Source: a virus (lineage: Duplodnaviria; Caudoviricetes). From it: DNA of 64,000 nucleotides. Below the pieces are notes generated by a model, which had not been told where the DNA came from, made no database searches, and worked only from the letters and a program-made list of their open reading frames with translations. Within the stretch, counting starts at the first letter, position 1, and every line of letters starts with the position of its first letter. Positions 1 through 64,000 of the stretch are shown piece by piece. The position numbers were made by a program, and so were the translations under genes. The stretch is taken from the IMG/VR virus record IMGVR_UViG_3300001525_000609, positions 1-64,000 of that record; one strand, written 5' to 3'.

Positions 1-66
1 ACTGCGGTCCGTTCTACGCTTACTTCGCCTATAGCGCTAGCCGCGCGAATGCGGTCCGTCCCTCCT
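1..66 (+). repeat. DGR variable repeat (VR), 3' part
   Basis: Aligns ungapped to 355-420. Mismatches at VR 21, 27, 28, 30, 42, 43, 45, 61 and 66 all lie opposite an A in the TR. Confidence 0.95.
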
Positions 67-77
67 ACCGTCTTTGA
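1..77 (+). CDS. 3' end of DGR target gene (probable C-type-lectin-fold receptor-binding tail protein), truncated by the window edge
   Basis: The frame starting at nt 3 reads CGPFYAYFAYSASRANAVRPSYRL then TGA (75-77) TAA. It is the variant copy of the TR at 355-420. Confidence 0.85.
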   Translation, partial: CGPFYAYFAYSASRANAVRPSYRL

Positions 78-96
78 TAAAGGGCAGCAAACAACC

Positions 97-144
97 GCGC
101 CAGTCAGCCGGAGGCGCTGGCGCATAAACAGGGGCGCAAGCCCC
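97..144 (+). promoter_or_regulatory. GC-rich hairpins downstream of the VR (candidate DGR target-recognition hairpin/cruciform)
   Basis: GCGCCAG(97-103)/CTGGCGC(117-123) stem, then GGGGC-GCAA-GCCCC (131-144) with a GNRA loop. The position matches the hairpin downstream of IMH in known DGRs. Confidence 0.65.
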
Positions 145-294
145 GCCTTCCCGTCGGGAGACCCCGGCGGTCTGTCGTATTGTTTAAATAAGATGACTTA
201 ATCCAGAGTATCATGGATACCACCTATATCCATGGGCGGTGCGGTAGACCGCGCGGCGTCCGTGGCTCGTTGTCCTTGGGTTTCTTCGCCGACA

Positions 295-420
295 ATGGCA
301 ATGTCAATGCCTCGAATTTCCCGAATGTCGGTGGCAACTACAACAACGGCACGAACTGCGGTCCGTTCTACGCTAACTTCAACAATAGCGCTAGCAACAC
401 GAATGCGGTCCGTCACTCCA
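295..420 (+). ncRNA. DGR template repeat (TR)
   Basis: AAC-rich template (translates as NGNVNASNFPNVGGNYNNGTNCGPFYANFNNSASNTNAV) directly upstream of the RT. 355-420 is the A-retaining copy of the VR. The 5' boundary is uncertain because the VR is cut by the window edge. Confidence 0.9.
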
Positions 421-613
421 TCACGCTCCATCCCTATCAGTGGGAACCCTTATGGGAACGCTTTTCGGCTTGGAGATCAGTCCGCACAGCCCCAGCTCTT
501 GCTGAAAAATCACGGTCGGACGAGAATTGCCGACTTTGCACCACATGCGGCTTTGGTACTCCCGGAATGGGCGAAGGAAGAAGACGCGGTGCAAAAATAC
601 GGAGGGTAGTCGA

Positions 614-1702
614 TTGAAGAGGATCGGGAACATCGACGGCGTGCCGTTGTTCGACCTTGCGTTGCGCAAGGAGAATATCATGGAGGCGATAGACAACGCA
701 TCCAAAGACCATGCCCACGATCCTCAAGTCATCTAGATGAAGGAGAACAAAGAAGATTGCGCATATTGGATTTGGCAAGAAATACACACAGCGGAGTTCC
801 ACTTTTCGAAATTCCGTTCAAGAGACATATACGAGCGCGGAAAGAAGCGCCACTTATGCTACACCGTCACCTTCCCCGACAGGGTCATTCAGCACGTCAT
901 CCTCCAGATTGTCGGACCCATCCTCTTGGGAACGAGCGTGAGGGACACATACGCCGCCCAGAAGGGCAAGGGCACGCACCTCTGCTCGATGAAGGTGCGC
1001 GAAGCGATCTACAACGACCCAGAGGGAACGAAATACTATCTTAAAGAAGACATCAAGAAGTACTTCGACAACATCCCGCGAGACATCCTCTTCAATCTTA
1101 TCAAGAGGAAGATAAAGGACCGCAAGATACTCAACATCATCCACGAGTTCATCTTCGGAGCGCCCGGGCGCAAGGGCTTGCCCATCGGCATGTATTCCAG
1201 CCAGATATTCTCGTCGTTCATGCTGACCTACTTCGACCATTGGGTGAAGGAAGTCCTGCGCATCAAGCACTGTTTCAGGTACATGGACGATTGGGTATGC
1301 TTCTCCAACAGCAAGGCCGCACTCCATCGCATCCATATGCTCGTCAAAGCGAAGCTCAAGGGGGATTACAGGCTGGAACCGAAGTCCAACTGGCGCATCG
1401 CGCCCACCGCCACGGGGCTGGACTTTGTCGGATACGTCCACTACTTCACGCACGTCCTACTGAGGAAGCGCAACAAGATACGCTACAAGAGGGTGTGCAA
1501 CCTTATCAAGCGCAACTGGCTCAAGGGCATCCCGCCGACCATCAATCAACTGGCGTCCGCACGCTCATACGACGGGATGGCGAGCTGGTGCGATGGAAAG
1601 AGACTAAGGCATTTAAACTACGGACAGATTATACAGACCTTGGGTAATCCATATGATACAACATGGAACAGTCAGGGGCACGCAGGCTGTGAAGCCTGCT
1701 AA
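614..1702 (+). CDS. DGR reverse transcriptase with an in-frame TAG at codon 41 (734-736); 362 aa if read through, 321 aa from ATG 737
   Basis: TTG at 614 follows GGAGG (601-605) and begins LKRIGN, the typical N-terminus of DGR RTs. Motifs FPDRVIQH, LKEDIKKYFDNI, GLPIGMYSSQ (GxxxSQ of DGR RTs) and YMDD are present. Confidence 0.9.
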
Positions 1703-2093
1703 CATCGAGATCAACGCAGACACCGTGTACATACGCGGGTCCGTCGTCCGCAAATCCGAGACGAGGGACGAGGAGACGATGGAGTTCTGGGAGTACACCG
1801 AGGACGTGCTCAGCAAGACCGAGTACGAGGCTATGCAGGCGTCCGCACCCAACATCGGCATCGCCGACAACGCATGGGACGACGGCCTTCAGACGATGGT
1901 CAGGACCATCCTCTACGAGAGGACCGACGGCGACCGCGCCAAGCTTGAGAGGAAGATAAGGCTCGGCATCGACGTGGACGAGAATACGGCGCTCCTCAAG
2001 AAGCTGGACGAGTACTGCGACGCGGTGCGCGCCACCAAGGACGCAGAAGGCTACCCGACCAACGTGCCGTCGTATCCTGTGTACGAGTATTGA
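1653..2093 (+). CDS. Tail-fibre assembly chaperone-like protein
   Basis: C-terminal YCDAVRATKDAEGYPTNVPSYP resembles the Y..ALR......GFP....WP ending of tail-fibre chaperones. It follows the DGR cassette and overlaps the RT 3' end. Confidence 0.5.
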   Translation: MIQHGTVRGTQAVKPANIEINADTVYIRGSVVRKSETRDEETMEFWEYTEDVLSKTEYEAMQASAPNIGIADNAWDDGLQTMVRTILYERTDGDRAKLERKIRLGIDVDENTALLKKLDEYCDAVRATKDAEGYPTNVPSYPVYEY

Positions 2094-2102
2094 AACTGTT
2101 TC

Positions 2103-2122
2103 CCTCCCCTATATAGGGGAGG
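2103..2122. terminator. Perfect 20-bp palindrome between convergent genes
   Basis: CCTCCCCTATATAGGGGAGG is its own reverse complement and lies between the stops at 2093 (+) and 2133 (-). Confidence 0.6.
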
Positions 2123-2132
2123 ATGCTTTCTC

Positions 2133-2603
2133 TCAAAGGAACGCGACCGCATTCACTGCGATCGTAGAATTCGTTTTCGACCAAACATAGATTTTATCCG
2201 TTGCCGATTCCGCAATAGGATAATACTTGCCTGAAAGGGCAGCATCATGGCCGAATGTGACGATCGGGGTGTGCGATGATGTGCAACCAGTCAGAGATAT
2301 TGTCCCCTTGTACGGATATCCTGACACAGATGTGTCAGAGACCCACGTAACAGATGCGTTTTCAACAGAAAGCACGTTGGAATCATCAGATATCGTTCCA
2401 ATCGCAGTCCATGAGCTTCCTAGGCTCTGATATATCGTGCCTTTGACGTAAGTTCCATCGCTTGTTCCGACATAGATCACTATGAATCCGTTGTTCTTCG
2501 AACTGGCAGTAGGCATTGAGGTCGCAGATCCGACCATTTTTCCTGTGAAGTATGAATCTACTACACCATTGATGTTGAGATCGCTGTAAACAGTATTGAC
2601 CAT
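2133..2603 (-). CDS. Ser/Thr/Gly-rich beta-strand protein, possible minor tail or fibre protein
   Basis: 156-aa ORF with a GAGGTG RBS upstream. Composition is typical of virion fibre domains; no family recognised. Confidence 0.45.
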   Translation of the reverse strand: MVNTVYSDLNINGVVDSYFTGKMVGSATSMPTASSKNNGFIVIYVGTSDGTYVKGTIYQSLGSSWTAIGTISDDSNVLSVENASVTWVSDTSVSGYPYKGTISLTGCTSSHTPIVTFGHDAALSGKYYPIAESATDKIYVWSKTNSTIAVNAVAFL

Positions 2604-2801
2604 TAGCTCTCACCTCAGGGCTTCTATGCAGGGATAGAAGTTTTGCTTTATAAAAAATAGCAATCTGGATGTATTTGCCGTCCTCATTGTTTGATTGAGG
2701 CCGCTTTGAACAGATACTGCTTTATACGATAGGTACGTTGTAGGAATCGCTTCTCTTTTTTGAAGCTGGCATGCTCCTTGTGTGCTTAGTGACATCACAA
2801 A

Positions 2802-2836
2802 CCTCTTGAGAGCCGGTCCCATCTGCTCTCAAGAGG
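2802..2836. promoter_or_regulatory. 12-bp inverted repeat in a divergent intergenic region
   Basis: CCTCTTGAGAGC (2802-2813) / GCTCTCAAGAGG (2825-2836), 11-nt loop, upstream of a TATA-like TTTATA at about 2854. Confidence 0.5.
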
Positions 2837-2868
2837 CCCTATCGGTCTGAATCTTTATACATTGGCGC

Positions 2869-3510
2869 GTGTATCCCCTTCTCATGCCTGAGCTAACGAT
2901 CGAAGTCGTGCCCGCTGATAGCGGAAAAGCAGAGAATGTCGCATTCTGTGAGTCTCCTGCCCCGAAAGACGATGATCCTGAGAAATCCGATGACGCGAAC
3001 CTCACCAGAGAACTCATCGCCGAGGAGCAGGATGCCGTTAATGATTACGAAGCCCTGTCTGATAAGGCTGAGACTGAGGATGCCAAAAAAGTCTATGATG
3101 ACATAGCGAATGAAGAAAAGGTTCATGCCGGAGAGCTCCTTATTCTCCTGTTGAAACAAGATCCTGCTGAAAAAGGCGCTAGAAAACAGGCGCATAAGGA
3201 ATCGGAGGAGGGGGATGATGACAGCGAGAATAAAGGTGATGACGGACCCGAAATCATAGGCGAGTCGTTCAGAGACATGTTCGAGAACGGTCGGAAGAAA
3301 GTCATCGCCAAGGCGATGGGGTGTGACGAGGAGGATTTTGAAAAAGGGACTGAAAAAGGCAGATATAAGCATAAAGAACCTAGGCCCCGTAAGCTAGGAA
3401 AGCCTCTTGGGAACTCTAAGCCAGATTCGCCTACGATTCCTCAGGATGAAGGCCCGCCTTCATCATTCGAACAGGGTCTCAGAAGGGGAGAACGGTTCGG
3501 GAAGTATTGA
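2869..3510 (+). CDS. Ferritin/rubrerythrin-like domain protein with acidic tail
   Basis: EEQDAVNDY...IANEEKVHAGELLILL..QDP matches the EE..A...Y / EEK.H di-iron helix pair. Confidence 0.6.
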   Translation: MYPLLMPELTIEVVPADSGKAENVAFCESPAPKDDDPEKSDDANLTRELIAEEQDAVNDYEALSDKAETEDAKKVYDDIANEEKVHAGELLILLLKQDPAEKGARKQAHKESEEGDDDSENKGDDGPEIIGESFRDMFENGRKKVIAKAMGCDEEDFEKGTEKGRYKHKEPRPRKLGKPLGNSKPDSPTIPQDEGPPSSFEQGLRRGERFGKY

Positions 3511-3511
3511 T

Positions 3512-6500
3512 ATGGAATCTTTCAAAGAGATGATGGACGGGATGGCCCGTAATCACGGCTCCTGGTGGACGTCTGAATTTGCCAAAGGCGCAGAGAATGA
3601 TTATGGCGTCGGAAGCGATTATGATCGGGAGAGAAAAGCGAAAAAAGCTATTAGAACACGTCGTAATTTTCAATCAGCAGGCACACCCGTGTTCAATTCC
3701 AATGGGAAAATAAGAGAAGTAAAGAACGCCGAAAAGGACGATGTTCCCTACGAATATTCGCCTATGCGTACTTTCGATGACAGGTGGGGTATCTCGCGTA
3801 CAGCCAATATGGTCTCGCAAGGCACGTATTGGACTGTTAACGCGCCATACATATATGTTATGCCGAATGGGAAGCTCACGAATCAGCCACGCGAAGCCGT
3901 GCAATACGGCGGGCACCCCGTCACCATCGTCGACCTGAAACAGAGCAATCTGCCTGATGACCTGGCGACCCTCAAGAAGAAAGCAGGCAAGACTACAGGC
4001 TATACCTTCCGCCCTATGGGGGACCTACGCAATATCCAGAACGAGCTTCAGCGCAGTGCCGACAATTTCGCGTTCGAGTCTTGGTTGGATAAACAGCTGT
4101 ATTATAAAATCAAGAATAAGATCCAATCTGACTTAGGGATACCTATCTATGGATACTATTATGGGGATGTGCCTTCTGTTACAAAGGAATATGCAGACGA
4201 GTTGGCGAAACGCCAGTTGAAGGAAAGATTCAACAACGGCGAGATATCTTCAGAGATGGCTTCCGATCCTGCGGTCTTGAAGAGCTTGGCCGACAGGCTG
4301 TATCAGGAAAAAGCTGTTCCTTTGGTTCAATTTGTTCGTGAAACCAATCCGGAAAAGGTAAGGAAGCTTACTACATACTATCGGATGCATGTCCTTCCGG
4401 ATGAAAAGAGGAGATATGCAAAGGTCCGTGCGAGGGAAGCGGCAGAGTATCAGGATATGGTTGAGCAAGCCGAAAAGATACTTGCAGACGAGATAGCTGC
4501 ATTTCAAGAGAAGGACCTTGAAAAAGATCCATCAGGCAATACTTCGAAAATCGACACGAGCACACCTGATGCATGGGCGAAAGGAGGGTATGCGTACATA
4601 CCCCCCAGCAAGTTCGGCTACGGCGAAATGAAGACTAATGACTATGGAGATACATACCAATCTTACAACAATGAGTTCAAGCGCATCCTCAGGAATCTCT
4701 ACGCACTCAAATACGGAATCGTCGAGAAGCCGCCGAAGCCGAAGGAGGAGGAATCCCTTCCTAGCCCCGATGAACCTGGCATCACAGAGGAAGAGAAGAT
4801 CAAGCGTCAGAAGGCGATCAATTTCAAAGAATTTGCCGACAGTCAGGCAGAAGCACGTGCACTCGCTGAGAAGAAGACATATGCAGACGACAGACGCAAG
4901 GAATCATTGGACGAGCTCAACTATCAGAGGCGTCGGAAGCAGGCAGAAGAAGATCATGAAATACGGCAGATATATCTCCGTTTCAAGGCCCTTCAGCATC
5001 TCGATGAAGATCTAATGCCCGAATCCTATTGGAGGTATATCAAAGAGGGAAAGCATATCAGCCTTGAGGAGCAGAACAAACGCGTTAATGAGGTCTATGA
5101 TGGCATTCATAATCACCTCAAGAACAAGGCTGCATACTTAGACAGGATCAAGGACGTCAACACCCCGATTGAAGAGCTGAACAGGCTCGCTATCGAAGCC
5201 GCACAGCCCCATAACGACCCTGCTAAGCATGACGAGCTTCAGAAGAGATTCCACAAGAAGCTAGAATCAGTCTGCAAGACGATAGACAAGATCATGAAGG
5301 ACAAGAACCATGATAAAGCCATCGGCGATTTCGGATATGACAATCTTAAGGCGATTCGCAAGATGAATTCCAGAGAATATGTTGCCGAGCTGGAAAAGGA
5401 CAAGAAACAGCCTGGCTCAGGCGTGATCATAAAGCCTCTCTCGAAGAAAGCGCTGTTTAAATTATGGGGTGGAATCGATGAAGATGGCGAATATGGTGAA
5501 GTCGGTGCGAAAGTGTCGGGTGAGAGGGGTCGGATCGGTGACTTGATAAAGACGATCGAGGCGCCCATCATATCCGAGAACAAGTTGCATGAGATGATGA
5601 TGAGGGGTGAGGACCCTCGTGACAATCCTGCTGTGATGGCGAATCTTGAACAGAGCGGGTTGACGACTTCAGGCCTTCTCCCAGCACACTGGCTTCGGCA
5701 GTTCACCGGCACAGCTGCAATCAGGAAACAACGGGAGCATGAGAATACTCGCGAATATATAGATGAGCTCCACAGACAGGTTCGGAAAGACATACAGAGC
5801 AATCGCACGGGCGATGCTCTGCCATCTGCATTGAGGATGATCTATGCTATCGCCAGTGACGATTCCGAGCCGGAGGATCTGCAGAAGAAAGCCAAGGATG
5901 TTCTGGCGATGGTTAAAAAAGAACTCGTAGCTTCTCTGGATCCGAGGTCGCCCAAAGCAGTGGGCAGCAGAGTTCCGCCAGAGCCGACGATACCCCATTA
6001 TCCGGAGTACGAATCTAATCCGTATGAGGAATATATGCTCAATGGGGGGCGTGACATCACAGAGAACATCATGCGTGCTAGAAGGAACTCTCGTAATTTA
6101 GAGTATCTTATGCCGTTTTTCAGAAAGATTACACCCAAGTTGAATTCTATCGATCCTCAGATTCGTGAAGAGGCTGAGGCGAAAGTGCTGAGGTTCATCA
6201 AGGATTATATCTACCCTGACATTCATGGACGCAGAGCGATCGATGATTATATCGGAAGCCGCGTATACGGTCCGTTGGATGTCAACACTGATACGCAGCC
6301 AGAGGAAGCATGGGCAAGAATCAAGGGTGCGCCGAAGAAAGAAAAGGATAAGACTAAGCCTGCGGAGAGGAAACTGGAAATCAAAGCCGTGAAAGATACT
6401 CCTGACGTTATCGAAAGGAGTTTAAGGGCACTCCAGGATTCAGGCGTGACTGTGGATATTGATGGGAAACCAACTGATTTCCTTCATGTCGTAGACCGCA

Positions 6501-7582
6501 TCTACGATGGCATCATGTCTGATATAAACAACAACCCGCCCATAGCTGAATCTAATTCTAAGAGTGGATCTGTGTTCGGTACATATTACCCTTACCATAA
6601 TGGGGAGATAGGTGATCAGCTTGCTTCAGCTGTGACTCCTCAGCTTATAGATTATCTCAGTTGGGCTCCGGAAAGCGTTTTGACAGGAAAAGACCATGCG
6701 AAAAGGCTCAGAGAGCTTATCGACGAGGACATCCCTCATGATCCGAACGACGAGACCCAAGGCACACGCAAGCGTTCTAAGCCCGAAGTCGTTGATGCGT
6801 TCATGGATGAATTCGATCCTGATCGGCCCGATAGTTCTGCAACCGGAAATCCGCAGGCCGATGCCATTGCGACCGATGGCAACGCAACGGTAAAACGCAG
6901 CCCTAAATACAATGCCCTCAGAAAGGATGTCGCGTCTGCCATGCGTCAGATCGGCCATCAGAACATGCTTCGCAAGGAATTTGAGAAGTACGGCATCGAC
7001 ACATCGAAAGTGCCTGACCCGTCGAAAGAAGAGAAAGAGCTGGCAAGGGTCTCGTTCCCTGTTAGACAGAAATCAGAACCTCAGGTTGCAATCAATTCTG
7101 AGGTTACGGCTGGAACACCCGTGACGTCTGCGACGCCTGCTTCGCCGTCTGTAGCTCCAGTTGCACCTTCCGTCACGCCTACAACGCCTCTTGCGCTCAA
7201 GCCCGAGCCCACTGCACCTGTCGTTTCCGATGCGATGGGCGCGACGCCTACTATAGGCGTGTCTGGCGATCAGGATCTAGATAACAAGCCGACAAACACA
7301 GAAGTTCCGAAAGAAGCTCAAAGAAATCTTGATGATTTTTATAAGAGCAGGGCCTTCTTAGAGAACATGCAGGATATGTCCATCCGCGAGATGATGAGCG
7401 CGATTGCCAAGAGCGATTCCAAGGAAGGGCACCCTTATGGAAAGCCTGTGCAAGGTAGCACGTTCGTGTTCGGTTCTACAACCGCCACACTAGGCGATGG
7501 GAAAGAGCCAGTCATGCCCGTCGACATCCCGAAAGGAGAGACCAATGGCGAAGGCGCGACTTCGAAAGAGATCACCTTGTGA
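3512..7582 (+). CDS. Large (about 1356 aa) charged protein, putative head-internal/ejection protein
   Basis: Uninterrupted ORF. ATG 3512 follows the TGA of the previous gene. Helical and charged, with a Pro/Thr/Ala-rich linker near the C-terminus; no catalytic motif recognised. Confidence 0.55.
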   Translation: MESFKEMMDGMARNHGSWWTSEFAKGAENDYGVGSDYDRERKAKKAIRTRRNFQSAGTPVFNSNGKIREVKNAEKDDVPYEYSPMRTFDDRWGISRTANMVSQGTYWTVNAPYIYVMPNGKLTNQPREAVQYGGHPVTIVDLKQSNLPDDLATLKKKAGKTTGYTFRPMGDLRNIQNELQRSADNFAFESWLDKQLYYKIKNKIQSDLGIPIYGYYYGDVPSVTKEYADELAKRQLKERFNNGEISSEMASDPAVLKSLADRLYQEKAVPLVQFVRETNPEKVRKLTTYYRMHVLPDEKRRYAKVRAREAAEYQDMVEQAEKILADEIAAFQEKDLEKDPSGNTSKIDTSTPDAWAKGGYAYIPPSKFGYGEMKTNDYGDTYQSYNNEFKRILRNLYALKYGIVEKPPKPKEEESLPSPDEPGITEEEKIKRQKAINFKEFADSQAEARALAEKKTYADDRRKESLDELNYQRRRKQAEEDHEIRQIYLRFKALQHLDEDLMPESYWRYIKEGKHISLEEQNKRVNEVYDGIHNHLKNKAAYLDRIKDVNTPIEELNRLAIEAAQPHNDPAKHDELQKRFHKKLESVCKTIDKIMKDKNHDKAIGDFGYDNLKAIRKMNSREYVAELEKDKKQPGSGVIIKPLSKKALFKLWGGIDEDGEYGEVGAKVSGERGRIGDLIKTIEAPIISENKLHEMMMRGEDPRDNPAVMANLEQSGLTTSGLLPAHWLRQFTGTAAIRKQREHENTREYIDELHRQVRKDIQSNRTGDALPSALRMIYAIASDDSEPEDLQKKAKDVLAMVKKELVASLDPRSPKAVGSRVPPEPTIPHYPEYESNPYEEYMLNGGRDITENIMRARRNSRNLEYLMPFFRKITPKLNSIDPQIREEAEAKVLRFIKDYIYPDIHGRRAIDDYIGSRVYGPLDVNTDTQPEEAWARIKGAPKKEKDKTKPAERKLEIKAVKDTPDVIERSLRALQDSGVTVDIDGKPTDFLHVVDRIYDGIMSDINNNPPIAESNSKSGSVFGTYYPYHNGEIGDQLASAVTPQLIDYLSWAPESVLTGKDHAKRLRELIDEDIPHDPNDETQGTRKRSKPEVVDAFMDEFDPDRPDSSATGNPQADAIATDGNATVKRSPKYNALRKDVASAMRQIGHQNMLRKEFEKYGIDTSKVPDPSKEEKELARVSFPVRQKSEPQVAINSEVTAGTPVTSATPASPSVAPVAPSVTPTTPLALKPEPTAPVVSDAMGATPTIGVSGDQDLDNKPTNTEVPKEAQRNLDDFYKSRAFLENMQDMSIREMMSAIAKSDSKEGHPYGKPVQGSTFVFGSTTATLGDGKEPVMPVDIPKGETNGEGATSKEITL

Positions 7583-7584
7583 GT

Positions 7585-7615
7585 GCATGGGGGTTGAAGT
7601 TCTCAACCCTCATGC
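7585..7615 (+). terminator. Hairpin after the large ORF
   Basis: GCATG-GGGGTTGA / TCAACCCT-CATGC imperfect stem followed by a T-rich tract. Confidence 0.5.
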
Positions 7616-7663
7616 CTAAACCTTTTTAACGCTCATTTTTGATAATTGTGTGAGGTATGAATC

Positions 7664-8830
7664 ATGAAATCCTCTACACTTTCGATTACATTTGCGACCA
7701 TGGTGCTGGTCGCGGCCTTCGCAGGCATCATCGTCGTTGGTGAGGACGCTGACGCTGGTGATGCTAAGGTCCTTCAGTACACGGTCGGCACAACCGTTTA
7801 TTCTGAGACCGTCAACACCGACACCGTGATCCTCAAAGACCTCGCGACTCTGGGCTGCACTATGCCCGAAGGCAAGACCTTTAAGGGATGGGCCTCCGCT
7901 GATCCTGATAAGACTACTCCGACTACGATCTACAGCGCAGGCTCGACCTATGCGCTATCGACCGGGCTGACCCTGTGGGCGGTCGTCGAGAAAGTGACCT
8001 ATAAAGTTACATTTGCTTACGAAGATGGAACTTCTATCCTTGCTAAAGAGAAGCTTGAGTATGACTCCACTCTGACTCTCCCTGCTAAGGCGACCTCTGT
8101 CGCTGCTGGAAAGGTCCTGGAGTTCCGTCAGATTGACGGGCAGATCTTCATCGGATGGGCGCTTGCTGACGAGCCTGGGCTGGTCGTCATCGCCGCCTCT
8201 GAGAAGACCATCAAGGTCGTCGGCGACGCCGATTACGTCCCTGTCTACGCCCATGACCCCGTGCTGACCTTTATCGTCGACGGCACCCAGATCTACAAAC
8301 ACACCGAGTATGGAGCAGTCCTTCCGACCGCTCCCTCTAAAGACGGATTCAGCTTCGTCGGCTGGTCCGACAGCGAGATCACCATCCCTGATGCAGACCT
8401 TGCAACCTATGTTGCGATCCTCCTCGATGATGTCACCCTGACTGCTGTCTGGGAGCCTGCCGTCTACACCGTCACCTTCGTCGTTGACGGCGAGACCGTC
8501 ATGGTCCAGTCCGTCAAGCACGGGGATGTCGCCACTGAGCCCAAGTTCGTGCCTGCAAAGGACGGATACAGCTTCACTGCGTGGGCTGTCGACAACAAAG
8601 CATACGATTTCGCCTCTCCCGTGACCGGTGACATGACCATCACTGCATCTTTCGAGAAGACTCCTGTTCCTGCACCTACGGGGCTCAAGAACCCGACTGT
8701 TCAGATGATTCTCATCATCGTCGGAACTATCGTTCTTGCGCTTATTGCCCTGATGATCTGGAAGAGGGATGTTATCAGAGCTGCACTGGTCAAGAAACTT
8801 GACAAGGGAAACAATGGAGGGTCTGCCTGA
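7664..8830 (+). CDS. Membrane-anchored adhesin-like protein with InlB B-repeat (Listeria-Bacteroides repeat) domains
   Basis: N-terminal signal peptide ending ...VVGEDADA. Repeated YTVTF..DG...P.KDGYSF..W units. C-terminal transmembrane helix followed by a basic tail (WKRD). Confidence 0.8.
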   Translation: MKSSTLSITFATMVLVAAFAGIIVVGEDADAGDAKVLQYTVGTTVYSETVNTDTVILKDLATLGCTMPEGKTFKGWASADPDKTTPTTIYSAGSTYALSTGLTLWAVVEKVTYKVTFAYEDGTSILAKEKLEYDSTLTLPAKATSVAAGKVLEFRQIDGQIFIGWALADEPGLVVIAASEKTIKVVGDADYVPVYAHDPVLTFIVDGTQIYKHTEYGAVLPTAPSKDGFSFVGWSDSEITIPDADLATYVAILLDDVTLTAVWEPAVYTVTFVVDGETVMVQSVKHGDVATEPKFVPAKDGYSFTAWAVDNKAYDFASPVTGDMTITASFEKTPVPAPTGLKNPTVQMILIIVGTIVLALIALMIWKRDVIRAALVKKLDKGNNGGSA

Positions 8831-8928
8831 TTTCAAGGATAGAACGGGCTCTCACATCCAGAGGATTCTGGGTGCTGAAAGTCTGTTCCATCCCCTTTCA
8901 GATAGCCTTGATATACAGAGTTGATAAG

Positions 8929-9387
8929 ATGATATCTGATACTGAAGCCATGAACTACATCCTCGGCGTGCCTGCCGAGTTCGTGCCGATGACCATGGTC
9001 ATCGCCCTCGTCGTCGGACTGATCGGAACCTTCGCGATGTCCCTGCCCGCCTATTACGAGCAAGACAAGATCGTTGCAAGATCAGGAGGAGAGAAACTCT
9101 CTTATGGTCTTTCCTATCTTTCGGCCAACATCATAACAGTCATCGCATGCGTGATACTGTCTCTTGTCATCATCGGATGGTACGCTGAAGCATCCGGAGC
9201 CGTTGTGACCGGCGGACTTTGCTACGCAGTCGCTTTTGTTGTGTCTATATTCATCGGATTCGGGGGTTCCAAGCTGGTATCTCTCCCTTTCGTGGAATCT
9301 TACCGCAACAAGGCCAAGGCCGCTGATGCAAGGGCTGAAAGCACCGAGACTGCTATCGTCGAGATCCCTACGCTCAACAAGCAATAA
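8929..9387 (+). CDS. Multi-pass membrane protein (possible holin-like protein)
   Basis: Three to four hydrophobic segments and a charged C-terminus. Confidence 0.45.
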   Translation: MISDTEAMNYILGVPAEFVPMTMVIALVVGLIGTFAMSLPAYYEQDKIVARSGGEKLSYGLSYLSANIITVIACVILSLVIIGWYAEASGAVVTGGLCYAVAFVVSIFIGFGGSKLVSLPFVESYRNKAKAADARAESTETAIVEIPTLNKQ

Positions 9388-9446
9388 GCGAATCTCAGCT
9401 AAACCTTTTATCAACCCTCGGCATATACTGTGCCGAGGGGTAATTT

Positions 9447-9911
9447 TTGTCAAGGAAGTCTGAAGAATTCGAGGAGCAATTGCGCAAGGACATCGATTAT
9501 GACGACATGCGCACTTTGCCGACCGATCTGTTGGAACGCAACTGCGATGCCGATACCGTCAACAGATTCAGAGACAGCCTATACAGACAGGAATCGCGCA
9601 TCATCCGTAGAATGACCGAGAGATCGGGAACTGCGGACGAGATGGAGAAATACAGGGCCACGAAGGGCGATTATGGAATAGATGCCCGTGAGTTCGCGCT
9701 TCACGATAATGTCGCTTGGATCTACTTCAATTATTATGGGGAGAACTTCGAAGGCGGAGAGATAATGGACAATGATAAAGCGCCTTACGAGTGCCCCGGA
9801 TGCCACCTCAAATACGGCATGACATTGAAACAGATACCCGAGAGGTGTTTGAGGTGCGGATGGCTGACCCCCCTGGGCAGATTGATAAGAGATGGTGTTC
9901 TTAGGCGTTGA
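9447..9911 (+). CDS. Protein with C-terminal C4 zinc ribbon
   Basis: CPGC...CLRC motif. Confidence 0.6.
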   Translation: MSRKSEEFEEQLRKDIDYDDMRTLPTDLLERNCDADTVNRFRDSLYRQESRIIRRMTERSGTADEMEKYRATKGDYGIDAREFALHDNVAWIYFNYYGENFEGGEIMDNDKAPYECPGCHLKYGMTLKQIPERCLRCGWLTPLGRLIRDGVLRR

Positions 9912-9941
9912 CCTTTTAAATCATGGAGGGGTTTTAAGATC

Positions 9942-10397
9942 ATGAGCTATGATTCTGAAATGGACAGGATTTCCACGAAGCTGCGGAACAAGAATTCACA
10001 ACGTGACGTGACCGATATCATCCGCGCAATAATGATGTCACCTGTTTCATCCAAATTAGGGACAGATATAATCGACGTTGACGGCACGCGCCCCATAGAC
10101 ACGCTGAAAGGCAAACCGCTTGATGTCCAGACTGCTATGCTTCTAGGCGTGACCTCTAAGGCCCTTAAGACCACGGACCTGAAATGCATTGAGCTTCTTC
10201 TGAAATACGGCGGATACGAGCCACCTAAGCAACAGCAGGTCACAGTAGATCTGCCTGAGTTTGTCGATACGATAGAGCTTCGTGCAGCTATGAAAGCAGA
10301 AGCTGATTCAGTCGTGGTCGAAGCTGTTGTCCCCGATGTCAAAGAGGAAGACGCGCTCGATGTGCCCGAGGACGATCATGGCGAGACAGCAGATTGA
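9942..10397 (+). CDS. Putative terminase small subunit
   Basis: 151 aa, helical, overlapping the start of the terminase large subunit. The call is positional. Confidence 0.5.
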   Translation: MSYDSEMDRISTKLRNKNSQRDVTDIIRAIMMSPVSSKLGTDIIDVDGTRPIDTLKGKPLDVQTAMLLGVTSKALKTTDLKCIELLLKYGGYEPPKQQQVTVDLPEFVDTIELRAAMKAEADSVVVEAVVPDVKEEDALDVPEDDHGETAD

Positions 10398-11751
10398 TGT
10401 AGGCGCCCTTGTCGGGAGGGGGTATGACGAGTTCTGGACAAACAAATCGTTGTATCGTCTCTGCAAGGGCGCTAAGGGGTCGAAGAAAACGACCACGTGC
10501 GCCATATATTACATCTATCACCTGATGAAGTACCCTGATGCGAACCTCCTTGTAGTACGCAAGGTCTATCGTACCATCAAAGATTCAGTGTTCGCCAATC
10601 TGATCTGGGCAATAGACAAGCTCGGCGTCACATCTCTTTGGAAGATCAACAGGTCTGACCTTGAGATGGTATACATCCCCACGGGACAGAAGATCTTGTT
10701 CAGAGGCATGGATGACCCATATAAGCTCGCATCCATCACTGTATCCAAGGGCGTCTTATGCTGGGTCTGGTTCGAGGAATTCTTTGAGATCACCTCTGAA
10801 GACGCATTCAACAAGCTCACTATGTCAATCCGCGGTCAGATGCCTCCTGGTTCGGGCCTATGGAAACAATTTACATGCACATTCAACCCGTGGTCGGAGA
10901 ACTCTTGGATCAAGAAACGCTTCTTTGACAATCCTGATGCCGACACGTTCACGTGCACGACTACGTATAAGGATAATGAGTTCTTAGATGAGGTCGATAT
11001 CGCCAGATATACAGCGATGTATAAGAACAATCCCCGCCAGGCGCGTGTCTATTGTGATGGAGATTGGGGCATTGCCGAGGGGCTGATCTACACCAATTGG
11101 CGCGAGGAGGAGTTCGACATACATGAGGTCCTCGCCAGTTCATCGAGGATAAAGACCTCGTTCGGGCTTGATTTCGGGTATTCCATATCATACAATGCGT
11201 TCATAGCCATCGCAGTGGATCTGGAAGGACAGAAACTATGGGTCTTTGACGAATTGTATTTCAGAGGCGTAGGGAATGCAGAGATAGCACGCAGGATAAC
11301 TGAAGCTGGCTACTCTAAGGAGCAGATATGGGCCGACCCCGCAGATTGTAAGTCTATTAGCGACCTGCAAAACGGCATCCCCTATGAAGAATATATCGAC
11401 GGAGTGCCCACGCTGACCAATTGGATACTGCCCGCCATCGTTCCTGCACTGAAGGGCCCCGATAGCGTCAATTTCGGGATAGTGCAGTTGCAATCATTCG
11501 AGATGATCATCCATCCATCCTGCATCAACACGATAAAAGAGCTTAACAACTATCGTTATGATCAAGATAAGGACGGGAATTTCCTGAATAAGCCGATCAA
11601 GGATTGGGATCACTTGATGGATGCAATGAGGTATGCCTGTTGCAAATGGTTCATCCGTGGAAAAGGAAAGGTCGTCGAAGCCAAAGGTTCAGACTCTAGA
11701 GGAGAGAAGAGATCACATGGCTCTAAGCGTGTGGTGTCTTCCGTCGTATAA
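10378..11751 (+). CDS. terL: Terminase large subunit (PBSX-like)
   Basis: Walker A-like GAKGSKKTT, LVVRK, FRGMDD, Walker B WVWFEE, TFNP, nuclease motifs GLDFG and DHLMDAMRY. Confidence 0.95.
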   Translation: MARQQIDVGALVGRGYDEFWTNKSLYRLCKGAKGSKKTTTCAIYYIYHLMKYPDANLLVVRKVYRTIKDSVFANLIWAIDKLGVTSLWKINRSDLEMVYIPTGQKILFRGMDDPYKLASITVSKGVLCWVWFEEFFEITSEDAFNKLTMSIRGQMPPGSGLWKQFTCTFNPWSENSWIKKRFFDNPDADTFTCTTTYKDNEFLDEVDIARYTAMYKNNPRQARVYCDGDWGIAEGLIYTNWREEEFDIHEVLASSSRIKTSFGLDFGYSISYNAFIAIAVDLEGQKLWVFDELYFRGVGNAEIARRITEAGYSKEQIWADPADCKSISDLQNGIPYEEYIDGVPTLTNWILPAIVPALKGPDSVNFGIVQLQSFEMIIHPSCINTIKELNNYRYDQDKDGNFLNKPIKDWDHLMDAMRYACCKWFIRGKGKVVEAKGSDSRGEKRSHGSKRVVSSVV

Positions 11752-11782
11752 ATATAATGCAACGTATACAGAAAGTGATATT

Positions 11783-13519
11783 ATGGTTCGCGTATCTGGT
11801 CCGCGCACGTCGTTTGCGAAATCAAACAGCATAACGGCACCTGCTCCGGACGTTCATGACGTCGCATTGTCTCTTGCGACAGGAATCAGCGACAAAGAGA
11901 CTTATAACCAGATGAAAGAGGGCAGTCGCATACGCACTGCGATCATGAATGCCGAGCGTCCGTCGAATGTCTGGTTCAGAGTGACCGATCAGACGAGCTA
12001 CTGGTACATGTATGCGCTCATGGACTGGTACAGGTCTGAAGTATCTGTTTTGTCTACAATCATATCCAGGTCTACCACAGAGCTGTTCCGTCATGATCTG
12101 GACCTTCAACCGAAGTTCGCAAGGAAATGCACAGAGTGCGGTCATGAGCATCAGACAATCATCACAAAATGTCCTGTATGCGGTTCTGTGCACCTTCGCA
12201 AACCCGATGATGCCCAGAAAGCGTATTTTGTCAGGCCTAATGGGAGGTCGTTCATAGATGAAGCCAATGGCAACGGGCAATCTCTGAAAGACGTGCTCAA
12301 ATCCTATGCCGAGAGCCAATTTCAGAACAATGAAGCATACATGCTCTGCGTGACCGGTGATTTCGTAGACCCGGACAACTGCGAGCTTCAGAGATCATAT
12401 CCTCTTGAATTCCTCGCTCAAGACCCTAAATTCGTCATGGGTCTTTTCAACGACAAAGGGGTGTTCGGCACCACCTATGCTTTCACAAGAGACCAGCGCG
12501 ACTCCATCATCAATCTGGACGAGACACCTGAAGCTCTTAATGATTGCACTGAAGAAGGAAAGATCCTGTACCCTGCTGCGTGGAAGATAGGCGAGTCGTA
12601 TGGAGCCATGGGCAAATACCTTCTGTACACCTCTGATGAAGTGTACCACGACCACTGGTTCAGACAGGCGCTCACATACGGGGTGCCGATATGGTATGAT
12701 ATTGAAGATGACCTGCTGACATATCACTATCTGGAGAAGCACTTCCACAAAAGGTACAAGTTCGGGTATGTCCGTAAGATGGTCATCCTGCCAGGATTCA
12801 ATGCAGAGGATGTGGAGGATATCACGAAAGGAATCCAAGACATTCTTGCTACAAACGACAATTCCATTCCGATCATATGCACTCCACCTCAGATACCAGG
12901 CACTGCCGAGATGAAGGCTCAGACATTGGAGCTGGGTACTGAAGATGCGAGCCAGGCGATGCAGATCAAGAATGATATCCGCGATCGTCTTTGTGCCCAT
13001 GCAGGAATGCCTAACATCTTTGCAGGCGATGTAGAAGCATCAGGAGGGATGAACAATGAGTCTCAGCAGATCACTATCTTTGATAGATACCTGATGGACA
13101 AATACAGCTACATTGATAATCTTTGCAAATGGATAATGAGCTGGTTCCCACAGATAACCGATTGGGAGCTGGTCGTCAACAGGCCTTCCAAAGCATACAC
13201 TGATGCTAAGAGACGCATCGATAAGATCCAAGAGGCTCAGATGATGAAAGGTCTTGGATTCGATGTGTTCTATGAGAATGGCGACTTCCGTTTCTCCGAA
13301 GAACCCATAGACCAGATACAACGCAAACAACAAGAAGCTATGATGGCTGCAAGCGCGAATCAGCCTCAACAAGAAGTCGTGGATGGTGGCATGGTGCCGG
13401 GCGATGGTGAGGGGCCTCCTGAGGAAGGGACCGCTAGACGGGAGGATGACGAGATCGATGCCTCAAAAGATGAAATCGACCTGTCGAAACGTGAGGCTGA
13501 GGACGCATATTCGGGATGA
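11783..13519 (+). CDS. Portal protein with a zinc-ribbon insertion
   Basis: Follows TerL. About 580 aa with GMPNIFAG...GGMNNE and an acidic tail. Contains CTEC...CPVC. The start could be 11717. Confidence 0.75.
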   Translation: MVRVSGPRTSFAKSNSITAPAPDVHDVALSLATGISDKETYNQMKEGSRIRTAIMNAERPSNVWFRVTDQTSYWYMYALMDWYRSEVSVLSTIISRSTTELFRHDLDLQPKFARKCTECGHEHQTIITKCPVCGSVHLRKPDDAQKAYFVRPNGRSFIDEANGNGQSLKDVLKSYAESQFQNNEAYMLCVTGDFVDPDNCELQRSYPLEFLAQDPKFVMGLFNDKGVFGTTYAFTRDQRDSIINLDETPEALNDCTEEGKILYPAAWKIGESYGAMGKYLLYTSDEVYHDHWFRQALTYGVPIWYDIEDDLLTYHYLEKHFHKRYKFGYVRKMVILPGFNAEDVEDITKGIQDILATNDNSIPIICTPPQIPGTAEMKAQTLELGTEDASQAMQIKNDIRDRLCAHAGMPNIFAGDVEASGGMNNESQQITIFDRYLMDKYSYIDNLCKWIMSWFPQITDWELVVNRPSKAYTDAKRRIDKIQEAQMMKGLGFDVFYENGDFRFSEEPIDQIQRKQQEAMMAASANQPQQEVVDGGMVPGDGEGPPEEGTARREDDEIDASKDEIDLSKREAEDAYSG

Positions 13520-14172
13520 TCATGGAGTGGGAGTATCATATCACTGCACCGGATGGAGGCGACCCCATCCCTATAATCCTGAAGATGCTGGAATCATATG
13601 ATGAGCTGAAGCCTTGTTCAGTCCACGTGGATTCAGGCCATGCGGGGCACGTCGAGTTCGGCACAGAGCCTGCCAATACGACTCCGAGATACAATCTTGA
13701 TTCGATGAATAGAATGATCTCTCCCGTCAAGCAGGCTATCAGAGAATGGGCTGCGACGAAATTCGGATTGAGCGACCCGGGGGAGATAGCACGTGCAGGA
13801 GACCGCATCTATCACAACATCATGGAGAACGGCATGCTCCCTATACCTTATCTTCGGCCTGCTATGTATGATGTGAAGAACGAATTGGAAAGTGAAGACG
13901 ATTCTATTGTAGATATCCCTCACCTGAACGGTGTTGTATGGGAGATCTGCGAAAAGATCGCAGACAGAGCCAAGGAGATCATCACTGCAAATGATACAAT
14001 ATACACAGAGGAGCTACGGGATTCAATAAAAGTTATGAATCCCTCTGATGTTCCTGTCAGCTCATCGCCTGATTCCGTGTCAACTGGAATGATACCTGAG
14101 TCGATCTGGCAAAGCGATGACCTTGCAAAAGATGGGATACGCAGACCTCGTCCTGATTGGAGGCGTCGCTGA
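13516..14172 (+). CDS. HK97 gp10-like morphogenesis protein
   Basis: HAGHVEFGT, PYLRPAM and TEELRDSI motifs. Confidence 0.55.
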   Translation: MIMEWEYHITAPDGGDPIPIILKMLESYDELKPCSVHVDSGHAGHVEFGTEPANTTPRYNLDSMNRMISPVKQAIREWAATKFGLSDPGEIARAGDRIYHNIMENGMLPIPYLRPAMYDVKNELESEDDSIVDIPHLNGVVWEICEKIADRAKEIITANDTIYTEELRDSIKVMNPSDVPVSSSPDSVSTGMIPESIWQSDDLAKDGIRRPRPDWRRR

Positions 14173-14609
14173 TGTATCCGAATCGCAAATCGTTGAGAGT
14201 GTTCGAAATGCTCTGTGACGTGCCGAATCGTTGGATCGATGTCATGGAAGTCGCCCGCATCCTCAACATGACAGCGCGCCAAGTATCTACTGCGGTCCTA
14301 TGTCTGCCTGACGGACTGATCCAGAAGGAACGTCATGATGGCATTCTCCAGGTCCGCCTGAACGGAACGCCCGAGGAGCTGACTCATAAGCTGTTCGAAC
14401 TCAAGGCCATGTCTTTGGACGTCTCTGAGGATATGAAGGATAAAGTGCAATCTGTCCTGACAACAGATTGGCTCACGGTGGAAGAAATTTGCGAATTGAC
14501 CGATCTTACTCCCAGCGAGGTGTCGAACACCCTCTCTGTATTGGAGAATGCCGCCTTGAAATATGTAGGGCGGGTTCAACTATGCAGAGTGGCCAAGCTG
14601 GATATGTAA
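14172..14609 (+). CDS. Tandem winged-HTH DNA-binding protein
   Basis: Two HTH-like segments: WIDVMEVARILNMTARQVSTAV and WLTVEEICELTDLTPSEVSNTL. Confidence 0.65.
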   Translation: MYPNRKSLRVFEMLCDVPNRWIDVMEVARILNMTARQVSTAVLCLPDGLIQKERHDGILQVRLNGTPEELTHKLFELKAMSLDVSEDMKDKVQSVLTTDWLTVEEICELTDLTPSEVSNTLSVLENAALKYVGRVQLCRVAKLDM

Positions 14610-14697
14610 GATTCCTTCAATTCATAGACAGGATTAAAGTCCATGTCGTGATTAAAGCACGCAGATTGAAGTTGAGGTTGTCCCATAGGAGGTTGCG

Positions 14698-15726
14698 ATG
14701 TATCAGAATGTATTCGAATTGCCGAATCAGGTCCGTAATTCATTAGATGAATCAGATCAGAAGACCTTTCTGGACGTATATAACAAAGCAGACCCGAAAA
14801 CGACCGAAGAAGCTCGTGCTGCGCTGAGAAAAGCATGGATGGCCTGCAAAGACCTGCCTTCTTCATTCTCATTCAAGATAATCGCGTCAGTGGAAGATGT
14901 GGATATCGACAGAGAGATTCTGGATATCGATTCTTTGAAGAACCATATGGATGATTTTATCGATCGCGGAGGAAATATCCAGAACGACCATCATAATTTC
15001 CAATTAGGCACGATCTGGGATTGGGAGCCGTATAAAGTCGATGATAAAAACGGTATAGTGGTGTGGGGAAACCTGTTCGGAGGCGACAGCGTATATGATG
15101 ACGCGAGGGAAGCTTTCGTTAAGGGGACAAACAGTCTTTCAGTAGCAGGCTCGGCAGACAGAGGCAGATTCCAATGCGATGAAAAGGGATGTTACACCCG
15201 TCGTAATGTGAATCAGTTGCTGGAGATATCACTGTGCAAAGTGCCTGCTAACAGCTACTGCAAGCTTCAATGGTACAATGAAGATGCGAAGTTCTCCAAA
15301 TCGAAGGATGATTCGGAGATTCCAATGGATGTGGTCGAATACACGATCCATAAGGACTATCAATACTGCCCCATTCAAAGGCTCAAGCGCGACCTGAGAA
15401 AAGCAGGATTCGATGCTCATGCAAGGACAAACGGCGTGTTCATACCTACAGACGACTTCAGGAAGACTCGCATCATCGCTAAATCCTGCGGAATAATCGC
15501 AGAGCCTGTCGAAGGAGGCGCTCTCCTCAACAGGCGCAACGATATGATCGAGAAATATTATCGTGAAGGCACATCATCAGGATACATGGATGATGCGGGG
15601 AACCTTAAGCCTACCGTGACGAAAAGCAAATTCTTCGAGATAGCAAAGTATGGGTTGCTCGCCAACGATGGAAAGAATTGGAGCCTGATGTTCCCCGATG
15701 CAGATTTTGACGAAAATGACCCGTAA
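14698..15726 (+). CDS. Prohead (maturation) protease, HK97/XkdF-like
   Basis: ASVEDVDIDRE, catalytic His context IQNDHH, SLSVAG and LEISLCKVPAN motifs. Lies between portal and scaffold/capsid. Confidence 0.85.
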   Translation: MYQNVFELPNQVRNSLDESDQKTFLDVYNKADPKTTEEARAALRKAWMACKDLPSSFSFKIIASVEDVDIDREILDIDSLKNHMDDFIDRGGNIQNDHHNFQLGTIWDWEPYKVDDKNGIVVWGNLFGGDSVYDDAREAFVKGTNSLSVAGSADRGRFQCDEKGCYTRRNVNQLLEISLCKVPANSYCKLQWYNEDAKFSKSKDDSEIPMDVVEYTIHKDYQYCPIQRLKRDLRKAGFDAHARTNGVFIPTDDFRKTRIIAKSCGIIAEPVEGGALLNRRNDMIEKYYREGTSSGYMDDAGNLKPTVTKSKFFEIAKYGLLANDGKNWSLMFPDADFDENDP

Positions 15727-15768
15727 TTGCTTAAATACATAACGGCATTATGCCGATAGGGTCTGCCT

Positions 15769-17748
15769 ATGAACGATGATGAGAAATGGGACGAGTTCAA
15801 ACGGAATTCGGCCCGTATCCAGAAGGCATCTGTTTCTGAGAAGCTCGATGCCATCGCTGCATCTCTCAACGCTATGCATGCTGATACGAGCCAGATTCCT
15901 AACCTCAGTTCCAAAATCATGGGCGATGAGGGGGCCATCGAGACTGCTAACAGTACAGCGATGGGCTCTCCGACGCCCGATGCGCCTCCTGATATGGGAG
16001 GCCTTGGAGATGAATCTATGAATACAGAGGATATGAACATGCCTCCTGCACCCGAAGATGGAACAGGTGCTGCTCCTGAGGCTCCTCCTGTCGGAGGCGC
16101 ACCTCCTAGCGCACCTGCGCCTGATGCGCCCCCTGTTGGCGGAGATATGGGCGACATGCCTGGTGCACCAGGAGCGCCTGAAAGCGAAGGGGATGACGAT
16201 CTTTCCGACGAGGATATCGAAGCCCTTCTCGATGAAATATACGGGGCGATGGATGGGAGTAAATCTGATGAAGCTCCGCCTGAACCTGCTATCGGCAACG
16301 CAGACCCAGAGGTTCCTGCAACGGGCGGTGCAGGGCTTGCAGATGCAGCCAACAATCTCTTGGCAGCGCTGAGACAAGCCGCGCATGAAGCTGTGGATGC
16401 AGACGATACGGGCAAAGTGATGGAGCTTATTCAGCTTGAGCAACAGCTCCAGCAGACCCTAGGGGGCATCACCGATCTGACTGAGCCCGATACTACAATC
16501 GGTCCTGAAGGCGATGCGGACTTGAGCGATGCAGGTGCTATGCCTGAAGACGAGGGTGCAGGAATGGCTGGCGCAGATGCGCTTGATGGTTTCGCGCCCG
16601 ATCTCTCTCCAGATGACCTTGGAGAAGCTTCAGATATTGCCGATGGTGCAGACCTCCCTCCTGAAGAAGGCGAATCCGAGCCTGCACCTGATGCCGATTC
16701 AGGTATCGACACCAGCTTGAGCAATCTTAGCAGTGATAGTAAAAGCGAGAAGGGCGACAGTGCGGAAGGAGATTCCAAAGAGAAATCTGCGGGCGACTCT
16801 AAGGACGACTCGAAAGATGATGATAAAGAATCCAAGGACGATGATGACGACAAAAAAGATGTCAAAAAGTCTGCGGATTGCGACGAGGACGAAGATTGCG
16901 ACGAACCTGAATCCGAAGATATCGATGAAATCATCAAGAAATCCATGATACCTCCCACCCCTTCATTCAAAGACATGATGGAGGGCAAATTCGATATGAA
17001 GTACTTCATGAAAGGCGATAGAGAAGGATATGTCGATGGGGACTTGATTTTCAAGGACCCGATGGTGGACAAAGTAGATATGGAGGGCATGCCCGATGGG
17101 TGCGGTCGCTATCTCGCCAAATCAGATGATCGTATTGCCACTGCCAGAGGTATCTTCGATAGGGAGATGATGACCGGATATACCGACCCTGACTCCATCG
17201 CACAGCCGAGGGGAGCCGAAGAAGCTCTAAGTCATACAGGTTCCACGAACCCTGAGGGGGTATCACAGGCAGACCGCATCATGGACATCAGGAAATCTTC
17301 TGATGACGACATAGCATCCAGTGGAACCGCACAGGAAGCACTCAGTCATACCGGCACAACCGACCCCGAGTCCGTTGCACAAGCAGAGCCAGCAATCAAT
17401 ATTGATGGCGGTGATGAATCGGAGGGGGAGACTGTTCAGAAATCTGAAGAGAACATCGCCCCTGCAATGGTCGAGCCTCCGAAAGCTGACGAGAACTCCA
17501 ACATCGCAAAGGGCCGTCATATCATGACGCTCAAGGAGATGATGAACGGCATCGCGACTTCACAGAGCAGGCCTTTCGCCAAATCCTCCGTATCGGGGGA
17601 GATATCTCGGCCTGAGTTGACTGCTGCTACCGAATTCCAGAAATCACAGAATCCGCCTGTCAGGATGGGACACGGGGTCGATCCCATGGATGTGATTAAA
17701 AACGATTTGAACGAGTACAACCTTTATAAGGCTAGGACTAAATTCTGA
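15769..17748 (+). CDS. Acidic, low-complexity scaffolding protein
   Basis: 659 aa rich in D/E/P/G/A, directly upstream of the capsid gene. Internal duplicated EALSHTG.T.PE.V.QA unit and many xxKS sites. Confidence 0.7.
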   Translation: MNDDEKWDEFKRNSARIQKASVSEKLDAIAASLNAMHADTSQIPNLSSKIMGDEGAIETANSTAMGSPTPDAPPDMGGLGDESMNTEDMNMPPAPEDGTGAAPEAPPVGGAPPSAPAPDAPPVGGDMGDMPGAPGAPESEGDDDLSDEDIEALLDEIYGAMDGSKSDEAPPEPAIGNADPEVPATGGAGLADAANNLLAALRQAAHEAVDADDTGKVMELIQLEQQLQQTLGGITDLTEPDTTIGPEGDADLSDAGAMPEDEGAGMAGADALDGFAPDLSPDDLGEASDIADGADLPPEEGESEPAPDADSGIDTSLSNLSSDSKSEKGDSAEGDSKEKSAGDSKDDSKDDDKESKDDDDDKKDVKKSADCDEDEDCDEPESEDIDEIIKKSMIPPTPSFKDMMEGKFDMKYFMKGDREGYVDGDLIFKDPMVDKVDMEGMPDGCGRYLAKSDDRIATARGIFDREMMTGYTDPDSIAQPRGAEEALSHTGSTNPEGVSQADRIMDIRKSSDDDIASSGTAQEALSHTGTTDPESVAQAEPAINIDGGDESEGETVQKSEENIAPAMVEPPKADENSNIAKGRHIMTLKEMMNGIATSQSRPFAKSSVSGEISRPELTAATEFQKSQNPPVRMGHGVDPMDVIKNDLNEYNLYKARTKF

Positions 17749-17758
17749 GGCAGATATT

Positions 17759-19063
17759 ATGAGCGGACAGTTCATTATGCAAAACGGTAAGATGACCACC
17801 ACTTACCCCGAGAAAGCGGAGGAGACGTGGAATCTTATCGAGGACTTCTACGCGAATCAATACCATTTCGCGAAGAGCGCAGGTGCGGCCGTCTACACTA
17901 CGGACCGCGAGAACGGATACACCAATGCGATCTATGGTAAATACATCACCGCAGGCATGTTCATGTCTGACAATGTGTTCACCGCACTCGGTGCTAAGCC
18001 GTATACTACCGAAGGAGTGAGGATCGCTACCGAGCTGGCAACATACGGTACTGTCACTGCCGAGGATATCGCAAGGGGCCTTACTGGATTCAACGAAGGC
18101 GATTTCGTCGGAATCGGAGCCACTACCGTCCAGGACGGGCGCATCCCCGGAAGCGTCAGGATGCCTGTCTCTGAGTTCAGAGAGCCTGCAAAAGAGATGC
18201 CTCTCAAATTCAACTACGGTCAGTATCTGGCTGCTATCGAGAACAAGGACGATGTCATTGCTAAGAAGGATTATCTGGACAAGATCTCCAAAAACTTCTC
18301 CGATCTGGTCGATAAGACCATCCTCAGGCACATCGAATGGAAGCAACCCGTCTATGAGGGCGCTGAAACTTCGCTCAATGCCCTGTCCAGGATCATCTCT
18401 GCGAACTCTGAGATCGGAAGGACTGTCGATGGAGTCACTCTTGATGCTGGAATGATCTCGCCTTATGGCGGACTCACAGCGTCTCGCGGAGATTTCTACA
18501 ACTTCCGTGCCAATGGACCTAGCGTTCTCGATTCCCAGGTCATCGACCTTGGAGGGGACAAGGTTCTGAACCTTAATGCCATGAGGAAGCTGTACAGGCA
18601 GTGCTCTGTCAATTGGGCAGACAGTGCTAATCCGAACAACAAGCTCTGGATCATGTCTAACATCGCCCAAGATAAGCTTGCAGCGCTTCACGAGGCGAAC
18701 CAGATCCAGCTGAACACCGTATATGTGCAAAGGGACTTCAATGGAGTCAAGACCATCCCTGGAAGAGACCTTGGACTTGTCGTCAGTTCCTACAACAAGA
18801 TCCCGATCATCCAGGATGGAAACCTCAATTACGATTACTCGAAGAAGAGGGTTTCTGACGTCAAGTTCGGAGACATCATGCTCGCAGATCTTGACCACGT
18901 ATGGATATCCCTGCTGAACCCCGTCAACCTTCACTCTGTGAACAACCCTGCCATCACCGACATCCTCCAAGAGATCAATGTCGTCCACATGAGGGCAGAG
19001 GTCAGGTGCGATGGATTCATCGGCAGCGGAAAGATCGTCGGAGTTCTCGACGACACCGTTTGA
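17759..19063 (+). CDS. Major capsid protein (HK97 fold inferred)
   Basis: 434 aa following protease and scaffold, with N-terminal FAKS site. The call rests on position, size and composition. Confidence 0.8.
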   Translation: MSGQFIMQNGKMTTTYPEKAEETWNLIEDFYANQYHFAKSAGAAVYTTDRENGYTNAIYGKYITAGMFMSDNVFTALGAKPYTTEGVRIATELATYGTVTAEDIARGLTGFNEGDFVGIGATTVQDGRIPGSVRMPVSEFREPAKEMPLKFNYGQYLAAIENKDDVIAKKDYLDKISKNFSDLVDKTILRHIEWKQPVYEGAETSLNALSRIISANSEIGRTVDGVTLDAGMISPYGGLTASRGDFYNFRANGPSVLDSQVIDLGGDKVLNLNAMRKLYRQCSVNWADSANPNNKLWIMSNIAQDKLAALHEANQIQLNTVYVQRDFNGVKTIPGRDLGLVVSSYNKIPIIQDGNLNYDYSKKRVSDVKFGDIMLADLDHVWISLLNPVNLHSVNNPAITDILQEINVVHMRAEVRCDGFIGSGKIVGVLDDTV

Positions 19064-19071
19064 AGCTAAAA

Positions 19072-19087
19072 GAGGGGCGGGCCCCTC
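19072..19087. terminator. GC hairpin at the convergence of capsid and HNH genes
   Basis: GAGGGG-CGGG-CCCCTC followed by a T-run. Confidence 0.55.
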
Positions 19088-19092
19088 CCCCC

Positions 19093-19536
19093 TCAAACTT
19101 TTTTCTTTACGGGCGTTTTTATAGCATCTTCAACAGACCAACCGTCATCGATACGATGGATTATTGTCGATGAAGATATCCCGTACAATCTGCTCCATTG
19201 TGCCAATGTTTTGATGTGCCCATCTACGACATAATATTTGGCTGTGGTGCGGTTGTTCGCCTGAGCTTTACGTGACACCCAGCGCAAGTTCGCAGGATAG
19301 TAGCCTTTCTTATTGTTGATCCTATCGAGTGTGAGGTCATTCCTATACCCATGTGCGATAGCCCAATCATAGAATGCAAAGAAATCCTCATGCCACTCTT
19401 CGCATACTGTTATGCCTCTTGCACCATACTTGCCATAATCTTTGCATGAAGTGTTGAAACACCGCTTATTCATGCTACGCCATATCTCCCTCAGCCGTTT
19501 GTATTCAGGAGATGCCGTATCATATTTTTCTGTCAT
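19093..19536 (-). CDS. HNH homing endonuclease
   Basis: YGARGITVCEEW...LTLDRINNKKGYYPANLRW...QANN with a C-terminal HTH-like segment. Confidence 0.9.
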   Translation of the reverse strand: MTEKYDTASPEYKRLREIWRSMNKRCFNTSCKDYGKYGARGITVCEEWHEDFFAFYDWAIAHGYRNDLTLDRINNKKGYYPANLRWVSRKAQANNRTTAKYYVVDGHIKTLAQWSRLYGISSSTIIHRIDDGWSVEDAIKTPVKKKV

Positions 19537-20143
19537 CGCCTATCGCCTCCAACAGCTTGCACCATTTTTCATAGAATCCAGGATATATGAACGAGACATC
19601 TGCTTCCCCTATGCTGAAATGGACTCTGTCGTTCTTGGATACTTCGACATAAGATATGGGCAATTGGCATCTCATGTATGTGAGATAGAATGTCATTTTG
19701 AATGATGACACAGAATCCGCCATAACATCCAGTTCGAAATCCATCGTTATGAATATCCCCGAGCCGATAGGTATCGAGCTGCTTCCCCCGCAATCGATGA
19801 TACGTGAAGATAGCAAGTGTATCGCAGATTCTCTGGCTTCATCATAAGTATGCCCTTCAATCAAGCCTGTGGTGTGCCAATACCACAATGCTTTGAGGAG
19901 GTTATGCTGATATTTGGAACCTGCAAATGCGATGACAGATACGAAAGAATCATCACAGACCAAGTCTTCATCTTCTCCATCCATCACAGGATATTCAAAG
20001 GGGTCTGAATCGAGATCCATATTCGGATTGAAGCTTATCTCAACATCATCATCGATCTTGGTCATCTGAAAAGACCTCTTGCAAAGACATACGGTCTGAC
20101 GCATCAACAGGTTTGCGACCTCTTGAAAATGCGGTCGCAGCAA
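19520..20143 (-). CDS. Hypothetical protein
   Basis: ORF coupled to its neighbours; the real start is probably about 20074 (MTKIDD). Confidence 0.5.
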   Translation of the reverse strand: MLRPHFQEVANLLMRQTVCLCKRSFQMTKIDDDVEISFNPNMDLDSDPFEYPVMDGEDEDLVCDDSFVSVIAFAGSKYQHNLLKALWYWHTTGLIEGHTYDEARESAIHLLSSRIIDCGGSSSIPIGSGIFITMDFELDVMADSVSSFKMTFYLTYMRCQLPISYVEVSKNDRVHFSIGEADVSFIYPGFYEKWCKLLEAIGDDRKI

Positions 20144-20261
20144 ATGCGCATAAACGGCAATCTACGTCATCGCACGGGCATCCTGTCACGATGCAAGACT
20201 GGCTTATCCTTCCCTTGACCACGCGCACCTCACGATAGTAATCTTTCGGAGATATGCTCAT
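20049..20261 (-). CDS. Small Cys-rich (zinc-binding) protein
   Basis: CIVTGC...CRLC; ATGA overlap with the upstream gene. Confidence 0.5.
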   Translation of the reverse strand: MSISPKDYYREVRVVKGRISQSCIVTGCPCDDVDCRLCAFAATAFSRGRKPVDASDRMSLQEVFSDDQDR

Positions 20262-20851
20262 TCCAATTCCTCTCTAAAATAGTCTGATTTATTCTTGGAC
20301 GGTGTTTCATCATCTTTATCAGGCACATCACGCCCCACTTCCTTACGGGTCTCACGATCTATAGGGATACGCATTATTTCGCAATCCTCTAATTCATCCC
20401 AATCTACACCTATATCGAGATCTACATTGTCTTCGTTCGATTCTTCAGGCTCTATGGTCACAAATTTCGTTCTTCCAGGGGCAGGTATCGCAACGATATC
20501 CTTCATATGCTTCACAGGCGCATAGTCCAGAGACTCTAATTCCCTATCTTCTGCATCGACAATATTGTTCTGGGGGGAGAGATCGCCTTGATCAAAATCA
20601 AGGCGGTCCTCATCACCCTCTCTTTCAAAATACTCGGATAATTCACTGTTGGCCACAGCATCGCTTTTCAGATAGCCTGCTTCATCACGAACGGGAGTGA
20701 TCATCACATCCACGTATGACCCGGGCAAGATGTTCAACGCACGGCATGGGCGCGTAACACGAATGATCAGGTCATGCTCCTGCTGTTTAGCTACCCTTGC
20801 CCTGAACTTCATCGATGCCATAATCTGCCTTGGGGGAACGGTTGCACTCAC
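20258..20851 (-). CDS. AbrB/SpoVT-like N-terminal domain protein with acidic tail
   Basis: FRARVAKQQEHDLIIRVTRPCRALNILPGSYVDVMI has the swapped-hairpin pattern. Confidence 0.5.
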   Translation of the reverse strand: MSATVPPRQIMASMKFRARVAKQQEHDLIIRVTRPCRALNILPGSYVDVMITPVRDEAGYLKSDAVANSELSEYFEREGDEDRLDFDQGDLSPQNNIVDAEDRELESLDYAPVKHMKDIVAIPAPGRTKFVTIEPEESNEDNVDLDIGVDWDELEDCEIMRIPIDRETRKEVGRDVPDKDDETPSKNKSDYFREELE

Positions 20852-21291
20852 TTCTTGTCGGTAGACCCGAGTCCGCCATTGCGATCCCGGGTCGGTACGA
20901 TTTCATCTTCAAGGAACAGGAATGGTACGAACATTCCCTGCATGTATGCCTTGCCTTTGGGTATGCATATGTCTTCATCAGCGCACAGGGAGCATTGTAT
21001 CTCGTCGCGATAATCCTGGTCGATGATGCCGACAGTATCGGCCAACCTGACTTTGTATTTGAACCCCAAGCCCGAACGGGGATACAGCATAAGAGCCCAA
21101 CTTGTAATCTCGTCCCTCCAACGGGGAGTGCAGTTGATCCTGAGCCTCTCTGTGCCGTCCAAAGATACACCTGTACCGAATGTTGTCCACTCACCTGCTT
21201 TAAGATGTATATCTGCTGGGGCAAAGAAATCATAGCACGCGCTTCCTTTAGTTGCCCTTGCAGGCATCTCGACTCCTTCCTTAGTCTTCAT
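20848..21291 (-). CDS. dut: Trimeric dUTPase
   Basis: Five motifs: SACYDF, PRSGL, GIIDQDYR, MQGMF, RNGGLGST. Confidence 0.95.
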   Translation of the reverse strand: MKTKEGVEMPARATKGSACYDFFAPADIHLKAGEWTTFGTGVSLDGTERLRINCTPRWRDEITSWALMLYPRSGLGFKYKVRLADTVGIIDQDYRDEIQCSLCADEDICIPKGKAYMQGMFVPFLFLEDEIVPTRDRNGGLGSTDKK

Positions 21292-21970
21292 CTGATCTCT
21301 CCTCCTGTTCTTCTCCTAAATCATCATCCAACACAGATTGGCCTTCCTCGGCATCGATCTTGGCTTTAGCTTCCGCGATCATCTCCACAAGGTCCTGATC
21401 CATCGCGGCGACATTGTAATATTTAGCTGGGGGCTTCTTCCTCAGAGCTTTCATAACGAGTTCATTGAGCTTACGTGCGGTTGCAGGATCGAGCCTGTTA
21501 TAGGGGGTGGTGATGCACACGCCCCCTACCCCGTCACCCATTATAGCGCCATTGAACAGCGTGCCTGCGAATTGCAAAGGCTCGACATCCCATGTATACT
21601 TGTAAATGACGTCCAGCGACACATCTACGTCGTCATGCCATACATCTTTCTTGTACAGCTTCCCATTGACGATCTTATCTTCAAGCTGTGCCGCGATAAT
21701 CTTGCTCTTGACCCCCTCATCCGTGAAGCAAGGATGCAATGCGAGCTTAATGCCCAACTCTGCATTCTTGACAGCGAACCCCGCCTCCATGAGGCCTATG
21801 ACATCTCCGCCCCAATAGCCCCCTTCAGGGTATTCGCACGGGGCGCGTATAGACATGATCACTTCATCGCCATCCAGCAGGCCGAGCATCTTGCATTCGT
21901 GACCGATGCTCACCCTGTATTGACCGTGGCCATTATCATGAATCTTTTTCACTAATCCTACTACAATCAT
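21281..21970 (-). CDS. AbrB-like N-terminal domain protein
   Basis: KKIHDNGHGQYRVSIGHECKMLGLLDGDEVIMSI. Confidence 0.55.
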   Translation of the reverse strand: MIVVGLVKKIHDNGHGQYRVSIGHECKMLGLLDGDEVIMSIRAPCEYPEGGYWGGDVIGLMEAGFAVKNAELGIKLALHPCFTDEGVKSKIIAAQLEDKIVNGKLYKKDVWHDDVDVSLDVIYKYTWDVEPLQFAGTLFNGAIMGDGVGGVCITTPYNRLDPATARKLNELVMKALRKKPPAKYYNVAAMDQDLVEMIAEAKAKIDAEEGQSVLDDDLGEEQEERSDED

Positions 21971-23031
21971 TCATTATCCCCCTTGAAATCAAGAACACAC
22001 TGTGTGGTTTCCTTCTTCCACGTCTTGTCGATGAACATCGCCCTGAATATCGCCGTCCAGCAAGGGACTGCACTGGAAGCCGCAGCTACACGATACAACA
22101 TGCCGTCAGACAGCCCCGCATCTTTTACCTTCTGGAACTCCACGTCGGTGTACCCCTGGAGCCTCCAGAATTCAAGAGGTGAGAACCGTCTGATCCTCAA
22201 GTTCCCTCTGACTGCATCTTCCACATTGTGCCTGTCGCTGACAGTGACAGAGATATGGCGGTCATAATCAGGATCATCGGGTAAAGGCTGTATCAGGAAC
22301 GGCCCTACGGGGCGACGGTCTGAATAGACTGTTATGAAAGAGCTGAATTTAGTAGCATCAGTGGGCATCCATTCGGGAGTCAACACATCATGGTATCTCC
22401 TGAACTTCATCTCACGACCTGCGATCTCCTCATACGACAACCACAAGTCTTTCACTGCGTCTTCAGATTCAAGAACGTCTTTCAATATCCTGCCATCTGG
22501 ACAAGGCTCAGGGAATATGAACTCCCCGTGATGCAGCGATGCTACCATGAACCATCTTCTGCGGTTCTGAGGCACCCCATAGTCGCTGGTATTCAAGACT
22601 TCGTACGATATCTCATACCCGAGGTCCTTTATCTCTTTGATAAAGAGATTGAAGAATCTGGAATATCTGCTGCTTAAGAGAAAAGGCGTAGACTCTGCAC
22701 AGATGTACTCCGGAAGATTGCCCTCGGACCTCGCACTCTCTAACAGATCTATAACGAACCATGCAAGCGATGCTTTAGTATCCCTGCCCTTGCGATTGAG
22801 AGGAGCGATCTTCAACGTCGGCCAATCGAAGAACAGAAGATCTGCACTAGGCATCGACGTCATATCTGATACGTCATCATAGCTCAAGACATCGCCATGC
22901 AATGCCTTGTATCCTTCGAGTATCTGCGGATACGACTCGCATACGATATCATCATGTTCGACCCCTGCACGATCGAGTGCAGTCTCGGCACCGCCTATCC
23001 CTGAGAACACATCAAATAGCTTCAGCGTCAT
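21967..23031 (-). CDS. C5-cytosine DNA methyltransferase homologue lacking the catalytic Cys
   Basis: Motif I FSGIGG, motif VIII YGVPQNRRR and motif IX RRFSPLEFWRLQGY are present. Motif IV reads DWPT instead of GxPC, and motif VI reads AEST instead of ENV. Confidence 0.85.
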   Translation of the reverse strand: MTLKLFDVFSGIGGAETALDRAGVEHDDIVCESYPQILEGYKALHGDVLSYDDVSDMTSMPSADLLFFDWPTLKIAPLNRKGRDTKASLAWFVIDLLESARSEGNLPEYICAESTPFLLSSRYSRFFNLFIKEIKDLGYEISYEVLNTSDYGVPQNRRRWFMVASLHHGEFIFPEPCPDGRILKDVLESEDAVKDLWLSYEEIAGREMKFRRYHDVLTPEWMPTDATKFSSFITVYSDRRPVGPFLIQPLPDDPDYDRHISVTVSDRHNVEDAVRGNLRIRRFSPLEFWRLQGYTDVEFQKVKDAGLSDGMLYRVAAASSAVPCWTAIFRAMFIDKTWKKETTQCVLDFKGDNE

Positions 23032-23033
23032 GT

Positions 23034-23315
23034 TCACTCCATATTGTCTGCCGCATTCCATTCGTGATTATACAACGCATTGACATCAAGGCTGATATCT
23101 GCCCATTGGGTGACATATTCCGTAGGCAGAGGTGCCGAGCCGGTATGCATGAATTGCAGGTGGTTAGAAGTTCTGTTCAGCTTGATGACGATATCATGGT
23201 CTCTTATTCTAGATGAGAGAATATGGCCATCTTCGAGCAGCTTCAATGCATCAGAGCCTCTGGGCATCGTACACCCCCTTGTCGTTAGCCGCATCGTAGA
23301 ACCAGCCCATATCAT
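23034..23315 (-). CDS. Small protein, distant DUF2829-like
   Basis: DALKLLEDGHIL...NALYNHEW resembles the family pattern EAL..LK.G...DLLA.DW. Confidence 0.35.
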   Translation of the reverse strand: MIWAGSTMRLTTRGCTMPRGSDALKLLEDGHILSSRIRDHDIVIKLNRTSNHLQFMHTGSAPLPTEYVTQWADISLDVNALYNHEWNAADNME

Positions 23316-23853
23316 TGAGTTTGAGCATCTGGTATAGAATCGTGTCTCCGGTTATATCGCAAGTGCCTTCTTCCTTTAAAGTCTCGATCGCGTCATTCCT
23401 CAGAGCCATATATGCGCGTGTGTTGAAGTGAAGCAGATCTTCTACTTCATCGCATACCACCCAGGGCGTATTGTAGATAGAGTCGATGACATCGACCGAT
23501 GTCAACGCCCAAACATCTTTGGGGATAAGATCGGTCGGGACTGTGAGGGCTACGTATATGCTCTTGCTGGTATACTTTTCATCCTGTTTGACAAGGCGCA
23601 TAGGGTCCAGTGCCAAGTACACGGGGTCAGAGCCATCATGCGGGACAGATTTCATAATGTGTCCAGACTCCAGATAGCTAAGCACAGTGGCTCCGCAGAC
23701 TTCCTTGTTCTTCATCTCCTCAGAGGTGTCGAGCGATATGTAGACTGAATTATGCTCTTTTAAGCCCAATTGCTTCGCCTCTGACGACAAGACGACAACG
23801 AGCGAGTTGCCTTGTTTTTTCAGTACCTTGCGGATAGCTTCAAATCCCTTCAT
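23251..23853 (-). CDS. AbrB-like domain fused to a domain paralogous to 23034-23315
   Basis: N-terminal RKVLKKQGNSLVVVLSSEAKQLGL; central VLSYLESGHIMKS...DSIYNTPW. Confidence 0.6.
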   Translation of the reverse strand: MKGFEAIRKVLKKQGNSLVVVLSSEAKQLGLKEHNSVYISLDTSEEMKNKEVCGATVLSYLESGHIMKSVPHDGSDPVYLALDPMRLVKQDEKYTSKSIYVALTVPTDLIPKDVWALTSVDVIDSIYNTPWVVCDEVEDLLHFNTRAYMALRNDAIETLKEEGTCDITGDTILYQMLKLNDMGWFYDAANDKGVYDAQRL

Positions 23854-23930
23854 AGTATTACTTTGTATTACTCATATATATTTATGAGTTTCGAAAATAA
23901 ATATTGAATTGAAATACAATGTAATTGAGG

Positions 23931-24003
23931 TAGTCCTGCTCGGATTCGAACCGAGGTCGCCTGATCCAAAGTCAGGAACGATTGACCGCTACGCCACAGG
24001 ACT
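23931..24003 (-). tRNA. tRNA-Gln(UUG), no encoded CCA, no intron
   Basis: Acceptor AGTCCTG/CAGGACT plus discriminator A; anticodon arm CCTGA-CTTTGGA-TCAGG; T arm CTCGG-TTCGAAT-CCGAG. The A1-U72 pair is typical of archaeal tRNA-Gln. Confidence 0.95.
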
Positions 24004-24015
24004 ATGATAAGAAGT

Positions 24016-24180
24016 TTAGGCGGATCCATCTTCTCCGAGCACACACGTCAAGGCATTATCGAGCGTCTCCAACACTTCGCCTTCACGCACTGTGTAGCCT
24101 CCGTCGGCCTTGCAGCGCGCCAGAGCGTCTGCGAAGGCCCTCAGGGGGCCGTTGACGAATGCGTCCATGGTATTTGTCAT
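24016..24180 (-). CDS. Small hypothetical protein (54 aa), absent from the ORF track
   Basis: Read by eye: MTNTMDAFVNG...GEDGSA, stop TAA. Confidence 0.5.
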   Translation of the reverse strand: MTNTMDAFVNGPLRAFADALARCKADGGYTVREGEVLETLDNALTCVLGEDGSA

Positions 24181-24189
24181 GGTATCGCC

Positions 24190-24420
24190 TCAGAAGCCCC
24201 ATGCCGCAACGAGCAGCACAGCGTACAGCATCCATCCGACGATTCCGCCCACCAGGGACGAAGCCATCGCGCCCAGGCCCGCGTTGTCCTCGTCGTCCTT
24301 GTAGACGACGACCATCACGAGGCCGACCACCACAGCGAGAATCACACCGAACAGGCCCAGGGCGAACCCCATGACCAGTCCGAGGACTCCGCATATCAGA
24401 GCCATGTCTTTCGGTTCCAT
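24190..24420 (-). CDS. Small two-helix membrane protein
   Basis: MEPKDMALICGVLG...; two hydrophobic segments. Confidence 0.6.
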   Translation of the reverse strand: MEPKDMALICGVLGLVMGFALGLFGVILAVVVGLVMVVVYKDDEDNAGLGAMASSLVGGIVGWMLYAVLLVAAWGF

Positions 24421-24422
24421 TC

Positions 24423-24689
24423 TCATTCCTCCAAGTCGTAATCCTCTTCCCAGGATATATTGCATGCGTCTTCGGGCATGCCCGTGTTCTCGCAGAAGCG
24501 CTTCCACGCTTTCTCCATGCGCTCCTCTCCCGTGTCCCCGGAGAGGAACAGGTCCGCTTCCTCTATGAGGTCTCTGAACTCTTTGGCGAGCCCTGCGACC
24601 TGCGTGTTGACAAGCTTGTTCTCGTCCCTTCTGAGGGCATAGAGCCAATCGCCTATCATGTATGTCCATTCCAATGTTCCACCGCTCAT
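24423..24689 (-). CDS. Hypothetical protein
   Basis: ATGA overlap with the upstream gene; LSGDTGE motif; acidic end. Confidence 0.55.
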   Translation of the reverse strand: MSGGTLEWTYMIGDWLYALRRDENKLVNTQVAGLAKEFRDLIEEADLFLSGDTGEERMEKAWKRFCENTGMPEDACNISWEEDYDLEE

Positions 24690-25345
24690 TCTTCCACCTT
24701 GTACCAATCGTCCGCCCATACGTCCTCAGGAGTTATGCCCGAGGATATGTACTGGTCGGTGTACACGCTCAGATAGCCGTGCTTGTCGCGCATCTCCGCG
24801 TCCGCAGGCCATGCCTTGCGCCTGAACTTCTCCGGGCTGATGCCCGATTCGATTCCTTTGAGCACCCAGCCGAACTGCCCCTCCTCGATGCAGTCGCGCA
24901 CGCAGAGCCAATCGTCCGCGACCTCGTCGGCAAGGGTCCACGAGTCGCGCAGATAGCCCCCGACGGCGGGAGACCTGCCCTTGAGCGGGCCGTCCCAGAA
25001 CAGGGCATAGCCCTTCGGCCATGCCTCGCGCCTGAAGTATATGGGCTCGGTGCCCTTGACGAGGTCCAGCGTGCTCTTGACTATCCGCAAGGTGTAGTGC
25101 GGCAGGGTCTCGGGCATCGCCACCCAATCGTCTGCCAGCATATCGGTCTGGCTGGCGAGCCAGGGCACCCTGTCGAAGGTGCCGTCTTCATGCTCTATCT
25201 CCATGTAGATATACGGCTTGGTCATCTTGCTGAACTCTGTGGGGCGCTGGAGCTTTATCCATTGGCATTTGCCGTTCCAGCCCATGCGGTAGAAACGGGG
25301 CTCGCTCCATGTGTAGAATCCTTCCAGCACATCTGAGAAGTACAT
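24686..25345 (-). CDS. Three tandem DUF2829 (Tad2-like) domains
   Basis: First repeat is canonical (R.GWNGK.QWI...PYIY...PWLASQTDMLADDW). Two further repeats have RR.AW and end in ADDW. Confidence 0.8.
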   Translation of the reverse strand: MYFSDVLEGFYTWSEPRFYRMGWNGKCQWIKLQRPTEFSKMTKPYIYMEIEHEDGTFDRVPWLASQTDMLADDWVAMPETLPHYTLRIVKSTLDLVKGTEPIYFRREAWPKGYALFWDGPLKGRSPAVGGYLRDSWTLADEVADDWLCVRDCIEEGQFGWVLKGIESGISPEKFRRKAWPADAEMRDKHGYLSVYTDQYISSGITPEDVWADDWYKVEE

Positions 25346-25349
25346 CCCA

Positions 25350-25748
25350 TCAGCTCCCGTACTTCGACAGTATCGCATCGATCTGCGCTTGCACGTTCGA
25401 CATGTCCGACTGAATCGAGTTGGAGAGATAGGCTTCCATGATCATGCAAGCCAGCATGCAGATCAGCGTTGCTGCCACAAAGGTTCCGACAGTCCAGATA
25501 CGAGAATCGACATCACGTTTCTTGACAACAGTCCATCTTCCACTAATGATGGTCTCTTCGCGTCCTGTGTATGAAATGTACAGCCATGATGAGAGCAGGG
25601 CAAGACCGAAGCCTATTACGGCACATGTCGCCAGCCAATAGGGCAATGCCGTCAAGTCTATGTGGTCTATGTTATACTGGAATTGAGCGAGCTGTCCTCT
25701 CAGCTCGCTCAGCCGCAGCCCGTCCTCATACGTTATGTTCATGTCCAT
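25350..25748 (-). CDS. Membrane protein (two TM helices)
   Basis: Two hydrophobic segments in a 132-aa ORF. Confidence 0.55.
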   Translation of the reverse strand: MDMNITYEDGLRLSELRGQLAQFQYNIDHIDLTALPYWLATCAVIGFGLALLSSWLYISYTGREETIISGRWTVVKKRDVDSRIWTVGTFVAATLICMLACMIMEAYLSNSIQSDMSNVQAQIDAILSKYGS

Positions 25749-25933
25749 TCTATCAACTCTTCATTTCTCTTCATTTCTCTTCATCTGAAGGATTGTCAGC
25801 GCGTCCCGTAGGTTCATTGGCTGTCTCTTCATCTCGACGAGGTCGTTGATGCATTTGCGCATGGCCCATGATGCGCCCACTAAGAATCCGCAAATGAACC
25901 ATACCAGCATCATAATGAGAGCTATATCATCGC

Positions 25934-26107
25934 TCATTCTTTGTACACTCCCGTCCTATGAAGCCAATGGTTGAACTCCCTGTCGCAGTCCCCGCATATC
26001 ATGAATGACCTGCCCAAGAGCTTCGCCCTTATGCGACGGTCCCTGTAATCGTAGTAGCTCATCTCCTTCTTGCAACGATCGCAATAATAGCGGACTACCC
26101 TGGTCAT
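25934..26107 (-). CDS. Small C4 zinc-finger protein (57 aa), absent from the ORF track
   Basis: Read by eye: YYCDRCKKE...MICGDC, stop TGA. Confidence 0.55.
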   Translation of the reverse strand: MTRVVRYYCDRCKKEMSYYDYRDRRIRAKLLGRSFMICGDCDREFNHWLHRTGVYKE

Positions 26108-26547
26108 TTCACCACCCTTTCGATTCGTCCCAATATTCGACTATGTGAACGGGGTTGATGTAGCGATGAACACCGTTCACGCTGACTCTGACTGTTCTTG
26201 TTGAGTGAATCGCCCCATGCAGGGCACTGACACCTTTTTCCCCTCCACCGCCGATACACGTGATGCGTTCTTCCTGCGTGACAATCTCTTCACCCGTGGA
26301 GAGCTTGATGTGGGTCGTCACCATTTCGCTTCACCCCCCTTAGCGAGGACCATCTGCTTGAGCTGGTCCTGTAAGGCATTGATGATCGTGGCAAGGCTGT
26401 CCGTATCGACCGCGATATGGATCTCATTCCCATCTGAATCCTTGAGCATCATGTGCGCGTAATCGGCACGGGTGGCAAAAGGGCTTATCTCGATCGTGCC
26501 TTCATCGAAGGTGCGGCCCATATATCTTGTACGGATCTCAGTGCAGG

Positions 26548-27063
26548 TCATTCATCCCCTCTCCATCTTGAATTCACCTTGCCCGCGAGCTTGCTCAGCC
26601 AACTGTTATCAGGGAAATCCACATCACTTGCATCCAAGAAGAACTGGAATCCGCACCTGCAACTGAGGGATATGTACTCTACATCATCAAGGGCCCCTGC
26701 ATAGTCTGTCTCGCATCTGTTCATCCACTCCACGTCATTGTTCTCTTCGGCAGTAATGCGGTCCGCAGCCCACATAGCGTTCTTCTTCGGATCAGCGATA
26801 TACTCATAATCAATCACCCTGTCCATCTCGCCAATAGGCGTACCTTCATCATCCATGAACATCAGGTCTTCGACAGTCAGCTGATATCCACAGATCGGAC
26901 ACCGTTTAAACGGTACGGGGTCGGCTTCCACATCGGCTTCTGCGCAGGGGCAGTGCTCGCACTCGTCCAGCTTGCAAGTTATCAGGTCCCTGTCTGTTAT
27001 GTCTTCTTCGATGTCCACGACGTGCTTGCAATCATGGCATTCTCTCTTCGGATACATCTTCAT
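26548..27063 (-). CDS. Cys-rich zinc-binding protein
   Basis: CHDC, CEHC, CPIC and CRC motifs; GAGGAG RBS before ATG 27063. Confidence 0.55.
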   Translation of the reverse strand: MKMYPKRECHDCKHVVDIEEDITDRDLITCKLDECEHCPCAEADVEADPVPFKRCPICGYQLTVEDLMFMDDEGTPIGEMDRVIDYEYIADPKKNAMWAADRITAEENNDVEWMNRCETDYAGALDDVEYISLSCRCGFQFFLDASDVDFPDNSWLSKLAGKVNSRWRGDE

Positions 27064-27120
27064 CTTCCATCTCCTCTTCAGTCTATGGCCTCTCTCCATC
27101 AGGGTCGTGGCCGCACCAGG

Positions 27121-27678
27121 TCACTCAGACTCCTCCTCCGCGTGCTCCAGCTTCACAAGCTCGACCGATAAAGATTCGATGAATCTCGCTTCATCTTCAT
27201 CTCCTGACTTGAGCGCATCGCTTACAGTCGAAGTATCGACCGAACCAGATTCTGAAAGTGCATCGACAACGAGCAGCTTGTAGAACTTGACCAGCTCTCT
27301 GAATGCCTGACGCAGATACGGGTTGCGCATTGCTTCTTCGACTCTGTCCTTGCCATGGACCTCGATGATGCCCGACATCGCGTCACCGAGGTAGTACTCT
27401 GCCGCATCGCCCCATGTCTTACCGAGCAACATGAGCCTGTCCATATCCTCAGTGCATTGGGGGCAGAGCAGATTGTATGTCATGTTTCCTTCAACGATCT
27501 GCTCGAATGACTTCGGGGGGTCAGGCGCGAAACTCCATCCGCATGATACGATCATGCACACATTCTTATCATCGCTCAGGCTCTCTCCCATCAGATTCAC
27601 ACCGAATGTGTGGCAATTCGCACAAAGGCATGTCTCATCCGTGCTCGTCGTGTAACGCATCATCACCTTTCTTGCCAT
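27121..27678 (-). CDS. Zinc-finger protein
   Basis: CANC...CPQC. Confidence 0.55.
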   Translation of the reverse strand: MARKVMMRYTTSTDETCLCANCHTFGVNLMGESLSDDKNVCMIVSCGWSFAPDPPKSFEQIVEGNMTYNLLCPQCTEDMDRLMLLGKTWGDAAEYYLGDAMSGIIEVHGKDRVEEAMRNPYLRQAFRELVKFYKLLVVDALSESGSVDTSTVSDALKSGDEDEARFIESLSVELVKLEHAEEESE

Positions 27679-27679
27679 C

Positions 27680-28150
27680 TTATTCCTCCTTCTTATCATC
27701 CATGATGCCCCTTTCGATAGCTAACGTCGCATTGGCCACTGCAGAGTTTATCGCCAGAAGGTCATCCAGCAAGATATTGGAGTGCTCTGCAAAGCGGTTC
27801 TTGATCTCAAGGTCCATGTGGCCTCTGCCGACAAGCGTGGCCAGGCTCTCGTAGAGGCCGTCTATGCTCGCTAGTATATGTTTGGATTCAGACAGGGCCA
27901 TGCCTATGGCCACCAGCGATTTGACTTCCTTAGAGGGGGGCTTGTCTGTGATATGCGCCAGTGTGTCTACGGCTTCATCTATTGCCCCAGATTCCATACC
28001 TGCTGCACTCAAGGCCTCGCGTGCAGATTCTTTCAGAAACTCGAAGAAATCTACACCCTCAGGCAAGCTCTTAGGCAAGGTCTTCTCGCCTACGATCTTG
28101 AACTCGTCTTCCGATCTCCTCTCGGAATTGTTCGGTTCCGTCTTGTCCAT
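27680..28150 (-). CDS. Helical hypothetical protein
   Basis: First gene after the AT-rich promoter-like segment at 28160-28260. Confidence 0.55.
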   Translation of the reverse strand: MDKTEPNNSERRSEDEFKIVGEKTLPKSLPEGVDFFEFLKESAREALSAAGMESGAIDEAVDTLAHITDKPPSKEVKSLVAIGMALSESKHILASIDGLYESLATLVGRGHMDLEIKNRFAEHSNILLDDLLAINSAVANATLAIERGIMDDKKEE

Positions 28151-28499
28151 AGTTCATTCTCCTTGCAACCTATATCAGTTGCAAAAACAAGTATGTTATT
28201 GGCGTATATTATACTTTCGTAAGATAGTGTATAATAATACTACAAAGTAATACAGAATATGAAAACTCCTCGTATTAAGAGGGGGAAGAGGTTTCACTCG
28301 GGGAACAGCAGATCTATGCGTGCGGACACGACATCCATCGCGTCGGACAAGCCGTCTGCGGTCGAGCTCCCCTTGATTATCGCATCCTCCATGCGCTCTG
28401 CAAGCTCCTCATAAAGAGATTCCAAGAGCACACGGATGTTGTCTGAGCAGTCCATGGTATCTCAATGTCAATCTGTCTTTGTTTGACTTTCGTTGTCTT

Positions 28500-29216
28500 T
28501 CACAGGTTGCCTGCGCCCTCGTATGCGTCGCGCAGCTCTTTGAGCGTCGGCTCCTTGCCGCACGTCTTCTTCTCCGGGCAATAGCCCAGGGCCCCGCACT
28601 GCGGGCCGAAGAGCTTGTCCAGCGTGTAGATGCCGTAGTGATGGAGCGCCATCTTGACGAGCTTGCTCATGCAGACCGCGACGCCTCCGATCTCCCCCTG
28701 CGCCCTGTTGCACAGCCTGAGCTGGCAGATATGGGCGCATTCGCGGAGGTTCATGCTGACGACCATGTTGGTGCAGCATGCGTTGGGCAGGACGGCCCGG
28801 GCATCCTCCATGGGAATGTCTTGCAGCTTCGTCATCGCCTCATACAGCTCTGAGGTCTGCGACATGTAGGTGTCGAAGACCTCCTCCATGCCCCCTTCGT
28901 CCGCCCACCTTATCGACTCGGGCGTGGCATAGGCGAAGCCGTCCATGCTCACGTAACGCTGGCTCTGCTGGCTGACCGTTATCAGGCGATGCCTGACGAG
29001 CTGGTGCGAGCATACCCTGGAGATGCCCTCGATGCTGAAAGCGACGTGGATATGCTCCAGTATGGAGAGATGCCCGGACAGACACGCCGCTTCCAGCGCC
29101 CTTGTCGAGTCGTTCATCTCGGGCATCTCGGCGGACGTGCAGCACCTCGCCGCCAGGTCCGCCGCATAGGGTGGGCTCATGTAGAGCATCTTGACGACCA
29201 TGCCTCTGCCGCCCAT
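28500..29216 (-). CDS. thyX: Flavin-dependent thymidylate synthase
   Basis: GHLSILEH, ISRVCSHQLVRHR...SQQSQRY (RHRX7S motif), EDARAVLPN, RLCNRAQGEI. Confidence 0.95.
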   Translation of the reverse strand: MGGRGMVVKMLYMSPPYAADLAARCCTSAEMPEMNDSTRALEAACLSGHLSILEHIHVAFSIEGISRVCSHQLVRHRLITVSQQSQRYVSMDGFAYATPESIRWADEGGMEEVFDTYMSQTSELYEAMTKLQDIPMEDARAVLPNACCTNMVVSMNLRECAHICQLRLCNRAQGEIGGVAVCMSKLVKMALHHYGIYTLDKLFGPQCGALGYCPEKKTCGKEPTLKELRDAYEGAGNL

Positions 29217-29405
29217 CTTACCACTTCCTTATCAGGCCGCTATCGCAACCGAAGAACTGGCAGAACTCTTCATACGCAGTCTCCCAAGAATGCCAGGTGT
29301 AATCGCTCACACGGCTGTCTTCGGGGTCATGCCAAGGGTCATCCCAGCCGGCACACCATTTGTTCTCCATATATGGGTTCGGGAATAAGAGATCGAGCAG
29401 GCGGC

Positions 29406-29795
29406 TCATTCTTCCACCTCCACCCACATGCCCTCTATCTCCCCAGCATACAAGGGAGGCTCCACCCACACGCTGTCCTCGTATGAGTACACGAGCCCAT
29501 ACTCGGCATCTATCCTGTATATGTCCTTGGACCCGACAGGGCTCATGACCTTGCCCTTGGCCATCATGCCGATGGCCTGGCAGAACGTGTGCTTCTCTGC
29601 AGGCGTGCTTGCCATAGCCTCCTCGTCCCATATCAGCTCGTGAGTGGTGTCGCCGCCGAGCCAGTCGCCGAAGTCGCTGCCCATGACCTGCATGGCGCCG
29701 CCTTCGAGCCTGTATCCGACGTCGTCCTGCCAGACCTCCTTCCCTGCGAGCAGAGCCTCCATCTTCTCTTTCGCTGTGTTCGCTTCCGTTATCAT
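29406..29795 (-). CDS. Two-repeat protein, distant DUF2829-like
   Basis: MEALLAGKEV... and FCQAIGMMAKGKVM...GMW repeats. Confidence 0.4.
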   Translation of the reverse strand: MITEANTAKEKMEALLAGKEVWQDDVGYRLEGGAMQVMGSDFGDWLGGDTTHELIWDEEAMASTPAEKHTFCQAIGMMAKGKVMSPVGSKDIYRIDAEYGLVYSYEDSVWVEPPLYAGEIEGMWVEVEE

Positions 29796-30163
29796 TCTAA
29801 TTCCTCCTCCTCTTCAGTCGCTTTAAATCCCTAACATTTCAGCTCTTGTTTATATCTGCGTCTTGCTTCCTTCTGGCATATATCTCTACATTCGGGACAA
29901 ACGAGCCAATCCATATATGCAGGGCCGAGCTTTACGAATCTGTCTCTGGCATCAGGCCTGAGCATAGTGCGCCACCCTAGTCCAGCAAGACCCTTTACGT
30001 CTGATCTCACATGAATGGAAGACTCGTCACGAGTCGCATCGTCGAATACCCGAGGCATATCGGACGATACGACCGTCAGAGTCATGGCCTGTTCTTTACC
30101 GCACCTGTCACAGACGACGTGACAGGAAATAGTGTTCTCTTCTCCATCGAATCTTAGTGTCAT
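29792..30163 (-). CDS. C4 zinc-finger protein with probable TAG readthrough at 29831-29833
   Basis: CDRC...CPEC. Reading through TAG adds GFKATEEEEELE and ends at TGA 29794-29792, overlapping the next ATG at 29795. Confidence 0.6.
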
Positions 30164-30645
30164 TCATTATCCCCTGCCCCGTCTGTATCATCCTTCGGCA
30201 GCATCCCGTTCTCCTCTGCAAGCTTCTTGATCTCCTCCAAGAACAGGCGGTTGTACTCCGCCCAATCCGGTATATCCGAATCCGCCATGACAGGCACGCG
30301 CCCTGTTCTCTCCATCAATATGCATATGCACCGCGAGCATATGGCGCATTTGGAACCATTGTCCAGGGGAATCCCTGCATCAGGCATCGTCTTTGCACCG
30401 CAGGTTATGCACTTGGGGCAATCTTTCGGATCGAATGTGTCTTTCATCTTTCAGCCTCCTTCATCCTCAATCTTTCATATATGAATATTCGAGGTCGTCG
30501 GGCGCCTTGCATCCCAGCTCCTCTTCAAGCTCCTTTATCTTCCTCTCTGCATCAGGAGGACATGTGAACATGCCCACCATCCCTTCTCCTTTGCAGTTGA
30601 ATCTGGGGTCTGCCTTGCTGCGGAGCCACCAGCAGCCTTTCGCCA

Positions 30646-30857
30646 TCATATCGTCTTCCACCTGCGCATCCTTTCGGAAGGGTCCACCATCTTCACCCTT
30701 CCGTTGTTCGATAGTTTCATGACACAGCCTTTCACTCTGTTGCAAGAGAGGCCCGTTTCATTGCTGATCTCGGCCACGGATATGCCGTCTCCATGCATTT
30801 TCATGCACTCGTACACAGTCACACAATCGCCTTTCGTGAAAGTATACTGCCCGCTCA
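30646..30857 (-). CDS. Small winged-HTH protein
   Basis: GISVAEISNETGLSCNRVKGCVMKL; start approximate. Confidence 0.6.
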
Positions 30858-31479
30858 CATCCTCCACCCCACAGGAGCCTTCAGGCATCTCTCAGCCTCC
30901 GATTTCTGCGCTTCGCTCATGTAGTCGGGGAACATGTTGTAGATAAGGAGCAGGATGTGCTCGATATCATGCAGGCGCTTGGTCTCCATGAGCCTGAACA
31001 CTTCATAGAACCCTTCCGAATGCTCGCACTTGTCATTAGCCTGAGCTTCATCCAAGTCCTCTATGTCCTCAAGCCTTGTATTCTTGATCTCAACCAGCAT
31101 ATCCCATATGCCGTCGATCGCTTCCTTGGTCTCATTGTTCATCCTTATTCCTCCTGACTGCCCAGATCTGCTTCTCCTTCCCCGTATCTATCTCAGAGAC
31201 ACATCTTGCAAGAGCATCTTGACACGTCTTCAGGCTGGCCATCGCCGAGTCATCCATCTTCCTGATCTCGGCATTGCGTCGGTCCTGATTGTCTATCTCG
31301 TCAGCCAGCACCTTGTCCAGATTATCCAGCGCGATGCGCGCCATCTTCACGGCCCTCTGCGCTTGCCTGTATTGATGATAAGCACAGTCGCACTTCGCCT
31401 GATTCGCATACTTTTCAAGGGCCATGGCATACGAATCTGCCAGGACCATATTCTTAGCAGTGTCATTATCGCTCACTCT

Positions 31480-32052
31480 TCATTCCTCCTTCTTGCTGTC
31501 TCTGTACTCCTGCACGAAGTCACGCACCAGCACGCATTCTGCGCAGACCCGGAAGCTCCCTCCGTCGAACACGAACCTGTCTTTCTGCTTGTCTGTCATA
31601 GCGTTCCACTCCGTCTCCATGAAGTCCAGCGCATCGCCTATGCCTTCTGCCATGAAGGTGAGCTGGCTCGGAGGCGGGCATCCCAGCAGATGTGCAGGGG
31701 TGTCCGTGATGTCGGAGATGTCGGGCATGTCGACGAAACGGGTCTCCACACAGCTGTAACGGGCCTGGTGGATGTTCATCCCCTCATCCATCTTCCTCTG
31801 GATGTCGTCATAGGCATAGTCCTTGACCAGCCTGCTCCCGTCCATGAGGAAGAATATCGGGTATGCGCCCTGGAAGCACTTGTACTCGTCCCAGCTCATT
31901 CTGTCGTCCATGAGCCCTGCCACGTCGGCATCGTCGTACATCTTCTGCGCGATCTCAATCGCTTCCTCGTCGGAGCCTGCATCGATGGGCCGCTCCATTG
32001 CACTCCACGCGGGTGCTCCGCACTTGTTCTTTATCACTCTGTATCCTTTCAT
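31480..32052 (-). CDS. Hypothetical protein with a W..M...K..F repeat domain
   Basis: WNAMTDKQKDRF...SFRVC; see findings. Confidence 0.55.
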   Translation of the reverse strand: MKGYRVIKNKCGAPAWSAMERPIDAGSDEEAIEIAQKMYDDADVAGLMDDRMSWDEYKCFQGAYPIFFLMDGSRLVKDYAYDDIQRKMDEGMNIHQARYSCVETRFVDMPDISDITDTPAHLLGCPPPSQLTFMAEGIGDALDFMETEWNAMTDKQKDRFVFDGGSFRVCAECVLVRDFVQEYRDSKKEE

Positions 32053-32411
32053 CTTTCACTCCTCCTCGTCTTCATCTTCTTCATCATCCAGGTCGAACGG
32101 TATGTCGTGGAAAGGCACATACCCCAGGCCTGTGTTGATGCACTTCCCGTCGCCGAACGTCACCGCAGGCTCGCCCTTGCGGTAGTCGAACACGTTGAAC
32201 TGCGTCTTGTAGTACTCCTCCATGGCGTCCAGCTTGCGCAGGGCCTCGTCCTGCCGTGCCTTGAACGGCGCCATGCCCATGGCCTCCCTGACCTTGTCTA
32301 TGGGATAGCCGTATAAGTTGAGCTCTGACCCGTAAGGCGGGACGTAGTCGGGAGCTATGGGCTCGCCCGGCTTCCTCTCGGCCATGCGCTTGGCTATCCA
32401 ATCCTCGGCTC

Positions 32412-33287
32412 TCATTCCTCTTCATCTCCATTATCATCCGTCTCGCAATCCAGATCCGTCTCGCCCGAAACTTCGTTCAGAATATCTGCAACGACTGCGC
32501 CATCTCTCGTATCGTATACGCAGAACGCGCAATCGTCAGCCTTGTAATTGTCCTTGTTGAACGGGTCCATCTTCTCCCAGAGCCATCTAGCGAACCCTAT
32601 GCTGTCCTCGGCATCGTTGCCCAGCCTGAGAGGTTGCGCATGGAGCTGATCGGCCATGTACGGGTTGGCGACGAGCATGAACCTCACTCCGTCGAACACG
32701 TCCAGGATGCGCCTGTGGTCGGCCGCCAGCGATTCGAGCAGGTCATAGAGCTTCTCCCTGCCCTCCCTGTGTATGCGCACCTGCATCGCTTCGATGCTCG
32801 ACAGCGTCTTCCTCAGGTGCTCTTCAAGCAGCGCCTTCGCATCGCCTTCTTCATATACGCCCTGCTCGATGCCGTGGGCTTCGGTCAGCATATCGAATGC
32901 GACCTCATCCTTCAGGACATCGTATAGGCCGAACACGCCTGAATCTGAGCGCATGCATCTTTCCTTGTACTCGTCGCTCTGATCGGCCCATGCCTCTCTC
33001 GTGAACATGATGCTCTCGTCCAAGGGCGCATGAGTGGCGATCATCGACACGTCGGCAGGACATGGGGCAAGAGGCGGGTATGCCACAAGGACATACCTCC
33101 TGTCGGAGCACATGCTGTATGTCGTGCGAACGCGCAGGAGGAGCTTCCTGAAGTCCCTCTGCATAGGCGTGCCTATGGCGTAATGGGCGTACAGGTTGTC
33201 CGCGATAGTGGCCATGCACGCCGCGAGATGCTCTATCCTCTCACGCTCCTGAACGTCGATGTTCCTTGTTGATGCCGTATGCTTCAT
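32412..33287 (-). CDS. Hypothetical protein with two copies of the same domain
   Basis: WADQSDEYKERC...FGLYD and WEKMDPFNKDNY...FCVYD. Confidence 0.55.
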   Translation of the reverse strand: MKHTASTRNIDVQERERIEHLAACMATIADNLYAHYAIGTPMQRDFRKLLLRVRTTYSMCSDRRYVLVAYPPLAPCPADVSMIATHAPLDESIMFTREAWADQSDEYKERCMRSDSGVFGLYDVLKDEVAFDMLTEAHGIEQGVYEEGDAKALLEEHLRKTLSSIEAMQVRIHREGREKLYDLLESLAADHRRILDVFDGVRFMLVANPYMADQLHAQPLRLGNDAEDSIGFARWLWEKMDPFNKDNYKADDCAFCVYDTRDGAVVADILNEVSGETDLDCETDDNGDEEE

Positions 33288-33769
33288 CGCTCTGCCTCCT
33301 TCTGTTTGCTAAGATCGTCCCAATGTCCCTCCATGATGTCTTCGCGCTTTAAGCTCTTCATGATGACCTGCGTCGAGGACGGTATGCCCGGCACCCGGCG
33401 GATTATTACGAGCTTGCAGCCTGTGCCGTAAGCAGTCAGGCGCTTCGCCCTCTCCATGACGTCGAACTCGTTCGTGCATACAAGCGTGTCTGTCTTGTCC
33501 ACAGCGGGAAGCGGGTCGGGCATGGGGTCGACGCGGAACTGGTCGTCGTCCAGCCCGCAGCGCTTCAAGAACCTGCGGACGTCTCCCGCACGCCAGTCAT
33601 ACGGGCGGACGGGGACTGCCTTGCACGCGGTCTCCTTAGACTGGTCGCGCGTGACGTAGACCTGGAGGTGCCTGAAGCCCTCCATCTGGTCTATCGCCGC
33701 TTTCAAGAGCTTCTCGTGCCCTTTCGTCAGGACGTTGAACGTCCCCGCTGCATACACTGTGAATGTCAT
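33284..33769 (-). CDS. HIGH-superfamily nucleotidyltransferase, similar to archaeal phosphopantetheine adenylyltransferase
   Basis: AAGTFNVLTKGHEKLL (T/HxGH motif), C-terminal IPSSTQV; ATGA-coupled to its neighbours. Confidence 0.7.
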   Translation of the reverse strand: MTFTVYAAGTFNVLTKGHEKLLKAAIDQMEGFRHLQVYVTRDQSKETACKAVPVRPYDWRAGDVRRFLKRCGLDDDQFRVDPMPDPLPAVDKTDTLVCTNEFDVMERAKRLTAYGTGCKLVIIRRVPGIPSSTQVIMKSLKREDIMEGHWDDLSKQKEAER

Positions 33770-34143
33770 GCCATCACCGTTGTGATGATCGCCATCTCGA
33801 CGATCTGCGCCATGTGGATGCTCTGGTCCGCTATGAGCCCTATCCTGAAGCTGTTGCACTTGAGGTGGTCGATGCCCGCATGGACGAGGCCGTTGGCGGC
33901 GACCATGATGAAGAACCACCAGCCCACGTCCAAGCCTGTGGCCGCCAGCAGCGGGAGCGAGACCAGGACAGACCATTCCATGCCGTGCAGGAGGATGACA
34001 GGGATATAGTCGTCCTTGTACCTGGAGGGAGCATTGGACTTCCACCATGACCTCTGCTTCATGTCCGCCATCCTGCCCTGGAGGTGGAAGTCCTCGATGA
34101 CGTGCATGGCGAGCATGAGCAGGAATATGAGAGGCCAGCTCAT
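33766..34143 (-). CDS. DUF3307-like membrane protein
   Basis: HVIEDFHLQ...LHG...HAGIDHLK...DQSIH conserved His/Asp pattern. Confidence 0.75.
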   Translation of the reverse strand: MSWPLIFLLMLAMHVIEDFHLQGRMADMKQRSWWKSNAPSRYKDDYIPVILLHGMEWSVLVSLPLLAATGLDVGWWFFIMVAANGLVHAGIDHLKCNSFRIGLIADQSIHMAQIVEMAIITTVMA

Positions 34144-34809
34144 CCAGTCTCCTCCTTCGCGCAGCCGGGGCAGAATGCGAACCATGCATCCCGACGGAAC
34201 TTGCCGAATGTCGGGTGCATATCTATCTTCCACCCATCATCTGCGGCGGAGCTCGCAGAAGGGTCGAGCGGCAGCAACGCCTTACGTCTGTACGTGAACT
34301 CTATCCAGTTGAGTGTGCAACCGCCCTGGCTGTAAGGTATCGTGGTCTCAACTTTCTTGCCGCACTTGTCGCATGTCAATGTGGCGGGAATGTTCAGGAC
34401 GATGGTCATCCCTTCGCCTCCCATGCGCACAAAAATTCTTGCAACCCCTCGATGATGCGACTAAGGTTGCGCTTATCCACGATGACGGCCGCCTGTCTCA
34501 TGTTGTCATCTTCCAGGGCAAGGAAGGCATAATCTGCGGGGCGGACTAAAGCAGGGCGGATCCTCAATATCCCCGTCGAGGTGAAGCCGATATGTTCTGT
34601 GCACAGATGGATGACTTTGCCCGCCTCATTGCCCGAACATCCCCCCTCGGCTCTTTCCCCCTTGTCGAACGAGCTGCCATGCCTAGCGGGGTCGTGATAC
34701 TGGAGGATCCTCGTCTTGTTGAACTCTTCTCTATGAGCATTCACATGCTCTTCGCATATGCGCAATATCCGTGCGTCTTCCTGTTCTTTAGTCAATCTTT
34801 CCGATGCCA

Positions 34810-35253
34810 TCATCTCCTCTCCTAACGGATCAGACTCCTTTTCAATCTCAGATCCCTCAGCTCGCCTTCCATCACATCGATACGATGGTCCAGTTCGCAC
34901 CCGTCATCGGCATCGCGTATCATCTTCTCGATGGTCGCGATCCTCGCGTTGCATACAGGGCACTGGTAGCCCCATCTGCGTATACGCCAGCCTTCGTCAT
35001 CGACGATCCTCTTCTCGAACACTTCGGACAGGTCGTTCCACCCGCGCGCATCGGCATTCATGTCGAGGCTGACAGCCAGCTCCCCTCTGCACTCCGAGCA
35101 GGTTATGGTGAACTCCACAGACGCCCTGCACTTGCCGGGGTCGTGCAGCATGCACATCTCCTCGTTCCACCTGGCCATCTTGAACCTCTCGTTATCGTTG
35201 ATGAGCCTCCTCGCCAGCTCCTTCACTTCATCATCTTCAGTCATCTGCATCAT
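34810..35253 (-). CDS. Zinc-finger protein with probable TAG readthrough at 34822-34824
   Basis: CSEC...CPVC. Readthrough adds ERR and ends at TGA 34812-34810, overlapping ATG 34813. Confidence 0.55.
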
Positions 35254-35804
35254 TCTCCTTCTCCTCCGAGACGATCATCTTCACAGACGTCAACGGCACA
35301 GCGACCTTGCGGCCATTTGCGTCCCTGAGATCTCCCATGATGTCGAGGCTCTTGCCATAATAGAGCCTTTGCCTGATGACAGAGTCCATGTCGTGCCCTT
35401 CGCCTCTCAGCACCTCGCCATCGGCGAGCACCACCTTGACGCGGTATCTCGCCCTGTTCTCAGCATCGATGACGTTCGCAGACTTGGCAGCATCGATCAG
35501 CTCGGTCAGCTGGTGTTGGGCATTCGCAGCCAGCCTTTTGCATGCTATCTCTCCTTCGGACGATATCGCTTCGTCCAATTTCGAACAGACGTTTTCCATC
35601 TCCCATATCAAATGCTCAGATATCATTCTCCTTCCTCCTTCTTAAGCACGGCCGCCTTGCCCGGATTGGCCATGGCGCCGAGCACCATCCTTATGAGCGT
35701 GTCCGCAGGGCCCAGGTCCACCACATACGTGTTCGGGACAGGCCCTTTCTTCACATTGTCCGCAGGCAGGCGGATGTAGATATGATCTTTTTCTTCAGCC
35801 ATGT

Positions 35805-35876
35805 TCACACCTCCATGCCGATGCCGGAGAACAGCTCTGTCACGCGGTACGGCTTCTGTGCATCAATCGTCATCAT
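35805..35876 (-). pseudogene. 23-codon stub of a C5-cytosine methyltransferase
   Basis: MMTIDAQKPYRVTELFSGIGMEV-stop: intact motif I followed immediately by TGA overlapping the next GTG start. Confidence 0.55.
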
Positions 35877-36214
35877 ACCTTCCCAGCCACGCATCACGGT
35901 AGCATACGCCGTGCTCTTTGCAGTACTGCTCTAGGACCTCCTCGATCGCGACGATGAGGGAGTTCGTGATGCCTGCGTCCATGAGCTGATAGACGGCTTC
36001 GTGGCACATCGCAGCTTCGATGATGACTTTCCTCTGCACGTCGGTGAGCGTCTCGTCATCGGACTGCTCATAGCACAGGTCGAGTGTCTTGTCGGTTTCC
36101 ATGTCATTCCTCTTTTTAAGCTTAATGAACTCTTGTAGAGTTCTTGTATTACAATATAATACACATCTGATATATAGGTTTCGATGATGACCACTGATGC
36201 GACGGGATAGGGGA

Positions 36215-36311
36215 GGTTTGAACATGTTTTAAACATGTTCAAACCGTGATTCGAGCACGCTCGGATCATATACGGGGGAGGGGTATGTGGGGATTTTAAA
36301 CATGTTTAAAA
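36215..36311. promoter_or_regulatory. Operator-like palindromes built on AACATGTT
   Basis: GGTTTGAACATGTTT-T-AAACATGTTCAAACC (36215-36245, 15-bp arms) and TTTTAAACATGTTTAAAA (36294-36311), upstream of the leftward gene cluster. Confidence 0.65.
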
Positions 36312-36667
36312 AAATATATCCGAATAGTTGAACGATTGCTCAAGTGTTGTCGGGGCGGTCTCTTAATCTTAGACAGAAGTGGTAATGTTGGTCGGTATAG
36401 GAAAAATAGAGTGCCCCTGTCCGTCCCGAGGACGGTTTTCAACACGTCTAATGTAACAAAAGCGGCATTACACGACCATTACAATGGATGTATCTTCCAA
36501 TACTGTTTATGCCCGAAATAATCCATGATATCAGTATACTGGTCACGATTTTTGTGTTTTAGGCTCTCCGAAACCAATAGAGCGCGATCGTACCCTCTTG
36601 CCCTAAATCGCCATTACGAAATTCGTAGAAAACTCTACGAAACCTCGCAAACAGTATTTAAAGAGCC

Positions 36668-36925
36668 TTACAAAATTACATTACCCTTACATATCCGATG
36701 TAATGCATATTTTTGTACAACTATTTATAGGGTTTAAATAGTCCCTATTTAAACCCATAGTATCTATTTCTAAGAATTACAGGAATTACATCATTTAAAA
36801 AGATTAGAAAAAAATAATGAAAAATAGAGGGATCGTGAGAAAACTCCCTCTTATACGCGCGTACACGCGCATGCGCGCACGCGCCTTCTAGTCTTTCCGA
36901 CGAAAATATGTAATTTTGTAATTTA
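36668..36925. repeat. AT-rich iteron element, copy 1
   Basis: Homologous to 54335-54560. Contains TTACAT-N5-ATGTAA, tandem AATTACA boxes, inverted TGTAATT boxes and a 12-bp hairpin at 36730-36756. Confidence 0.75.
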
Positions 36926-37591
36926 TACAACCTCGTTGTATATTTTTTTATAAGTCTTTCGCAATTGCTTATAAACTCAAACCTCGAATTAACCCCTGTT
37001 TAGCCTTACATTGAAATGTAACGCAATGTAATGCTGTCATTTTCGGCCCCTCTGTTCTCCGCCTCCGCCCGTGCTCGTGAAAATCCCCGATTTTGCCCTA
37101 CATTTCTTAGACCTCTGCTGCTTGCGTCTGTCCTCGTCGCCGCGAGTGCCGAACATCACGATCCCGGGATCGGACAGGGGGCGGCGACGGCACGCGACGG
37201 CACCTGCGACGCTCTTTTCCGTCATCGCTCCCTTTCTTGTTCACATGCGTGCATGTACGCAACCGCACGCTCCTGTGCCCATACTTGCGTAAGCTCGCGC
37301 ATGCGCACGTGCCCGAGCGCAGAGCGCACGAGGAACAGGCGGCTGCGTCGCAGCCGCTCCCCTGATAACGATTCCCCCAAAGGCGCACCGATCGGTGCGT
37401 CGCAGGGCGCAGGTGTGCACGCACGCGCATGTGCGTAGCCCTGTGTTCGCTTGAAATCTCCGCAGACCCATCTCCTTTCGCGTATAATGGACTTCACGCC
37501 TTGAAAGGTGTCCAAGGTCGTCTAAACAATCTTCGTGGCTTTTATGCCCCTTTCTGTGCGTCTTATCAAAGAACCTCTCGATAAGGCCGTC

Positions 37592-37611
37592 CGCCCCGCC
37601 GAAGCGGGGCG
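37592..37611 (-). terminator. cUUCGg tetraloop hairpin downstream of a leftward gene
   Basis: Minus strand reads CGCCCCGC-TTCG-GCGGGGCG. Confidence 0.6.
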
Positions 37612-37640
37612 TAATTGGTTTGATGGCTCCGATCCCGGGA

Positions 37641-38114
37641 TCAGTCCTCGCCCTCTGCCTTCTCGCGCTCTATGCGGAGCGCGGTCAGGCAGTCGAGCAT
37701 GTCATAGGCCTCGGCCTCCGGGACGCCGTGTTCCGCCATGAGGCTCCATGCCGTCTCGGAGCCGTCCCATCCGCCGTCGGACAGGACGATGCATCCGTCG
37801 AGGAACGGCGTGCCGCGCATCGCCGTCAGCGATGCGATCCACTTCTGGAGGAACGCGGGGTCGTCCTCGGCACGGTCCGCCATCTCCCTGCGCCATGCGA
37901 TGCGCTCTGTCTCCTCGATCAGATCGCGCAGGCACGCGCCGCTCTCCGAGATCACCATGAAGACCGCGCCCTGCGCGGTCATGTACTTCTTGCGGTCGGC
38001 GGCCGATTGCTTCAGCCAACGGACGTCGGCCATGCGCATCGCCATGTCCAGGCTGTCGTAGGACTCCGCATCCCCGCAGTTCCCGTTGAACCACTCCACG
38101 ATGTAGGCCATCAT
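37641..38114 (-). CDS. Hypothetical protein carrying the W..S...K.Y domain
   Basis: RWLKQSAADRKKYMTAQGAVFMVISE; ATGA-coupled. Confidence 0.55.
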   Translation of the reverse strand: MMAYIVEWFNGNCGDAESYDSLDMAMRMADVRWLKQSAADRKKYMTAQGAVFMVISESGACLRDLIEETERIAWRREMADRAEDDPAFLQKWIASLTAMRGTPFLDGCIVLSDGGWDGSETAWSLMAEHGVPEAEAYDMLDCLTALRIEREKAEGED

Positions 38115-39312
38115 GCCACCTCGTGCGCATAGGGGCCGTGCCCCGCGATCCCTGTCACCATGGGCATGGCCATGGCCTTGCAGTCGGGGCATACATAGCC
38201 CAGGTTGAACCCCTCGCAGGACGATGCGTCAGCGTCAACGGGGCTGTCGCACATCTTCTTCATGCGGAGCAGGCACATCCTGCAATGGATGGGCTCGTCA
38301 TCATCGAACTCCTGTGATACGATCGCAGGGTCGTCGTCGCGGCGCACGGCGCCGCATGCGGCGCACTTTATCATCAGTACTAGCTTCTTGTCTGTCATCT
38401 TTGCACTCTCCTTGTCTCGAAACCGTTTCGTAATGGGTTTGTGCCGTGCATCGCACGGCACAGGGCGATGTCACTCGTCCTCCCGGTCGTAGCTCTCCTC
38501 GATGATGTCGTCGTAGAAGTACCCGAGCTCCCTGCACAGGTCTCTGATGGCGTCTGTCCTGATGTCGAACCATTCGATGGCGTGACGGCAGGCGCGCGGG
38601 TCTCCCGCCGCGCCGTCTATGGCCCTGAGCATGAGCCTCCTCTCGTCGTCCGTCGTCTTGATGACGGCCTTGAAGAACCGCTCCTCGTCCATCAGTCGCA
38701 CCTCCTTTCGAAGCCCTTCTCGTGCTCTCCGAGCTCCACGCCCTTCTCGGCGTAGTACGTCTCCCTGCCCTTGAGGATCATCTTGCCGACCTCCCTCATC
38801 CCGAAGGCGACGCCTCCGATCAGGCTGACCATGAGCGCCTGCTCGCGCTCGGTCAGCCCAGGGCACGCCAGGGACTTGATCTCTGCGATGCCGTCCATCG
38901 CCGAGTTGTACCGGTCGATGATGGTCGCCAGCGTGCTGATGTCGTGCACCAGCTCGGTGGTCTCTTGCGAGACCTCCGCATCCTCTCTTATCGTGTACTC
39001 TTCCGTCATTCCGTCACCTCCGCATAGATGGCGCTCGTGCCCTCCTTTTGATGCGACTTCTTCGTGCGCTGTCCCATGATGCACAGGACGGCCTCGATGA
39101 ACTCGGGGGCGAGCTCTTGGCTGAGGAAGTTCCTCAGCCAGACCATCGCCTCGTCGTTCAGGGGACGGGCAACGATGCCCATCCAGTCCAGAGCCTCCTT
39201 GATGATCTGGTCGCGGATCTTCTCGGGCAGGTCTGCGAACCTGTCTGCTGCGGACTCCGCGCTCCTGCGGGGGCTGCCCCACACGACATAGCTCACCTTG
39301 ACGTCGTTGTTC

Positions 39313-40152
<840 letters not shown>

Positions 40153-41630
40153 TTCTGTGTCTCCTTTGTCTTGTTTCTAAGGGGGTTCTAAAGGGTTTGT
40201 CATTGGTTTCTAGCGTCAGTTCTCCCAGCACACCGTGTACAGTCCGGGGCAGTCTATCAGCACCCTGTCGGCGCCGTCTTCCCTTGCCAGGTCTTCCTCC
40301 ACATCCAGGACGTCGTGGATTATCTCCTGTGCAGTCAGGAAGACCATGTCTGCGCCGTTGTAGTAGCTCCCCCTGCTGTACAGGCGGGCGATGGGCGCAG
40401 ACAACTCCGCCTTGTCGTCGTATCTTTCGGCGTCCCTGATGATATCGGCCAGCATCGCGGCGATAAGGTCGGGCCTCTCGGATTCGATTGTGTCTTTGCA
40501 CAGGTCGGGCCTGCATCTCAGTACGAACATCTTCATCTCTCCTTGTCGTTTTTAATCGGTTTCTAAGGGTGAAGCGGGGTTGACCCGCTTCTTATGTACC
40601 TGATTAGACTGATAGTTTTTATTTTTTACTATCAAATCTGCTGTACTGTATTACGCATCATCGGAGTCGGCATCCCAGATGACCTGGCATCCGTCGATGT
40701 CGAGGACGATCCCGGGGCAGTCCCTCTTCTCGGCCGCCGCGAGGATCTCGAAGACGATGTCCTCTGCGCTCCTCACGAGGAGCGTGCCGTAGGGGTACTC
40801 CGATCCGAGCGCGACATACTGCTGCGCGATGTCGTCGAGCCTCCTAAGGGCATAGTCGCGGGCGATCCTCATCGCCCTCTGGTTGTCGCCGTCCTCGCGG
40901 CGCTCGACCTCGTAGACGATGGTCTGCAGGCGGTCGATGAGCTTGCACACTGCCGTGGCAGCAGCCACGGCATCGTCGCCGTTGTACACGGCGTTGTCGC
41001 TGTAGTCTTGAATTCTGAACGTCATTTGATTCACTTCCGAAAGAAGATGCGAGGGGATTCCTCCCCTCAGGGTGTTCTCAGGCGAGCATCTCGCAGAGCA
41101 CGAGGAGCATGTTGCATGCCCCTTCGTCGTACTCGCTCAGGTCTTCCGTCCCGTTCGTAGGGCGGTCGCAGATTCCCTGCCCGACACGGGCGAGGACGCC
41201 TGCGGTGAGCTGGGGGCTCACGTCGGCCTCTTCGGTGACGAGACCGAAGATAAGGCTGTCGATGACGGCCCTGGCGCCGCGGATGTGCTCGGCAGTCCAG
41301 TCCGCGGGGAAGGCGTCGCGGTCTGAGACCGCGAGCCTCGCTGTCACGAGGTCGGCCATTTCGAGGTACTTCTGTCCGTTTGCGTTTGTCTTCATTTTTC
41401 AAACTCTCCTTTGTCTTGTTTCTAAGGCGTTTCTTAACGGGTTTCGGATGCATTTCGCATCCTCACAGTCTAGATAGTCGTTCCAGTATATATTTTTTAC
41501 TGAAAGATTTGGTTGAATGTATTACACAGGTACGATGCGATGCACCGTGCCTGTCGGCACGATCCCGGGCCCGGGATCGGGCACGCGGGGGGGGGGAACG
41601 GCTGACCCTTCGGGGTCAGCCGCCCGATCC

Positions 41631-42392
41631 TCAGAATTCGAAGAGGTGCTTCTGCTCGCTCTCATAAAGGGCCTCGCGCAGCCACTGGTCAAGGGTCTGC
41701 TCCAAGGCATACCCGAACGCTCCGGAGTCGAACTCGCTCCCATCTACACGGGAGATGAGGGTGTAGTATGCCCAATAGGGCCATTCCTCAAGCTCCTCTT
41801 CATCTCCATATCCATCCCATTCCTCCATGATGATGGCGAGGGTGGGGGAGATGCACATCGTCCTGCCTTTCCAGCCGTTGCCGCCCATGATGATGCTGCG
41901 GGCCTCCGCCTCCGAGACCTCCTCGGCACCGCTGAGGTCGTGCACATCCGGCTCGGACATGCATCTCCTCGGCTTGAGCGTGATATTGAAATAGGTGTCG
42001 CTGGGGATGTCGTAGGACGGCTGGAGGTAGACGTCCATGAGGCCGAGGGCCACTGCCCTCTCGTCCTCTTCGTCCGCCTGGGCACAGGAGCAGCCGTTGT
42101 TGTACAGGCCCTCCACGCAGCTGAGGTGCTCCGTGAAGTACATCCTGCCGTCGATCCCGGGTTCGGCCTTGGGGCATGACCCCTGGTTGGCGATGACTGA
42201 GACGTGGCAGCCCTCCTCGTCGAAGACGCTGCCGTGCAGCTCGCGCTCTATGCGGTCGATGAGCTCCATGATGTGCGACACAGGGAAGGCAGCGAACTCC
42301 TCGATGGTTACGGGGTAGCCCACGGCCTCGGATATCGCATCGACCGGTGCCCTGAATTCGACGTTCTTTGCTTCGAAGTTGAACATTGTCAT
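41631..42392 (-). CDS. Acidic hypothetical protein
   Basis: ATG 42392 preceded by the conserved AAAGGAGAG leader. Confidence 0.6.
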   Translation of the reverse strand: MTMFNFEAKNVEFRAPVDAISEAVGYPVTIEEFAAFPVSHIMELIDRIERELHGSVFDEEGCHVSVIANQGSCPKAEPGIDGRMYFTEHLSCVEGLYNNGCSCAQADEEDERAVALGLMDVYLQPSYDIPSDTYFNITLKPRRCMSEPDVHDLSGAEEVSEAEARSIIMGGNGWKGRTMCISPTLAIIMEEWDGYGDEEELEEWPYWAYYTLISRVDGSEFDSGAFGYALEQTLDQWLREALYESEQKHLFEF

Positions 42393-42513
42393 TTCTGTAC
42401 TCTCCTTTGTGTTCGAGGGGTTTCGAAAGGGTTTGGGAAAGGGGTCGGCACAGCCCCCTGCCCTTGAGGGGGCAGGGGAGTCGCTGCGGATCCGTGAGGA
42501 TCCGCATGGCTGC

Positions 42514-42960
42514 TCAGCAGGCCATGTTCTCGACCTTCTCGGTGTCCAGCTCGCCGTCCGCATCGAAGATGCGGCTTCCGACGGGCTGCGCCCTGTCGAT
42601 GTCCCTGACCATCCAATCGATGAACTGGTCGTCGTCCTCGTCCTCGTCGTTTTCAGGCGCGTCGATGCGCTCGACGATGTTGAAGTCATCGTCGATGATG
42701 TACGTCCCGTTGTCGAGTGCCTCGGCAAGGTTGCTGAGGACGTCGATCCCGATGCTGAGGTTCCCGCCGAAGTAGTTGGCGATGACCTGGACGAGCCTCG
42801 CGAATCCGTAGTCGAACTGGTTCCCGGTCCTGAACCTGCGCAGCTGGGCATACTTGAGGAATGCCCTTACCGATCCGGCGTCTCCGTTCCAGTGGAGGTA
42901 GATCCCCACGCCGTTGTTCTCGTAGTTCTGCTTGGTCGTTATGATTGCTCTGTCTCCCAT
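42514..42960 (-). CDS. Phage-type hypothetical protein (IYLHWNG motif)
   Basis: MGDRAII...GVGIYLHWNG; conserved leader upstream. Confidence 0.6.
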   Translation of the reverse strand: MGDRAIITTKQNYENNGVGIYLHWNGDAGSVRAFLKYAQLRRFRTGNQFDYGFARLVQVIANYFGGNLSIGIDVLSNLAEALDNGTYIIDDDFNIVERIDAPENDEDEDDDQFIDWMVRDIDRAQPVGSRIFDADGELDTEKVENMAC

Positions 42961-43155
42961 ATCGATACTCTCCTGTTGTTCTGGAAGGGGTTTCTAAGCT
43001 GTTTGAACGGTTGGTGTTAGCGTCATTGCGGAGCGCCCGGGCACAGGCACGGGCACACGGGTCGGAGGGCGATCCTCCGGCTGTTCGCCGGAGGACAGCC
43101 CCCTGCCCCCTCAAGGGCAGGGGGAATCATGGACCCTTGTCATCGTCCATGTCCC

Positions 43156-44082
43156 TCACAGCCCCTCGCTCTCGACCTTCTGGAGGATGGTCGTGGCCAG
43201 CTTAGCGATGGCCTCGTCTTCGGTCGCGTACCGGTCTCTCGTGTCGCGGAAGTCCTCGCAAAGAGGCTGCACGATGAGGGGCACGCATCCGTCTCCGATG
43301 GTCGCCTTGGCCATGGCCAGGACCGCCTCTCTCGCCCCCTTCGACCCCAGCTCCGTGCTCAGGCTGTACCCGAGCCCGGGGTTGCGGGGGAACCGTGGAT
43401 TGGTCGTCAGCCAGTTGAATACCAGTCCTCTGAAGTAGGACGGGTTGGCAACCATAAAGAGGAGCTTGGGGATGTTGAGCGCCTCTTCTGCGCGCTTCAT
43501 CGGCATCATGCACGAGAGGACCCTCGGCCCTGTGCGGCTCCCCGTCACAACAGTGGTCATGATGTTGACCTCCACCCTGAACCCCGACCTCTCCAGGGAC
43601 GCGATGGCGATGGCCACTGCTGTCGCGGTGCTCTTGAGGTCCTCGCCGCTGATCCTGCAGTAGACCGCAGGATCGAGGACCATGCGGATGACCTTGGACT
43701 TGACCTTCCGAGTCACGACCCTGGTCATGCATTCCGGGATCCCCTGAACGTACAGGGGAACGACTACATTCCCGCCTGTGACGTCGCGCTTGACCTCTCT
43801 GAGCTTGGCGATCTCTCTGCTGAGCTCGCCCTTGCACCTCTGGACCTTGCTGATGAAGGCGGGGTCGCTGATCCCGGACCTGATGCGCTCCTGGAGCTCC
43901 GCTCCCGACCTGAACCCGGACCACTGAGGATCGTACACGGGGGCACCGTGTATGAAGTCCTTGTTGATGTCCGCGTGGATGGGCTTACGGCCCTTGAGGG
44001 TCGTAAGGGCGTCCGCCATGGAGGAGAAGACCTCCATCTCGGCCTTGAGGCCGTTCTTGAGGGGAACCGTTGCGGTTCTCAT
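43156..44082 (-). CDS. VWA-like partner of the MoxR ATPase
   Basis: Directly downstream of the AAA gene. AVAIAIASLERSGFRVEV, VKAEE-like MKRAEE and ANPSYFR patterns typical of MoxR-associated VWA-like proteins. Confidence 0.6.
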   Translation of the reverse strand: MRTATVPLKNGLKAEMEVFSSMADALTTLKGRKPIHADINKDFIHGAPVYDPQWSGFRSGAELQERIRSGISDPAFISKVQRCKGELSREIAKLREVKRDVTGGNVVVPLYVQGIPECMTRVVTRKVKSKVIRMVLDPAVYCRISGEDLKSTATAVAIAIASLERSGFRVEVNIMTTVVTGSRTGPRVLSCMMPMKRAEEALNIPKLLFMVANPSYFRGLVFNWLTTNPRFPRNPGLGYSLSTELGSKGAREAVLAMAKATIGDGCVPLIVQPLCEDFRDTRDRYATEDEAIAKLATTILQKVESEGL

Positions 44083-45333
44083 TCAGAACACCTCCTTCAT
44101 GGCCGCCTGGTAGTCCCTGAGGGACTTGATGTAAGGGTTGCGCACCGTCTTATCCATCCCTTCCAGGATGGTGGCCAGTGTGTCCTTCGTGACCGCCGCC
44201 TTGAGGAGTGCGACCTCAAAGGCGAACGTCGTCCTGTCTCCCTTGGACATCCCTGCTATGTAGGGGTCCTTGGAGGCCAGGATATCGGCGAATGTCTTCC
44301 CGCCCCTGTAGGAGGGCACGTAATCCGTCAGCCCCTGCTTGATGCAGGAGTTGCGGAACTCCCTGATGAAGACGGCGACCTTCTCGGCCTCCTCCGGGGG
44401 TATCCCTGAGGCCTTGATGCAGGCCAGGGATATCTCATCCTCATAGTTGACCTCGACCACACAGAAGCGGTCAAGGGTGGACGCATCCAACCTGTTGGCT
44501 GTCCCGTACTCCTCGGTCGCGCCGCGTCCGTTGGTGTTGGCCGTGGCGATGATCCTCAGCTCCGGGTTGACCGGAACGACCCCACGGACAGGGACATCCA
44601 TGAGGTTGTTGGCGATCATGGCGTTCATGGGGATGAGCGCCTCCGGGAGCGACCTGTCGACCTCCTCAAGGAGGAGGAGGCCAGGCTCGGTGATCGCCGC
44701 GGTCACTTGGCTCTTGACCTCGTTCCCGTTGGCGTCCGCGTACCCCGTCACATCGCTCCTCATCTGGGGCGATGTGAGCATGAAGAGCTGCTTGTCCAGC
44801 TCCTTCGCGATCCTGACCGCCATCTCGGTCTTCCCCGTCCCTCTCGGGCCGACCAGGAGGACCTTCTTCCCCATGGAGACCAGGGCCTTGACCTGCTCGT
44901 AGGTCCTGGGCTTGATGTAGCCGTCGGCATCCGCCTCCGGCTTCTTGGGCTTGGGCCTCGGCTCCTTCGGAGCCGGGGGAACCTCTTCCTTTGGCTCCTC
45001 CTTTGGCTCCTCCTTGGGGGCTTGGGCCGGGCCTTCCGATGGAAGGTAGAAGGCCCTGTCCTCCTCGGCCAGCCTGTCCCAGTTGGCGATGATGCGCTCG
45101 GCCATGACCGTTATCCCGTGCCACCCTGCGGTGTACAGGGAGCGGTAGGCGGCGATCATCCCCGTGATGACCCTCGCATCGGGCTCAAGGCCCTTGGCCT
45201 TGAGCTGCTCCTCGACCGCTCCGGCGAGGCACGCGATGCGCGTGTCGTTGTCGATGCAGGCCTTGGCCTTGGGGTTGATGGTGATGTCGGCGGTCTTGGC
45301 GATTCTGTACATGTTGTCTGCGATGTAGGACAT
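44083..45333 (-). CDS. MoxR/CobS-like AAA+ ATPase
   Basis: Walker A GPRGTGKT, Walker B LLLLEEVD, IATANT, Arg finger LDASTLDRF. Confidence 0.9.
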   Translation of the reverse strand: MSYIADNMYRIAKTADITINPKAKACIDNDTRIACLAGAVEEQLKAKGLEPDARVITGMIAAYRSLYTAGWHGITVMAERIIANWDRLAEEDRAFYLPSEGPAQAPKEEPKEEPKEEVPPAPKEPRPKPKKPEADADGYIKPRTYEQVKALVSMGKKVLLVGPRGTGKTEMAVRIAKELDKQLFMLTSPQMRSDVTGYADANGNEVKSQVTAAITEPGLLLLEEVDRSLPEALIPMNAMIANNLMDVPVRGVVPVNPELRIIATANTNGRGATEEYGTANRLDASTLDRFCVVEVNYEDEISLACIKASGIPPEEAEKVAVFIREFRNSCIKQGLTDYVPSYRGGKTFADILASKDPYIAGMSKGDRTTFAFEVALLKAAVTKDTLATILEGMDKTVRNPYIKSLRDYQAAMKEVF

Positions 45334-45364
45334 TTTGGTACTCTCCTTTTTCGTGGTAAAAAGT

Positions 45365-45871
45365 TTAGTTGCCAGGAGTGGCGGGGGTGTCGGTGTTCTG
45401 CTGCTTGAGCTCATCCAGATAGTCGCGCGACCTAACAGGGTCGTGCGTCTGGAATCCGATGACGGGCTCAAGTCTGCTGGCGGCTTCGAGATCTGCGCCG
45501 TTCGGCAGTGATGCGAACAGGGCACGGACCTCGGTCTCCTTCGGCTTGAAGTTCTTCTCATACGCGATGGCGGACTGCTTTGCTAAGGCAGCCACGGCCT
45601 CGCGTGCTCCCGCATCCGACATCACAACATCGATGTCGTGCGTTGTCTTGGAGGTCCTCACGAATGTCCAGTTGGTCGACTCGACCGACTGGATGAGCTG
45701 GCCCGTAGCTTCATCACGGGCCTCCTCCTGTGACCATGCATGCATGAGCAATGCTTCATTGGCCAGCTTGAGCTGGCGGACTTGCTCTTCGAGATTCGCG
45801 ATCTCGGTGGCGTTCTTGTCCGCCATGTCGATTAGCAACTTGAACTTGGATACTTGTGGTAGTGATGCCAT
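45365..45871 (-). CDS. Coiled-coil hypothetical protein, first gene of the leftward arm
   Basis: AAGGAGG RBS; N-terminal heptad pattern. Confidence 0.6.
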   Translation of the reverse strand: MASLPQVSKFKLLIDMADKNATEIANLEEQVRQLKLANEALLMHAWSQEEARDEATGQLIQSVESTNWTFVRTSKTTHDIDVVMSDAGAREAVAALAKQSAIAYEKNFKPKETEVRALFASLPNGADLEAASRLEPVIGFQTHDPVRSRDYLDELKQQNTDTPATPGN

Positions 45872-46266
45872 TTATGTATGCCTCCTTGTGTGATCAGGGT
45901 CGGCGGCGATGATGATCGTCGCCGAGTTTGGTGGCGGTCGCATTCGACCGCGCTGGCGGTGATGGATCCGCGCGGTTGCGCGGATGATTTTATCCGAGGA
46001 CGGATCGCCAAGCCCACGAGGACGCCGGCGGCCATGAGGTCGCGGCCAGGTCGGAACGGTCGCGCACATCTCCGAGGGTGGTTGAAGCTCGGAGGTAGCA
46101 CGCGGCCGCGATGCTATCGGAGATTCGCGTCGGCCGATGATCGTCATCGCACATGATAGGATGGACGAGCTACGTCCCATGTGCTCGGAAGGATGAACTG
46201 CGCGATCGCTCAGAGGGGATTCGTCTCCCATGTAACCCGATGGGGGCCTGCGGCCGGGTCGCGGCC

Positions 46267-46491
46267 GCACGTCGTAACGTGCAACTGCTAGCGACTCGCT
46301 TAAGCCAGCCAGCGCATGGACTCAATCCATGAGCGACGGGATTAATCCAACCCATCCGATAACCCAACCCGTGGGTTGGATTGTCCGTAGCTGGACTAGT
46401 CCAGTCGCTCATGGGATTGGACTTATCCCATGAGCAACCGCGCGGATTCATGCCGAGACTAAACCCGTCCTGTTGGATTAGGGTTTAATCC
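46267..46491. other. Cluster of interlocking inverted repeats in the divergent non-coding region
   Basis: At least seven stems, three of them 11 bp long, plus a 14-bp perfect palindrome; see findings. Confidence 0.75.
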
Positions 46492-46876
46492 CGCATCAGA
46501 TACAATCCGACGCTTTACGTATCTAAGACTCCCGTAGGCGCCTTTTTGTCATGACGTTGTACACGTCACACGACTGGCCACTGTATGTCGCGGTTAGGGA
46601 TATATACCCTTCGGTCAATCGGCACAAAATGTATTACATATGCTACGGCCCCGGTATCCCTGCTCGGCCCGCGATCGCGCGCGTGGATCGGGCGCGTCCG
46701 CATACACGTCATGCGTGTGCAGTACCTGCCTATGTGACCGCGATACGGGCCTACCCCCGGGTATAGAAATGAGGGGGTCGATGTTCGTCACGGCTGTCAA
46801 CTCCTAATCTGTATACCGTCATACCTATATACTGTCAAACCCTCACCCGTTCTGAGCGCACAGCTCATGTGATAAC

Positions 46877-47623
46877 ATGGAATTCGAATGGACAGATGCG
46901 ATGGCGACCAAGACCGATGCGGCGAAGCTCTCTGCGATGCTCTCGGCCGTGTCGTCTCAGACCGACCGCGTGAACGTCGCCATCGGAGCCGACGGCTCTG
47001 TGACGGTGCGCGCGGTCTCCCCCGACCACGTCACGATGGTCGGGATCGATGCGGAAGCAGGCACGGTGATGGGTATTTGCTCCCCCGTGTCGTTCGAAGC
47101 GGACGTGAACGCATGGCTTGCCTTCCTCCGCAGGTGCAAAGGCGACGTCGCTATGCTCTGGCTCGGCTCGTCGGCGGTCCAGCTCAGATGCCGTGGCGTC
47201 AGCGCCGTCCTGCGTCTCGACCCTCCCGGCCCCGATGTGCGCATACCGTCTCTGAGCCTTGAGGACCAGTGCGTGTTCGACCCTGCCGTGCTGAAGGACA
47301 TGGCGGCCCTCGTGCCCAAGTCCAGCGTCGCGTACTGGCGCATGTCGCTCACGCCCTCGGGCCTGAACGTGTCCGTCCGCGACGATACGGGCACAGGCCC
47401 CGGCGCAGAGCTCGCAGCCGGCGACATGGACCTCTGCGACGTCCCCTCGGGGCAGGCCGAAGCATCGTTCCCCCGCGAGAGATGGACCGACGTGCTGAAG
47501 GCCCTTCCTTCCGGCGCGATCGGATTGGAGCTCGGCAACGACTATCCCTGCCGCGTGACGTTCGGCGGTGTCGGATGGAGCGGGCAGTGGATGTGCGCGC
47601 CCATCATAGAGTCGAGGCGATGA
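46877..47623 (+). CDS. pcn: PCNA-like DNA sliding clamp
   Basis: 248 aa with VSPDHVTMV, interdomain IPSL, LELGNDYPCRV and C-terminal MCAPIIE, matching the PCNA D.SHV.LV, L..DYP and LAP.I motifs. Confidence 0.85.
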   Translation: MEFEWTDAMATKTDAAKLSAMLSAVSSQTDRVNVAIGADGSVTVRAVSPDHVTMVGIDAEAGTVMGICSPVSFEADVNAWLAFLRRCKGDVAMLWLGSSAVQLRCRGVSAVLRLDPPGPDVRIPSLSLEDQCVFDPAVLKDMAALVPKSSVAYWRMSLTPSGLNVSVRDDTGTGPGAELAAGDMDLCDVPSGQAEASFPRERWTDVLKALPSGAIGLELGNDYPCRVTFGGVGWSGQWMCAPIIESRR

Positions 47624-47624
47624 C

Positions 47625-47846
47625 ATGAGAGGCGCGCAGGTGAGATGGTGCGAGCGCTGCGGGAAATGGTACAGGGCCGATGAGAGAGACCTCAGGACCT
47701 GCACCGTGTGCGGGCAGGTCCAGCTGGAGTACAGATGCTATCGTTGCGGTCGCAGGTGGACGCCGAAGAAGGAGTCGCCCAAGACGTGCCCTAAGTGCGG
47801 AAGCCCGTATTGGGACCGCGCTAGGGTGATGACCGATGAAGAATGA
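47625..47846 (+). CDS. Double zinc-ribbon protein
   Basis: CERC..CTVC and CYRC...PKTCPKCGSPYW. Confidence 0.75.
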   Translation: MRGAQVRWCERCGKWYRADERDLRTCTVCGQVQLEYRCYRCGRRWTPKKESPKTCPKCGSPYWDRARVMTDEE

Positions 47847-47861
47847 ATGAGGTGAGTTTAT

Positions 47862-48251
47862 ATGTCAGAAGGATATACAGGAGATAGTATGGTGCATGAT
47901 CGTGACAGTGCGTTGCAGGCGGTTGCTGCCGCCGACCAATGCCTGCAGGATCTGAAACGCATGATGCTCAACGGCGAGGTTCCGGGCTGCAAAGCTGCGT
48001 TCGCTGTCGCAGACGCCATCGCTTCCACAAGTGCCACGATGGTATGGCTGAAGGGCTGTTCTACCGATTCTCAGCCCGGAGCCGCGACAGAGGAGAAGGG
48101 GGCGGACGGGAACGCCCCTGCGAGCAGCAGTCCTGACGTGTGCGGAGTCCAACCGACCGCATCCGCCGAGAGCGTCACGGTCATGCCCATATCTGATGAC
48201 GAGAGCACAGTCAGAGTGGCCGATTCCGTATTCAGGAGCGAGGTCCTATGA
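47862..48251 (+). CDS. Hypothetical protein
   Basis: GAGGTGAG RBS; ATGA coupling to the next gene. Confidence 0.55.
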   Translation: MSEGYTGDSMVHDRDSALQAVAAADQCLQDLKRMMLNGEVPGCKAAFAVADAIASTSATMVWLKGCSTDSQPGAATEEKGADGNAPASSSPDVCGVQPTASAESVTVMPISDDESTVRVADSVFRSEVL

Positions 48252-48469
48252 TAGTCAATTATCGTGTCACCGCATCGAAGTTCGACGGCGACGCGTTCAT
48301 CCTCGAACAGTTCGAGACCCGCATCGACGCGGAAGCGTATTACCGCGATCTGCAAGCCGATGCCGATGGCCTGCTGTCGTCGATACAATGCGGGTCCATC
48401 AGGCTGATGTTCGAGGAGTTCCTCGGAGGCCAGTGGGTGTGCACCTCCAAGAAGGTCGTGGTATTATGA
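48248..48469 (+). CDS. Small hypothetical protein
   Basis: ATGA overlaps at both ends. Confidence 0.55.
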   Translation: MIVNYRVTASKFDGDAFILEQFETRIDAEAYYRDLQADADGLLSSIQCGSIRLMFEEFLGGQWVCTSKKVVVL

Positions 48470-48888
48470 AGAGCTCTACGCCGAAGGCGGGGAAGAAGGA
48501 GGATGGCAAGGCTCCTGCAGAGCCTTCGTGCATCCTCGCGCTGAACAAGGGCAACATGGACAAGATGGGCGAGTCCAGGCGCTATCGCGACGCCCTTGCG
48601 GTCATGCAGGCCGTCGCGGATGCGTCGGGAGGCCGTCTCAGACGGGGCGAGTACATGTCGCTCCTGACAGGCTGTCCTCTCAAAGGCGACCCTCAGAGGG
48701 TGTTCGATGACGTGCTGTCCCGTGTGGACATACAGAAGTCCGAGTCCGACGAGGAGGCCGTGGCCATCGCGTCGCGCATACTCGCCACGGCAGACCGCGT
48801 GGGGTGCCCGAGAGAGGCGTTCGCCATGGACACTGTCAGGAGGCTGCTGGACATGATGCTCATGAGATATGACGTATGGGGTGCCTGA
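48466..48888 (+). CDS. Hypothetical protein
   Basis: ATG 48466 overlaps the upstream TGA. Confidence 0.55.
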   Translation: MKSSTPKAGKKEDGKAPAEPSCILALNKGNMDKMGESRRYRDALAVMQAVADASGGRLRRGEYMSLLTGCPLKGDPQRVFDDVLSRVDIQKSESDEEAVAIASRILATADRVGCPREAFAMDTVRRLLDMMLMRYDVWGA

Positions 48889-48889
48889 C

Positions 48890-49270
48890 ATGGGCAGAAG
48901 GAGGCAGGTCCAGCCCGAAGGAGGGATAACCCTCGACTTCGGCACGGAGGCTCCCGCATCGGAAGCCGTGCCCGTCTCGTCCGAAACGGAAGCACAGGCC
49001 CCTGTGAAGCCCCTGACCGTCTGCGAGCAGATCAAGGCGGCCGTGGGCACCGACGGCCCCTGCACCGTCCCCACTCTGATCGAGACCAGGGAGAACGGCA
49101 CGACCGTATGGTATCTGGTGGACATCGACGGCCCGTCTGTCGAGAAGGCTTGGTCTGCATACAAGGCCCTCCGCCCCGTGCCTGTCCGCACCGAGTTCCT
49201 CGACATCCTGAGGGAGATCGCAGGGGATGCGGGCGCTAAGTTCCGCACCATATCCAAAATAGCCCTATGA
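48890..49270 (+). CDS. Hypothetical protein
   Basis: Coupled to the upstream stop; followed by a GC hairpin at about 49341-49372. Confidence 0.55.
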   Translation: MGRRRQVQPEGGITLDFGTEAPASEAVPVSSETEAQAPVKPLTVCEQIKAAVGTDGPCTVPTLIETRENGTTVWYLVDIDGPSVEKAWSAYKALRPVPVRTEFLDILREIAGDAGAKFRTISKIAL

Positions 49271-49531
49271 TTTAAATATCAGTCGGGACATATAAGGTAC
49301 GTCTTGGGACCTCTTGTCTTGTCGGGCGTCATTCACAGCGGGGCCTGCTCCCTTCTAGGGGGCGGCGGGCCCCGTCACCTCTTTTCATACCTGTCATAAT
49401 CGTTATATAGGGCGTTATCGATGTTAGTCCGCCTTCAGGTAAGGTCGGATCGCATCTGTTCCGGGTGCGATTGGGGTTCAAAGGCGGCCCCATTCGCGCC
49501 ATTTTTATATCCTCATACTGTTCGGCATGGC

Positions 49532-52500
49532 ATGACCGATGATAATCCGACTGATGACGAGCAGCTCAAAGAGCTGGACCCTGAAGACCCTAGGCCGAAG
49601 CAGACCTTCGACTCGCCTGAACCTCTGAAATCCGATGTTCAGACGCCCGAGCCGAAGACGCCGGAGCTTCCTCCAGAGCCTGCATCTGAATATAAGCCGA
49701 GAAAGCAGAACATCAGCGCGGCGGATGTGAATGAGGATGCATCATACGACAGCGATATGCACGATCGCGCACGCGAATCTCGTATGAAGGATGGTGACGA
49801 GGATGTTTCGGCTGCCGAAGCGGCGCTGGACCAGGAGCTGTCCAACAGCACGGATGAGCGCGTCAGCGACGACGACAAGGCTGAGGCGGCCGAACGTGCG
49901 GACGAGTACAACCGCAACCGCGCCAAGAAGGACGCGGACCAGGCCCTGAAAGAGCGCAGGAAGGCGAAGGCGTGGGACGGCATCGAAGCTGTCGCAACAA
50001 CTCTGCCCGGGATCGCGATGCAGACCACAGGCGATGTGCTGGGGAGCGTGAGGACGCTTGTGAACTCGTTCCTGTCGGGAGGGCCGATGACCATGTCCAG
50101 CCGGATCCTGGGCGAGGTCATGAGCGACACATCGGCCATGGAGAACCGCCTGAACACCCTCCATGAGCAGTACGGCATCTTGAGGGACTCCGACCCGCGC
50201 CTGACCGCAGACACTGTCAAAGGGCGCATGATGCGTGCAGCTACGAGAGAGGAGATGGAGGGTATAGCGTATGCCAACTCCAGCATCGATCTCATGCTCA
50301 GGACCCTTGGAGAGGACCCGTCGCAGATGAACGAAGCGTCCCTTCAGTCTGTGCAGAACGGCATCGACAGGGAGACTGCGAGACTCAATGAAGAGCTGCG
50401 CACAGGCAAGGACAAGGACGGGAACAAGCTCAATGCGCGTCAGAGACGCGTCAGGCAGGCGCAGCTCAGGCAGTACAACGAGGCCCTGACTGGGATAAAC
50501 AAGAAGGTCAACGAAGCCAAGAAGTATGCCCGTGAAGACTACGCCGATGCGAGGCAAGCCGATTCCCAGCACAGGAGATGGGAGCGCGAAGTGGCCGGCG
50601 TGCAGAGGGGGTTCGAACGCGAGCACAAGGCGTGGGAGAAGGAAGGCGCACAGGCGCAGAGGGATTTCGAGCGCGAGCACAAGGCGTGGGAGCGCGATAA
50701 GGCCGCTGCGGATAAGAAGTACAACAAGGACCTCAGCGACTGGCAGAAGCGTGAAGACGCCAGATGGGAGCAGAAGCGGTCGGACGACAGGTTCAATGCA
50801 GGCACGCCTGCCCAGCAGCGCGTATGGACTGCCTTGGGCCGTGATATCGACCTAGATGAAGAAGGCATCCCGACGGACAGTAGGCACTTGAACCGTCTGA
50901 CCCAGGTCGCGGCGGACCGCCTGAGGAGCATAGAAGGAAGCCTTCTGCCTGGTGAGAAGCCAGAGGACAATGAAGACTATCAGAGATGGCAGGCTGTGCT
51001 GAACCGCGTGTCGCAGGTCAGGGAGCAGAACAAGGCTCGGATGCCGCTGACCGACGAGCAGCGCGAGGCTCAGCGCATCAAAGAGGAGAAAGAGGCCAGA
51101 GCCGCTGCGGAAGCCAAGGCGCAGGAAGACAGGTACAATGCGGGATCGGATCCGCAGAAGCGCGTGTGGGACATCTCCGGCGACAGGACGATAGACCTGT
51201 ACGATGACGGCACGCCAGTAGACAGCAGGCACTTGGAGAGCCTGCGGAAGGCTGTGTCCGACAAGATCTTTGCTCGTGAGAAGGAGCTGAGGGATGTGGA
51301 CGCCGATCCTTCGAGCGACGAGGAGTATCGGAAACTGCAGGCCATCCATGGGCGCATCCAGGACAGACAGAAGTGGAACGCGGAGCAGAACCTGTCTCCC
51401 GAAGAGCGCGAGAACAGGCGCGCTAAAGCCGAAGCCGAAGCGAGGGCTGAAGAAGTCTACCGGAACAGCAACGCTGCTCAGCGCATCGTCAGAGACATGC
51501 TCGGGAAGAAGGACATCCCTCTGGACGAGAACGGCGTGACGCTGGACCATTCGTCTATCAACTCAGTCATCACCAAGACGAGAGCGTGGCTGAGCAACCC
51601 CGCCAATGCCGATTCGGAGGACAGGCCCGTGGTTGAGAAGATCCTGGACGCGTACCGTCATACTGCTCTGACCAACAAGAACCTGGAGAAGGAGTTCTAC
51701 GATCAAGTATCTACTCTCTCTGATGGCCTGGTGAACAATAGCAGGAACTCGCTCAATGCGATAGTCAACGAATGCAGGAACGGTCTCGCAGACTGGTATA
51801 AGGAGCATGGCATCGACCCGAGCACATACCCTACGCCTGCCGAGGTCGGGGAAGATGCATATGCGGAGTTCTATTCTCTTTTCACTCGCAGAGCTGCCGC
51901 AGTCAACGGGCTCGCATATCACGAAGCTATGAATAGGATCCACCAGGGCGCAGAGTCGATGGGGTTGAACAGCGATGCCGTCGAGCGCATCGGCATGACC
52001 CTCAAGACTCTCCAGATCAAGGACCACGAAGACCGTATGAATAGGGGGATGAAACCTGATACGATATCGGACTTCTCCAACGCAGTCAGAGGATTCAACA
52101 TCATATTCAGTAAAAAAAGCCAGAACATAAGAGATGAGCTTCAAGCAAAGATGGATCAGATCGACGAGCAGTTGCGCGATATGCACTACCGCGAATCGAA
52201 GGGCACGATATCATACGAGGAGTTCAGCGAACTGAAGATCCGGCTGAATCGTCAGAAGAACGGCTTGCAGCGCATAATAAACGGTTGTGAGAGGATGCCT
52301 GATGTCCTGAAACCTGCGCAAGTGGCGGCCTATAAGAAGAACATGAACATCATCGGCCTAAAGCTAAACAGGCTGGGCCTCGGCAACGGTTCAGGTGGAT
52401 ACAAAAGAGTCAAGGAGTCTGCCGAACCCACTTCTAAGAAGAAGCCTGAGCTGGACTTCGGAGACAGAGGCAACCCGCTCCCGCCGCCGGCGGTTCCCGA

Positions 52501-54259
52501 AGGGTCTGTACATTCTGAAGGAGACGGGGGATCGCTTTCCGATATGCAGCGGCTTGCAAAGGAGATGAACACGTATTCGGCAAACGGGGAGCTCAGCCCG
52601 GATTTTGTGTATGAGACGATGTTGAAATTGGCCAATTCGGTCCGTGCCGGTGAGCCCATCGATGATGACGCTCTCACGAAGATATACACTAATCTGTATG
52701 ATAGTGTGGATGATAAGTCCAAGCTGGAGCTTCAGAGCATAATCGGTGTCCCCGAACAGATAAATGGATTCTTCGACAAGATCAGGCCTGAGAAACAAGA
52801 CGAAGATCAGAGGCATGAGGTCGAAGACGAAGGCCAGGACGAATCTGATGAAGCATATCAGGATTTAGATAGCGGAAACCCTAACAGCAGATACAGCAAA
52901 GATCTCCGCAGTTTCAAGAACAAGATCGCTCAGATGGACAGGGGTGGCGCAGAGAATCAGAAAAAGCAGGTAATGAGCCAGCTCAAGAGGTCGATTGCCG
53001 ATAAGAATTCGAGCATGGAGGATATAGAGAAATATTATCAGAAGCTCAGGATGTTGGAAGATTGGGAGTCTGAGCCTAAGCACAAGGGGGAGATATTCAC
53101 CAACGAGGAGAGGGCAGAGCTGGCTAAGATGTCAGAAATCGGCATCGACAAATATGTGTATCAACAGCAAGGCGCACTTGCAGATGAGGCATTGGCTGAA
53201 GAGCTGAAGAAGAACGAGACGTTCAGGCTCCAACTGGCCACATCTAACAAAGCTCTTGAGGATGCCAAGAAAGCCCTTGAGGATACCAAGAAAGCCCAGG
53301 AGGAAATGAAGCGGGAGATCGCCAATCTGAAGAGTGAATTGAACAGTGGTACACATGCTATCCCTCTTACACCCCCTGCATCCTCTGCGTCTCCTGCCCC
53401 CCTCCTCGTAGATTCTGATATGGATGCTTTGAAAAATGAAAGGAAAAAGAAACGTGAGGAATATCTGAACAGCGAAGGGCTCAATAAAGATGCAAAGGCG
53501 TATGTACAGCAATTGGAGAAATATCATCGCGGAAGCGCCGATTTCAATGAGAATCTCAGAACGATGCTGAATACCAAGCTTGCAAGCGGCCCTTTGGATA
53601 CAGACCTCCATCCCGAGATGAGAAAGTTCGTTTCAGATATGGTGAATGACTTGGTCGGTGTTTTCAGCGAAAAGGACCCTCAGAAAGCAAGAGAATCGAT
53701 CGATAAGCTGCTGGTGGAAGCTGGTCCTAAAGAGGCTCATGGCTCTTTATACGGGGGCATTCCCAGAACCGTATCGAGCGATAGCCGGAAGGAGATAGAC
53801 GGCACCTTGTTCGACTTGAGCAACTTCCTGCAGAACATGAATATCTGCTCGGCTAAGACTGCGAGAGAAAAGAAAGAGAAAAGAAAAGAGACGAAGAAAG
53901 AGCCCAAACTCATGCACTCCAATATCGACACGGTGCTTCCTGAAGGCCCGATCCGCGAGGCTTTCAAGAAGATCGATGATGCCAGATCGATAAAAGGCTT
54001 TGAAAGTCGCAAGAACTTCTTCGAGAATCTGTCAGAAGAATTGACGAATGAGGGAATTAATGAAGACAGGAATGGCAATCAGATGACGTATAGCTATACC
54101 AGTCTTGATAATGTGCAGGGCAGGTTCCTGAGAGCGTTGTACAACACGCTGAATAATGATAAAAAATATGGCCCATATGAGAATGACAAGGGTGAAGACG
54201 ATGAGGATCTGATTGAATTGGCCAACCTATTATACGATGAATTCAACAAAAAGATGTAA
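49532..54259 (+). CDS. Very large (1575 aa) charged coiled-coil protein with internal repeats; putative virion-internal protein
   Basis: Uninterrupted ORF after TATA-like TTTTTATA (49502). Contains tandem EREHKAWE repeats and three longer repeats. Confidence 0.6.
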   Translation: MTDDNPTDDEQLKELDPEDPRPKQTFDSPEPLKSDVQTPEPKTPELPPEPASEYKPRKQNISAADVNEDASYDSDMHDRARESRMKDGDEDVSAAEAALDQELSNSTDERVSDDDKAEAAERADEYNRNRAKKDADQALKERRKAKAWDGIEAVATTLPGIAMQTTGDVLGSVRTLVNSFLSGGPMTMSSRILGEVMSDTSAMENRLNTLHEQYGILRDSDPRLTADTVKGRMMRAATREEMEGIAYANSSIDLMLRTLGEDPSQMNEASLQSVQNGIDRETARLNEELRTGKDKDGNKLNARQRRVRQAQLRQYNEALTGINKKVNEAKKYAREDYADARQADSQHRRWEREVAGVQRGFEREHKAWEKEGAQAQRDFEREHKAWERDKAAADKKYNKDLSDWQKREDARWEQKRSDDRFNAGTPAQQRVWTALGRDIDLDEEGIPTDSRHLNRLTQVAADRLRSIEGSLLPGEKPEDNEDYQRWQAVLNRVSQVREQNKARMPLTDEQREAQRIKEEKEARAAAEAKAQEDRYNAGSDPQKRVWDISGDRTIDLYDDGTPVDSRHLESLRKAVSDKIFAREKELRDVDADPSSDEEYRKLQAIHGRIQDRQKWNAEQNLSPEERENRRAKAEAEARAEEVYRNSNAAQRIVRDMLGKKDIPLDENGVTLDHSSINSVITKTRAWLSNPANADSEDRPVVEKILDAYRHTALTNKNLEKEFYDQVSTLSDGLVNNSRNSLNAIVNECRNGLADWYKEHGIDPSTYPTPAEVGEDAYAEFYSLFTRRAAAVNGLAYHEAMNRIHQGAESMGLNSDAVERIGMTLKTLQIKDHEDRMNRGMKPDTISDFSNAVRGFNIIFSKKSQNIRDELQAKMDQIDEQLRDMHYRESKGTISYEEFSELKIRLNRQKNGLQRIINGCERMPDVLKPAQVAAYKKNMNIIGLKLNRLGLGNGSGGYKRVKESAEPTSKKKPELDFGDRGNPLPPPAVPEGSVHSEGDGGSLSDMQRLAKEMNTYSANGELSPDFVYETMLKLANSVRAGEPIDDDALTKIYTNLYDSVDDKSKLELQSIIGVPEQINGFFDKIRPEKQDEDQRHEVEDEGQDESDEAYQDLDSGNPNSRYSKDLRSFKNKIAQMDRGGAENQKKQVMSQLKRSIADKNSSMEDIEKYYQKLRMLEDWESEPKHKGEIFTNEERAELAKMSEIGIDKYVYQQQGALADEALAEELKKNETFRLQLATSNKALEDAKKALEDTKKAQEEMKREIANLKSELNSGTHAIPLTPPASSASPAPLLVDSDMDALKNERKKKREEYLNSEGLNKDAKAYVQQLEKYHRGSADFNENLRTMLNTKLASGPLDTDLHPEMRKFVSDMVNDLVGVFSEKDPQKARESIDKLLVEAGPKEAHGSLYGGIPRTVSSDSRKEIDGTLFDLSNFLQNMNICSAKTAREKKEKRKETKKEPKLMHSNIDTVLPEGPIREAFKKIDDARSIKGFESRKNFFENLSEELTNEGINEDRNGNQMTYSYTSLDNVQGRFLRALYNTLNNDKKYGPYENDKGEDDEDLIELANLLYDEFNKKM

Positions 54260-54334
54260 CGATATCTATATATCGGTTGCAATCATGCAACCGATATTCT
54301 TTCCTTAGACTCTAATTTAAGAATACCTTAATCA

Positions 54335-54560
54335 TTACAAAATTACATTGCATTACATTTTCGATGTAACGCAGGTTTTTGTACAATCTTATATAGTATT
54401 TATAAAGTCCCTATATAAGGAATCCTATACAAATCTAAGAATTACATGAATTACATCATTTCAAAACTTTTAGAAAAAAATGAAGGGGAGAGCTTGTGCA
54501 AAGAATTTCTCATTTTTTTAGAACTTTATAGGAAAACATGTAATTCATGTAATTTTGTAA
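54335..54560. repeat. AT-rich iteron element, copy 2
   Basis: Direct-repeat homologue of 36668-36925. Confidence 0.75.
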
Positions 54561-54670
54561 GGCAGTACAATCTGTCATTTATATACACGAGTCCATCAAT
54601 GAACAATAAGATGCATTGGTTGGATCGCCATTCGGGAAAATTACTATAACGCCCGATCCGATGCTCTATC

Positions 54671-55888
54671 ATGGCTACGATAACAGAGATGCTGTCGAAT
54701 ATTTCCGACGGTATGACTATACGCCTTGAGAAAGACTACAATGAATCGGTGGTCGTCCCAAAGGGCCTGAGCGTCGTCTTCGACCTGGGAGGACACATAT
54801 GGACTGCGCCATCGGGCGAGACTCCCCTTACCGTTGAAGGCGCATCTGCATCGGTGCATAATGGCACTATGACCGCCAAGAACAACGCAGTCATCAGAGT
54901 CGGTGCTAAGAATTCCGAATCCGAATCGTATGCGACTCTCGGCGTCACGCTCAACCTCCAAGCCGATGGGCATGTCTGCGTGTTCCTCGGGAAGGGGGCG
55001 CACGTGGACACGTCCGCATCGATGAACACTCTGTCTGAGAACGGGGCTATTCAGGGGAACGGGACTGCTGCGTATTTCGGCAACAGCTGCGTGATCCGTG
55101 ACGGTACGATCAGGTCAGTGGATATTCCGATCTATTGGCCTCAAGAAGGGGATCTGACCATCCAAGGCGGGACCATCATCGGCAAGAAGTCGGGCGTCGA
55201 GATCCGCGCGGGCACCCTTACCGTGAAAGGCGGGACCATCATCGGAGAAGGTTCTCCGACAGAGTTCATGCCTAACGGATCGGGCACTACATCTGAAGGC
55301 GCAGGTATCGCAGTGGCGCAGCATACTACCAAGAAGCTGATATCTGTCGTCATCAGCGGGGGGACGATCAAAGGCCATACTCCATTCTATGAGTCCAATC
55401 CTCAGGGTAATTCCGCAGAGGATGTTGCGAAGATATCGGTGAGCATCACGGCGGGGAAATTCGAGACGATAAATGGCGGAACCATGGCGGTCTATTCGGA
55501 GGATTGCAAGGGGTTCGTCAGCGGCGGGATCTATGCCGGCGCAGTGGATATGACGTTCTTATCTTCGGGATTCGCTTTGTCCAGGCGCTCTGACGGGTCA
55601 TACGGTGTGATCGTCGACCAATGGTATATGCCTGAAGATGGTGCAGCAGGAGGGGGCTTCATAGGCCTCAAGAGGCTCATTCTTTACAAAGAGGTCCTAG
55701 ACTACCACGCAGGCGGAATAAAGCTTCCATTAGCGGGGATGGATGCGCGCATATGCCTTGCGATCAACGCAGAAGGCGGGCCTTCTGCATGGTATGACCC
55801 TCTTGAGCAGCTGTTGCATATCTACAAGAACGGCGAGGACGCAGATGCAGTCTACAAGTCGATAACCGTTGTCCTGCTCGGATACTGA
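54671..55888 (+). CDS. Beta-helix (pectin-lyase-like) protein with a distinct C-terminal domain
   Basis: Repeated G.L.I.GGTI.G / V.ISGGTI units typical of parallel beta-helices. Confidence 0.65.
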   Translation: MATITEMLSNISDGMTIRLEKDYNESVVVPKGLSVVFDLGGHIWTAPSGETPLTVEGASASVHNGTMTAKNNAVIRVGAKNSESESYATLGVTLNLQADGHVCVFLGKGAHVDTSASMNTLSENGAIQGNGTAAYFGNSCVIRDGTIRSVDIPIYWPQEGDLTIQGGTIIGKKSGVEIRAGTLTVKGGTIIGEGSPTEFMPNGSGTTSEGAGIAVAQHTTKKLISVVISGGTIKGHTPFYESNPQGNSAEDVAKISVSITAGKFETINGGTMAVYSEDCKGFVSGGIYAGAVDMTFLSSGFALSRRSDGSYGVIVDQWYMPEDGAAGGGFIGLKRLILYKEVLDYHAGGIKLPLAGMDARICLAINAEGGPSAWYDPLEQLLHIYKNGEDADAVYKSITVVLLGY

Positions 55889-55950
55889 AACCATCAGCCT
55901 GCGCTTAGCGCAGGCATTCATTTTTATTTCAGGCAGTCATTCTCGCATGT

Positions 55951-57288
55951 ATGAGCGATTCGCAGAAGCCTTTGAAAATAATTTACAAACCTGTTGACAG
56001 CCTCACGCCTTATGAGAACAACCCTCGCCTCAATGATGATGCTGTCCCCCAGGTGGCCAAGTCCATCGAATCATTCGGATTCCTTGTGCCTATGGTGGTA
56101 TCCGCAGATGGCGTGGTCGTGACAGGACATACACGCCTCAAGGCGGCCAAGATGCTCGGCATGGATAAAGTGCCCTGTATCTGTGCAGACGATCTTACTC
56201 CTGAACAGATCAAGGCGTTCAGGCTTGCAGACAACAAAGTGTCTGAGAGGGCTGATTGGGATCAGGATCTTCTGGCGATAGAGCTGGAGGGGCTTGGGGA
56301 TTTCGAGTTCGAGATGGAAGATTTCGGATTCACGCCTATGGATTTCGGCGATTTCGAGATGTCGGGCAATGAAGACGACGAAGAGGAAGATTATGTTGAC
56401 GATTCGTCGCATTCGAAGAAACAATCGAACGATTCCGATGATGCTATTGTCGATGACGAGCCCGAAGTGCTCATATCTGCGATGCCTGGAGCTGAAGCAG
56501 TCATCCAGTCGGGCGATATCGTCGAGCTGGGCCGGCACAGGCTCAGATGCGGCGATTCTCTTTTGAAAGAATCATACGATGAGCTCATGAAAGGCGTCGT
56601 CGCAGACCTCGCGTTCACTTCACCGCCTTATAACGCGGCTCGTTTGAGCACAGGAAGGGCGCAGGACAGTGCAAAATATCTCCATAATGACGATATATAC
56701 ACCAATGAGGAGTATTCCAGGTTCCTGAATGCGGTCGCGGACCGCCTTTTGGACAATTCCGAGGAGGCCTTGATCAATGTAGGGGTGCTGAAAGGTTCAA
56801 AAATCGGGATAATCTCGCTTCTAGATGCACACAGGGGCAATTTCAAAGACCTCATTTATTGGAAGAAGAACAATCCTGTGCCTGCGATGGCCAAAAACCA
56901 CATATCCAGTGCCGTGGAGCTGATAATCGCCCTTGGAAGGGACGGCTCCCGCATGTTCAGGCACGATCCCGGGATCTGGTATGGAGTGATTGAAGGGAAT
57001 TGGGCTGGCAACAATCAATATTCAGCCGTCCATAGGGCCACATTTCCGCTTTATCTCCCTACAGAGGTCATAAATCATCTTTCGGACGAGGATGCGGTCA
57101 TCCTCGACCCCTTCGGAGGCACGGGAACGACCCTTATCGCTTGCGAAGATACAGGCAGGACCTGCTATATGCAGGAGATAGACCCTGCATATTGCGATCT
57201 CATTGTCAGGCGCTATATCGAGAGAGTCGGTAGCTCCGACACAGTGCATCTGTTCAGAAACGGTGAAGAAGTGGATGCCAAGTGGTGA
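55951..57288 (+). CDS. ParB-domain DNA amino-methyltransferase (N4-C/N6-A)
   Basis: N-terminal PYENNPRLND...GHTRLKAA...FRLADN. Catalytic FTSPPY, HRATFP and SAM-binding LDPFGGTGTT. Confidence 0.9.
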   Translation: MSDSQKPLKIIYKPVDSLTPYENNPRLNDDAVPQVAKSIESFGFLVPMVVSADGVVVTGHTRLKAAKMLGMDKVPCICADDLTPEQIKAFRLADNKVSERADWDQDLLAIELEGLGDFEFEMEDFGFTPMDFGDFEMSGNEDDEEEDYVDDSSHSKKQSNDSDDAIVDDEPEVLISAMPGAEAVIQSGDIVELGRHRLRCGDSLLKESYDELMKGVVADLAFTSPPYNAARLSTGRAQDSAKYLHNDDIYTNEEYSRFLNAVADRLLDNSEEALINVGVLKGSKIGIISLLDAHRGNFKDLIYWKKNNPVPAMAKNHISSAVELIIALGRDGSRMFRHDPGIWYGVIEGNWAGNNQYSAVHRATFPLYLPTEVINHLSDEDAVILDPFGGTGTTLIACEDTGRTCYMQEIDPAYCDLIVRRYIERVGSSDTVHLFRNGEEVDAKW

Positions 57289-57510
57289 TAGGATGGAGAG
57301 TATGAGTATTCATCACCACTCGACAATATCTATAATCATTTCATAGTATAATTAATTATCGTCATACCATCGAGTATAGTATTGTTTTGCATTACAAATT
57401 ACATAATTACATAGCTTTATCAAACATTTTAGAAAATCAAAAACAGTTTATATCAGATTCGACATAGACTGTTCAGATGCGATTCGGACGGTGTTAACCT
57501 GCAAAAGCCC

Positions 57511-59295
57511 GTGTTCATAGACCAGATAAAAGCCGTAGGACTAGTGATCGACAAGACCGGAGTTGTTCACGACAAGAACGATGTGTTCCAATATCTCATG
57601 GTAGGGAAGGAGGAAGTCAGGACTGTCGATGGGAGGTCCATACCCTACTCTGAGATAAAGCAGATGTCGTATGTCGAGAAAATGCATACAGTCGCCTTCA
57701 AGTATGCGGATTCGAAAGAGGACGAGGAGGACGTTGTCTATGGGAGCCATTTCCCTGAGGAAGAGATTCCCATGTATGAAATGCCTCGTAGCACGTCTAC
57801 GCTCAACGATGCGTTCGATATCCTCTATCCTGACAACAGAGAGCAGCTGTATTATGACGAGCTCCGCGAGAGGGAGATGATCGATATGACGATGCTGGAC
57901 CGCCCCGATATGGGCGTAAGGCCATTCTCTGACCGCATCCTCGCGATGTATCATGACCATATCCAGAGGAGGCTGACCTATTGCGGATTCATGGGCACCA
58001 GGTATCCGTCAAATGATGTGATGGACGAGGTTCTCCGCATCCGTGTCGGAGACCGCAGGAGGAATCTGTTCCGCGAATGGGTAGAGTCTCATGTATGGGA
58101 TGGGAAGCCCAGGCTCAGAACATGCTTCATTGATTACTGCGGTGTGGAGGCTCCCGCCCTTCAGGAAGACGGCAAGCACACTCCTGAAGAGCTCCAGTAT
58201 ATCGGCGATGTTACGGAAGCGTGGTTCATCGGTGGCATAAAGAGGATGTACGATGAAATCGCGCACGAAGTCGTGCCCGTTCTTATAGGAGGTCAGGGTG
58301 CCGGAAAAACCAATGCGCTGAGGTTCATAGCAGGCGATAATGATTGGTATCGTTCCACTACAGCCGATGTGTCTCAGCCTGCGCGGTTCTTGGAGACTAT
58401 CAGGGGTGCGATAGTCGTGGAGATGGGGGAGTCCAAGCAGATCCGTACTTCGGACAATGAGACTCTGAAGGCGTTCATATCGCAGTCATGCGACCAGTTG
58501 CGCATGCCTTATGCAAGATATGACGAGTCGTTTCCCCGGCATTTTATTATGATAGCCACATCCAATATGGATTCCGTGTTCACGGACCTTACAGGGTCCA
58601 GACGTTTCTATCCCCTTTATTGCAATCCCCGTAATGCTGTCAAGTCATTCCCGACGACGGTACGTGGGGCGAGATACCAATACGAGATAGAGCAGATATG
58701 GGCTGAAGCTCTTTATCTGTACAATGAAGGGCACAGATGGTTCGTGCCTAAGAACACTATCCCGCTCGCCAAGAAGATGCAGAAGTTCTGTGCGGTCGAG
58801 AATCCTGGACTGTCGCTCATCGATTCTTACCTGGACGACCCTACGAACAATCTTACCAAGAGGGGGTCCAGGATAACCCGTTCTACGATAATGCGTGATA
58901 TCTTCCAGATCGACCCGGGCCTTCCGCCTACACCTCAGGCAGAGACTATGTACCGCGCATGGAAGCTCGGCACCGACAGATGGGTACAATCACCTAAGCC
59001 CTTCTCCATCAATGGCAAGACCGTGAGGGGCTTCTCAAGAGTATATGAGCCTGGAGAGGAGATTCCTGAAGTCACGTTCAAGATGGTGGATGGTGGGGAG
59101 CCTGAACCCGAAGTCTCTGTGGAGAGCAGGTTCTCTCAGCTTCTCTCGATAAAGGGCATCGATAAAGAGGATGTGGTGATCGATATGTCAGGAATCCCCG
59201 ATGAGGAGATAGAGGAGTACTTGTCTGAGGGCCTCATATACAATCTGGGTACAAGCTCCCATCCTGAGTTCCATGTGGGGTGTTTGGTTGGCTAA
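57511..59295 (+). CDS. VirE-family (virulence-associated E) P-loop helicase
   Basis: WDGKPRL, Walker A GGQGAGKT, Walker B-like VVEMGE, RMPYAR, FTDLTGSRRF, EQIWAEA. Confidence 0.9.
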   Translation: MFIDQIKAVGLVIDKTGVVHDKNDVFQYLMVGKEEVRTVDGRSIPYSEIKQMSYVEKMHTVAFKYADSKEDEEDVVYGSHFPEEEIPMYEMPRSTSTLNDAFDILYPDNREQLYYDELREREMIDMTMLDRPDMGVRPFSDRILAMYHDHIQRRLTYCGFMGTRYPSNDVMDEVLRIRVGDRRRNLFREWVESHVWDGKPRLRTCFIDYCGVEAPALQEDGKHTPEELQYIGDVTEAWFIGGIKRMYDEIAHEVVPVLIGGQGAGKTNALRFIAGDNDWYRSTTADVSQPARFLETIRGAIVVEMGESKQIRTSDNETLKAFISQSCDQLRMPYARYDESFPRHFIMIATSNMDSVFTDLTGSRRFYPLYCNPRNAVKSFPTTVRGARYQYEIEQIWAEALYLYNEGHRWFVPKNTIPLAKKMQKFCAVENPGLSLIDSYLDDPTNNLTKRGSRITRSTIMRDIFQIDPGLPPTPQAETMYRAWKLGTDRWVQSPKPFSINGKTVRGFSRVYEPGEEIPEVTFKMVDGGEPEPEVSVESRFSQLLSIKGIDKEDVVIDMSGIPDEEIEEYLSEGLIYNLGTSSHPEFHVGCLVG

Positions 59296-60664
59296 AGTAT
59301 TGGCTGAGCATCAGGTCCTTGCATTGGAGGTCATGAACGCCAACCCCTCTCTCGGCATATTCTATGCCGCAGGGTGCGGGAAGACGATCATCGCGATCAC
59401 TTGGATCCGTGATGCCATCCAAGCAGGCATGATCGAGAGCGCATTGGTGATCTGCCCCAAATCCCTTATAGGAAGCTGGGAGCGTTCTATCGATGATGCG
59501 TCGTCCTTTGATCACATCTCCGCTGACGATGTGAAGATGCTGAAATCTCGTATCACCATCCGTTCGTTCCAGAAGATATACAAGTCAGAGAAGGTGCCTG
59601 TGAAGGACCGTAAGGGGTTCGTCAGATACAAGAAGCGCATATCGCTCCGCGAGGATGTAGACCGTCATTGGGGCGCAGTCTTTGTGGATGAATCGCATTG
59701 CATCGGGTCGCATAGTTCAATCCAGACTAAAGCCTGTATCGTGCTGGCCAAGCTTGCCAAGTATCGCTACATCATGTCGGGAACTCCTGTATCAGGAGGA
59801 AAGGGCAAAGAGGACTATCAGAAGCTCTATGGGCAGATGCGCTTCCTTCATCCTGAGATGTGGCCTACTTGGAAGGAGTTCTGCGAGGCATGCGTTAGAG
59901 GATACGATCGTTGGGGCAAACCTGTATCTTATAATCGTCCTTATTGCGAGAAGATATTGCGCGAGAATGCGATCGTGGCAAGGCTGGAAGACTGCTACGA
60001 TATGCCCGAACAGATCGAAGTGCCTGTGCCGTGCGAACTGCTGGAGAAGAAGGCATATTCGGATATCAAGAAGGGCAACATCCTTCCATATGGTCTCGAT
60101 TTGGAATCTGCGGGATCGCAATACATCAAGCTCTTGCAGATATGTTCCGGCTCGCTTAAGCGCGATGATGGGTCTGTGATGCAGATGAAGTGCTCTAAAG
60201 ACGATGTGTTCCGGGAGATCATTACAGGCACGGATGATAAGGTAGTGGTGTTCTGCCTTTATAGAGCGTCGATAGATCGCTGCGCAGCTATCGGAAGAGA
60301 GGAGGGCCGTAACGTGGTCATCTTCGACGGGCGCTCGAAAGGCAACGAGGATGACGAGTTCCAGACTGGCGATGCGGACATGATCGTTGCGCAATACAGT
60401 GTCGGAGGTCCGGGAGTGAATCTCTATGCATCGCATACGATGGTGATGTTCGAGCCGTGCCTTTCCGCACTGATGCTGGACCAGTCCATGCACCGTATCT
60501 TTCGCAAGGGTCAGGAGCACGCATGTCGCTATATGATGCTGTATACGCCGCATACGTATGAAGACATGGCGTGGGCCACAGTCAAATCTGGCAAGGATGT
60601 GACTGCGGACCTCATGTACAGGTGGTCTCAGGGACTGGACATCCCTGACTTCACGTTTGGATGA
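59273..60664 (+). CDS. SNF2-like superfamily 2 helicase
   Basis: GCGKT, ALVICPKS, DESH, MSGTP, motif VI QSMHRIFRKGQ. The start may lie a few codons downstream. Confidence 0.9.
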   Translation: MWGVWLAKVLAEHQVLALEVMNANPSLGIFYAAGCGKTIIAITWIRDAIQAGMIESALVICPKSLIGSWERSIDDASSFDHISADDVKMLKSRITIRSFQKIYKSEKVPVKDRKGFVRYKKRISLREDVDRHWGAVFVDESHCIGSHSSIQTKACIVLAKLAKYRYIMSGTPVSGGKGKEDYQKLYGQMRFLHPEMWPTWKEFCEACVRGYDRWGKPVSYNRPYCEKILRENAIVARLEDCYDMPEQIEVPVPCELLEKKAYSDIKKGNILPYGLDLESAGSQYIKLLQICSGSLKRDDGSVMQMKCSKDDVFREIITGTDDKVVVFCLYRASIDRCAAIGREEGRNVVIFDGRSKGNEDDEFQTGDADMIVAQYSVGGPGVNLYASHTMVMFEPCLSALMLDQSMHRIFRKGQEHACRYMMLYTPHTYEDMAWATVKSGKDVTADLMYRWSQGLDIPDFTFG

Positions 60665-60769
60665 ATACGCATTAAACTTTTTACCTTTCATACATTTTTC
60701 ATACATCAGATATTATTAAATACTACATAATCTATGTAGATATCGTGCTTGAAAGCACAGGAGCGGAAT

Positions 60770-61687
60770 ATGACTGAAAACAAAACGGAAGATAAGCTGA
60801 CTCAGGAAGCGCAGTTCTATCACAAGCTGTCTGAGCTGAGGAAGCTGATCCTGTCTAAGGATTGGAAGGACGATCACTTCATCCCCATTGGGGGGAAGAA
60901 TGTCGGATTCGTGTCCTCGGACAAGGTGAAGAAGACCATTGCGCCGCTGATCGCTCAGGCTGGTCTTGAACTTGTATCGCAGTTCAGCGATCTGACCTTT
61001 GTCGGTCAATCCCCTGGACAGACACATGCGGTCGTCAAGTTCACAGCCAAGCTGATCGACGTCGATACCGGATATTGCGGAAGCGAAGCATGCGCATATG
61101 GTGCAGGCACGGATTCCGGAGACAAGGCGGTTGGAAAGGCGCAGACGTATGCGCTGAAATACTGGATCATGTCGCAATTCATGATCACAGATGGCGTCGA
61201 TCCCGATGCGGTGTATGATACTGCCCCCTTGTTCTATCGCAAGAATCCTGAGGAGCAGGAAGAGATAACGTCCAAGGTGCTCAGCAAGGGTGTAGCAGTT
61301 CCTGATAAGTCTGCGAAGGTCGCCGAGAAGCCGAGAGATGTTGTCAGCCCTAAGGTTGAAAATGTCTCTGAGCCTAAAGCTGAGACTGTAAAAGAAGGGG
61401 CTGCAAAGGCTGAGAACGCGCCTAAGGCTGTCGAAGCACCCAAGGTGGCAGAAGCTCACGCGAAAGCTCCTGAAGGGCCTGCAGATGCCCCTGTAAGCAA
61501 ATTCACACCGCCTAAGCCGCAGGCTGAAGCGATCAACCGTATCGTGAAGATATGGACTCAGCGTGCGAAGGACGGGCTGGTAGAGGTGGAGGATTACAAC
61601 AGGATGTCTATGGACAAGGCAACCATCGCTTCTATGGAGGATGTTGTGAAATTCATCGCCAAATACAGAGTGACTGGAGGTGCTTGA
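60770..61687 (+). CDS. ERF-family single-strand annealing protein
   Basis: GKAQTYALKY...FMITDGVDPD ERF motif, Ala/Pro/Lys/Glu linker and a small C-terminal domain. Confidence 0.85.
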   Translation: MTENKTEDKLTQEAQFYHKLSELRKLILSKDWKDDHFIPIGGKNVGFVSSDKVKKTIAPLIAQAGLELVSQFSDLTFVGQSPGQTHAVVKFTAKLIDVDTGYCGSEACAYGAGTDSGDKAVGKAQTYALKYWIMSQFMITDGVDPDAVYDTAPLFYRKNPEEQEEITSKVLSKGVAVPDKSAKVAEKPRDVVSPKVENVSEPKAETVKEGAAKAENAPKAVEAPKVAEAHAKAPEGPADAPVSKFTPPKPQAEAINRIVKIWTQRAKDGLVEVEDYNRMSMDKATIASMEDVVKFIAKYRVTGGA

Positions 61688-62759
61688 TATGGCAGGCACG
61701 CGCTACGCGCCGCCTGAAGTGCCATTCCGCATGGAAGGGGGCCACGTCGTCTCCGAAGGTGATGTGAAGGGGCACATATCAGGCACTATGGTCGCAGGGA
61801 TCATCGGATTGTCGCCCTGGTCGACCCCCTTCCAGGTCGCATGCGACCTGTTGGGGGTGGCTACAAAGGATATCTCAGACAGCCCTGCCGTCAAAGCAGG
61901 ACAAGCGCTCGAATCAGTGGTCATAGATTACATGCAGAACCTCTATTCAGATAGCATAGGGTCGTTCGTCCCCGCAGAGGAGCTATACCCGAAGCGTGCC
62001 GGCAAGCACGCAGACTGGCCCTCCGATTTCGATGACGAGATCTTTGCAGGGCATGTGGACGGCATCGTGATGGCCTACGACGGGAATCAGTACATCCTCG
62101 AAGTCAAGACATCCTCCAATATGGAGTCTTGGGAGCATGGCGTCCCGTCATACTACTATTGGCAGGTGGCCCTGTACAATCACTTCATGACCAAGCAGGA
62201 CAAGGCGTATGTCGCACTCGGAGTGATGAATCCTCGTGCGCTCAAAGACCCGACCACGTGGGTCCCGTCCAAGGACAACGCGGCTCTCTTCGAGATGCCT
62301 ATCGACCAGAAAGGAGTCGAGGTAGTGCTGGAGGAGCTTCGCATATGGTACAACAAGTATATCGCTAACGGGATAACTCCCGACTATGACCCCAACAACC
62401 CTCGGGATGTGGAACTCTATAAGCACCTGTGCAATCTCACTTGCGAAGCGAGCGGGGTGCAGGACAAGGTGGCCCAGCTGTACAAGGTCAGGCTGCAGAT
62501 CTCTGGGCACGAGTCTGAGATCGCAGAGCTGTATGCCGAGCGTGACGAGTTGACGGCACAGATCAAGGACTACATGTCTTGTCATGAGATGGATCGTATC
62601 GATTCGTCTAATGGAGATGTGTATGTCTCCTTGCAGACTTCCCGCAGGAGCAAGATCGACCCCGAGCTGATGAAGAAAGACGGGTTGAATCCCGATAAAT
62701 ACACCGTAGAAACCGAAGTCAAAACATTTACAGTCAAGATGAACAAAGAGGTAGAGTGA
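61680..62759 (+). CDS. YqaJ/lambda-exonuclease family recombination nuclease
   Basis: ISGTMVAGIIGLSPWSTP, GQALE, HVDG, LEVKTS, YYWQVALY. Confidence 0.9.
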   Translation: MLDMAGTRYAPPEVPFRMEGGHVVSEGDVKGHISGTMVAGIIGLSPWSTPFQVACDLLGVATKDISDSPAVKAGQALESVVIDYMQNLYSDSIGSFVPAEELYPKRAGKHADWPSDFDDEIFAGHVDGIVMAYDGNQYILEVKTSSNMESWEHGVPSYYYWQVALYNHFMTKQDKAYVALGVMNPRALKDPTTWVPSKDNAALFEMPIDQKGVEVVLEELRIWYNKYIANGITPDYDPNNPRDVELYKHLCNLTCEASGVQDKVAQLYKVRLQISGHESEIAELYAERDELTAQIKDYMSCHEMDRIDSSNGDVYVSLQTSRRSKIDPELMKKDGLNPDKYTVETEVKTFTVKMNKEVE

Positions 62760-62760
62760 A

Positions 62761-63216
62761 ATGGTAAAGATAACAGAGTGGGAATTCAGCAACGAAGAGG
62801 ACCAGTCCTACATACCCCCTGAGGAGGGGTATAGGCACCTCTTGATCAAGGGCGCCAGCCTTGACGAGGAGAACCTCGTCTACCGCGTCGAGTTCCAGGA
62901 CCTTCAGAACGAGGCCGAGTTCAGCATCCGCTATTGGATGAACAAGCTCAACGATTCGAACGTCTATGTCCCCGACAGGAGCCAGAGGGGGACACTGGTC
63001 ACGCTCGGTCACGCTGTCCTCGGGACAGAGAAGGGCATCCCCTTCCCCGAGGATATCATCGGAGGAGTGGTGGCTGCGAACCTCATGCTCAAGGCATCCA
63101 CGAAGAACCCTGACAAGTTCTACCCCAGGATATACAAGTACCTGCCCGTTACTGCGGAGTGGGCCTGCCTGGGGTCCATAGACCAGTTCACTGTCGACTC
63201 GGAGGAGGCGTTCTGA
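62761..63216 (+). CDS. Putative single-stranded DNA-binding protein (DUF669-like)
   Basis: Position after ERF/YqaJ; PPEEGY N-terminus and acidic/aromatic C-terminus (EEAF). Confidence 0.55.
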   Translation: MVKITEWEFSNEEDQSYIPPEEGYRHLLIKGASLDEENLVYRVEFQDLQNEAEFSIRYWMNKLNDSNVYVPDRSQRGTLVTLGHAVLGTEKGIPFPEDIIGGVVAANLMLKASTKNPDKFYPRIYKYLPVTAEWACLGSIDQFTVDSEEAF

Positions 63217-63259
63217 ACAATCGAGGGGCACATGCCCCTCCCCTTAATGATGTGAGAAT

Positions 63260-63694
63260 ATGAATGAACGTGATGTGTGGGATTATGCAGTGACGTCCAA
63301 ACTGATCGCATTGAGCAATACGGCCATGGGTGTGACCATCAACTCTTTTGCGTTCGGACGTTTAGCAGTCGGAGATATCGTGTATATGGAGCTGACTTCT
63401 ATTAAATATCCTGCCATGGTCATGCGCGCGGTCAGACAGATTGCCAAACGCTCTCGCACAATGGTGCTAGCTGTGCCTACTGCATGGGGATTCAAACTAG
63501 GGGATGTGGTATCGATCAGGATGTGCGTCATTGGAGCAAAATCGGAGCAGCTGAGAGCTACCATGGCAGAGCTGGCGCCTAAGTCATTGGCTGATTTGGA
63601 TGGCACTCCTTTGGCGAGTAACGATGATCCCGATCAGGATATCGAGTGTGAAAGCAATGCCCTCAATGCCGGAAGCTGCCTTAAAATCAGATAA
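63260..63694 (+). CDS. Double AbrB-like domain protein
   Basis: Two hairpin units ending LAVGDIVYMEL and GFKLGDVVSIRM. Confidence 0.5.
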   Translation: MNERDVWDYAVTSKLIALSNTAMGVTINSFAFGRLAVGDIVYMELTSIKYPAMVMRAVRQIAKRSRTMVLAVPTAWGFKLGDVVSIRMCVIGAKSEQLRATMAELAPKSLADLDGTPLASNDDPDQDIECESNALNAGSCLKIR

Positions 63695-63956
63695 GATCAA
63701 AACATATCTGAAGTCGATACCGTGCCTGTTTCTGCACTCTGTGCCTGGAGGAGCGTTCGGTAAATGCGGAGTTCCAGACATTATTGTGTGCTATAAAGGC
63801 AAGTATATCGGGATCGAGGCCAAGACCTATGAAGGGTGTCAATCCGAGATACAGAAGACACGCCAATTCCAGATAGAGCAGGCAGGCGGGATCTACATCC
63901 TTGCAAGATGTGTAGAGGATGTGCAGGCTGTCATAGAGCCTATGAGAAACCAATGA
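63666..63956 (+). CDS. VRR-NUC domain nuclease (Holliday-junction resolvase-like)
   Basis: GVPDII...IGIEAK...QSEIQ...GGIY (PD-(D/E)XK fold). Confidence 0.9.
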   Translation: MPEAALKSDKIKTYLKSIPCLFLHSVPGGAFGKCGVPDIIVCYKGKYIGIEAKTYEGCQSEIQKTRQFQIEQAGGIYILARCVEDVQAVIEPMRNQ

Positions 63957-64000
63957 TGGGGTCATCCCCATCTATTTTTATTTAGAACTGCTTTATGAGC

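Follow-up and report, generated by a model that had tools for sequence, protein, structure and literature searches.

The first lines of the window (the whole stretch of DNA that was analysed, 64,000 nucleotides long) carry a locus that is, in our assessment, very probably a functional diversity-generating retroelement (DGR). [quoted passage not shown] Its most unusual feature is a conserved in-frame TAG codon in the RT gene, which is likely to be read through as pyrrolysine.

The window begins at base 1 of its source contig, which is 82,622 bp long. Terminase, portal and tail genes are present, in agreement with the earlier description of a tailed virus; circular permutation of the genome and the position of the DGR in the tail module are the best explanation of the contig as a whole. 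The VR is split over the two contig ends, with the 31 nt between its parts (matching TR 324–354) unassembled, and the assembly is broken at the VR in two independent contigs. Such breaks could be the expected outcome of population-level heterogeneity of the VR, and confusion of TR and VR by the assembler could equally have produced them. Elsewhere in the window, an ORF at 46865–47704, considered as a possible PCNA, had no Pfam match.

To our knowledge, prokaryotes and their viruses have no natural means of hypermutating proteins in a targeted way other than DGRs. In archaeal viruses, DGRs have been known since 2015, and a 2023 compendium of methanogen viruses in Nature Microbiology reportedly describes their enrichment in viruses of gut methanogens. 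The element itself is unsurprising, the same type of cassette being present in the published vir215 genome. As far as we know, hardly any virus of a gut methanogen has been brought into culture, and a clean, well-delimited cassette is useful for that reason. The present one comes with six close relatives, a target family that counts at least 120 clusters and confident structural models for the RT and the target, and provides defined parts for asking how a DGR without Avd functions in an archaeal context. The odd feature that could repay work is the UAG conserved in the RT.

Template and variable repeats

The TR spans positions 285–419 (plus strand; 135 nt) and contains 36 adenines and 14 AAY codons. 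Positions 1–65 of the window (plus strand), forming the 3′ part of the VR, match TR 355–419 without gaps and with eight mismatches, all at TR adenines. The 5′ part of the VR consists of the final 39 bases of the contig (82584–82622; L001 18584–18622), which match TR 285–323 apart from four further mismatches, in each of which an A of the TR is replaced by T. The aligned positions number 104, of which 25 are TR adenines, and all 12 mismatches are located at these adenines (hypergeometric P = 3 × 10⁻⁹). The first-pass annotation had aligned VR 1–66 with TR 355–420 and counted nine mismatches; eight of them lie in 1–65/355–419, whereas the ninth, 66/420, marks the edge of the homology. Its statement that every mismatch stands opposite a TR adenine holds throughout, and the extension of the alignment to the other contig end brought no mismatch at any other base.

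The VR makes up the last approximately 45 codons of the target gene. Read in VR frame 3, the changes from TR to VR convert AAC to TAC (Tyr), AAC to CGC (Arg), AAC AAT to GCC TAT (Ala, Tyr), ACG to GCG and CAC to CCC, as had been described for the asparagine codons (Tyr, Ala, Tyr, Arg and similar). Stop codons are unreachable by adenine mutagenesis of the TR, whose 14 AAY codons and eight single-A codons together allow about 10²¹ protein variants and never a stop. The homology of the two repeats ends past a GC-rich stretch (VR 50–65, TR 404–419), beyond which they diverge; an IMH at the 3′ end of the VR and a differing IMH* at that of the TR, the pair that sets the direction of transfer in DGRs, may be located in this part.

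The same pattern is repeated in six related IMG/VR viruses with the same cassette, where 124 of 125 mismatches are located at TR adenines (16/16 in L003, 20/20 in L004, 22/22 in L005, 19/19 in L006, 22/22 in L007 and 25/26 in L013). In six genomes, comprising this one and five relatives, the VR is distinct in each and carries 12–22 changes at adenine sites. Together with the match of the RT to that of the Bordetella DGR, this recurrence bears out the DGR signature recognized in the first reading of the sequence. A search of metagenome contigs with a degenerate pattern spanning the junction returned no further copies of this lineage, and a shorter pattern gave one chance match, in unrelated DNA of 71% GC. 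An ORF at 213–617, in which the TR is included, was not accepted as a gene, since it owes its lack of stops entirely to the coding sequence that the TR copies, and past the TR the covariation is of the RNA type.

The reverse transcriptase and its in-frame TAG

The RT gene (611–1702, plus strand) consists of 363 codons including the in-frame TAG. Its product matches RVT_1 and belongs to phrog_1423 (E = 1.3 × 10⁻⁸³). The best PDB sequence match is Bordetella bRT (8ub7, E = 1.4 × 10⁻²⁸), followed by group II intron RTs (E = 9.5 × 10⁻¹³), and the NCBIfam models for group II, retron and DRT RTs all score far under their cut-offs. The structural model (pLDDT 93) superposes on 8ub7_A with a Z score of 35.7 and an r.m.s.d. 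of 2.2 Å over 325/328 residues; for group II RTs the Z score is approximately 30. By sequence and fold matches, the RT is closest to those of DGRs. The GxxxSQ and YMDD motifs of the first-pass annotation were both located: the IGxxxSQ motif (IGMYSSQ; 1184–1204, plus strand), which is motif 4 of DGR-type RTs, aligns with IGSLTSQ of bRT, and the YMDD catalytic motif (1280–1291, plus strand) was read from the sequence and the bRT alignment.

The only DGR to have been investigated in detail cannot do without Avd. Here, neither Pfam nor NCBIfam gave a match to it, PF05635 being absent across the whole contig at E values up to 1, nor did any other accessory gene (HRDC, MSL or CH1) emerge, and no ORF fits into the VR–TR or TR–RT gaps; the ORF that follows the RT also occurs in the DGR-less virus vir335, with 75% identity. 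The element had been called complete, which is correct for its core parts, but it has no Avd, its RT needs read-through of a TAG and the contig ends interrupt its target gene. The order target–TR–RT without Avd is a known minority architecture. It corresponds to Architecture A of Wu et al. 2018 (PMC5758913), a TR–RT core without an accessory gene, which the present element resembles in layout. In that set, which is without methanogen-virus elements, avd is found in 74% of DGRs, and the accessory-less class comprises 75/372, reported as 29% (PMC5758913).

The RT frame starts at 611, not at 737 as first annotated, and its TAG (734–736, plus strand) is codon 42, a candidate pyrrolysine codon. A GGAG ribosome-binding site precedes 611 in six of six genomes (this one and five relatives). 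The TAG is kept in this genome and in five of the six relatives, the RTs of which are 69–76% identical. Synonymous codon changes flank it on both sides, and purifying selection acts on the 40 preceding codons (omega 0.00–0.16 where computable). RT homology continues across the TAG, which falls in the middle of a helix (residues 38–45) in the confident RT model; the next codon is ATG in each of the six genomes. In relatives whose frame is unbroken, this site is occupied by R, K, A or M. The RT gene is not a pseudogene. As five of six relatives keep the TAG and the codons before it are under purifying selection, reading of the UAG as pyrrolysine is likely, judged from these sequence comparisons.

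Two other readings of the TAG were weighed. If it inactivated the RT, the differences between VR and TR would be relics of past activity of a fossil element. Such a reading starts from the stop in frame at codon 42, from the gene callers, which place the protein start at the Met after the TAG (P0121–P0131), and from vir335, a relative without a DGR that has a frozen VR-like tip. It is nevertheless highly improbable, given that the TAG is common to six genomes with the divergence and the synonymous flanking changes described above, that the upstream 40 codons are both constrained and preceded by a conserved ribosome-binding site, that the two halves of the RT frame are open and modelled as a single bRT-like chain, and that each of the six genomes has its own VR. 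Alternatively, the RT could consist of two polypeptides, a 41-residue N-terminal peptide and a 321-residue body restarting at the ATG at 737, with no read-through. The TAG-then-ATG arrangement in all six genomes, the conservation of both parts and a virus that encodes neither a suppressor tRNA nor Pyl machinery would fit this arrangement, which we consider unlikely. No ribosome-binding site is present before 737, and the Met or Ile that follows the site is ancestral, being present in relatives with unbroken frames, and therefore is not a newly evolved start. The position of the TAG in the middle of a predicted helix, and the outgroups' sense codon at the site, mostly for R or K, which resemble pyrrolysine, also argue against a division of the chain here. 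In addition, gut Methanomassiliicoccales of the ‘Ca. M. alvus’ type seldom use UAG as a stop, doing so in 1.6% of genes, and 16 extra predicted Pyl proteins, including Cas1, have been listed for them (PMC4153887).

Read-through as pyrrolysine, the preferred reading, would have a consequence for the host range of the mutator. Without UAG decoding by the host, the RT would be missing its first 41 residues. That the DGR RT of this clade is a pyrrolysine protein, that its full length needs host Pyl-tRNA, and that hypermutation takes place only in UAG-decoding hosts (gut Methanomassiliicoccales) is a wider claim, for and against which we see about even chances. Were it true, hypermutation of the tail tip could rise and fall with the pyrrolysine supply of the host, and a viral mutator would be tied to an unusual feature of the host genetic code. 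In the literature that was searched, pyrrolysine is not reported from any viral protein or reverse transcriptase.

Genome-wide TAG statistics from crude ORF lists are unreliable, as at least one shadow ORF is among the entries, and no quantitative claim on TAG use is made. The shadow ORF, a ‘TAG-ended’ frame of 452 residues at 17738–19096 (minus strand), lies over the capsid gene and was rejected.

The target tail protein and the host

The 3′ end of the target gene occupies positions 1–77 (plus strand, frame 3), with the stop codon TGA at 75–77. The rest of the coding target is located at the other end of the contig; the gene starts at contig position 80988, is interrupted by the contig ends and lacks the 31 unassembled nucleotides. 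Its product of approximately 580 residues belongs to phrog_5302, ‘tail protein’ (E = 9 × 10⁻³⁸), and homologues in at least 120 clusters have C-termini that vary at AAY positions. Pfam and NCBIfam searches of the target gave no real match and the PDB sequence search returned only chance antibody light chains; a fold search was needed because sequence-based naming had given nothing.

The structure was modelled on P0001, a full-length homologue 94% identical to the target product (pLDDT 89.6). It consists of two Ig-like sandwiches followed by a C-type-lectin domain. Residues 267–579 of the P0001 model match TaqVP (5vf4_C) with a Z score of 21.1 and an r.m.s.d. of 3.1 Å over 254 residues; Mtd (1yu3, 1yu1 and 1yu4) is matched with Z scores of 9.0–9.3. 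The matched lectin domain is C-terminal and ends in the VR. On this structural evidence, the C-terminal domain of the target is predicted to have a C-type-lectin fold, as the first-pass annotation had guessed from the class of TR. As the variable residues belong to a C-type-lectin domain of the kind seen in TaqVP and Mtd, the modelled domain is likely to be the varying ligand-binding tip of the tail protein.

The ligand is presumably a host receptor. The diversified domain might instead bind something else, such as gut mucus or another type of glycan by which the virion is retained. No ligand is apparent from the fold, Ig-like domains such as those of the target are widely suggested to mediate weak adherence to glycans, and the target gene, which follows five genes of the opposite strand, is set off from the main tail-gene run. 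This second possibility is nonetheless quite unlikely: the family is annotated as a tail protein and the gene is found among tail and baseplate genes, and Mtd, the founding example of a DGR target, is a receptor-binding protein. In the large survey of Roux et al. 2021 (PMC8144416), viral DGR targets were mostly tail proteins tied to host attachment.

The host is most plausibly a gut methanogen of the Methanomassiliicoccales, a reading for which the grounds are kinship with viruses whose GenBank records give this order as the host, the TAG conserved in frame and the TATA-like boxes. Forty-one of the 101 ORFs have homologues in vir335, arranged in colinear modules, and the GenBank host of vir335 is Methanomassiliicoccales; vir215, which has the same host label, contains the same target and RT families. 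The conserved TAG occurs in a virus without a suppressor tRNA of its own, and a UAG-decoding host would therefore be needed. TATA-like boxes are enriched in intergenic regions, with six TTTAWATA sites in the window versus 0.97 expected, all of them intergenic. Against this, several matches point to a bacterium, for example one of the gut Bacillota, in which case the element would be an ordinary gut-phage DGR. A scan of 185,579 species genomes gave a single match, to a contig of 4.3 kb that had been assigned to a ‘Lachnospiraceae bacterium’ bin; TerL is equally close to Bacillus and Staphylococcus phages (45–48%) and to vir335; the closest named relatives of the RT are chromosomal RTs of Flavobacteriia, with approximately 40% identity; and a Flg_new repeat protein resembles Bacillota proteins, its matches in the ESM Atlas being generic Bacillota repeat proteins only. 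However, the ‘Lachnospiraceae’ contig is short, has a GC content of 57%, contains no RT and may be mis-binned, and with the colinear modules, host labels, TAG and TATA-like boxes on the other side a bacterial host appears very unlikely.

RNA elements and comparison with known retroelements

Two hairpins are located downstream of the VR. Hairpin 1 (97–123, plus strand) starts 31 nt after the VR. Its GC-rich lower stem of 7–8 bp shows covariation between relatives, its GCC/GGC upper stem is invariant and its loop is a GGA triloop; it is present in six of six aligned genomes and in vir335. Hairpin 2 (131–144, plus strand; GGGGC-GCAA-GCCCC) lies 65 nt from the VR and consists of 5 bp closed by a GCAA loop; four relatives have GCAA or GTAA as the loop, and L006 has GCA. 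Hairpin 2 is the GNRA hairpin seen in the first-pass annotation, which had missed the more conserved hairpin 1. The consensus for phage DGR hairpins is a stem of 7–10 bp with a 4-nt GRNA loop, 4–34 bp from the VR (Guo et al. 2011, PMC3240598), and neither hairpin fits it, hairpin 1 having a triloop on an interrupted stem and hairpin 2 a stem of 5 bp. Both also occur in vir335, which is without TR or RT, and may therefore be ordinary terminators.

A TATA-box-like sequence, TTTAAATA (183–190, plus strand), is a candidate archaeal promoter of the TR–RT transcript; in five relatives such a box is positioned 97–116 nt upstream of the TR. It is followed by two stem-loops (213–233 and 236–252; region 213–252, plus strand), at what is predicted to be the 5′ end of the TR RNA. 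The positions of both are conserved, the stem sequences of the first differ by lineage, and the core of the region, GGCGG...GTAGACCGCG, is conserved. Between TR and RT lies a structured spacer RNA (420–610, plus strand), ending in a GGAGG ribosome-binding site before 611. The spacer is more conserved than the adjoining coding DNA and shows compensatory changes in 11 of 41 predicted pairs; a search of positions 1–2400 against Rfam found no family at E values up to 1.

We infer that the element is currently active and that homing would proceed as follows. Transcription would start behind the TATA-like box, giving an RNA that carries the two 5′ stem-loops, the 135-nt TR, the structured spacer and the RT frame. 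The RT would be translated from the Shine–Dalgarno-preceded start at 611 through the UAG at codon 42, and would copy the TR into cDNA, misincorporating opposite adenines. The cDNA would then replace the VR, which makes up the final codons of the gene for the tail protein; the GC-rich 3′ end of the VR and the hairpins just downstream would probably guide this step.

Among the closest known counterparts is Caudoviricetes sp. vir215 (BK063676.1 / NC_092586.1), a virus of gut Methanomassiliicoccales that comes from the compendium of methanogen viruses and is labelled with the host given for vir335. It shares the order of tail protein (phrog_5302), TR and RT (phrog_1423), with no avd in either virus, and the VR at its target 3′ end differs from the TR at adenines, as judged by eye. 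However, its RT is only approximately 37% identical to the one described here and has an unbroken frame with no TAG, its genome measures 37.7 kb as opposed to 82.6 kb, and its VR is of a different sequence class, ending in ...GARLAFVFDL. An archaeal tailed virus with a tail-fibre-like lectin target is also represented by ANMV-1 (Paul et al. 2015, PMC4372165), which is drawn with an Avd gene that is absent here. The nanoarchaeal (DUSEL4) DGRs have hairpins with GRA triloops (PMC4372165), and hairpin 1 has GGA. The habitat of ANMV-1 and DUSEL4 is the marine subsurface, whereas the present virus is from the gut.

The BPP-1 DGR (mtd-VR, avd, TR, Sp, brt) has an RT whose fold is matched from end to end. 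Both elements have the IGxxxSQ and YMDD motifs, a TR that is rich in AAY codons and whose copy enters a tail protein gene at its 3′ end, a C-type-lectin target, a structured TR–RT spacer and a GC-rich inverted repeat after the VR; spacer 420–610 is analogous to the Sp region of the BPP-1 DGR RNA. They differ in that BPP-1 has avd, whereas the element described here has none and contains a TAG in its RT, and its hairpins lie outside the rule of a 7–10-bp stem with a GRNA loop (PMC3240598). The target lectin domain is closer to TaqVP of Thermus aquaticus (PDB 5VF4), its best structural match, than to BPP-1 Mtd, although the sequence identity to TaqVP is only 15%. TaqVP is a cellular protein and the target a viral one, which, unlike TaqVP, adds two N-terminal Ig-like or transthyretin-like sandwiches (residues 41–210).

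A variable repeat divided between the contig ends

The 64,000 bases of the window are the first part of one 82,622-bp contig, which IMG/VR classes as linear and for which CheckV estimates 98% completeness. The window start falls inside a repeat. Positions 1–65 (plus strand), repeated at 355–419, are the 3′ part of the variable repeat (VR), and the final 39 bases of the contig (82584–82622, plus strand), which align with 285–323 of the template repeat (TR), are its 5′ part. The two halves sit at opposite contig ends, and 31 bases corresponding to TR 324–354 are absent between them. The contig ends with a whole codon (...TTC CCG) and the window opens at the second position of a codon; the 31 + 2 bases missing at the junction make up 11 codons, the homologue in vir335 (BK063680.1, a published Caudoviricetes genome) has 11 residues there, and the frames match. 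Because the contig ends span the VR and the frames agree over the gap, the genome is evidently circular or circularly permuted despite its ‘linear’ label, the assembly having broken within the VR. Assemblies break at the VR in two independent related viruses: here, with 31 nt lost inside it, and in the related IMG/VR contig 3300045988_182039, whose ends overlap exactly by 113 nt (L004 1–113; L014 4981–5093), ending on the base that precedes its VR.

Over 104 aligned positions the VR and TR (285–419) differ at 12, all of them among the 25 TR adenines (hypergeometric P = 3 × 10⁻⁹). The nine mismatches that the first-pass annotation had described in the 3′ part of the VR are reproduced if position 66/420, on the boundary of the homologous stretch, is included, and no mismatch in the 104-position alignment lies away from adenine (0 of 12). 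Six related contigs, retrieved from IMG/VR by their reverse transcriptase (RT) or target, each carry their own VR/TR pair with identical spacing. Mismatches fall at TR adenines in 16/16 cases in L003, 20/20 in L004, 22/22 in L005, 19/19 in L006, 22/22 in L007 and 25/26 in L013. A single metagenome yielded L003, L004 and L005; among these, identity is 96–98.5% for the TRs, 81–94% for the flanks and 79–83% for the VRs. The 36 adenines of the TR are distributed over 14 AAY and 8 single-A codons. A stop codon cannot arise by substitution at any of them, and approximately 10²¹ proteins are computed to be reachable. The rest of the contig showed no second VR. The diversity-generating retroelement (DGR) proposed at 1–1702 is confirmed and enlarged, and its earlier interpretation is supported.

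The diversified tail protein

The coding target was found to begin near the other end of the contig: the gene starts at contig position 80988 (plus strand), crosses the junction and ends with a TGA at window positions 75–77, with the VR at its 3′ end. It belongs to the tail region, with tail-related PHROG matches in the genes on either side, and this region and the vir335 tail module are colinear. Sequence libraries describe the product only as ‘tail protein’ (phrog_5302, E = 9 × 10⁻³⁸), and Pfam and PDB sequence searches gave no match. At least 120 homologue clusters were found in a large protein collection, the closest among the matches listed being P0001 (579 aa, 94% identical, with the same N-terminus). 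The C-termini of the family keep a fixed frame, roughly F-A-D-x-G-x-V-x-x-S-x-F-P-x-V-G-G ... C-G-P-F-x-A-x-F ... A-V-R-P-S-Y-R-L, in which the variable positions are the AAY codons of the TR.

A model of P0001 predicted from 57 sequences (pLDDT 89.6) contains two sandwiches, Ig-like or transthyretin-like, at residues 41–210. Residues 267–579 superpose on the Thermus aquaticus DGR variable protein TaqVP (5vf4_C) with Z = 21.1 and an r.m.s.d. of 3.1 Å over 254 residues, the next row scoring 10.5; Mtd, the variable protein of Bordetella phage BPP-1, scores 9.0–9.3. On the predicted model these fold matches therefore bear out the C-type-lectin assignment guessed at first. Short forms of 380–450 aa, approximately half of the family listed (P0048, P0062–P0115), cover only the C-terminal 61%, comprising the middle and lectin domains, and the Ig-like module at the N-terminus is thus optional.

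Composition and non-coding elements of the cassette

The VR–TR gap is approximately 210 nt in every relative, and no ORF for the accessory protein Avd fits within it; neither was an Avd-like ORF found elsewhere in or beside the cassette, nor a PF05635 match in the contig. The ORF that follows the RT (1653–2093) was rejected as a cassette member because vir335, which lacks a DGR, has a gene matching it at 75% identity. Wu et al. found avd in 74% of DGRs and describe the bare TR–RT core as a sizeable minority class (75/372, given there as 29%; PMC5758913), to which the present element belongs. DGRs that act on tail proteins are common, 31,007 DGRs being recorded from metagenomes with viral targets that are mostly tail proteins bearing C-Lec VR domains (PMC8144416), and DGRs in archaeal viruses have been known since 2015 (PMC4372165).

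Two conserved hairpins lie 3′ of the VR (DNA fold z = −3.1). Hairpin 1 (97–123) starts 31 nt past the VR; its lower stem is GC-rich and shows compensatory changes between lineages, and its invariant core, AGCCGGAGGCG, pairs GCC with GGC around a GGA triloop. Hairpin 2 (131–144) reads GGGGC-GCAA-GCCCC. Phage DGR hairpins have a consensus of a 7–10-bp stem, a GRNA tetraloop and a distance of 4–34 bp from the VR (PMC3240598), and GRA triloops occur in nanoarchaeal DGRs (PMC4372165). Of the two, hairpin 1, which begins 31 nt from the VR and has a GGA loop, is the stronger candidate for a target-site signal. In vir335, which has neither TR nor RT, the homologous gene is likewise followed by both hairpins, and they may therefore serve as terminators instead.

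A TATA-like box, TTTAAATA (183–190, plus strand), keeps its position in five relatives, and two stem-loops (213–252) lie between it and the TR. It is of the TTTAWATA type, of which the window contains six sites where 0.97 would be expected, an approximately six-fold excess; all lie between genes and are candidate archaeal TATA-box promoters. Where a downstream gene is clear, the boxes (also at 36655–36753, 49271–49278 and 54578–54585) share its strand. The 190-nt spacer between the TR and the RT is more conserved than the surrounding coding DNA, shows compensatory changes in 11 of 41 predicted pairs and has no match in Rfam; by analogy it presumably corresponds to the spacer RNA of BPP-1, by which cDNA synthesis is primed and controlled, and would have that role here.

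The genome of vir335 (83,070 bp, circular, from baboon faeces, host field ‘Methanomassiliicoccales’) matches 41 of the 101 ORFs of the present virus in colinear blocks, with TerL 47% and portal 51% identical. Its target homologue (54% identity) has a VR-like tail and is followed by both hairpins, but approximately 1.5 kb equivalent to window positions 152–1649 is missing, a cassette either lost or never gained. Without TR and RT, vir335 retains in its tail gene a DGR target that is orphaned or frozen; the VR-like C-terminus (L010 27640–27864), rich in Asn, Tyr and Asp, adjoins the exact site that the 1.5-kb cassette occupies here. In vir215 (BK063676.1), which carries the same host label as vir335, the order is that of the present virus, a phrog_5302 tail protein followed by TR and a phrog_1423 RT, with differences confined to adenines, although its RT is uninterrupted where that of the present virus bears a TAG. 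This kind of element was therefore already present in a published, publicly available data set.

An in-frame TAG in the reverse transcriptase, and the host

The ORF at 737–1702 matches RVT_1 and phrog_1423 (E = 1.3 × 10⁻⁸³), and homology to the BPP-1 enzyme bRT (PDB 8ub7, E = 1.4 × 10⁻²⁸) begins 21 codons past a TTG at 611 and crosses a TAG at 734–736 (plus strand; codon 42) unbroken. This TAG is kept in six genomes, the present one and five relatives with RTs 69–76% identical (L003, L005 and L006 3998–4000; L004 905–907; L007 2678–2680), among which the neighbouring codons differ synonymously. Omega for the 40 codons upstream is 0.00–0.16 where computable, and in 6/6 genomes the start at 611 follows a ribosome-binding site of the GGAG type. 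L013 has ATG at the position, and more distant relatives, with a single unbroken frame, have R (14), A (7), K (4), M (3) or a few others. In a 363-residue model with the TAG read as K (pLDDT 93), residue 42 lies within a helix (38–45), and residues 1–342 superpose on bRT with Z = 35.7 and an r.m.s.d. of 2.2 Å over 325 of 328 residues, ahead of group II intron RTs (Z ~30).

An intact RT requires UAG to be read. Gln-TTG is the sole tRNA encoded by the virus, and no suppressor tRNA was found in its genome. In ‘Ca. Methanomethylophilus alvus’, just 1.6% of genes terminate at UAG, and pyrrolysine is predicted in another 16 proteins, Cas1 included (PMC4153887); in a host of this kind the simplest reading is therefore read-through as pyrrolysine, and codon 42 is likely to be a pyrrolysine site. 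The main alternative is an RT made of two chains. The element's single conspicuous feature is this conserved UAG. After the TAG, the frame runs for 305–439 codons among close relatives (L003, L004, L005, L006 and L007), continuing into the next gene in L003 (4001–5320); in the window it overlaps the following ORF by 50 nt (1653–1702).

Kinship with vir335 and vir215, the UAG and the TATA-like boxes together make an archaeal host very probable. Bacterial affinities of the RT, TerL and a Flg_new protein point the other way, as does a short contig from a ‘Lachnospiraceae bacterium’ MAG that carries a short form of the target. This 4.3-kb contig (CAVHQB010000136.1) has a GC content of 57% and is for that reason probably a mis-binned viral fragment; its target (L008 765–1859) lacks the Ig-like N-terminal domains and has a diversified ...AVRPSYRL tip, with no RT nearby on the contig. 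The nearest named RT relatives outside the virus clade, at approximately 40% identity, are chromosomal RTs of Flavobacteriia (for example Chryseobacterium, Elizabethkingia and Epilithonimonas; P0170, P0172, P0182 and P0199), a hint from sequence that the cassette may derive from the bacterial DGR pool rather than from an archaea-specific lineage.

The Flg_new protein (7664–8830, 388 aa) contains Listeria–Bacteroides repeats, an adhesin-like type noted for gut microbes, and is encoded between the head genes and the terminase. A 452-aa minus-strand ORF (17738–19096) is a shadow of the plus-strand major capsid gene, its vir335 counterpart lying opposite the annotated capsid gene; it ends in TAG-x-TAG and would distort counts of TAG stops.

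Follow-up and report, generated by a model that had tools for sequence, protein, structure and literature searches.

The DGR of Bordetella phage BPP-1 (bRT-Avd-TR RNA; PDB 8ub7-8ubf) is the closest solved counterpart of the element described here. Both have the same reverse transcriptase (RT) family and fold with YMDD and IGxxxSQ motifs, a template repeat (TR)/VR pair differing at adenines only, and a phage tail/receptor-binding protein as target. In contrast to BPP-1, the host assigned here is archaeal, no Avd was recognised, with a conserved 146-aa gene following the RT, and an in-frame UAG stands where bRT has Glu37. A DGR is also present in Caudoviricetes sp. vir215 (BK063676), a virus with a Methanomassiliicoccales host. 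Its target is likewise a PHROG 5302 tail protein and its RT is 37% identical to the one studied here, but is encoded by a single uninterrupted ORF of 344 aa.

In published Methanomassiliicoccales genomes, pylT, pylS and pylBCD are all present (PMC4153887). 'Ca. Methanomethylophilus alvus' uses TAG for 1.6% of its stops and has 16 predicted extra pyrrolysine (Pyl) proteins (Borrel et al. 2014, PMC4153887); for hosts of this type, constitutive and efficient Pyl insertion was inferred, such that in-frame amber codons become stable mutations (PMC4153887). In M. luminyensis-type hosts 11.3% of the stops are TAG, and Pyl insertion may be regulated (PMC4153887). The predicted non-methyltransferase Pyl proteins of 'Ca. 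M. alvus' (Cas1, MtxX, DGGGP synthase and others; PMC4153887) resemble our case in that a single TAG lies in an ordinary gene whose homologues have sense codons, in a genome with about 2% TAG terminators; the proposed logic, amber codons as stable mutations under constitutive suppression, is also the same. Here, however, the gene is viral and not cellular, and its TAG is common to a virus clade and gave way to sense codons in two lineages.

Among viruses, stop-recoded gut phages (crAss-like, Lak) also carry in-frame stops in phage genes that are read by a suppressor tRNA. The late genes of these phages contain numerous in-frame stops, and a suppressor tRNA is usually encoded by the phage itself, whereas we found one TAG and no viral suppressor tRNA, and propose that the Pyl system of the host is used. 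Smacoviruses linked to 'Ca. M. intestinalis' avoid amber terminators (PMC6336856). They share with our virus a low use of TAG terminators as the signature of a Pyl-decoding Methanomassiliicoccales host, but show terminator avoidance only, without an in-frame TAG within a viral gene. In the searchable literature, which did not cover a key methanogen-virus compendium, our search yielded no paper that predicts pyrrolysine in a viral gene. New here is an amber codon that lies inside a viral gene, is inherited across a virus clade and presumably encodes pyrrolysine.

The DNA analysed (the window, 64,000 nt) comprises bases 1-64000 of the 82,622-nt IMG/VR record IMGVR_UViG_3300001525_000609 (CheckV completeness 98%). 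The RT gene, on the plus strand like all features of the locus, begins with TTG 614, 7 nt downstream of the Shine-Dalgarno (SD) sequence GGAGGG (601-606). Forty codons (614-733; LKRIGNIDGV...DHAHDPQVI) lead to the in-frame TAG at 734-736, RT codon 41 and predicted to specify pyrrolysine. ATG 737 follows immediately, and the same frame continues through codons 42-362 (737-1702) to the TAA at 1700-1702, so that the read-through RT has 40+1+321 = 362 codons. This agrees with an earlier note on this DNA, which had described the TTG start behind a ribosome-binding site and the passage through TAG into the RT body without frameshift. The assignment of the protein as a DGR RT could likewise be substantiated: the read-through product matches Pfam RVT_1 (4.6e-17), contains the catalytic YMDD and the IGxxxSQ-type motif PIGMYSSQ, and has the DGR bRT 8ub7 as its best solved relative (HMM E 7.5e-61).

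The target gene, which encodes a tail protein (PHROG 5302, 7e-18) of 545+ aa, begins at base 80988 of the record; its 3' end occupies positions 1-77 of the window, including the stop codon TGA (75-77). The VR ends 10 nt before this TGA. One part of it lies at the end of the record (82582-82622) and the other at window 1-65, with about 31 nt lost between them. Since the VR is divided between the two record ends and the target gene closes with the TGA at 75-77, the contig is a circular permutation whose break falls within the VR. Probably, the assembler stopped here because of the TR/VR repeat itself or of different VR versions in the sample. The TR is located at 283-419. All 12 TR/VR differences fall on TR adenines; this specificity shows mutagenic homing, and judged by these sequence features the DGR is a working element. 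With a DGR-clade RT, an adenine-only TR/VR pair and a VR at the 3' end of the target gene, it is a regular member of the family, though no Avd was recognised: neither the 146-aa ORF at 1653-2093 nor any neighbour gave a Pfam or PHROG match. The 146-aa ORF shares its first 50 nt, in a different frame, with the RT 3' end, is found downstream of the RT in all relatives read and has a product 82% identical in the relative L014 (see below); it is possibly a DGR accessory protein. The C-terminal tails of the RTs vary in length among the relatives: as the RT frame continues across the 146-aa gene, its first stop comes after 348 to >500 codons. Elsewhere in the window, a gene at 7664-8830 (plus strand) encodes a protein with Listeria-Bacteroides repeat (Flg_new) domains, a repeat often found in the surface proteins that gut Methanomassiliicoccales carry.

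In every one of the RT clusters closest to ours (P0001, P0002 and P0004-P0009; 72-98% identity), the called protein begins at the Met that directly follows the TAG position. The relatives of full length (P0003, P0012-P0017 and others) have a conserved N-terminus of 40 residues, and the 40 residues upstream of our TAG correspond to this N-terminus and to that of the solved Bordetella DGR RT, as the earlier note had supposed when it called them the usual DGR RT N-terminus. At the DNA level, at least 14 distinct relatives, with 66-81% amino acid identity, share TAG-ATG at this codon, in the context ...DPQV(I/E/G)-TAG-ATG... (L002/L003, L004, L005-L009, L036, L117-L121 and L154), and the two codons adjoin in every TAG-bearing relative read. 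These assemblies are independent of each other, coming from IMG/VR (among them L005-L009, five genomes of 31-85 kb), ENA, Logan and, in one case, a JGI/ENA metagenome contig; a metagenome scan added only L036 as a further close relative. The genomes with TAG-ATG are far apart: the part alignable to the window's genome is only 5-9 kb long, with a nucleotide identity of about 70%. Of 12 comparisons with the window, 9 show an excess of synonymous over non-synonymous differences in the upstream 40 codons (e.g. 16/8, 19/4 and 23/7). An SD sequence precedes RT codon 1 in the window as well as in L003 and L004, in the latter two as AGGAG / GGAGGG at the same place. Thus, an in-frame UAG flanked on either side by homologous coding sequence is conserved among relatives. 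Because TAG-ATG is clade-wide, the upstream codons mostly show a synonymous excess, and the SD and start position recur in L003 and L004, these sequence patterns indicate that the upstream 40-codon piece is translated, and that the TAG is neither an error nor a recent decay.

At codon 41, the family column is variable (N, Q, E, A, R, M, F). The Met after it is ancestral, being present in relatives without TAG. In a maximum-likelihood RT tree, 13 TAG sequences are united with L116 (support 100/100). L116 has AAC (Asn) at codon 41 and is nested within the TAG clade, with L008 and L009/L036 branching earlier (95/86). Further, a 2358-nt Logan contig from run X2, 97% identical over 618-2084, has a C at 734 and therefore CAG (Gln), while the Logan contig from run X7 keeps the T. 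Two lineages have hence exchanged the TAG for a sense codon (AAC and CAG); TAA or TGA was never seen at codon 41 in the relatives read. Of 22 conserved K/E/Q codons in the 13 TAG sequences, 19 alternate between A and G as the third base, and variation is seen in 149 of 159 conserved degenerate columns of the TAG-clade alignment. As 3 of the 22 comparable codons are likewise invariant, the invariance of TAG over TAA is by itself only modestly significant.

A second TAG was found in L014 (L014:9845-10909; NCBI GCA_963615525.1, a syntenic 83-kb contig) and L015. It is located in-frame at RT codon 49, in the context ...ACTDE-TAG-GDMIEQ..., where the nearest kin have Tyr; codon 41 is a sense codon in both, and this TAG, 8 codons downstream of position 41, is of independent origin. 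Two further stop codons may be mentioned here. In G002 (IMGVR_UViG_3300045988_182039, C1 ~32300-33040, minus strand), an HNH/AP2-like endonuclease paralogue has a TAG at codon 15 (MSELIDLSGMRFGH-TAG-YVIEQ), where its paralogues have Leu; this gene is either a decayed homing endonuclease or another case of a Pyl codon. The second is a single TGA reported inside the match to a DGR RT with 40% identity (L131; G006:C199:40387-41439) on a 79-kb viral contig of a Methanomethylophilaceae MAG.

Structure prediction by AF2 yielded one compact unit for the read-through RT (pLDDT 88.7), with codons 1-40 forming a beta-hairpin and helices at pLDDT 80-98. Residue 41 lies in a predicted helix spanning residues 37-44, away from any domain border. 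The model superimposes on the Bordetella DGR RT (8ub7_A) with Foldseek TM scores of 0.81/0.89 and an rmsd of 2.3 Å over 331 columns; in the profile alignment, the upstream segment corresponds to bRT residues 6-36 and the TAG codon to Glu37. At the RNA level, RNAalifold on 12 sequences revealed no conserved PYLIS-like structure around the TAG (-5.5 kcal/mol, covariation -0.46). PYLIS-like elements have been reported as not required (PMC4153887).

As to the host, the portal (11633-13519) and helicase (57511-59295) proteins are 51% and 47% identical to those of BK063680 ('Caudoviricetes sp. vir335', 83,070 nt), whose recorded host is Methanomassiliicoccales and whose genome is of the same size class (83 kb); no other close match to either protein was found among phage records. 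No RT was detected in vir335 at E <= 1e-5. A portal scan of one genome each of 185,579 GTDB species gave six relatives, the best four of which (68, 67, 60 and 55% identity) are located in Methanomethylophilaceae or Methanomassiliicoccaceae MAGs. PylS scored above its curated cut-off in all four of these MAGs, compared with one of 14 control genomes. The portal-bearing MAGs contain other DGR RTs, with 39-46% identity, and these are uninterrupted. Long matches to window 1-20000 exist in about 11 of 261 Methanomassiliicoccales genomes; a search of the same 20 kb for CRISPR spacers in Methanomassiliicoccales genomes found none, the 25-40-nt matches obtained lying outside repeat arrays and being treated as chance. 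Relatives with portals of 47-49% identity are also L126 (CAVKKO010000001.1, 83.7 kb, which is complete-genome size for this virus group) and L127 (3.9 kb), from MAGs labelled Bacteroidaceae and Lachnospiraceae; both are probably mis-binned. On the basis of these sequence relationships, the assignment to Methanomassiliicoccales holds at the order or family level, in line with the Pyl-capable host group that the earlier note had named, and gut Methanomethylophilaceae are the most likely host family.

We also considered stop codon use across the virus genome, for which conservation-based and codon-usage-based gene calls replaced a greedy ORF list. Comparison of the window's genome with four relatives yielded 56 gene ends in conserved frames, namely 44 TGA, 12 TAA and no TAG, and the RT codon is the only internal TAG of these conserved frames in the five genomes. 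The codon-usage call predicts 94 genes covering 87% of the genome, with 75 TGA, 17 TAA and 2 TAG stops. As TAG accounts for 15.5-21.9% of the stop trinucleotides found off-frame, two TAG terminators in 94 are far below expectation (P <= 2e-5). The single tRNA gene is a Gln(UUG) (window 23929-24003, minus strand), and no tRNA with a CUA anticodon was found in the whole 82.6-kb record. The avoidance of TAG terminators (2/94) matches that of 'Ca. M. alvus' (1.6%) and points to a host that decodes UAG constitutively, as hosts of the alvus type appear to do.

The two TAG-terminated ORFs of the codon-usage call, 34822-35253 (minus strand, score 35.5) and 38441-38755 (plus strand, score 6.3), are without family match or conserved homologue. 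Another ORF, 29792-30163 (minus strand, 110 aa), ends with ...KQELKC-TAG and is not conserved in the four relatives. Its readthrough would add 12 codons (GFKATEEEEELE) up to a TGA that overlaps the next ATG, and this extension doubles as the GGAGGAGGA ribosome-binding site of the next gene; readthrough is here neither supported nor excluded. The 13 TAG-ended ORFs of the greedy list were mostly shadows of real genes and were discarded. For example, a 452-aa ORF at 17738-19096 (minus strand) is the shadow of the major head protein gene on the plus strand (17762-19060; PHROG 24667, 69% identical to the G003 copy). Lists of TAG-readthrough ORFs proved uninformative, since non-coding frames open as well.

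According to our proposal, the virus would infect Methanomassiliicoccales, most likely gut Methanomethylophilaceae, with a host carrying tRNA-Pyl(CUA), PylS and PylBCD and reading UAG largely as pyrrolysine. Translation of the RT would begin at TTG 614, and host Pyl-tRNA would probably decode the UAG at 734-736, giving a single RT of 362 residues with Pyl at position 41, a variable position of the family within the N-terminal helix; the Pyl decoding in the RT mRNA is deduced from sequence. In addition, a fraction of the ribosomes may stop at UAG and possibly restart at the AUG next to it. The RT would copy the TR (283-419) into the VR at the 3' end of the tail protein gene with adenine-specific errors. 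The TAG would have arisen once, at the base of the RT clade, and would persist because it is effectively a sense codon in such hosts. We favour decoding as pyrrolysine because the codon is specifically TAG in a genome that shuns TAG terminators, because only sense codons have replaced it and because a second TAG arose independently; moreover, the host group decodes Pyl and the codon sits within a helix of a single fold. Given the terminator avoidance, the two sense replacements and the lack of a conserved readthrough RNA element among the 12 sequences, the TAG behaves as a rare sense codon and is not a demonstrated switch.

Alternatively, ribosomes might terminate at UAG and reinitiate at AUG 737, yielding a 40-aa peptide and a 321-aa RT that act jointly, or the truncated RT alone. 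Gene callers already deliver these two ORFs, translational coupling at abutting stop and start codons is known in archaea, and the strict adjacency of TAG and ATG is suggestive, since an ATG directly after TAG is expected with a chance of 0.022 per codon in the RT gene. In L014 the order is TAG-GGA-GAT-ATG, with the ATG two codons after the TAG (chance ~0.10), and this Met is derived, the nearest kin having Gly or Gln. Reinitiation after termination would lead one to expect such arrangements. On the other hand, the Met after codon 41 was there before the TAG, ATG 737 lacks an SD sequence, and the cut would fall inside a helix of one compact fold. The stop type does not vary freely as in a termination-reinitiation pair, the site being never TAA or TGA and twice a sense codon. 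With 92 of 94 genes ending in TGA or TAA, it is improbable that TAG was adopted as a true terminator in two independent events and kept in all descendants; in a Pyl host UAG would be leaky anyway. We therefore regard stop and restart as unlikely, though still as a serious rival. Slightly less likely again is the idea advanced in the earlier note that hypermutation is gated by pyrrolysine. In such a reading, a TAG read as Pyl would be kept by selection, limiting RT dosage or tying RT synthesis, and hence tail-fibre hypermutation, to charged tRNA-Pyl and thus to methylamine metabolism, the abutting AUG providing an N-truncated second product whenever UAG acts as stop. Such a gate would fit the persistence of the TAG in a clade with synonymous sites near saturation, the early location of both independent TAGs (codons 41 and 49 of ~360), where termination releases a short harmless peptide, and the restriction of conserved internal TAGs to the RT gene in five genomes; the possible regulation of Pyl insertion in M. 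luminyensis-type hosts (PMC4153887) points the same way. However, the use of TAG for only 2% of the virus's terminators points to a host with constitutive UAG decoding, sense codons took the place of the TAG in two lineages, it is nothing unusual for a sense codon of the RT alignment to be invariant, and RNAalifold found no regulatory RNA element in the 12 sequences. Because alvus-type hosts appear to decode UAG constitutively, metabolic gating of the RT by the host looks unlikely, and this claim of the earlier note could not be supported.

Two further alternatives did not withstand the analysis; the earlier note had listed a nonsense mutation and a sequencing error. When read by table 11 the RT is interrupted, as it would be if a nonsense mutation had frozen the DGR. 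Against such a pseudogene, which we consider very improbable, stand the clade-wide TAG with both flanks conserved, the lack of other stops or frameshifts in any copy, the 12 of 12 adenine-specific VR differences as the mark of mutagenic homing, and the contig break within the VR, which fits VR heterogeneity in the sample. Nothing except the single TAG itself would argue for a sequencing or assembly error, or for a virus-wide reassignment of TAG (code 15-like, with a suppressor tRNA, as in some gut phages). Since independent assemblies agree on TAG-ATG, the sole tRNA is Gln(UUG) and the RT codon is the only internal TAG in conserved frames, this explanation can practically be dismissed.

If the UAG is indeed read as pyrrolysine, viruses of Pyl-decoding archaea would adopt the expanded code of their host both ways, avoiding TAG as a terminator and tolerating or using it as a sense codon. 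Because standard gene calling splits such RTs into ORFs of 40 and 321 aa, DGR surveys of archaeal viruses will mis-annotate them. The combination of TAG-terminator avoidance and in-frame TAGs could also serve as a signal for host prediction. With one UAG, an abutting AUG, and CAG and AAC alleles, the locus represents a compact natural test case for UAG as Pyl codon, stop or restart site. Should the gate after all prove true, the rate of receptor diversification of the virus would be coupled to the methylamine metabolism of its methanogen host.

Follow-up and report, generated by a model that had tools for sequence, protein, structure and literature searches.

A triple Tad2-like protein, possibly a signal sponge, encoded by a tailed virus with a presumed archaeal host

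Tad2 proteins are short homotetramers, arranged as a dimer of dimers in the solved structures, in which the ligand pockets lie between protomers. Members of this family bind 3'cADPR, 2'cADPR, His-ADPR, N7-cADPR, cyclic dinucleotides or cUMP/cCMP; the family as a whole covers signals of Thoeris types I, II and IV, CBASS and Pycsar, and homologues use two separate pockets. Contacts to gcADPR have been described for W25, N26, W73, S76, T78 and D79 of SPO1 Tad2 (10.1101/2023.05.01.538930) and for W21, N22, G23, M76, A78 and T82 of HgmTad2, together with V84, W87, L88, S90, T92 and D93 of the latter protein (10.1101/2023.11.15.567273). Tad2 domains are also found joined to other sponges, as in Acb4-Tad2 of Pasteurella phage Pm86 and in Sequestin-Tad2, and such fusions are frequent and block two systems (10.1101/2025.07.12.664507). 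Among viruses of archaea, a Tad2-like protein has been reported in the Asgard virus JinchiV3, with the authors noting that the hosts lack complete Thoeris or CBASS (PMC13700489), and a Tad2 homologue in a Methanosarcinaceae provirus (10.1101/2025.11.27.691053). We found no description of a three-domain Tad2 form in the literature, and two recent sponge surveys make no mention of tandem or duplicated forms. Signal sponges are known as short homo-oligomers with pockets between identical protomers, whereas the viral protein described here carries one intact and two degenerate copies of the domain in a single chain. Its gene lies in a window of 64,000 nucleotides (the whole stretch of DNA that was analysed), which is part of an IMG/VR record of 82,622 bp rated 98% complete.

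The gene and its three repeats

The stop-free frame of the gene translates to 219 amino acids (Table 1) and stays open in the 5' direction as far as an ATG at 25378. A start at this upstream codon was set aside because the homologues all share the methionine at 25345. The latter start is the correct one, since it sits 4 nt past the stop codon of the upstream gene, is common to the homologues and places the beginning of the Tad2-like profile match at residue 1 of the protein. An overlapping open reading frame on the plus strand (24662-25336) was found to be without support.

Table 1. Coordinates in the window of the triple Tad2-like gene, its repeats and the flanking genes
Feature	Position	Strand	Basis or characteristics
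Triple Tad2-like protein gene	24686..25345	-	Stop codon 24686-24688; translation, PF11195 match and full-length homologues
R1, canonical Tad2/DUF2829 domain	25112..25345	-	Residues 1-78; GWNGK loop (W23 N24 G25)
R2, degenerate Tad2-like copy	24896..25111	-	Residues 79-150; GWNG loop replaced by FRREAWP
R3, diverged Tad2-like copy	24689..24895	-	Residues 151-219; FGWVLKG helix, FRRKAWP, PEDVWADDW
132-aa ORFan upstream, same operon, probably a membrane protein	25350..25748	-	ORF call; no Pfam or PHROG match
88-aa ORFan downstream	24423..24689	-	ATG overlaps the triple-domain stop (ATGA); no PHROG match

The tetrapeptide ADDW recurs at residues 71, 143 and 211, against an expectation of about 0.005 occurrences from composition, and 200,000 shuffles never produced three. 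The protein was divided into three repeats of approximately 70 amino acids each, with the limits given in Table 1. R1, which carries PWLASQTDMLADDW spanning W62 to W74, matches Pfam PF11195 (Tad2-like, formerly DUF2829) with its residues 1-75, which cover positions 1-71 of the 73 in the profile, at 56.8 bits (curated cut-off 25) and E 3e-15. It also matches two PHROGs, both of unknown function, and retains 13 of the 13 invariant columns of a 101-sequence family alignment. R2, which ends with SWTLADEVADDW, gave no match when searched alone against Pfam, and R3 alone reached 10 bits against PF11195 (E 1.1), below the cut-off, aligning over profile positions 3-71. The repeats were also compared with hhalign as five-sequence profiles, together with a family profile built from 96 members. 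R3 aligned end to end with the profile of the 96 family proteins (84% probability, E 7.6e-6, 62 columns) and R2 aligned with R3 (91% probability, E 9.2e-7, 54 columns). The direct match of R2 to the family (29% probability, E about 6e-4) covers the C-terminal D-x-x-A-D-D-W motif only, so R2 is tied to the family via R3. Comparison of the single sequences gave z-scores of 6.5 for R2 versus R3, 2.4 for R1 versus R2 and 1.6 for R1 versus R3. The profile comparison supports common descent of the repeats, and shuffling, Pfam and hhalign confirm the description in the earlier note of three tandem repeats ending in ADDW, the first canonical and the others diverged. A HMMER profile of R2/R3 returned nothing at E <= 10 from the PDB sequences, an NCBIfam search with R2/R3 likewise returned nothing, and three HMMs (canonical, short-type and R2/R3) run over the genome identified no other Tad2-like domain, the best hit having an E-value of 5 (23254-23871); Pfam likewise gave no match at 1e-3 in 21281-23853.

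Full-length homologues of the triple protein share 99, 84, 80 and 42% identity with it. Relative to the 84%-identical homologue on contig L003, dN/dS is 0.20 for the whole gene and 0.045, 0.34 and 0.23 for R1, R2 and R3, respectively. All three repeats are under purifying selection, R1 being by far the most constrained and R2 the least. A word search of 5.8 billion proteins recovered three full-length relatives (99, 84 and 80%) and about 95 proteins matching R1 only, and many of the word-search matches are sponge fusions (PF13876 + PF11195). An exhaustive phmmer search against 1.8 billion representatives, with R2-R3 as the query, recovered nothing beyond the cluster of the query itself and P0101, a relative of 210 aa with 44% identity over R2-R3, and a word search starting from the R2-R3 region of P0101 returned only P0101 itself. 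A cluster look-up for the triple form yielded 8 distinct sequences in 4 clusters, all of them metagenomic, and IMG/VR and the GTDB species genomes held no additional triple form. Judged by these searches, the FRRxxWP subtype represented by R2 and R3 is without detectable relatives beyond the 8 sequences.

Predicted structure and pocket residues

AlphaFold2 models of the protein reached a pLDDT of 48.7 with an alignment of 5 sequences and 72.6 with one of 101 sequences. Means over 10-residue blocks were 75-92 in R1, 39-60 in R2 and 78-91 in R3, and the pTM of the monomer was 0.46, at which the packing of the domains is not readable from the model. R1, R2 and R3 have the same order of elements in this model (helix, four strands, short helix, strand), which is the topology described for SPO1 Tad2. 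Foldseek with the full model gave 21 matches in the PDB at E <= 0.001, all of which are Tad2 chains (SPO1, HgmTad2/AcrIIA7, SptTad2 and Myroides Tad2), with the structural alignments covering model residues 1-78 or 1-79, that is, R1 only. VIA-align superposed R1 on SPO1 Tad2 (8sme/8wje) with a Z-score of 10.4 and an rmsd of 1.8-2.0 Å over 71-72 residues, bearing out for R1 the Tad2 fold anticipated from the sequence. The ESM Atlas contains a separate model of the protein and lends independent support. With this model, R3 matched a cluster with a PF11195 share of 79% (query TM 0.73, target TM 0.63, 61 residues) and R2 matched Tad2-like clusters with TM of 0.60-0.65 by query; the feature-based scores of this resource (0.83) are leads only. 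The triple Tad2-like architecture is in our view strongly supported for R1, well supported for R3 and moderately supported for R2.

In BFVD, Lactobacillus phage proteins aligned with the three-domain model over 120-190 columns. Foldseek alignments of 184-220 columns, with high rmsd, were obtained for phage proteins that are annotated as Tad2-like or unnamed, namely A0A4Y5FEH8 (Lactobacillus phage 521B, 229 aa), A0A385E9B6 (253 aa) and A0A3Q8HY85 (phage Iacchus, 242 aa). Large Lactobacillus phages may encode other multi-domain Tad2-like proteins.

The low model confidence of R2, and the fact that HMMER-level searches with R2-R3 find their own tiny family alone, could be taken to mean that only R1 is functional, the other two repeats being either duplicates in decay or a C-terminal extension that is non-homologous and shares short motifs by chance. 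We consider this very improbable, as dN/dS in the two repeats is 0.23-0.34 rather than about 1, their motifs are invariant at 42% overall identity and the HH probabilities are 84-91%. The identical order of secondary-structure elements, and the Tad2-like clusters found as structural look-alikes, also count against it.

Pocket residues were mapped via a phmmer alignment of R1 to 8kbi. The residues of R1 at contact positions are W23, N24, G25, I50, T56, W62, L63, S65, T67 and D68. R1 is identical to the listed SPO1 contacts and to W21, N22, G23, W87, L88, S90, T92 and D93 of HgmTad2, and differs only at the equivalents of HgmTad2 A78 and V84, which are H52 and D58. Among the pocket equivalents, R2 retains only W109, W136 and D140, and R3 only W179 and D208. 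Both lack the Asn and Gly of the GWNG loop, in place of which stands F-R-R-x-x-W-P, and the SQT of the WLASQTD helix. The FRR-x-x-W-P and D-x-x-A-x-D-W motifs and the retained Trp and Asp residues are invariant in R2 and R3 of all five full-length sequences (5/5), down to 42% identity. The insertion of 35-41 residues that makes the second, cyclic-dinucleotide pocket of HgmTad2 (10.1101/2023.11.15.567273) is absent from R1, R2 and R3.

The comparison with Tad2 pockets therefore has a different outcome along the chain, with the main gcADPR contacts kept in R1 and the Asn, Gly, Ser and Thr contacts lost from R2 and R3. The earlier note had put forward a fused, asymmetric sponge whose diverged repeats may form pockets for different immune nucleotides. 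Its first element, a chain of three Tad2-like domains with the canonical one in front, holds, but the lost contacts speak against its second, that R2 and R3 provide pockets for other nucleotides. In such a multi-specific sponge, R2:R3 or R1:R2/3 pockets would accept a second or third immune nucleotide, allowing one chain to block several systems. The invariance of the Trp, the Asp and the preceding Arg-Arg pair of R2/R3 across 42%-identical homologues would be consistent with this, as would a dN/dS below 1 in both repeats, the occurrence of two separate pockets among Tad2 homologues in a family spanning Thoeris I/II/IV, CBASS and Pycsar, and the blocking of two systems by heterotypic sponge fusions (10.1101/2025.07.12.664507). 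We nevertheless regard multi-specificity as rather unlikely, given that the polar-contact residues (Asn/Gly of GWNG, Ser/Thr of SQTD) are gone from both repeats, which argues against a full second specificity, that neither repeat has the long beta2-beta5 insertion of the HgmTad2 cyclic-dinucleotide pocket, and that no part of the protein is under weaker constraint, or folded with lower confidence, than R2.

The virus, its presumed host and the proposed function

The virus encodes a large terminase subunit, ThyX, a C5 methylase, an N6/N4 methylase, a VapE-like helicase, an SNF2 helicase and a reverse transcriptase. Its portal protein had three matches among 50,697 phage records. The top two come from two copies of one Methanomassiliicoccales virus, vir335 (83.1 kb; 51% identity, E 2e-171), and the third is a Methanofastidiosa virus. 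The helicase is 47% identical to that of vir335, and other phages among the matches listed reach at most about 29%; the terminase is equally close to vir335 and to Bacillus phages. These similarities suggest kinship to viruses of gut methanogens (Methanomassiliicoccales) and a presumed archaeal host. The portal and helicase agree with the earlier assignment to a methanogen virus, the host itself being placed by kinship to vir335 only.

Several further features of the genome were recorded. The reverse transcriptase (RVT_1, 63 bits) has in its vicinity a protein of 388 aa that contains Listeria-Bacteroides (Flg_new) repeats (737-1702 and 7664-8830 of the window, both on the plus strand), and the two may constitute a diversity-generating retroelement with its target. 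In vir215, a Methanomassiliicoccales virus, a reverse transcriptase likewise adjoins a tail protein and the Tad2-like gene. The G+C fraction is 0.58-0.63 in positions 38000-52000 of the window versus 0.47-0.56 elsewhere in it. A crude set of non-overlapping ORFs from the whole 82,622-bp record uses the stop codons TGA (54), TAA (25) and TAG (10), and several of the ORFs ending in TAG are oriented against the genes around them and appear spurious. Genuine TAG stops thus seem to be rare, which would fit a pyrrolysine-decoding host. A tRNA-Gln (UUG) gene at 23929-24003 on the minus strand belongs to the same operon as the triple-domain gene, beyond the trio of small genes on the 3' side of the latter, and a 21-nt piece of its anticodon arm has exact matches in unrelated bacterial MAGs only.

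Local synteny around the triple-domain gene is conserved. The same 132-aa gene precedes the homologue on the relative contig L003, and genes of 88, 76 and 52 aa lie 3' of the homologues in both L003 and L004. According to Pfam and PHROG searches, all of these neighbours (132, 88, 76 and 52 aa) are ORFans. The surrounding minus-strand block consists of small accessory genes and includes ThyX, with a dUTPase present there in relatives. This location among ThyX, other early genes and, in relatives, dUTPase could indicate that the protein has no anti-defence role and instead binds nucleotides or ADP-ribose as a module of the nucleotide metabolism or regulation of the virus, serving for example in metabolite buffering or sensing. 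A role of this kind is also hinted at by vir335 (L002:719-1561), the nearest characterised relative of the virus, in which a Tad2-like domain (PF11195, 55 bits) with S-E-W-L-Y-M-G in place of the G-W-N-G-K loop is fused to DUF3310, annotated by the depositors as a nucleotide kinase. The same PF11195 + PF11753 pairing occurs in P0008, and the presumed host is without a documented signalling defence system. Anti-defence genes are, however, often interspersed among early nucleotide-metabolism genes. Moreover, the main gcADPR contact set is preserved in R1, and all experimentally characterised PF11195 proteins in the literature covered are immune-signal sponges. On balance a non-immune role of this kind appears unlikely to us, though it is a serious alternative.

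With respect to host defences, three Methanomassiliicoccales genomes contain only CRISPR systems of subtype I-C, an I-A/I-B hybrid and 'PreFran' (PMC4153887), and our literature search found no paper linking Methanomassiliicoccales with Thoeris. An anti-CRISPR reading of the AcrIIA7 type was rejected, as the CRISPR systems of these three genomes do not include type II (PMC4153887) and inhibition of Cas9 by AcrIIA7/HgmTad2 was not reproduced (10.1101/2023.11.15.567273).

We put at roughly even the chance that the protein is a Tad2-family signal sponge consisting of a single chain of three Tad2-like domains, in which R2 and R3 act mainly as partner protomers, and we regard this as its most likely role. 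By analogy with characterised Tad2 proteins, R1 would sequester a host alarm signal, either derived from ADP-ribose or a cyclic nucleotide, early in infection. R2 and R3 are old, diverged duplicates that keep the core of the fold and, from the pocket, the Trp (W109, W179) and the Asp (D140, D208); they would serve for the most part as covalently attached partners. Two protomers are required to make a Tad2 pocket, so the partner of R1 must be either the R1 of a second chain or R2/R3. R2 and R3 may accordingly stabilise an assembly that presents R1:R1' pockets between chains, or there may be asymmetric, weaker R1:R2/R3 or R2:R3 pockets; an asymmetric pocket would be feasible with the Trp and Asp that the two diverged repeats keep. 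Against the sponge reading, there is no simple correspondence between three domains and the Tad2 tetramer, and R2 is modelled poorly and owes its link to the family to R3 and a short motif. The CRISPR systems of the three Methanomassiliicoccales genomes, the lack of complete Thoeris or CBASS in the hosts of the Asgard virus and the DUF3310 fusion of vir335 count on the same side. Overall, we consider a sponge function plausible and the multi-ligand idea speculative. It appears distinctly improbable that the protein is a single-chain pseudo-oligomer whose asymmetric R1:R2/R3 or R2:R3 pockets accept an immune signal of archaea outside the range of all known sponges, for which a cyclic oligoadenylate and a TIR product of Methanomassiliicoccales not described so far are candidates. 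It would then be the first sponge tailored to archaeal immune signalling, and a homo-oligomeric sponge would have evolved into a covalent hetero-oligomer.

Whichever partners R1 has, the triple chain offers a natural experiment in the passage from a homo-oligomer to a covalent, asymmetric assembly, and could reveal the protomer contacts on which binding depends. It is also one more among the few hints that methanogen viruses counter nucleotide-based immune signalling; if they do, Methanomassiliicoccales should have a signalling defence system not yet described. The practical value of the protein will be modest until a ligand is found.

Comparison with known Tad2 and sponge systems

SPO1 Tad2 (Gp34.65; 8SME/8SMF/8SMG/8WJE) resembles R1 in its fold, in the equivalents of its contact residues and in its short beta2-beta3 region, and both proteins are virus-encoded. 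It consists, however, of one 89-aa domain and assembles as a homotetramer, as opposed to three domains per chain of which two are without a full pocket, and it comes from a Bacillus phage whereas the host of the present virus is presumed to be archaeal. The best sequence matches among solved structures are HgmTad2/AcrIIA7 (8KBI-8KBM) and SptTad2 (8WJD), with E-values of 8e-5 and 6e-4, respectively, SPO1 Tad2 also being among the closest; HgmTad2/AcrIIA7 and SptTad2 share with R1 identical GWNGK and WLASQTDMLA(N/D)DW motifs; the second pocket created by the HgmTad2 insertion sets that protein apart from R1-R3. Acb4-Tad2 and Sequestin-Tad2 likewise place several sponge-type domains on one polypeptide, but they join unrelated families, each modelled as its own homo-oligomer, whereas the present protein comprises three copies of one fold, two of them degenerate.

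Closer in composition are proteins and gene pairs that combine canonical and non-canonical Tad2-like units. Using jackhmmer, we found that 8 of 96 sampled family members (P0005, P0046, P0058, P0061-P0063, P0073 and P0093) are two-domain proteins of approximately 160 aa with a non-canonical N-terminal Tad2-like domain. Adjacent canonical and non-canonical genes occur in Bacillus phage phi4J1 (XO28_0062/0063, L092:2201-2706) and Lactobacillus phage Lenus (gp035/gp036, L091:642-1500). The non-canonical partner copy reads, for example, R-S-I-W-G-G-Y-W-F ... D-M-L-A-E-D-W-E and is without GWNGK and WLASQTD. This recurrent pairing suggests that hetero-oligomers or paired specificities are a general theme of the family. 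The P0063-type proteins and the phi4J1 and Lenus pairs differ from the present protein in having two units, of which the C-terminal one is usually canonical, rather than three that begin with the canonical one.

A Tad2-like domain in an archaeal tailed virus, as found here, is shared with JinchiV3, the Methanosarcinaceae provirus, vir215 and vir335. The architectures of vir215, a single 77-aa Tad2-like domain, and of vir335, with its DUF3310 fusion, are unlike the triple form, and the reports on archaeal viruses mention no triple. Tad2 in archaeal viruses and two-domain fusions are thus already known, and it is the rare triple form that is new within this known family.

Follow-up and report, generated by a model that had tools for sequence, protein, structure and literature searches.

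A rare in-frame TAG codon in a small cysteine-rich gene of a tailed virus linked to pyrrolysine-using gut methanogens, and its probable partial read-through by the host

The TAG codon found within a small cysteine-rich gene of a tailed virus is probably read, at least partly, by the pyrrolysine (Pyl) tRNA of the host, which would yield products of 110 and 123 amino acids (aa) from the same gene; we put the probability of this reading at roughly 0.6. In-frame TAG is very rare in this virus and is most likely decoded by the pyrrolysine system of the host, in competition with termination. That of the focal gene does not look like a switch; it is best regarded as an amber codon that is near-neutral and tolerated because it sits at a variable position of the tail. 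The focal gene alone cannot prove sense decoding of UAG. The decisive case in the genome is the reverse transcriptase gene, and the focal gene is supportive but secondary. The sequence, the stop-codon census, the tails of the homologues and the internal TAG of the reverse transcriptase were observed directly, and from them we infer the identity of the host species, the insertion of pyrrolysine and the ratio of the 110-aa to the 123-aa product.

The analyzed stretch of DNA (the window) covers positions 1 to 64,000 of an 82,622-nt (82.6-kb) tailed virus genome, which carries about 105 genes and is 98% complete according to the CheckV estimate. The genes of the virus include a VapE-like primase, an SNF2 helicase, DNA methylases, ThyX, and a DGR reverse transcriptase; the match to a portal protein was weak, below the Pfam cut-off. 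Of the annotated relatives, Caudoviricetes sp. vir335 (BK063680.1) is the nearest, with Methanomassiliicoccales given as its host; its thyX showed 81% nucleotide identity to that of the virus, and its portal protein was 51% identical. The names of the "vir" type (e.g. vir335) presumably come from Medvedeva et al. 2023. A sister genome, CAVKKO010000001.1 (83,739 nt; designated rel), is collinear with the virus, with protein identities of 30-84%. This sequence was deposited as a Bacteroidaceae MAG contig although it is a near-complete sister of an archaeal virus, and the filing is probably a binning error. Kinship with viruses annotated to Methanomassiliicoccales, the sole basis of the host assignment, suggests that the virus is linked to pyrrolysine-using gut methanogens.

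The body of the focal gene comprises 110 codons (29834..30163, minus strand); its product, small and Cys-rich, contains two CxxC pairs (CDRC and CPEC). Directly after the conserved Cys110 lies the in-frame TAG (29831..29833, minus strand), a candidate pyrrolysine codon or terminator. It is followed, in frame with the focal gene, by the 12 stop-free codons of the tail GFKATEEEEELE (29795..29830, minus strand) and by a TGA (29792..29794, minus strand), which forms an ATGA overlap with the start codon of the next gene (ATG, 29795-29793). The 3' end of the gene reads AAA TGT TAG GGA TTT AAA GCG ACT GAA GAG GAG GAG GAA TTA GAA TGA. The preliminary description had given the TAG as the end of the reading frame and the TGA on the next ATG as the end of the read-through product, and both positions were exact. 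Read-through would produce 123 aa (residue 111 at the TAG plus GFKATEEEEELE) and termination 110 aa.

The focal protein matched no entry of Pfam or PHROG, and Foldseek returned no match in the PDB. Its AF2 model had a moderate mean pLDDT of 67; the C-terminal helix was predicted to continue through the TAG position, and residues 110-123 showed a pLDDT of <50. Compared with rel, the gene body contained 22, 16, and 43 differences at codon positions 1, 2, and 3, respectively (29 synonymous and 35 non-synonymous), a pattern of the coding type, and it is under purifying selection. The codon-usage score of the gene was low (6.5-7.1), as would suit a TAG that arose from a mistake in sequencing or assembly, or that marks a decaying pseudogene. 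Such an origin is very unlikely, because the identical 110-aa product was called on two contigs and a version with 87% identity on a different assembly, the body is under purifying selection, and the start of the gene is ATGA-coupled to the gene upstream.

No PYLIS-like hairpin or stimulatory RNA structure was detected 3' of the focal TAG (fold z = -0.66). The TTTAAA near the TAG is a putative archaeal TATA box, and rel has TTTAGA there. The sequence around GGGATTTAAAGCGAC was considered as a recurring operator or promoter motif and rejected, as it did not recur in the window above chance. A block near the TAG conserved at 19 of 20 nt was unexceptional, since blocks equally conserved were found inside the body of the focal gene.

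Two home-made gene calls of the 82.6-kb genome gave 73-81 genes ending on TGA, 17-20 on TAA, and 7 on TAG. Five of the seven TAG-ended calls were dismissed: four were antisense, off-frame, or very low scoring, and that at 527/614-736 was the N-terminal part of the reverse transcriptase. The TAG-ended ORFs at 2893-3372, 10566-10811, 11236-11493, 82364-82579, and 232-609, together with others, were antisense or off-frame artefacts or belonged to the DGR template region. One of these artefacts (2893-3372, minus strand) is antisense to a gene of the structural-gene arm (2869-3510, plus strand), whose acidic product looks ferritin- or rubrerythrin-like by eye (..EEKVHAGELL..) and had no PHROG match. 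The credible census of about 105 genes comprised about 80 genes ending on TGA, about 20 on TAA, and 2 on TAG (29831-30163 and 34822-35253), the same two that had been picked out by eye in the preliminary description. TAG terminators are thus nearly absent, so that the stop-codon census suggested there comes out in favor of TAG as a sense codon. The trinucleotides TAG and TAA are about equally frequent genome-wide (1192 vs 1043), whereas gene ends on TAG are far rarer than on TAA (2 vs 20; binomial p = 2e-5). Rel has about one credible TAG-ended gene, and vir335 as annotated has 95 TGA, 9 TAA, and 3 TAG. In 'Ca. Methanomethylophilus alvus', UAA and UAG account for 17% and 1.6% of the stops, respectively (Borrel et al. 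2014, PMC4153887), and the stop usage of the virus resembles that of this archaeon. In M. alvi, TAG was found by proteomics to be Pyl genome-wide (Kivenson et al., bioRxiv 10.1101/2024.09.30.615893).

The credible genes contained three in-frame TAGs: those of the focal gene and of 34822-35253, and an internal one in the reverse transcriptase gene. The second TAG-ended gene (34810..35253, minus strand; 143 aa) carries its TAG at 34824-34822 and has the 3' end TAG GAG AGG AGA TGA. Read-through would add ERR and end on ATGA, the TGA at 34812-34810 overlapping an ATG at 34813-34811. This three-residue extension is uninformative, because P0008, a homologue of the gene, already stops one codon short of the TAG. 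The products of both TAG-ended genes are small and zinc-ribbon-like, with two CxxC pairs each, and BLASTP revealed no paralogy between the two. An in-frame TAG upstream of gene 42514-42960 was rejected as a further case, as it lies in a conserved 5' leader with similarity at the nucleotide level, non-triplet indels, and no upstream ATG in rel. This leader (42961-43030, minus strand) is conserved with rel at the nucleotide level (TGACGCTA.., CTTCCAGAA, AGGAGAGTA) and is preceded, at about 43060-43125, by an inverted repeat of high GC content that resembles a promoter or terminator region. No TAG was found in the genome whose read-through would give a long out-of-frame overlap (category 4 of Kivenson et al.).

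The strongest evidence came from the DGR reverse transcriptase gene (614..1702, plus strand), which has an internal TAG at 734-736 (codon 41). In the alignment with the reverse transcriptase of rel, the 53 residues before the TAG aligned, including the conserved N-terminus KR[IL]GNI...NI.EA..NA.K, and the TAG aligned to Lys. The reverse transcriptase profile phrog_1423 matched residues 12-333 and so spanned codon 41. In the true-frame alignment of the window with rel, the TAGs of the reverse transcriptase and the focal gene were the only ones with homology on both sides. Judged from these alignments, the TAG of the reverse transcriptase would have to be translated, which provides independent evidence for translation of UAG during infection. 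Category 1 of Kivenson et al. requires that the extension exceed 15 aa and that the sequence after the TAG be at least 30% identical to known proteins, and extensions of <=15 residues are classed as not predictable (bioRxiv 10.1101/2024.09.30.615893). The genome falls into category 1 through the reverse transcriptase, with its internal TAG and homology on both sides; the 12-aa extension of the focal gene is below the category 1 length and belongs to category 2/3, for which decoding "cannot be predicted".

The sole tRNA detected in the virus by ARAGORN and Rfam was a tRNA-Gln (23929-24003) with the anticodon TTG, and the virus genome contained no suppressor tRNA with the anticodon CTA, no tRNA-Pyl, and no PylS. 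Any decoding of TAG would therefore be supplied by the host. The tRNA-Gln gene is what could be expected if the virus itself recoded TAG as Gln (code 15) with its own suppressor tRNA, which is extremely improbable, as the anticodon is not CTA, no other tRNA was found, in-frame TAGs number merely three in about 105 genes, and rel has the same tRNA-Gln(TTG) yet no TAG at the focal position. As in the stop-codon-recoded bacteriophages (crAss-like and Lak phages; code 15), the standard code cuts proteins at TAG. Suppressor tRNAs and numerous in-frame TAGs, concentrated in late genes, are features of those phages; this virus has neither. Insertion of Pyl by a host needs no cis motif (PMC12626013).

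The homologues of the focal protein carried an extension beyond the conserved Cys in three cases. P0002, the homologue of rel (L002:10001-10366; 65% identity), has TTT (Phe) at the TAG position and ends with CAATGA on the next ATG, and 6 of its 12 residues after this position match the tail in the window. P0004 (42% identity) and P0009 (39%) have Glu at the TAG position and extend 13 residues beyond the conserved Cys (EFFNTVMNAGDGE and EFYKSIMNAGDVR, respectively). The changes between these two tails are conservative (F/Y, T/S, and V/I), as expected for translated sequence, and the tail therefore appears to be coding in the P0004/P0009 lineage. An aromatic residue at +3 is common to all four tails (window, P0002, P0004, and P0009). 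The tail of 12-13 residues is thus an uninterrupted ORF in P0002, P0004, and P0009, and P0003 (87% identity) ends at Cys110 like the window product; this was the outcome of the search for C-terminal extensions in homologues that had been suggested earlier. The DNA encoding P0003, P0004, and P0009 was not found in the viral contigs, metagenome contigs, and phage collection scanned. In M. acetivorans, UAG serves both as stop and as Pyl, and Shalvarjian et al. 2025 decided between sense and stop by asking whether homologues have the extension, a criterion by which rnfA, whose homologues have no extension, was assigned to stop (PMC12626013). Under this criterion the focal gene points in the opposite direction to rnfA, because its homologues have the extension. 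The proposal that TAG is a sense codon, made in the preliminary description, is accordingly plausible and partly supported, by the few TAG ends, the homologue tails, and the internal TAG of the reverse transcriptase; TAG is not a general sense codon in this virus.

The tail itself gave a different picture, and it is here that an ordinary terminator has to be weighed. The TAG would then end a 110-aa protein, and the 36 nt after it would be an intergenic spacer, the recent relic of an ancestral tail lost by a nonsense mutation that did no harm because the tail is disordered; we regard this as a serious rival, though less likely than read-through. The tail comprises 36 nt in both the window and rel, with no indel, and 28 of the 36 nt are identical (78%; gene body 75%). 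The changes were 0 synonymous and 6 non-synonymous codons, distributed 3/2/3 over the codon positions, and the window-rel pair alone thus appears to carry no coding signature in the tail. This absence of synonymous-biased substitutions, like the low pLDDT of the tail, is what a terminator would predict. The Shine-Dalgarno sequence of the downstream gene, GAGGAGGAGGAA (29801..29812, minus strand), is a strong GGAGGA with a 6-nt spacer before the ATG, also in favor of a terminator, and read in frame it supplies the EEEE codons of the tail; in rel, GGAGGA is equally far from the ATG. Because of this overlap, the acidity of the tail, and its conservation in part, can be explained even if the tail is untranslated. 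The acidic tail had been put forward as independent support for read-through, a role it loses because GAG GAG GAG GAA is the Shine-Dalgarno sequence of the next gene read in frame.

The downstream gene (29406..29795, minus strand) encodes 129 aa, and an in-frame TGA seven codons 5' of its ATG makes an earlier start impossible. In rel, an extra 65-aa gene (L002:10363-10560, plus strand) is inserted exactly at the ATGA junction after the focal homologue, and the homologue of 29406-29795 sits one gene further downstream than in the window; this module swap falls exactly on start/stop overlaps. Since a different gene follows the focal homologue in rel, the tail and the ATGA junction travel together with the focal gene.

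In the minus arm (19093-45871), 23 of 53 genes (about 43%) end in D or E, and the 52 junctions comprise 12 ATGA overlaps, 9 other overlaps, and 10 gaps of 16-80 nt. The earlier statement, which ascribed acidic C-termini and (A/G)TGA overlaps to most genes of this arm, was therefore overstated. Many of the D/E C-termini stand immediately before the purine-rich Shine-Dalgarno sequence of the next gene and may be caused by it, its GGAGG often falling in the last codons; if true, this would be a systematic bias of C-termini arising from translation signals. With gaps of 16-80 nt at 10 of the 52 junctions, the 35-nt gap after the focal TAG is not odd, as an ordinary terminator would also have it. 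As a control, virtual read-through was performed on TAA- and TGA-ended genes with a gap of 1-80 nt in both genomes. The next ATGA was reached in 7 of 67 controls (about 10%) vs 2 of the 3 TAG-ended genes (Fisher p = 0.04 for both genomes and 0.009 for the window alone, in a post hoc comparison), and about half of the control read-throughs had at least 12 stop-free codons. The landing of both TAG-ended genes on ATGA is suggestive and would also be expected if a gene once coupled through ATGA had acquired a nonsense mutation. The coupling can hardly serve as independent support, for which it had been taken, because it follows from the start of the next gene against a chance background of about 10%.

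A terminating TAG seems to be present in vir335, where CDS 65865-66137 (TAG at 66135-66137) ends with GAA TAG G ATG. Read-through there would stay open for 100 codons, running out of frame across CDS 66139-66393, and would join CDS 66438-67145 in frame. From this arrangement the TAG at 66135-66137 is probably a true terminator (Kivenson category 4), and TAG would then terminate at least partly in the host of vir335. The 100-codon stop-free off-frame stretch (BK063680.1, 65865-67145) is odd for a genuine terminator.

Besides the points already named for it, an ordinary terminator would agree with the apparent termination at the vir335 TAG, with the end of P0003 at Cys110, which is explicable as plain truncation, and with the archaeal release factor, which competes at UAG (bioRxiv 10.1101/2024.09.30.615893; PMC12626013). 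It is opposed by the reverse transcriptase of the same genome, which needs UAG read-through and, as Pyl is inserted with no cis signal, makes some read-through of the focal TAG hard to avoid. The supposed relic has also acquired neither indels nor stops and is 78% identical to rel, against 75% in the gene body, while three homologues keep the tail as an ORF and both TAG-ended genes reach ATGA on read-through.

Partial read-through by the host is favored by the rel homologue, with TTT at the TAG, 36 nt and no indel, and the same ATGA ending; by the tails of P0004 and P0009, the internal TAG of the reverse transcriptase, the rarity of TAG stops, and the kinship with Methanomassiliicoccales viruses; and by the ATGA landing of both TAG-ended genes with no TAG that would cause a long out-of-frame overlap. 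It is weakened by a tail with no coding signature, by P0003 ending at Cys110, and by an extension of <15 residues, as well as by the vir335 terminator TAG, the dual meaning of UAG in Methanosarcina, and the half of the controls with at least 12 stop-free codons.

Compared with known systems, the virus resembles the Pyl-decoding archaea, for which Genetic Code 34 has been proposed: hardly any gene terminates on TAG, a small number of genes have TAG at sites occupied by ordinary codons in homologues, decoding needs no cis element, and short C-terminal extensions reach a nearby backup stop. Unlike in those archaea, the genes are viral, and the virus itself encodes neither pyl genes nor tRNA-Pyl. 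The focal case also differs from Kivenson category 1 in being a 12-residue extension with a 4-nt overlap, which places it in the undecidable categories 2/3. As for M. acetivorans RdmS, which occurs in a long and a short form, and for rnfA, a single UAG is expected to give two products; unlike for rnfA, the extension in the focal homologues indicates sense, here predicted from sequence. The Q-beta A1 protein and retroviral gag-pol read-through likewise yield a C-terminally extended product by decoding a stop. In contrast to these, the stop of the focal gene is not conserved (Phe or Glu in homologues), no RNA structure lies downstream (z = -0.66), and nothing points to a distinct function of the extension. 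No paper on pyrrolysine in viral proteins was found in the literature searched, and the preprint of Kivenson et al. (bioRxiv 10.1101/2024.09.30.615893) makes no mention of "virus" or "viral".

A course of events can be proposed as follows. The ancestral protein may have been small and zinc-ribbon-like, with a flexible tail of 12-13 residues after the last conserved Cys and a terminal TGA that overlapped the start codon of the following gene. The first tail codon of this virus is TAG, as is probably the case for the 87%-identical P0003. Methanomassiliicoccales hosts charge a UAG-reading tRNA with pyrrolysine, use no cis element for this, and hardly ever end their own genes on TAG. In a host of this type, the UAG would most likely be read at least partly as pyrrolysine to give the 123-aa product (Pyl111 plus GFKATEEEEELE), and the 110-aa product would result where the release factor wins. 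After read-through, the next gene would be expressed by termination-reinitiation at ATGA, and after termination at the TAG, through its own strong Shine-Dalgarno sequence.

A further-reaching possibility, which we advance tentatively, is that all three TAGs are pyrrolysine codons and none a designated terminator, so that viral proteins, including the 123-aa one, would contain the 22nd amino acid. If so, the virus would be written for the expanded code of its host, like other viruses of pyrrolysine-using methanogens, and standard annotation would truncate or split its proteins. The focal gene is a modest supporting case, because its homologues carry the extension. If viral UAG is routinely decoded as Pyl, annotation of methanogen viruses under code 11 would be systematically wrong at such sites, and viral expression would depend on the Pyl supply of the host, tied to methylamine metabolism in the gut.

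Follow-up and report, generated by a model that had tools for sequence, protein, structure and literature searches.

A hypervariable, palindrome-rich repeat array as a candidate operator or origin between the divergent early operons of a probable archaeal tailed virus

Between the divergent early operons of an uncultured tailed virus, probably archaeal and probably hosted by Methanomassiliicoccales, lies a stretch dense in mutually exclusive hairpins (46267-46491) that we read, with a probability of roughly 0.55, as a DNA-level multi-site protein-binding array: an operator, a replication origin, or both. The array is non-coding and unique in the genome, and both its position and its general character are conserved, with the GGATT core kept across lineages as individual hairpins come and go. 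In the mechanism we propose, the stretch would be the hypervariable core of a conserved control region and would work as DNA. A sequence-specific, probably dimeric, DNA-binding protein would occupy it, reading GGATT-type half-sites arranged as 10-11-bp palindromes and tandem pentads, and would also use a lineage-specific iteron of ~14 nt, of which there are two direct copies and an inverted one. Occupancy would control both early operons, the PCNA-led arm and the leftward arm, with the array acting as an operator or roadblock beside a central promoter, as a replication origin, or as both. That a protein binds here, which protein it is and what its binding does are points that we infer.

The control region and its gene arms

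The window, the whole stretch of DNA analysed, is the first 64 kb of one 82,622-bp IMG/VR virus record (linear; 98% complete by CheckV). The nearest annotated virus is vir335 (Caudoviricetes sp., BK063680.1), whose predicted host is Methanomassiliicoccales and whose helicase is 47% identical to that of the window virus, with 75% of the length covered. The two are alike in genome size (83 kb for vir335) and in carrying a giant ORF (2339 aa in vir335), but they differ in gene order, and no PCNA homologue is detectable in vir335. The preliminary description had placed the hairpins in a non-coding gap of about 1 kb between divergent arms, upstream of PCNA, and both points hold: the gap measures 1005 nt and has no conserved ORF, and a four-sequence profile of the gene that follows, for which a Pfam search gave no hit, matches archaeal PCNA structures over its full length (PDB 3hi8, E 4.6e-14). 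The main features of the region are as follows.

45365-45871, minus strand: first gene of the minus arm (168 aa; Shine-Dalgarno AAGGAGG; no Pfam family)
45872-46876: 1005-nt non-coding control region separating the divergent early arms
45897-45990: three conserved hairpins, their pairing 100% kept in the closest relative, L001
46057-46108: conserved hairpin, element A, CGCGCACATCTC...GGTAGCACGCG
46315-46491: core array, with 12 GGAYT/ARTCC half-sites and a 13th at 46504
46520-46572: conserved box TCTAAGAsTCCCGTAG, T5 run and hairpin TGACGT..ACGTCA
46598-46638: central TATA box with conserved flank GGGATATATACCCTTCGG, then ATGTATTACA
46741-46778: element CGCGATACGGG...GGGGGT, present in recognisable form in all related gaps examined
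46824-46832, plus strand: proximal TATA box CCTATATAC, ~45 nt upstream of the PCNA start
46877-47623, plus strand: PCNA homologue (248 aa), first gene of the plus arm

Small ORFs within the gap were considered and rejected, since none is kept in L001 and the substitutions between the two gaps show no codon-phase bias.

The array stands at the head of the plus arm, which further right encodes a giant 1612-aa ORF, a ParB-methylase, a VapE-like helicase, an SNF2 helicase and a YqaJ exonuclease; with PCNA in front, this gene content marks the arm as a replication/recombination module. On the other side, atlas look-alikes of the 168-aa protein provide leads only, to phage DUF7307/Gam-like proteins, so that it is not an evident reader of DNA sequence, and beyond it the minus arm holds an AAA_5 ATPase and a DUF7192 protein. 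For the ATPase, the longest ORF (44083-45561, minus strand) overlaps the 168-aa gene by ~200 nt; its alignment with the L001 homologue begins at 45333. This is therefore probably the true start, and ORF calling would account for the overlap. Directly after PCNA (47625-47846) comes a small zinc-ribbon protein (68-100 aa, with hints of DUF7129/DUF7130/Zn_ribbon_8), which holds the same place in L001, L003 and L167, while L009, L010, L011, L168 and L169 have similar-sized small genes in this slot; it could be a conserved partner of the control region that binds nucleic acid. The giant ORF (49421-54259) has no Pfam or PHROG hit, and all relatives with a contig long enough to show it (L001, L002, L009, L010, L011 and L168) have, after PCNA and a few small genes, an ORF of >780 to ~1750 aa.

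An exhaustive search with a PCNA protein profile, followed by contig look-ups, yielded nine further lineages (L001, L002, L003, L009, L010, L011/12, L167, L168 and L169), with PCNA 86% identical to that of the window in L001 and down to ~27% in the most distant; L007 and L008 are identical to L001 and add nothing. Where a contig extends upstream of PCNA the layout is kept, with divergent arms separated by a gap of 0.5-1.1 kb and with PCNA first in the plus arm, small genes next and then, if the contig is long enough, the giant ORF; the position of the first minus-arm gene is not conserved among the relatives. The gaps also share an order of elements, from left to right: a hairpin/palindrome zone; an AGAsTCCCGT box with T-run and hairpin; a TATA box with flank CCCTTCG; GATACGGG...GGGGGT; and a proximal TATA box. 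The central TATA flank ATATATACCCTTCG is identical even in the distant L010. PCNA-profile searches of the viral, metagenome and genome contig collections confirmed no relative, a scan of viral and metagenome collections for the conserved 17-mer CGCGYACATCTCSRAGG returned chance hits only, and blastn and tblastn with the region and with PCNA found no match in a phage collection. One hit to the 17-mer, L163, also carries GGTAGC and was set aside as unrelated high-GC DNA, coding by eye, with no homologue of PCNA or of the 168-aa protein.

Two of the promoter-proximal elements recur in a recognisable form. In all related gaps examined (L001, 9841-9885; L002, 2655-2695; L009, L010, L011 and L167), the sequence CG(C/T)(G/T)ATACGGG with its G-run (GGGGGT) falls between the central TATA box and the proximal one, and it is kept even at ~30% PCNA identity. 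The central TATA box, for its part, shares its geometry with a second site in the window: at both 41487-41526 and 46601-46638, TATATA(T/C) is followed after 21-23 nt by an identical 11-mer, AATGTATTACA, which suggests a shared promoter or regulator module.

Repeats and competing hairpins of the array

Every hairpin claimed for the stretch by the preliminary description was recovered, position for position. Together with the repeats that compose them, they are:

46267-46282: inverted repeat (hairpin) GCACGT-CGTA-ACGTGC
46315-46331: inverted repeat CATGGA/TCCATG
46324-46337, plus strand: iteron copy 1, AATCCATGAGCGAC
46327-46414: large imperfect palindrome, 88 nt, with 23-nt arms matching at 87%
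46327-46337 with 46404-46414: long-range inverted repeat
46344-46382: 11-bp inverted repeat
46364-46379: inverted repeat CCAACCC/GGGTTGG
46391-46404: perfect 14-bp palindrome
46404-46417, minus strand: iteron copy 2, GTCGCTCATGGGAT, inverted
46407-46435: 11-bp inverted repeat
46425-46438, plus strand: iteron copy 3, ATCCCATGAGCAAC
46436-46448: anchor AACCGCGCGGATT, invariant in the window, L001 and L002
46460-46487 and 46475-46491: inverted repeats

The stretch is built from repeats of the half-site GGAYT/ARTCC. A dyad GGAYT..ARTCC had been reported to recur five times; four occurrences are exact (at 46318, 46339, 46393 and 46475, with spacers of 1, 0, 0 and 7), and the fifth is only approximate (GGGAT..ATCCC at 46412). 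Half-sites form close palindromes (GGACTcAATCC, GGATTAATCC and GGACTAGTCC) as well as tandem pentads of the GGAYT/GGGTT family (GGGTTGGATT and GGATTGGACT), and reach 13 copies per 250 nt against 0.93 expected (P ~3e-11), the second-densest 250-nt window of the 82.6-kb genome having 5. All three close palindromes of the form GGAYT(N0-1)ARTCC in the genome fall within the core array, and GGATTGTCC, GGGTTGGATT and AACCGCGCGG are likewise found only there. As these motifs occur nowhere else in the genome, the array constitutes one unique cis element and not part of a dispersed regulon.

The hairpins are interdependent, being made from only two repeat families, the pentads and the 14-nt iteron. Iteron copy 2, which is inverted, can pair with either copy 1 or copy 3, and hence the hairpins compete. 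Taken out to 23 nt (87%; 46327-46349 with 46392-46414), the long-range repeat gives the large palindrome, whose centre is CCCGTGGG (46368-46375); nested within it is the 11-bp hairpin 46344-46382, whose left arm overlaps the inner end of the palindrome's left arm. The AACCGCGCGGATT anchor has an inverted copy outside the array, at 45962-45979 (18 nt, 94%). A 13-nt iteron-like copy beside the PCNA start (46863-46875) was discarded, as it does not exceed chance by a rough estimate.

Folding calculations bear out the competition that had been claimed, with mutually exclusive helices that are nearly isoenergetic in silico. The local and long-range hairpin sets come to -62.4 and -59.2 kcal/mol on the plus strand and to -64.5 and -70.5 on the minus strand, so that competing foldings differ by at most 3 kcal/mol (plus) or 6 kcal/mol (minus), lying 1.5-8 kcal/mol off the minimum free energy. 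Against dinucleotide shuffles, RNAfold gives z-scores of -6.7 (plus strand) and -8.6 (minus strand); among 826 200-nt windows genome-wide, 46301-46500 on the minus strand is the most extreme GC-adjusted fold, and its plus strand ranks fourth. Mutual exclusivity of this kind is largely, in our view, a by-product of short motifs placed in both orientations, and the array illustrates how one such motif can mimic an RNA switch.

Turnover and conservation among relatives

Individual stems of the array do not persist. When the stems of 46267-46491 were compared with L001, covariation did not rise above controls: there was one double change, 233 of 500 shuffles did as well, and slid controls scored equal or higher, in a test whose power is low with a single alignable relative. 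Pairing is preserved in only about half of the alignable L001 cells. At the place aligned to the 46267 hairpin, L001 has GTGCTGT-CGTA-ACAGCAC, the loop being kept and the arms replaced. By eye, window and L001 align at ~55-60% in the core against 80-87% in the flanks; judged from these alignments, the core is hypervariable between its flanks, in the pattern of a specificity determinant.

What is kept is the kind of element and its place. In the 300 nt to the left of the central TATA box, dyad-symmetry density is maintained at z-scores of -5 to -8.5 on both strands in the window, L001, L002 and L010, and more weakly in L003, L009 and L011. Nested long palindromes analogous to 46327-46414 recur in L001, L002 and L010, ending 85-110 nt to the left of the conserved central TATA box. 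GGATT is the most enriched pentamer both in the window (9 against 0.6 expected) and in L001 (7 against 0.3); the L167 gap has 7 copies in 945 nt against 0.2 per kb elsewhere, and 5 copies are packed into 45 nt of the L168 gap as ACGAATCC/CACGGATTG repeats, with weaker enrichment in the gaps of L010 and L011. The iterons are related across lineages, reading CATGAGCGAC in the window, CATGACAAC in L001 (where the related iteron CATGACAACCG is present in 3-4 copies) and GGTTGWCA in L002. GGATT has been retained although the pairings have not, which favours sequence-specific recognition over any one fold. The preliminary description had offered a multi-site protein-binding array as one of several possibilities, and the combination of a shared half-site, lineage-specific iterons and hairpins that turn over leads us to favour it.

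Three observations sit less comfortably with a protein-binding array. The half-sites are spaced variably (0, 1, 5 and 7), a spread that one rigid dimer would not accommodate; the long-range arms in the relatives, at 13-30 bp, exceed what short operators need; and other hairpins of the gap keep their pairing through compensatory changes. These last changes, between 45897 and 46108, speak for selection on base pairing itself somewhere in the region.

Operator, origin or structured RNA

As an operator, the array would resemble arrangements in which several sites sharing one half-site lie between divergent promoters, and this is what the gap contains. Lambda OR/OL, the F55 ribbon-helix-helix sites of SSV1 and the heptads of the omega repressor all combine palindromic and tandem half-sites at divergent promoters, the heptads in arrow-arrow and arrow-inverted-arrow arrangements, and the array is also like immunity regions in being hypervariable between close relatives. 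It is unlike known operators in having many more sites, in ending ~110 nt short of the central TATA box, and in lacking a recognisable repressor or integrase alongside. The flanking genes have no DNA-binding Pfam domain, no binding protein for the array was identified, and atlas look-alikes of a 129-aa neighbour protein gave nothing usable. A role in a life-cycle decision, as first suggested, is unsupported, since a search of the genome found no tyrosine integrase (Phage_integrase) and no repressor was recognised. Operator and origin readings are not separable here and may coincide, HSV oriL and the baculovirus hr elements being cases in which both roles are combined.

That the array is a replication origin specifically, which falls within the probability given above and does not add to it, we regard as rather unlikely. 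In this form of the protein-binding reading, a viral initiator, for example the VapE-like primase-helicase, would bind the iterons and the palindrome, and extrusion of a cruciform or hairpin would aid opening. The three 14-nt iterons, beside 13 pentads, match the three or more repeats of ~10-22 bp usual for iteron origins; direct and inverted iterons accompany an 88-nt palindrome centred on the conserved CCCGTGGG; the array heads the replication gene arm at the point where the arms diverge, close to the cumulative GC-skew minimum (44-45 kb); and a hypervariable core is what origin-initiator specificity would be expected to produce. Against this, the skew is fully confounded with gene direction, the gap has no adjoining AT-rich unwinding element (lowest 40-nt GC 0.42-0.47), the helicase gene is 11 kb away with an ATTACA cluster of its own upstream, and AT-rich TTACA-iteron elements elsewhere look more origin-like. 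The earlier proposal of a replication start is thus favoured by iterons, palindrome and a nearby skew minimum, and disfavoured by the missing AT-rich element and by the better-looking AT-rich iteron candidates.

Comparison with known origins is similarly mixed. In HSV, divergent replication genes flank oriL, a palindrome of 144 bp; HSV oriL/oriS and the baculovirus hr regions are palindrome arrays, set between early or replication genes that diverge, with the function of origin and/or enhancer. Like the array, they are large imperfect palindromes built from repeated short boxes and, by analogy, may form alternative hairpins; unlike them, the array has a GC-rich centre (CCCGTGGG) rather than an AT-rich one, and the viruses and their proteins are unrelated. 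Iteron origins (lambda ori, P4 ori/crr with its alpha primase-helicase, and SaPI ori beside a VapE-like Rep) share with the array short direct and inverted repeats of a lineage-specific sequence, and the window virus also encodes a VapE-like helicase, but the array has no adjoining AT-rich region, the helicase gene lies 11 kb off and other AT-rich iterons exist in the genome. Archaeal chromosomal origins have ORB/mini-ORB repeats flanking a DUE beside orc1/cdc6. The array may recall these in its dyad repeat, CC-GT-GG core and nearby G-runs, and departs from them in that no Cdc6/Orc1 (Cdc6_C) was found in the genome and no AT-rich DUE in the gap. A telomere-resolution site of the N15 telRL type finds no support, as no protelomerase (PF16684) match was obtained in the genome at E <= 0.1.

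Two AT-rich elements, colinear and diverged (36650-37050 and 54260-54600; GC 0.28-0.40), bracket the high-GC early module (37-52 kb), each having three direct ATTACA/TTACA copies, internal TATA boxes and three inverted TGTAAT copies, and a third ATTACA triplet lies at 57391-57406, just upstream of the gene for the VapE-like helicase. They resemble classical origins, or strong regulated promoters, more closely than the array does.

A structured RNA is the other explanation to be weighed, and we consider it possible, if on the unlikely side. The array would then belong to a hairpin-rich leader of ~700 nt on the leftward operon, or to a separate non-coding RNA, with a transcript starting from the central promoter at ~46601 and with foldings that tune stability, processing or read-through; in a variant, GGAUU could be an RNA-protein contact. 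On the minus strand the central TATA flank reads CCGAAGGG-TATATAT, which resembles a BRE plus TATA for leftward firing, and from the 168-aa gene up to 46600 there is no further canonical TATA hexamer; if the promoter fires leftward, all gap hairpins and the array would fall in a ~700-nt minus-arm leader. The same promoter also fits rightward firing, with TATATAC followed after 21 nt by ATGTATTACA, a geometry seen again at 41487/41517. The extreme fold z-scores, most extreme on the minus strand, and the 3-6 kcal/mol that separate alternative states would suit an RNA, as would the loop of the 46267 hairpin, which on the minus strand is UACG and is kept in L001.

The flanks supply the best evidence for selected secondary structure in the gap. 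The hairpins at 45897-45990 and 46057-46108 keep 94-100% of their pairing, with five double changes each against 0-2 in slid controls. In the first group (slid controls 0-1), four of the five compensatory changes fall in one 7-bp stem (45934-45951), and in the second, element A, the closing stem covaries among the window, L001 and L002, with 5 of 18 pairs double-changed (a result equalled by 1 of 500 shuffles) and pairing kept at 94% in the three lineages. Two further hairpins, that at 46267 and that at 46552-46568 (TGACGT..ACGTCA, GGCA/TGCC in L001), have also been altered in both arms. By contrast, the stems of 46267-46491 are neither conserved nor covarying in the closest relative; a hypervariable core between conserved flanks is unusual for a functional RNA fold, and what is conserved across lineages is the GGATT motif, not base pairs. 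Although the minus strand has the better z-score in four of seven lineages, no consistent strand preference emerges, and wobble pairs are not in excess (G.T against A.C mismatches, 10 vs 10 and 11 vs 8). Rfam provided no match to the array: the search of the window returned a tRNA-Gln only, and a second search MIR405 only, scoring 22 bits where the threshold is 102 (E 0.57).

The narrower proposal, closest to the two-state RNA of the preliminary description, is that the gap yields a long viral RNA (a leader of ~0.7 kb or a non-coding RNA) whose fast-evolving core would alternate between foldings in which iteron copy 2 pairs with copy 1 or with copy 3, possibly when a GGAUU-reading protein binds. 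We judge such a switch to be distinctly improbable: the checks made on it gave no Rfam family for 46267-46491, pairing changes against L001 that do not exceed controls, and no steady strand preference. If it were true, it would be an RNA switch gating an early operon of an archaeal virus, with no counterpart in Rfam.

Least likely is that the stretch has no dedicated function and that palindromes merely accumulate, by template switching in quasi-palindromes or local inverted duplication, in a long promoter-bearing spacer: single hairpins do turn over fast, and template-switch repair can yield two-sided changes without selection, but the same property recurs at the same position in lineages whose PCNA is only 31-46% identical, the window, L001, L167 and L168 share an enrichment of GGATT that is weaker in L010 and L011, and invariant anchors (AACCGCGCGGATT and GGATTGTCC) lie inside the array.

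To our knowledge, no origin, operator or regulatory RNA has been mapped in viruses of the gut and rumen methanogens of the Methanomassiliicoccales. For one such virus group, the region is a well-delimited, conserved and concrete candidate for the principal control region, with a defined motif, the GGATT half-sites and lineage-specific iterons, that could be used for footprinting, pull-down or a replication assay.

Two tetranucleotides behave unusually in the hairpin arrays of the window, L001, L003, L010 and L011. CTAG is nearly missing from these virus loci, yet it occurs 7 times in arrays against 0.5 expected (seven lineages), and CATG is enriched 2-3 times in four arrays, often at a hairpin base (CATGG...CCATG); these may be methylation or restriction-related sites, or part of a binding motif.
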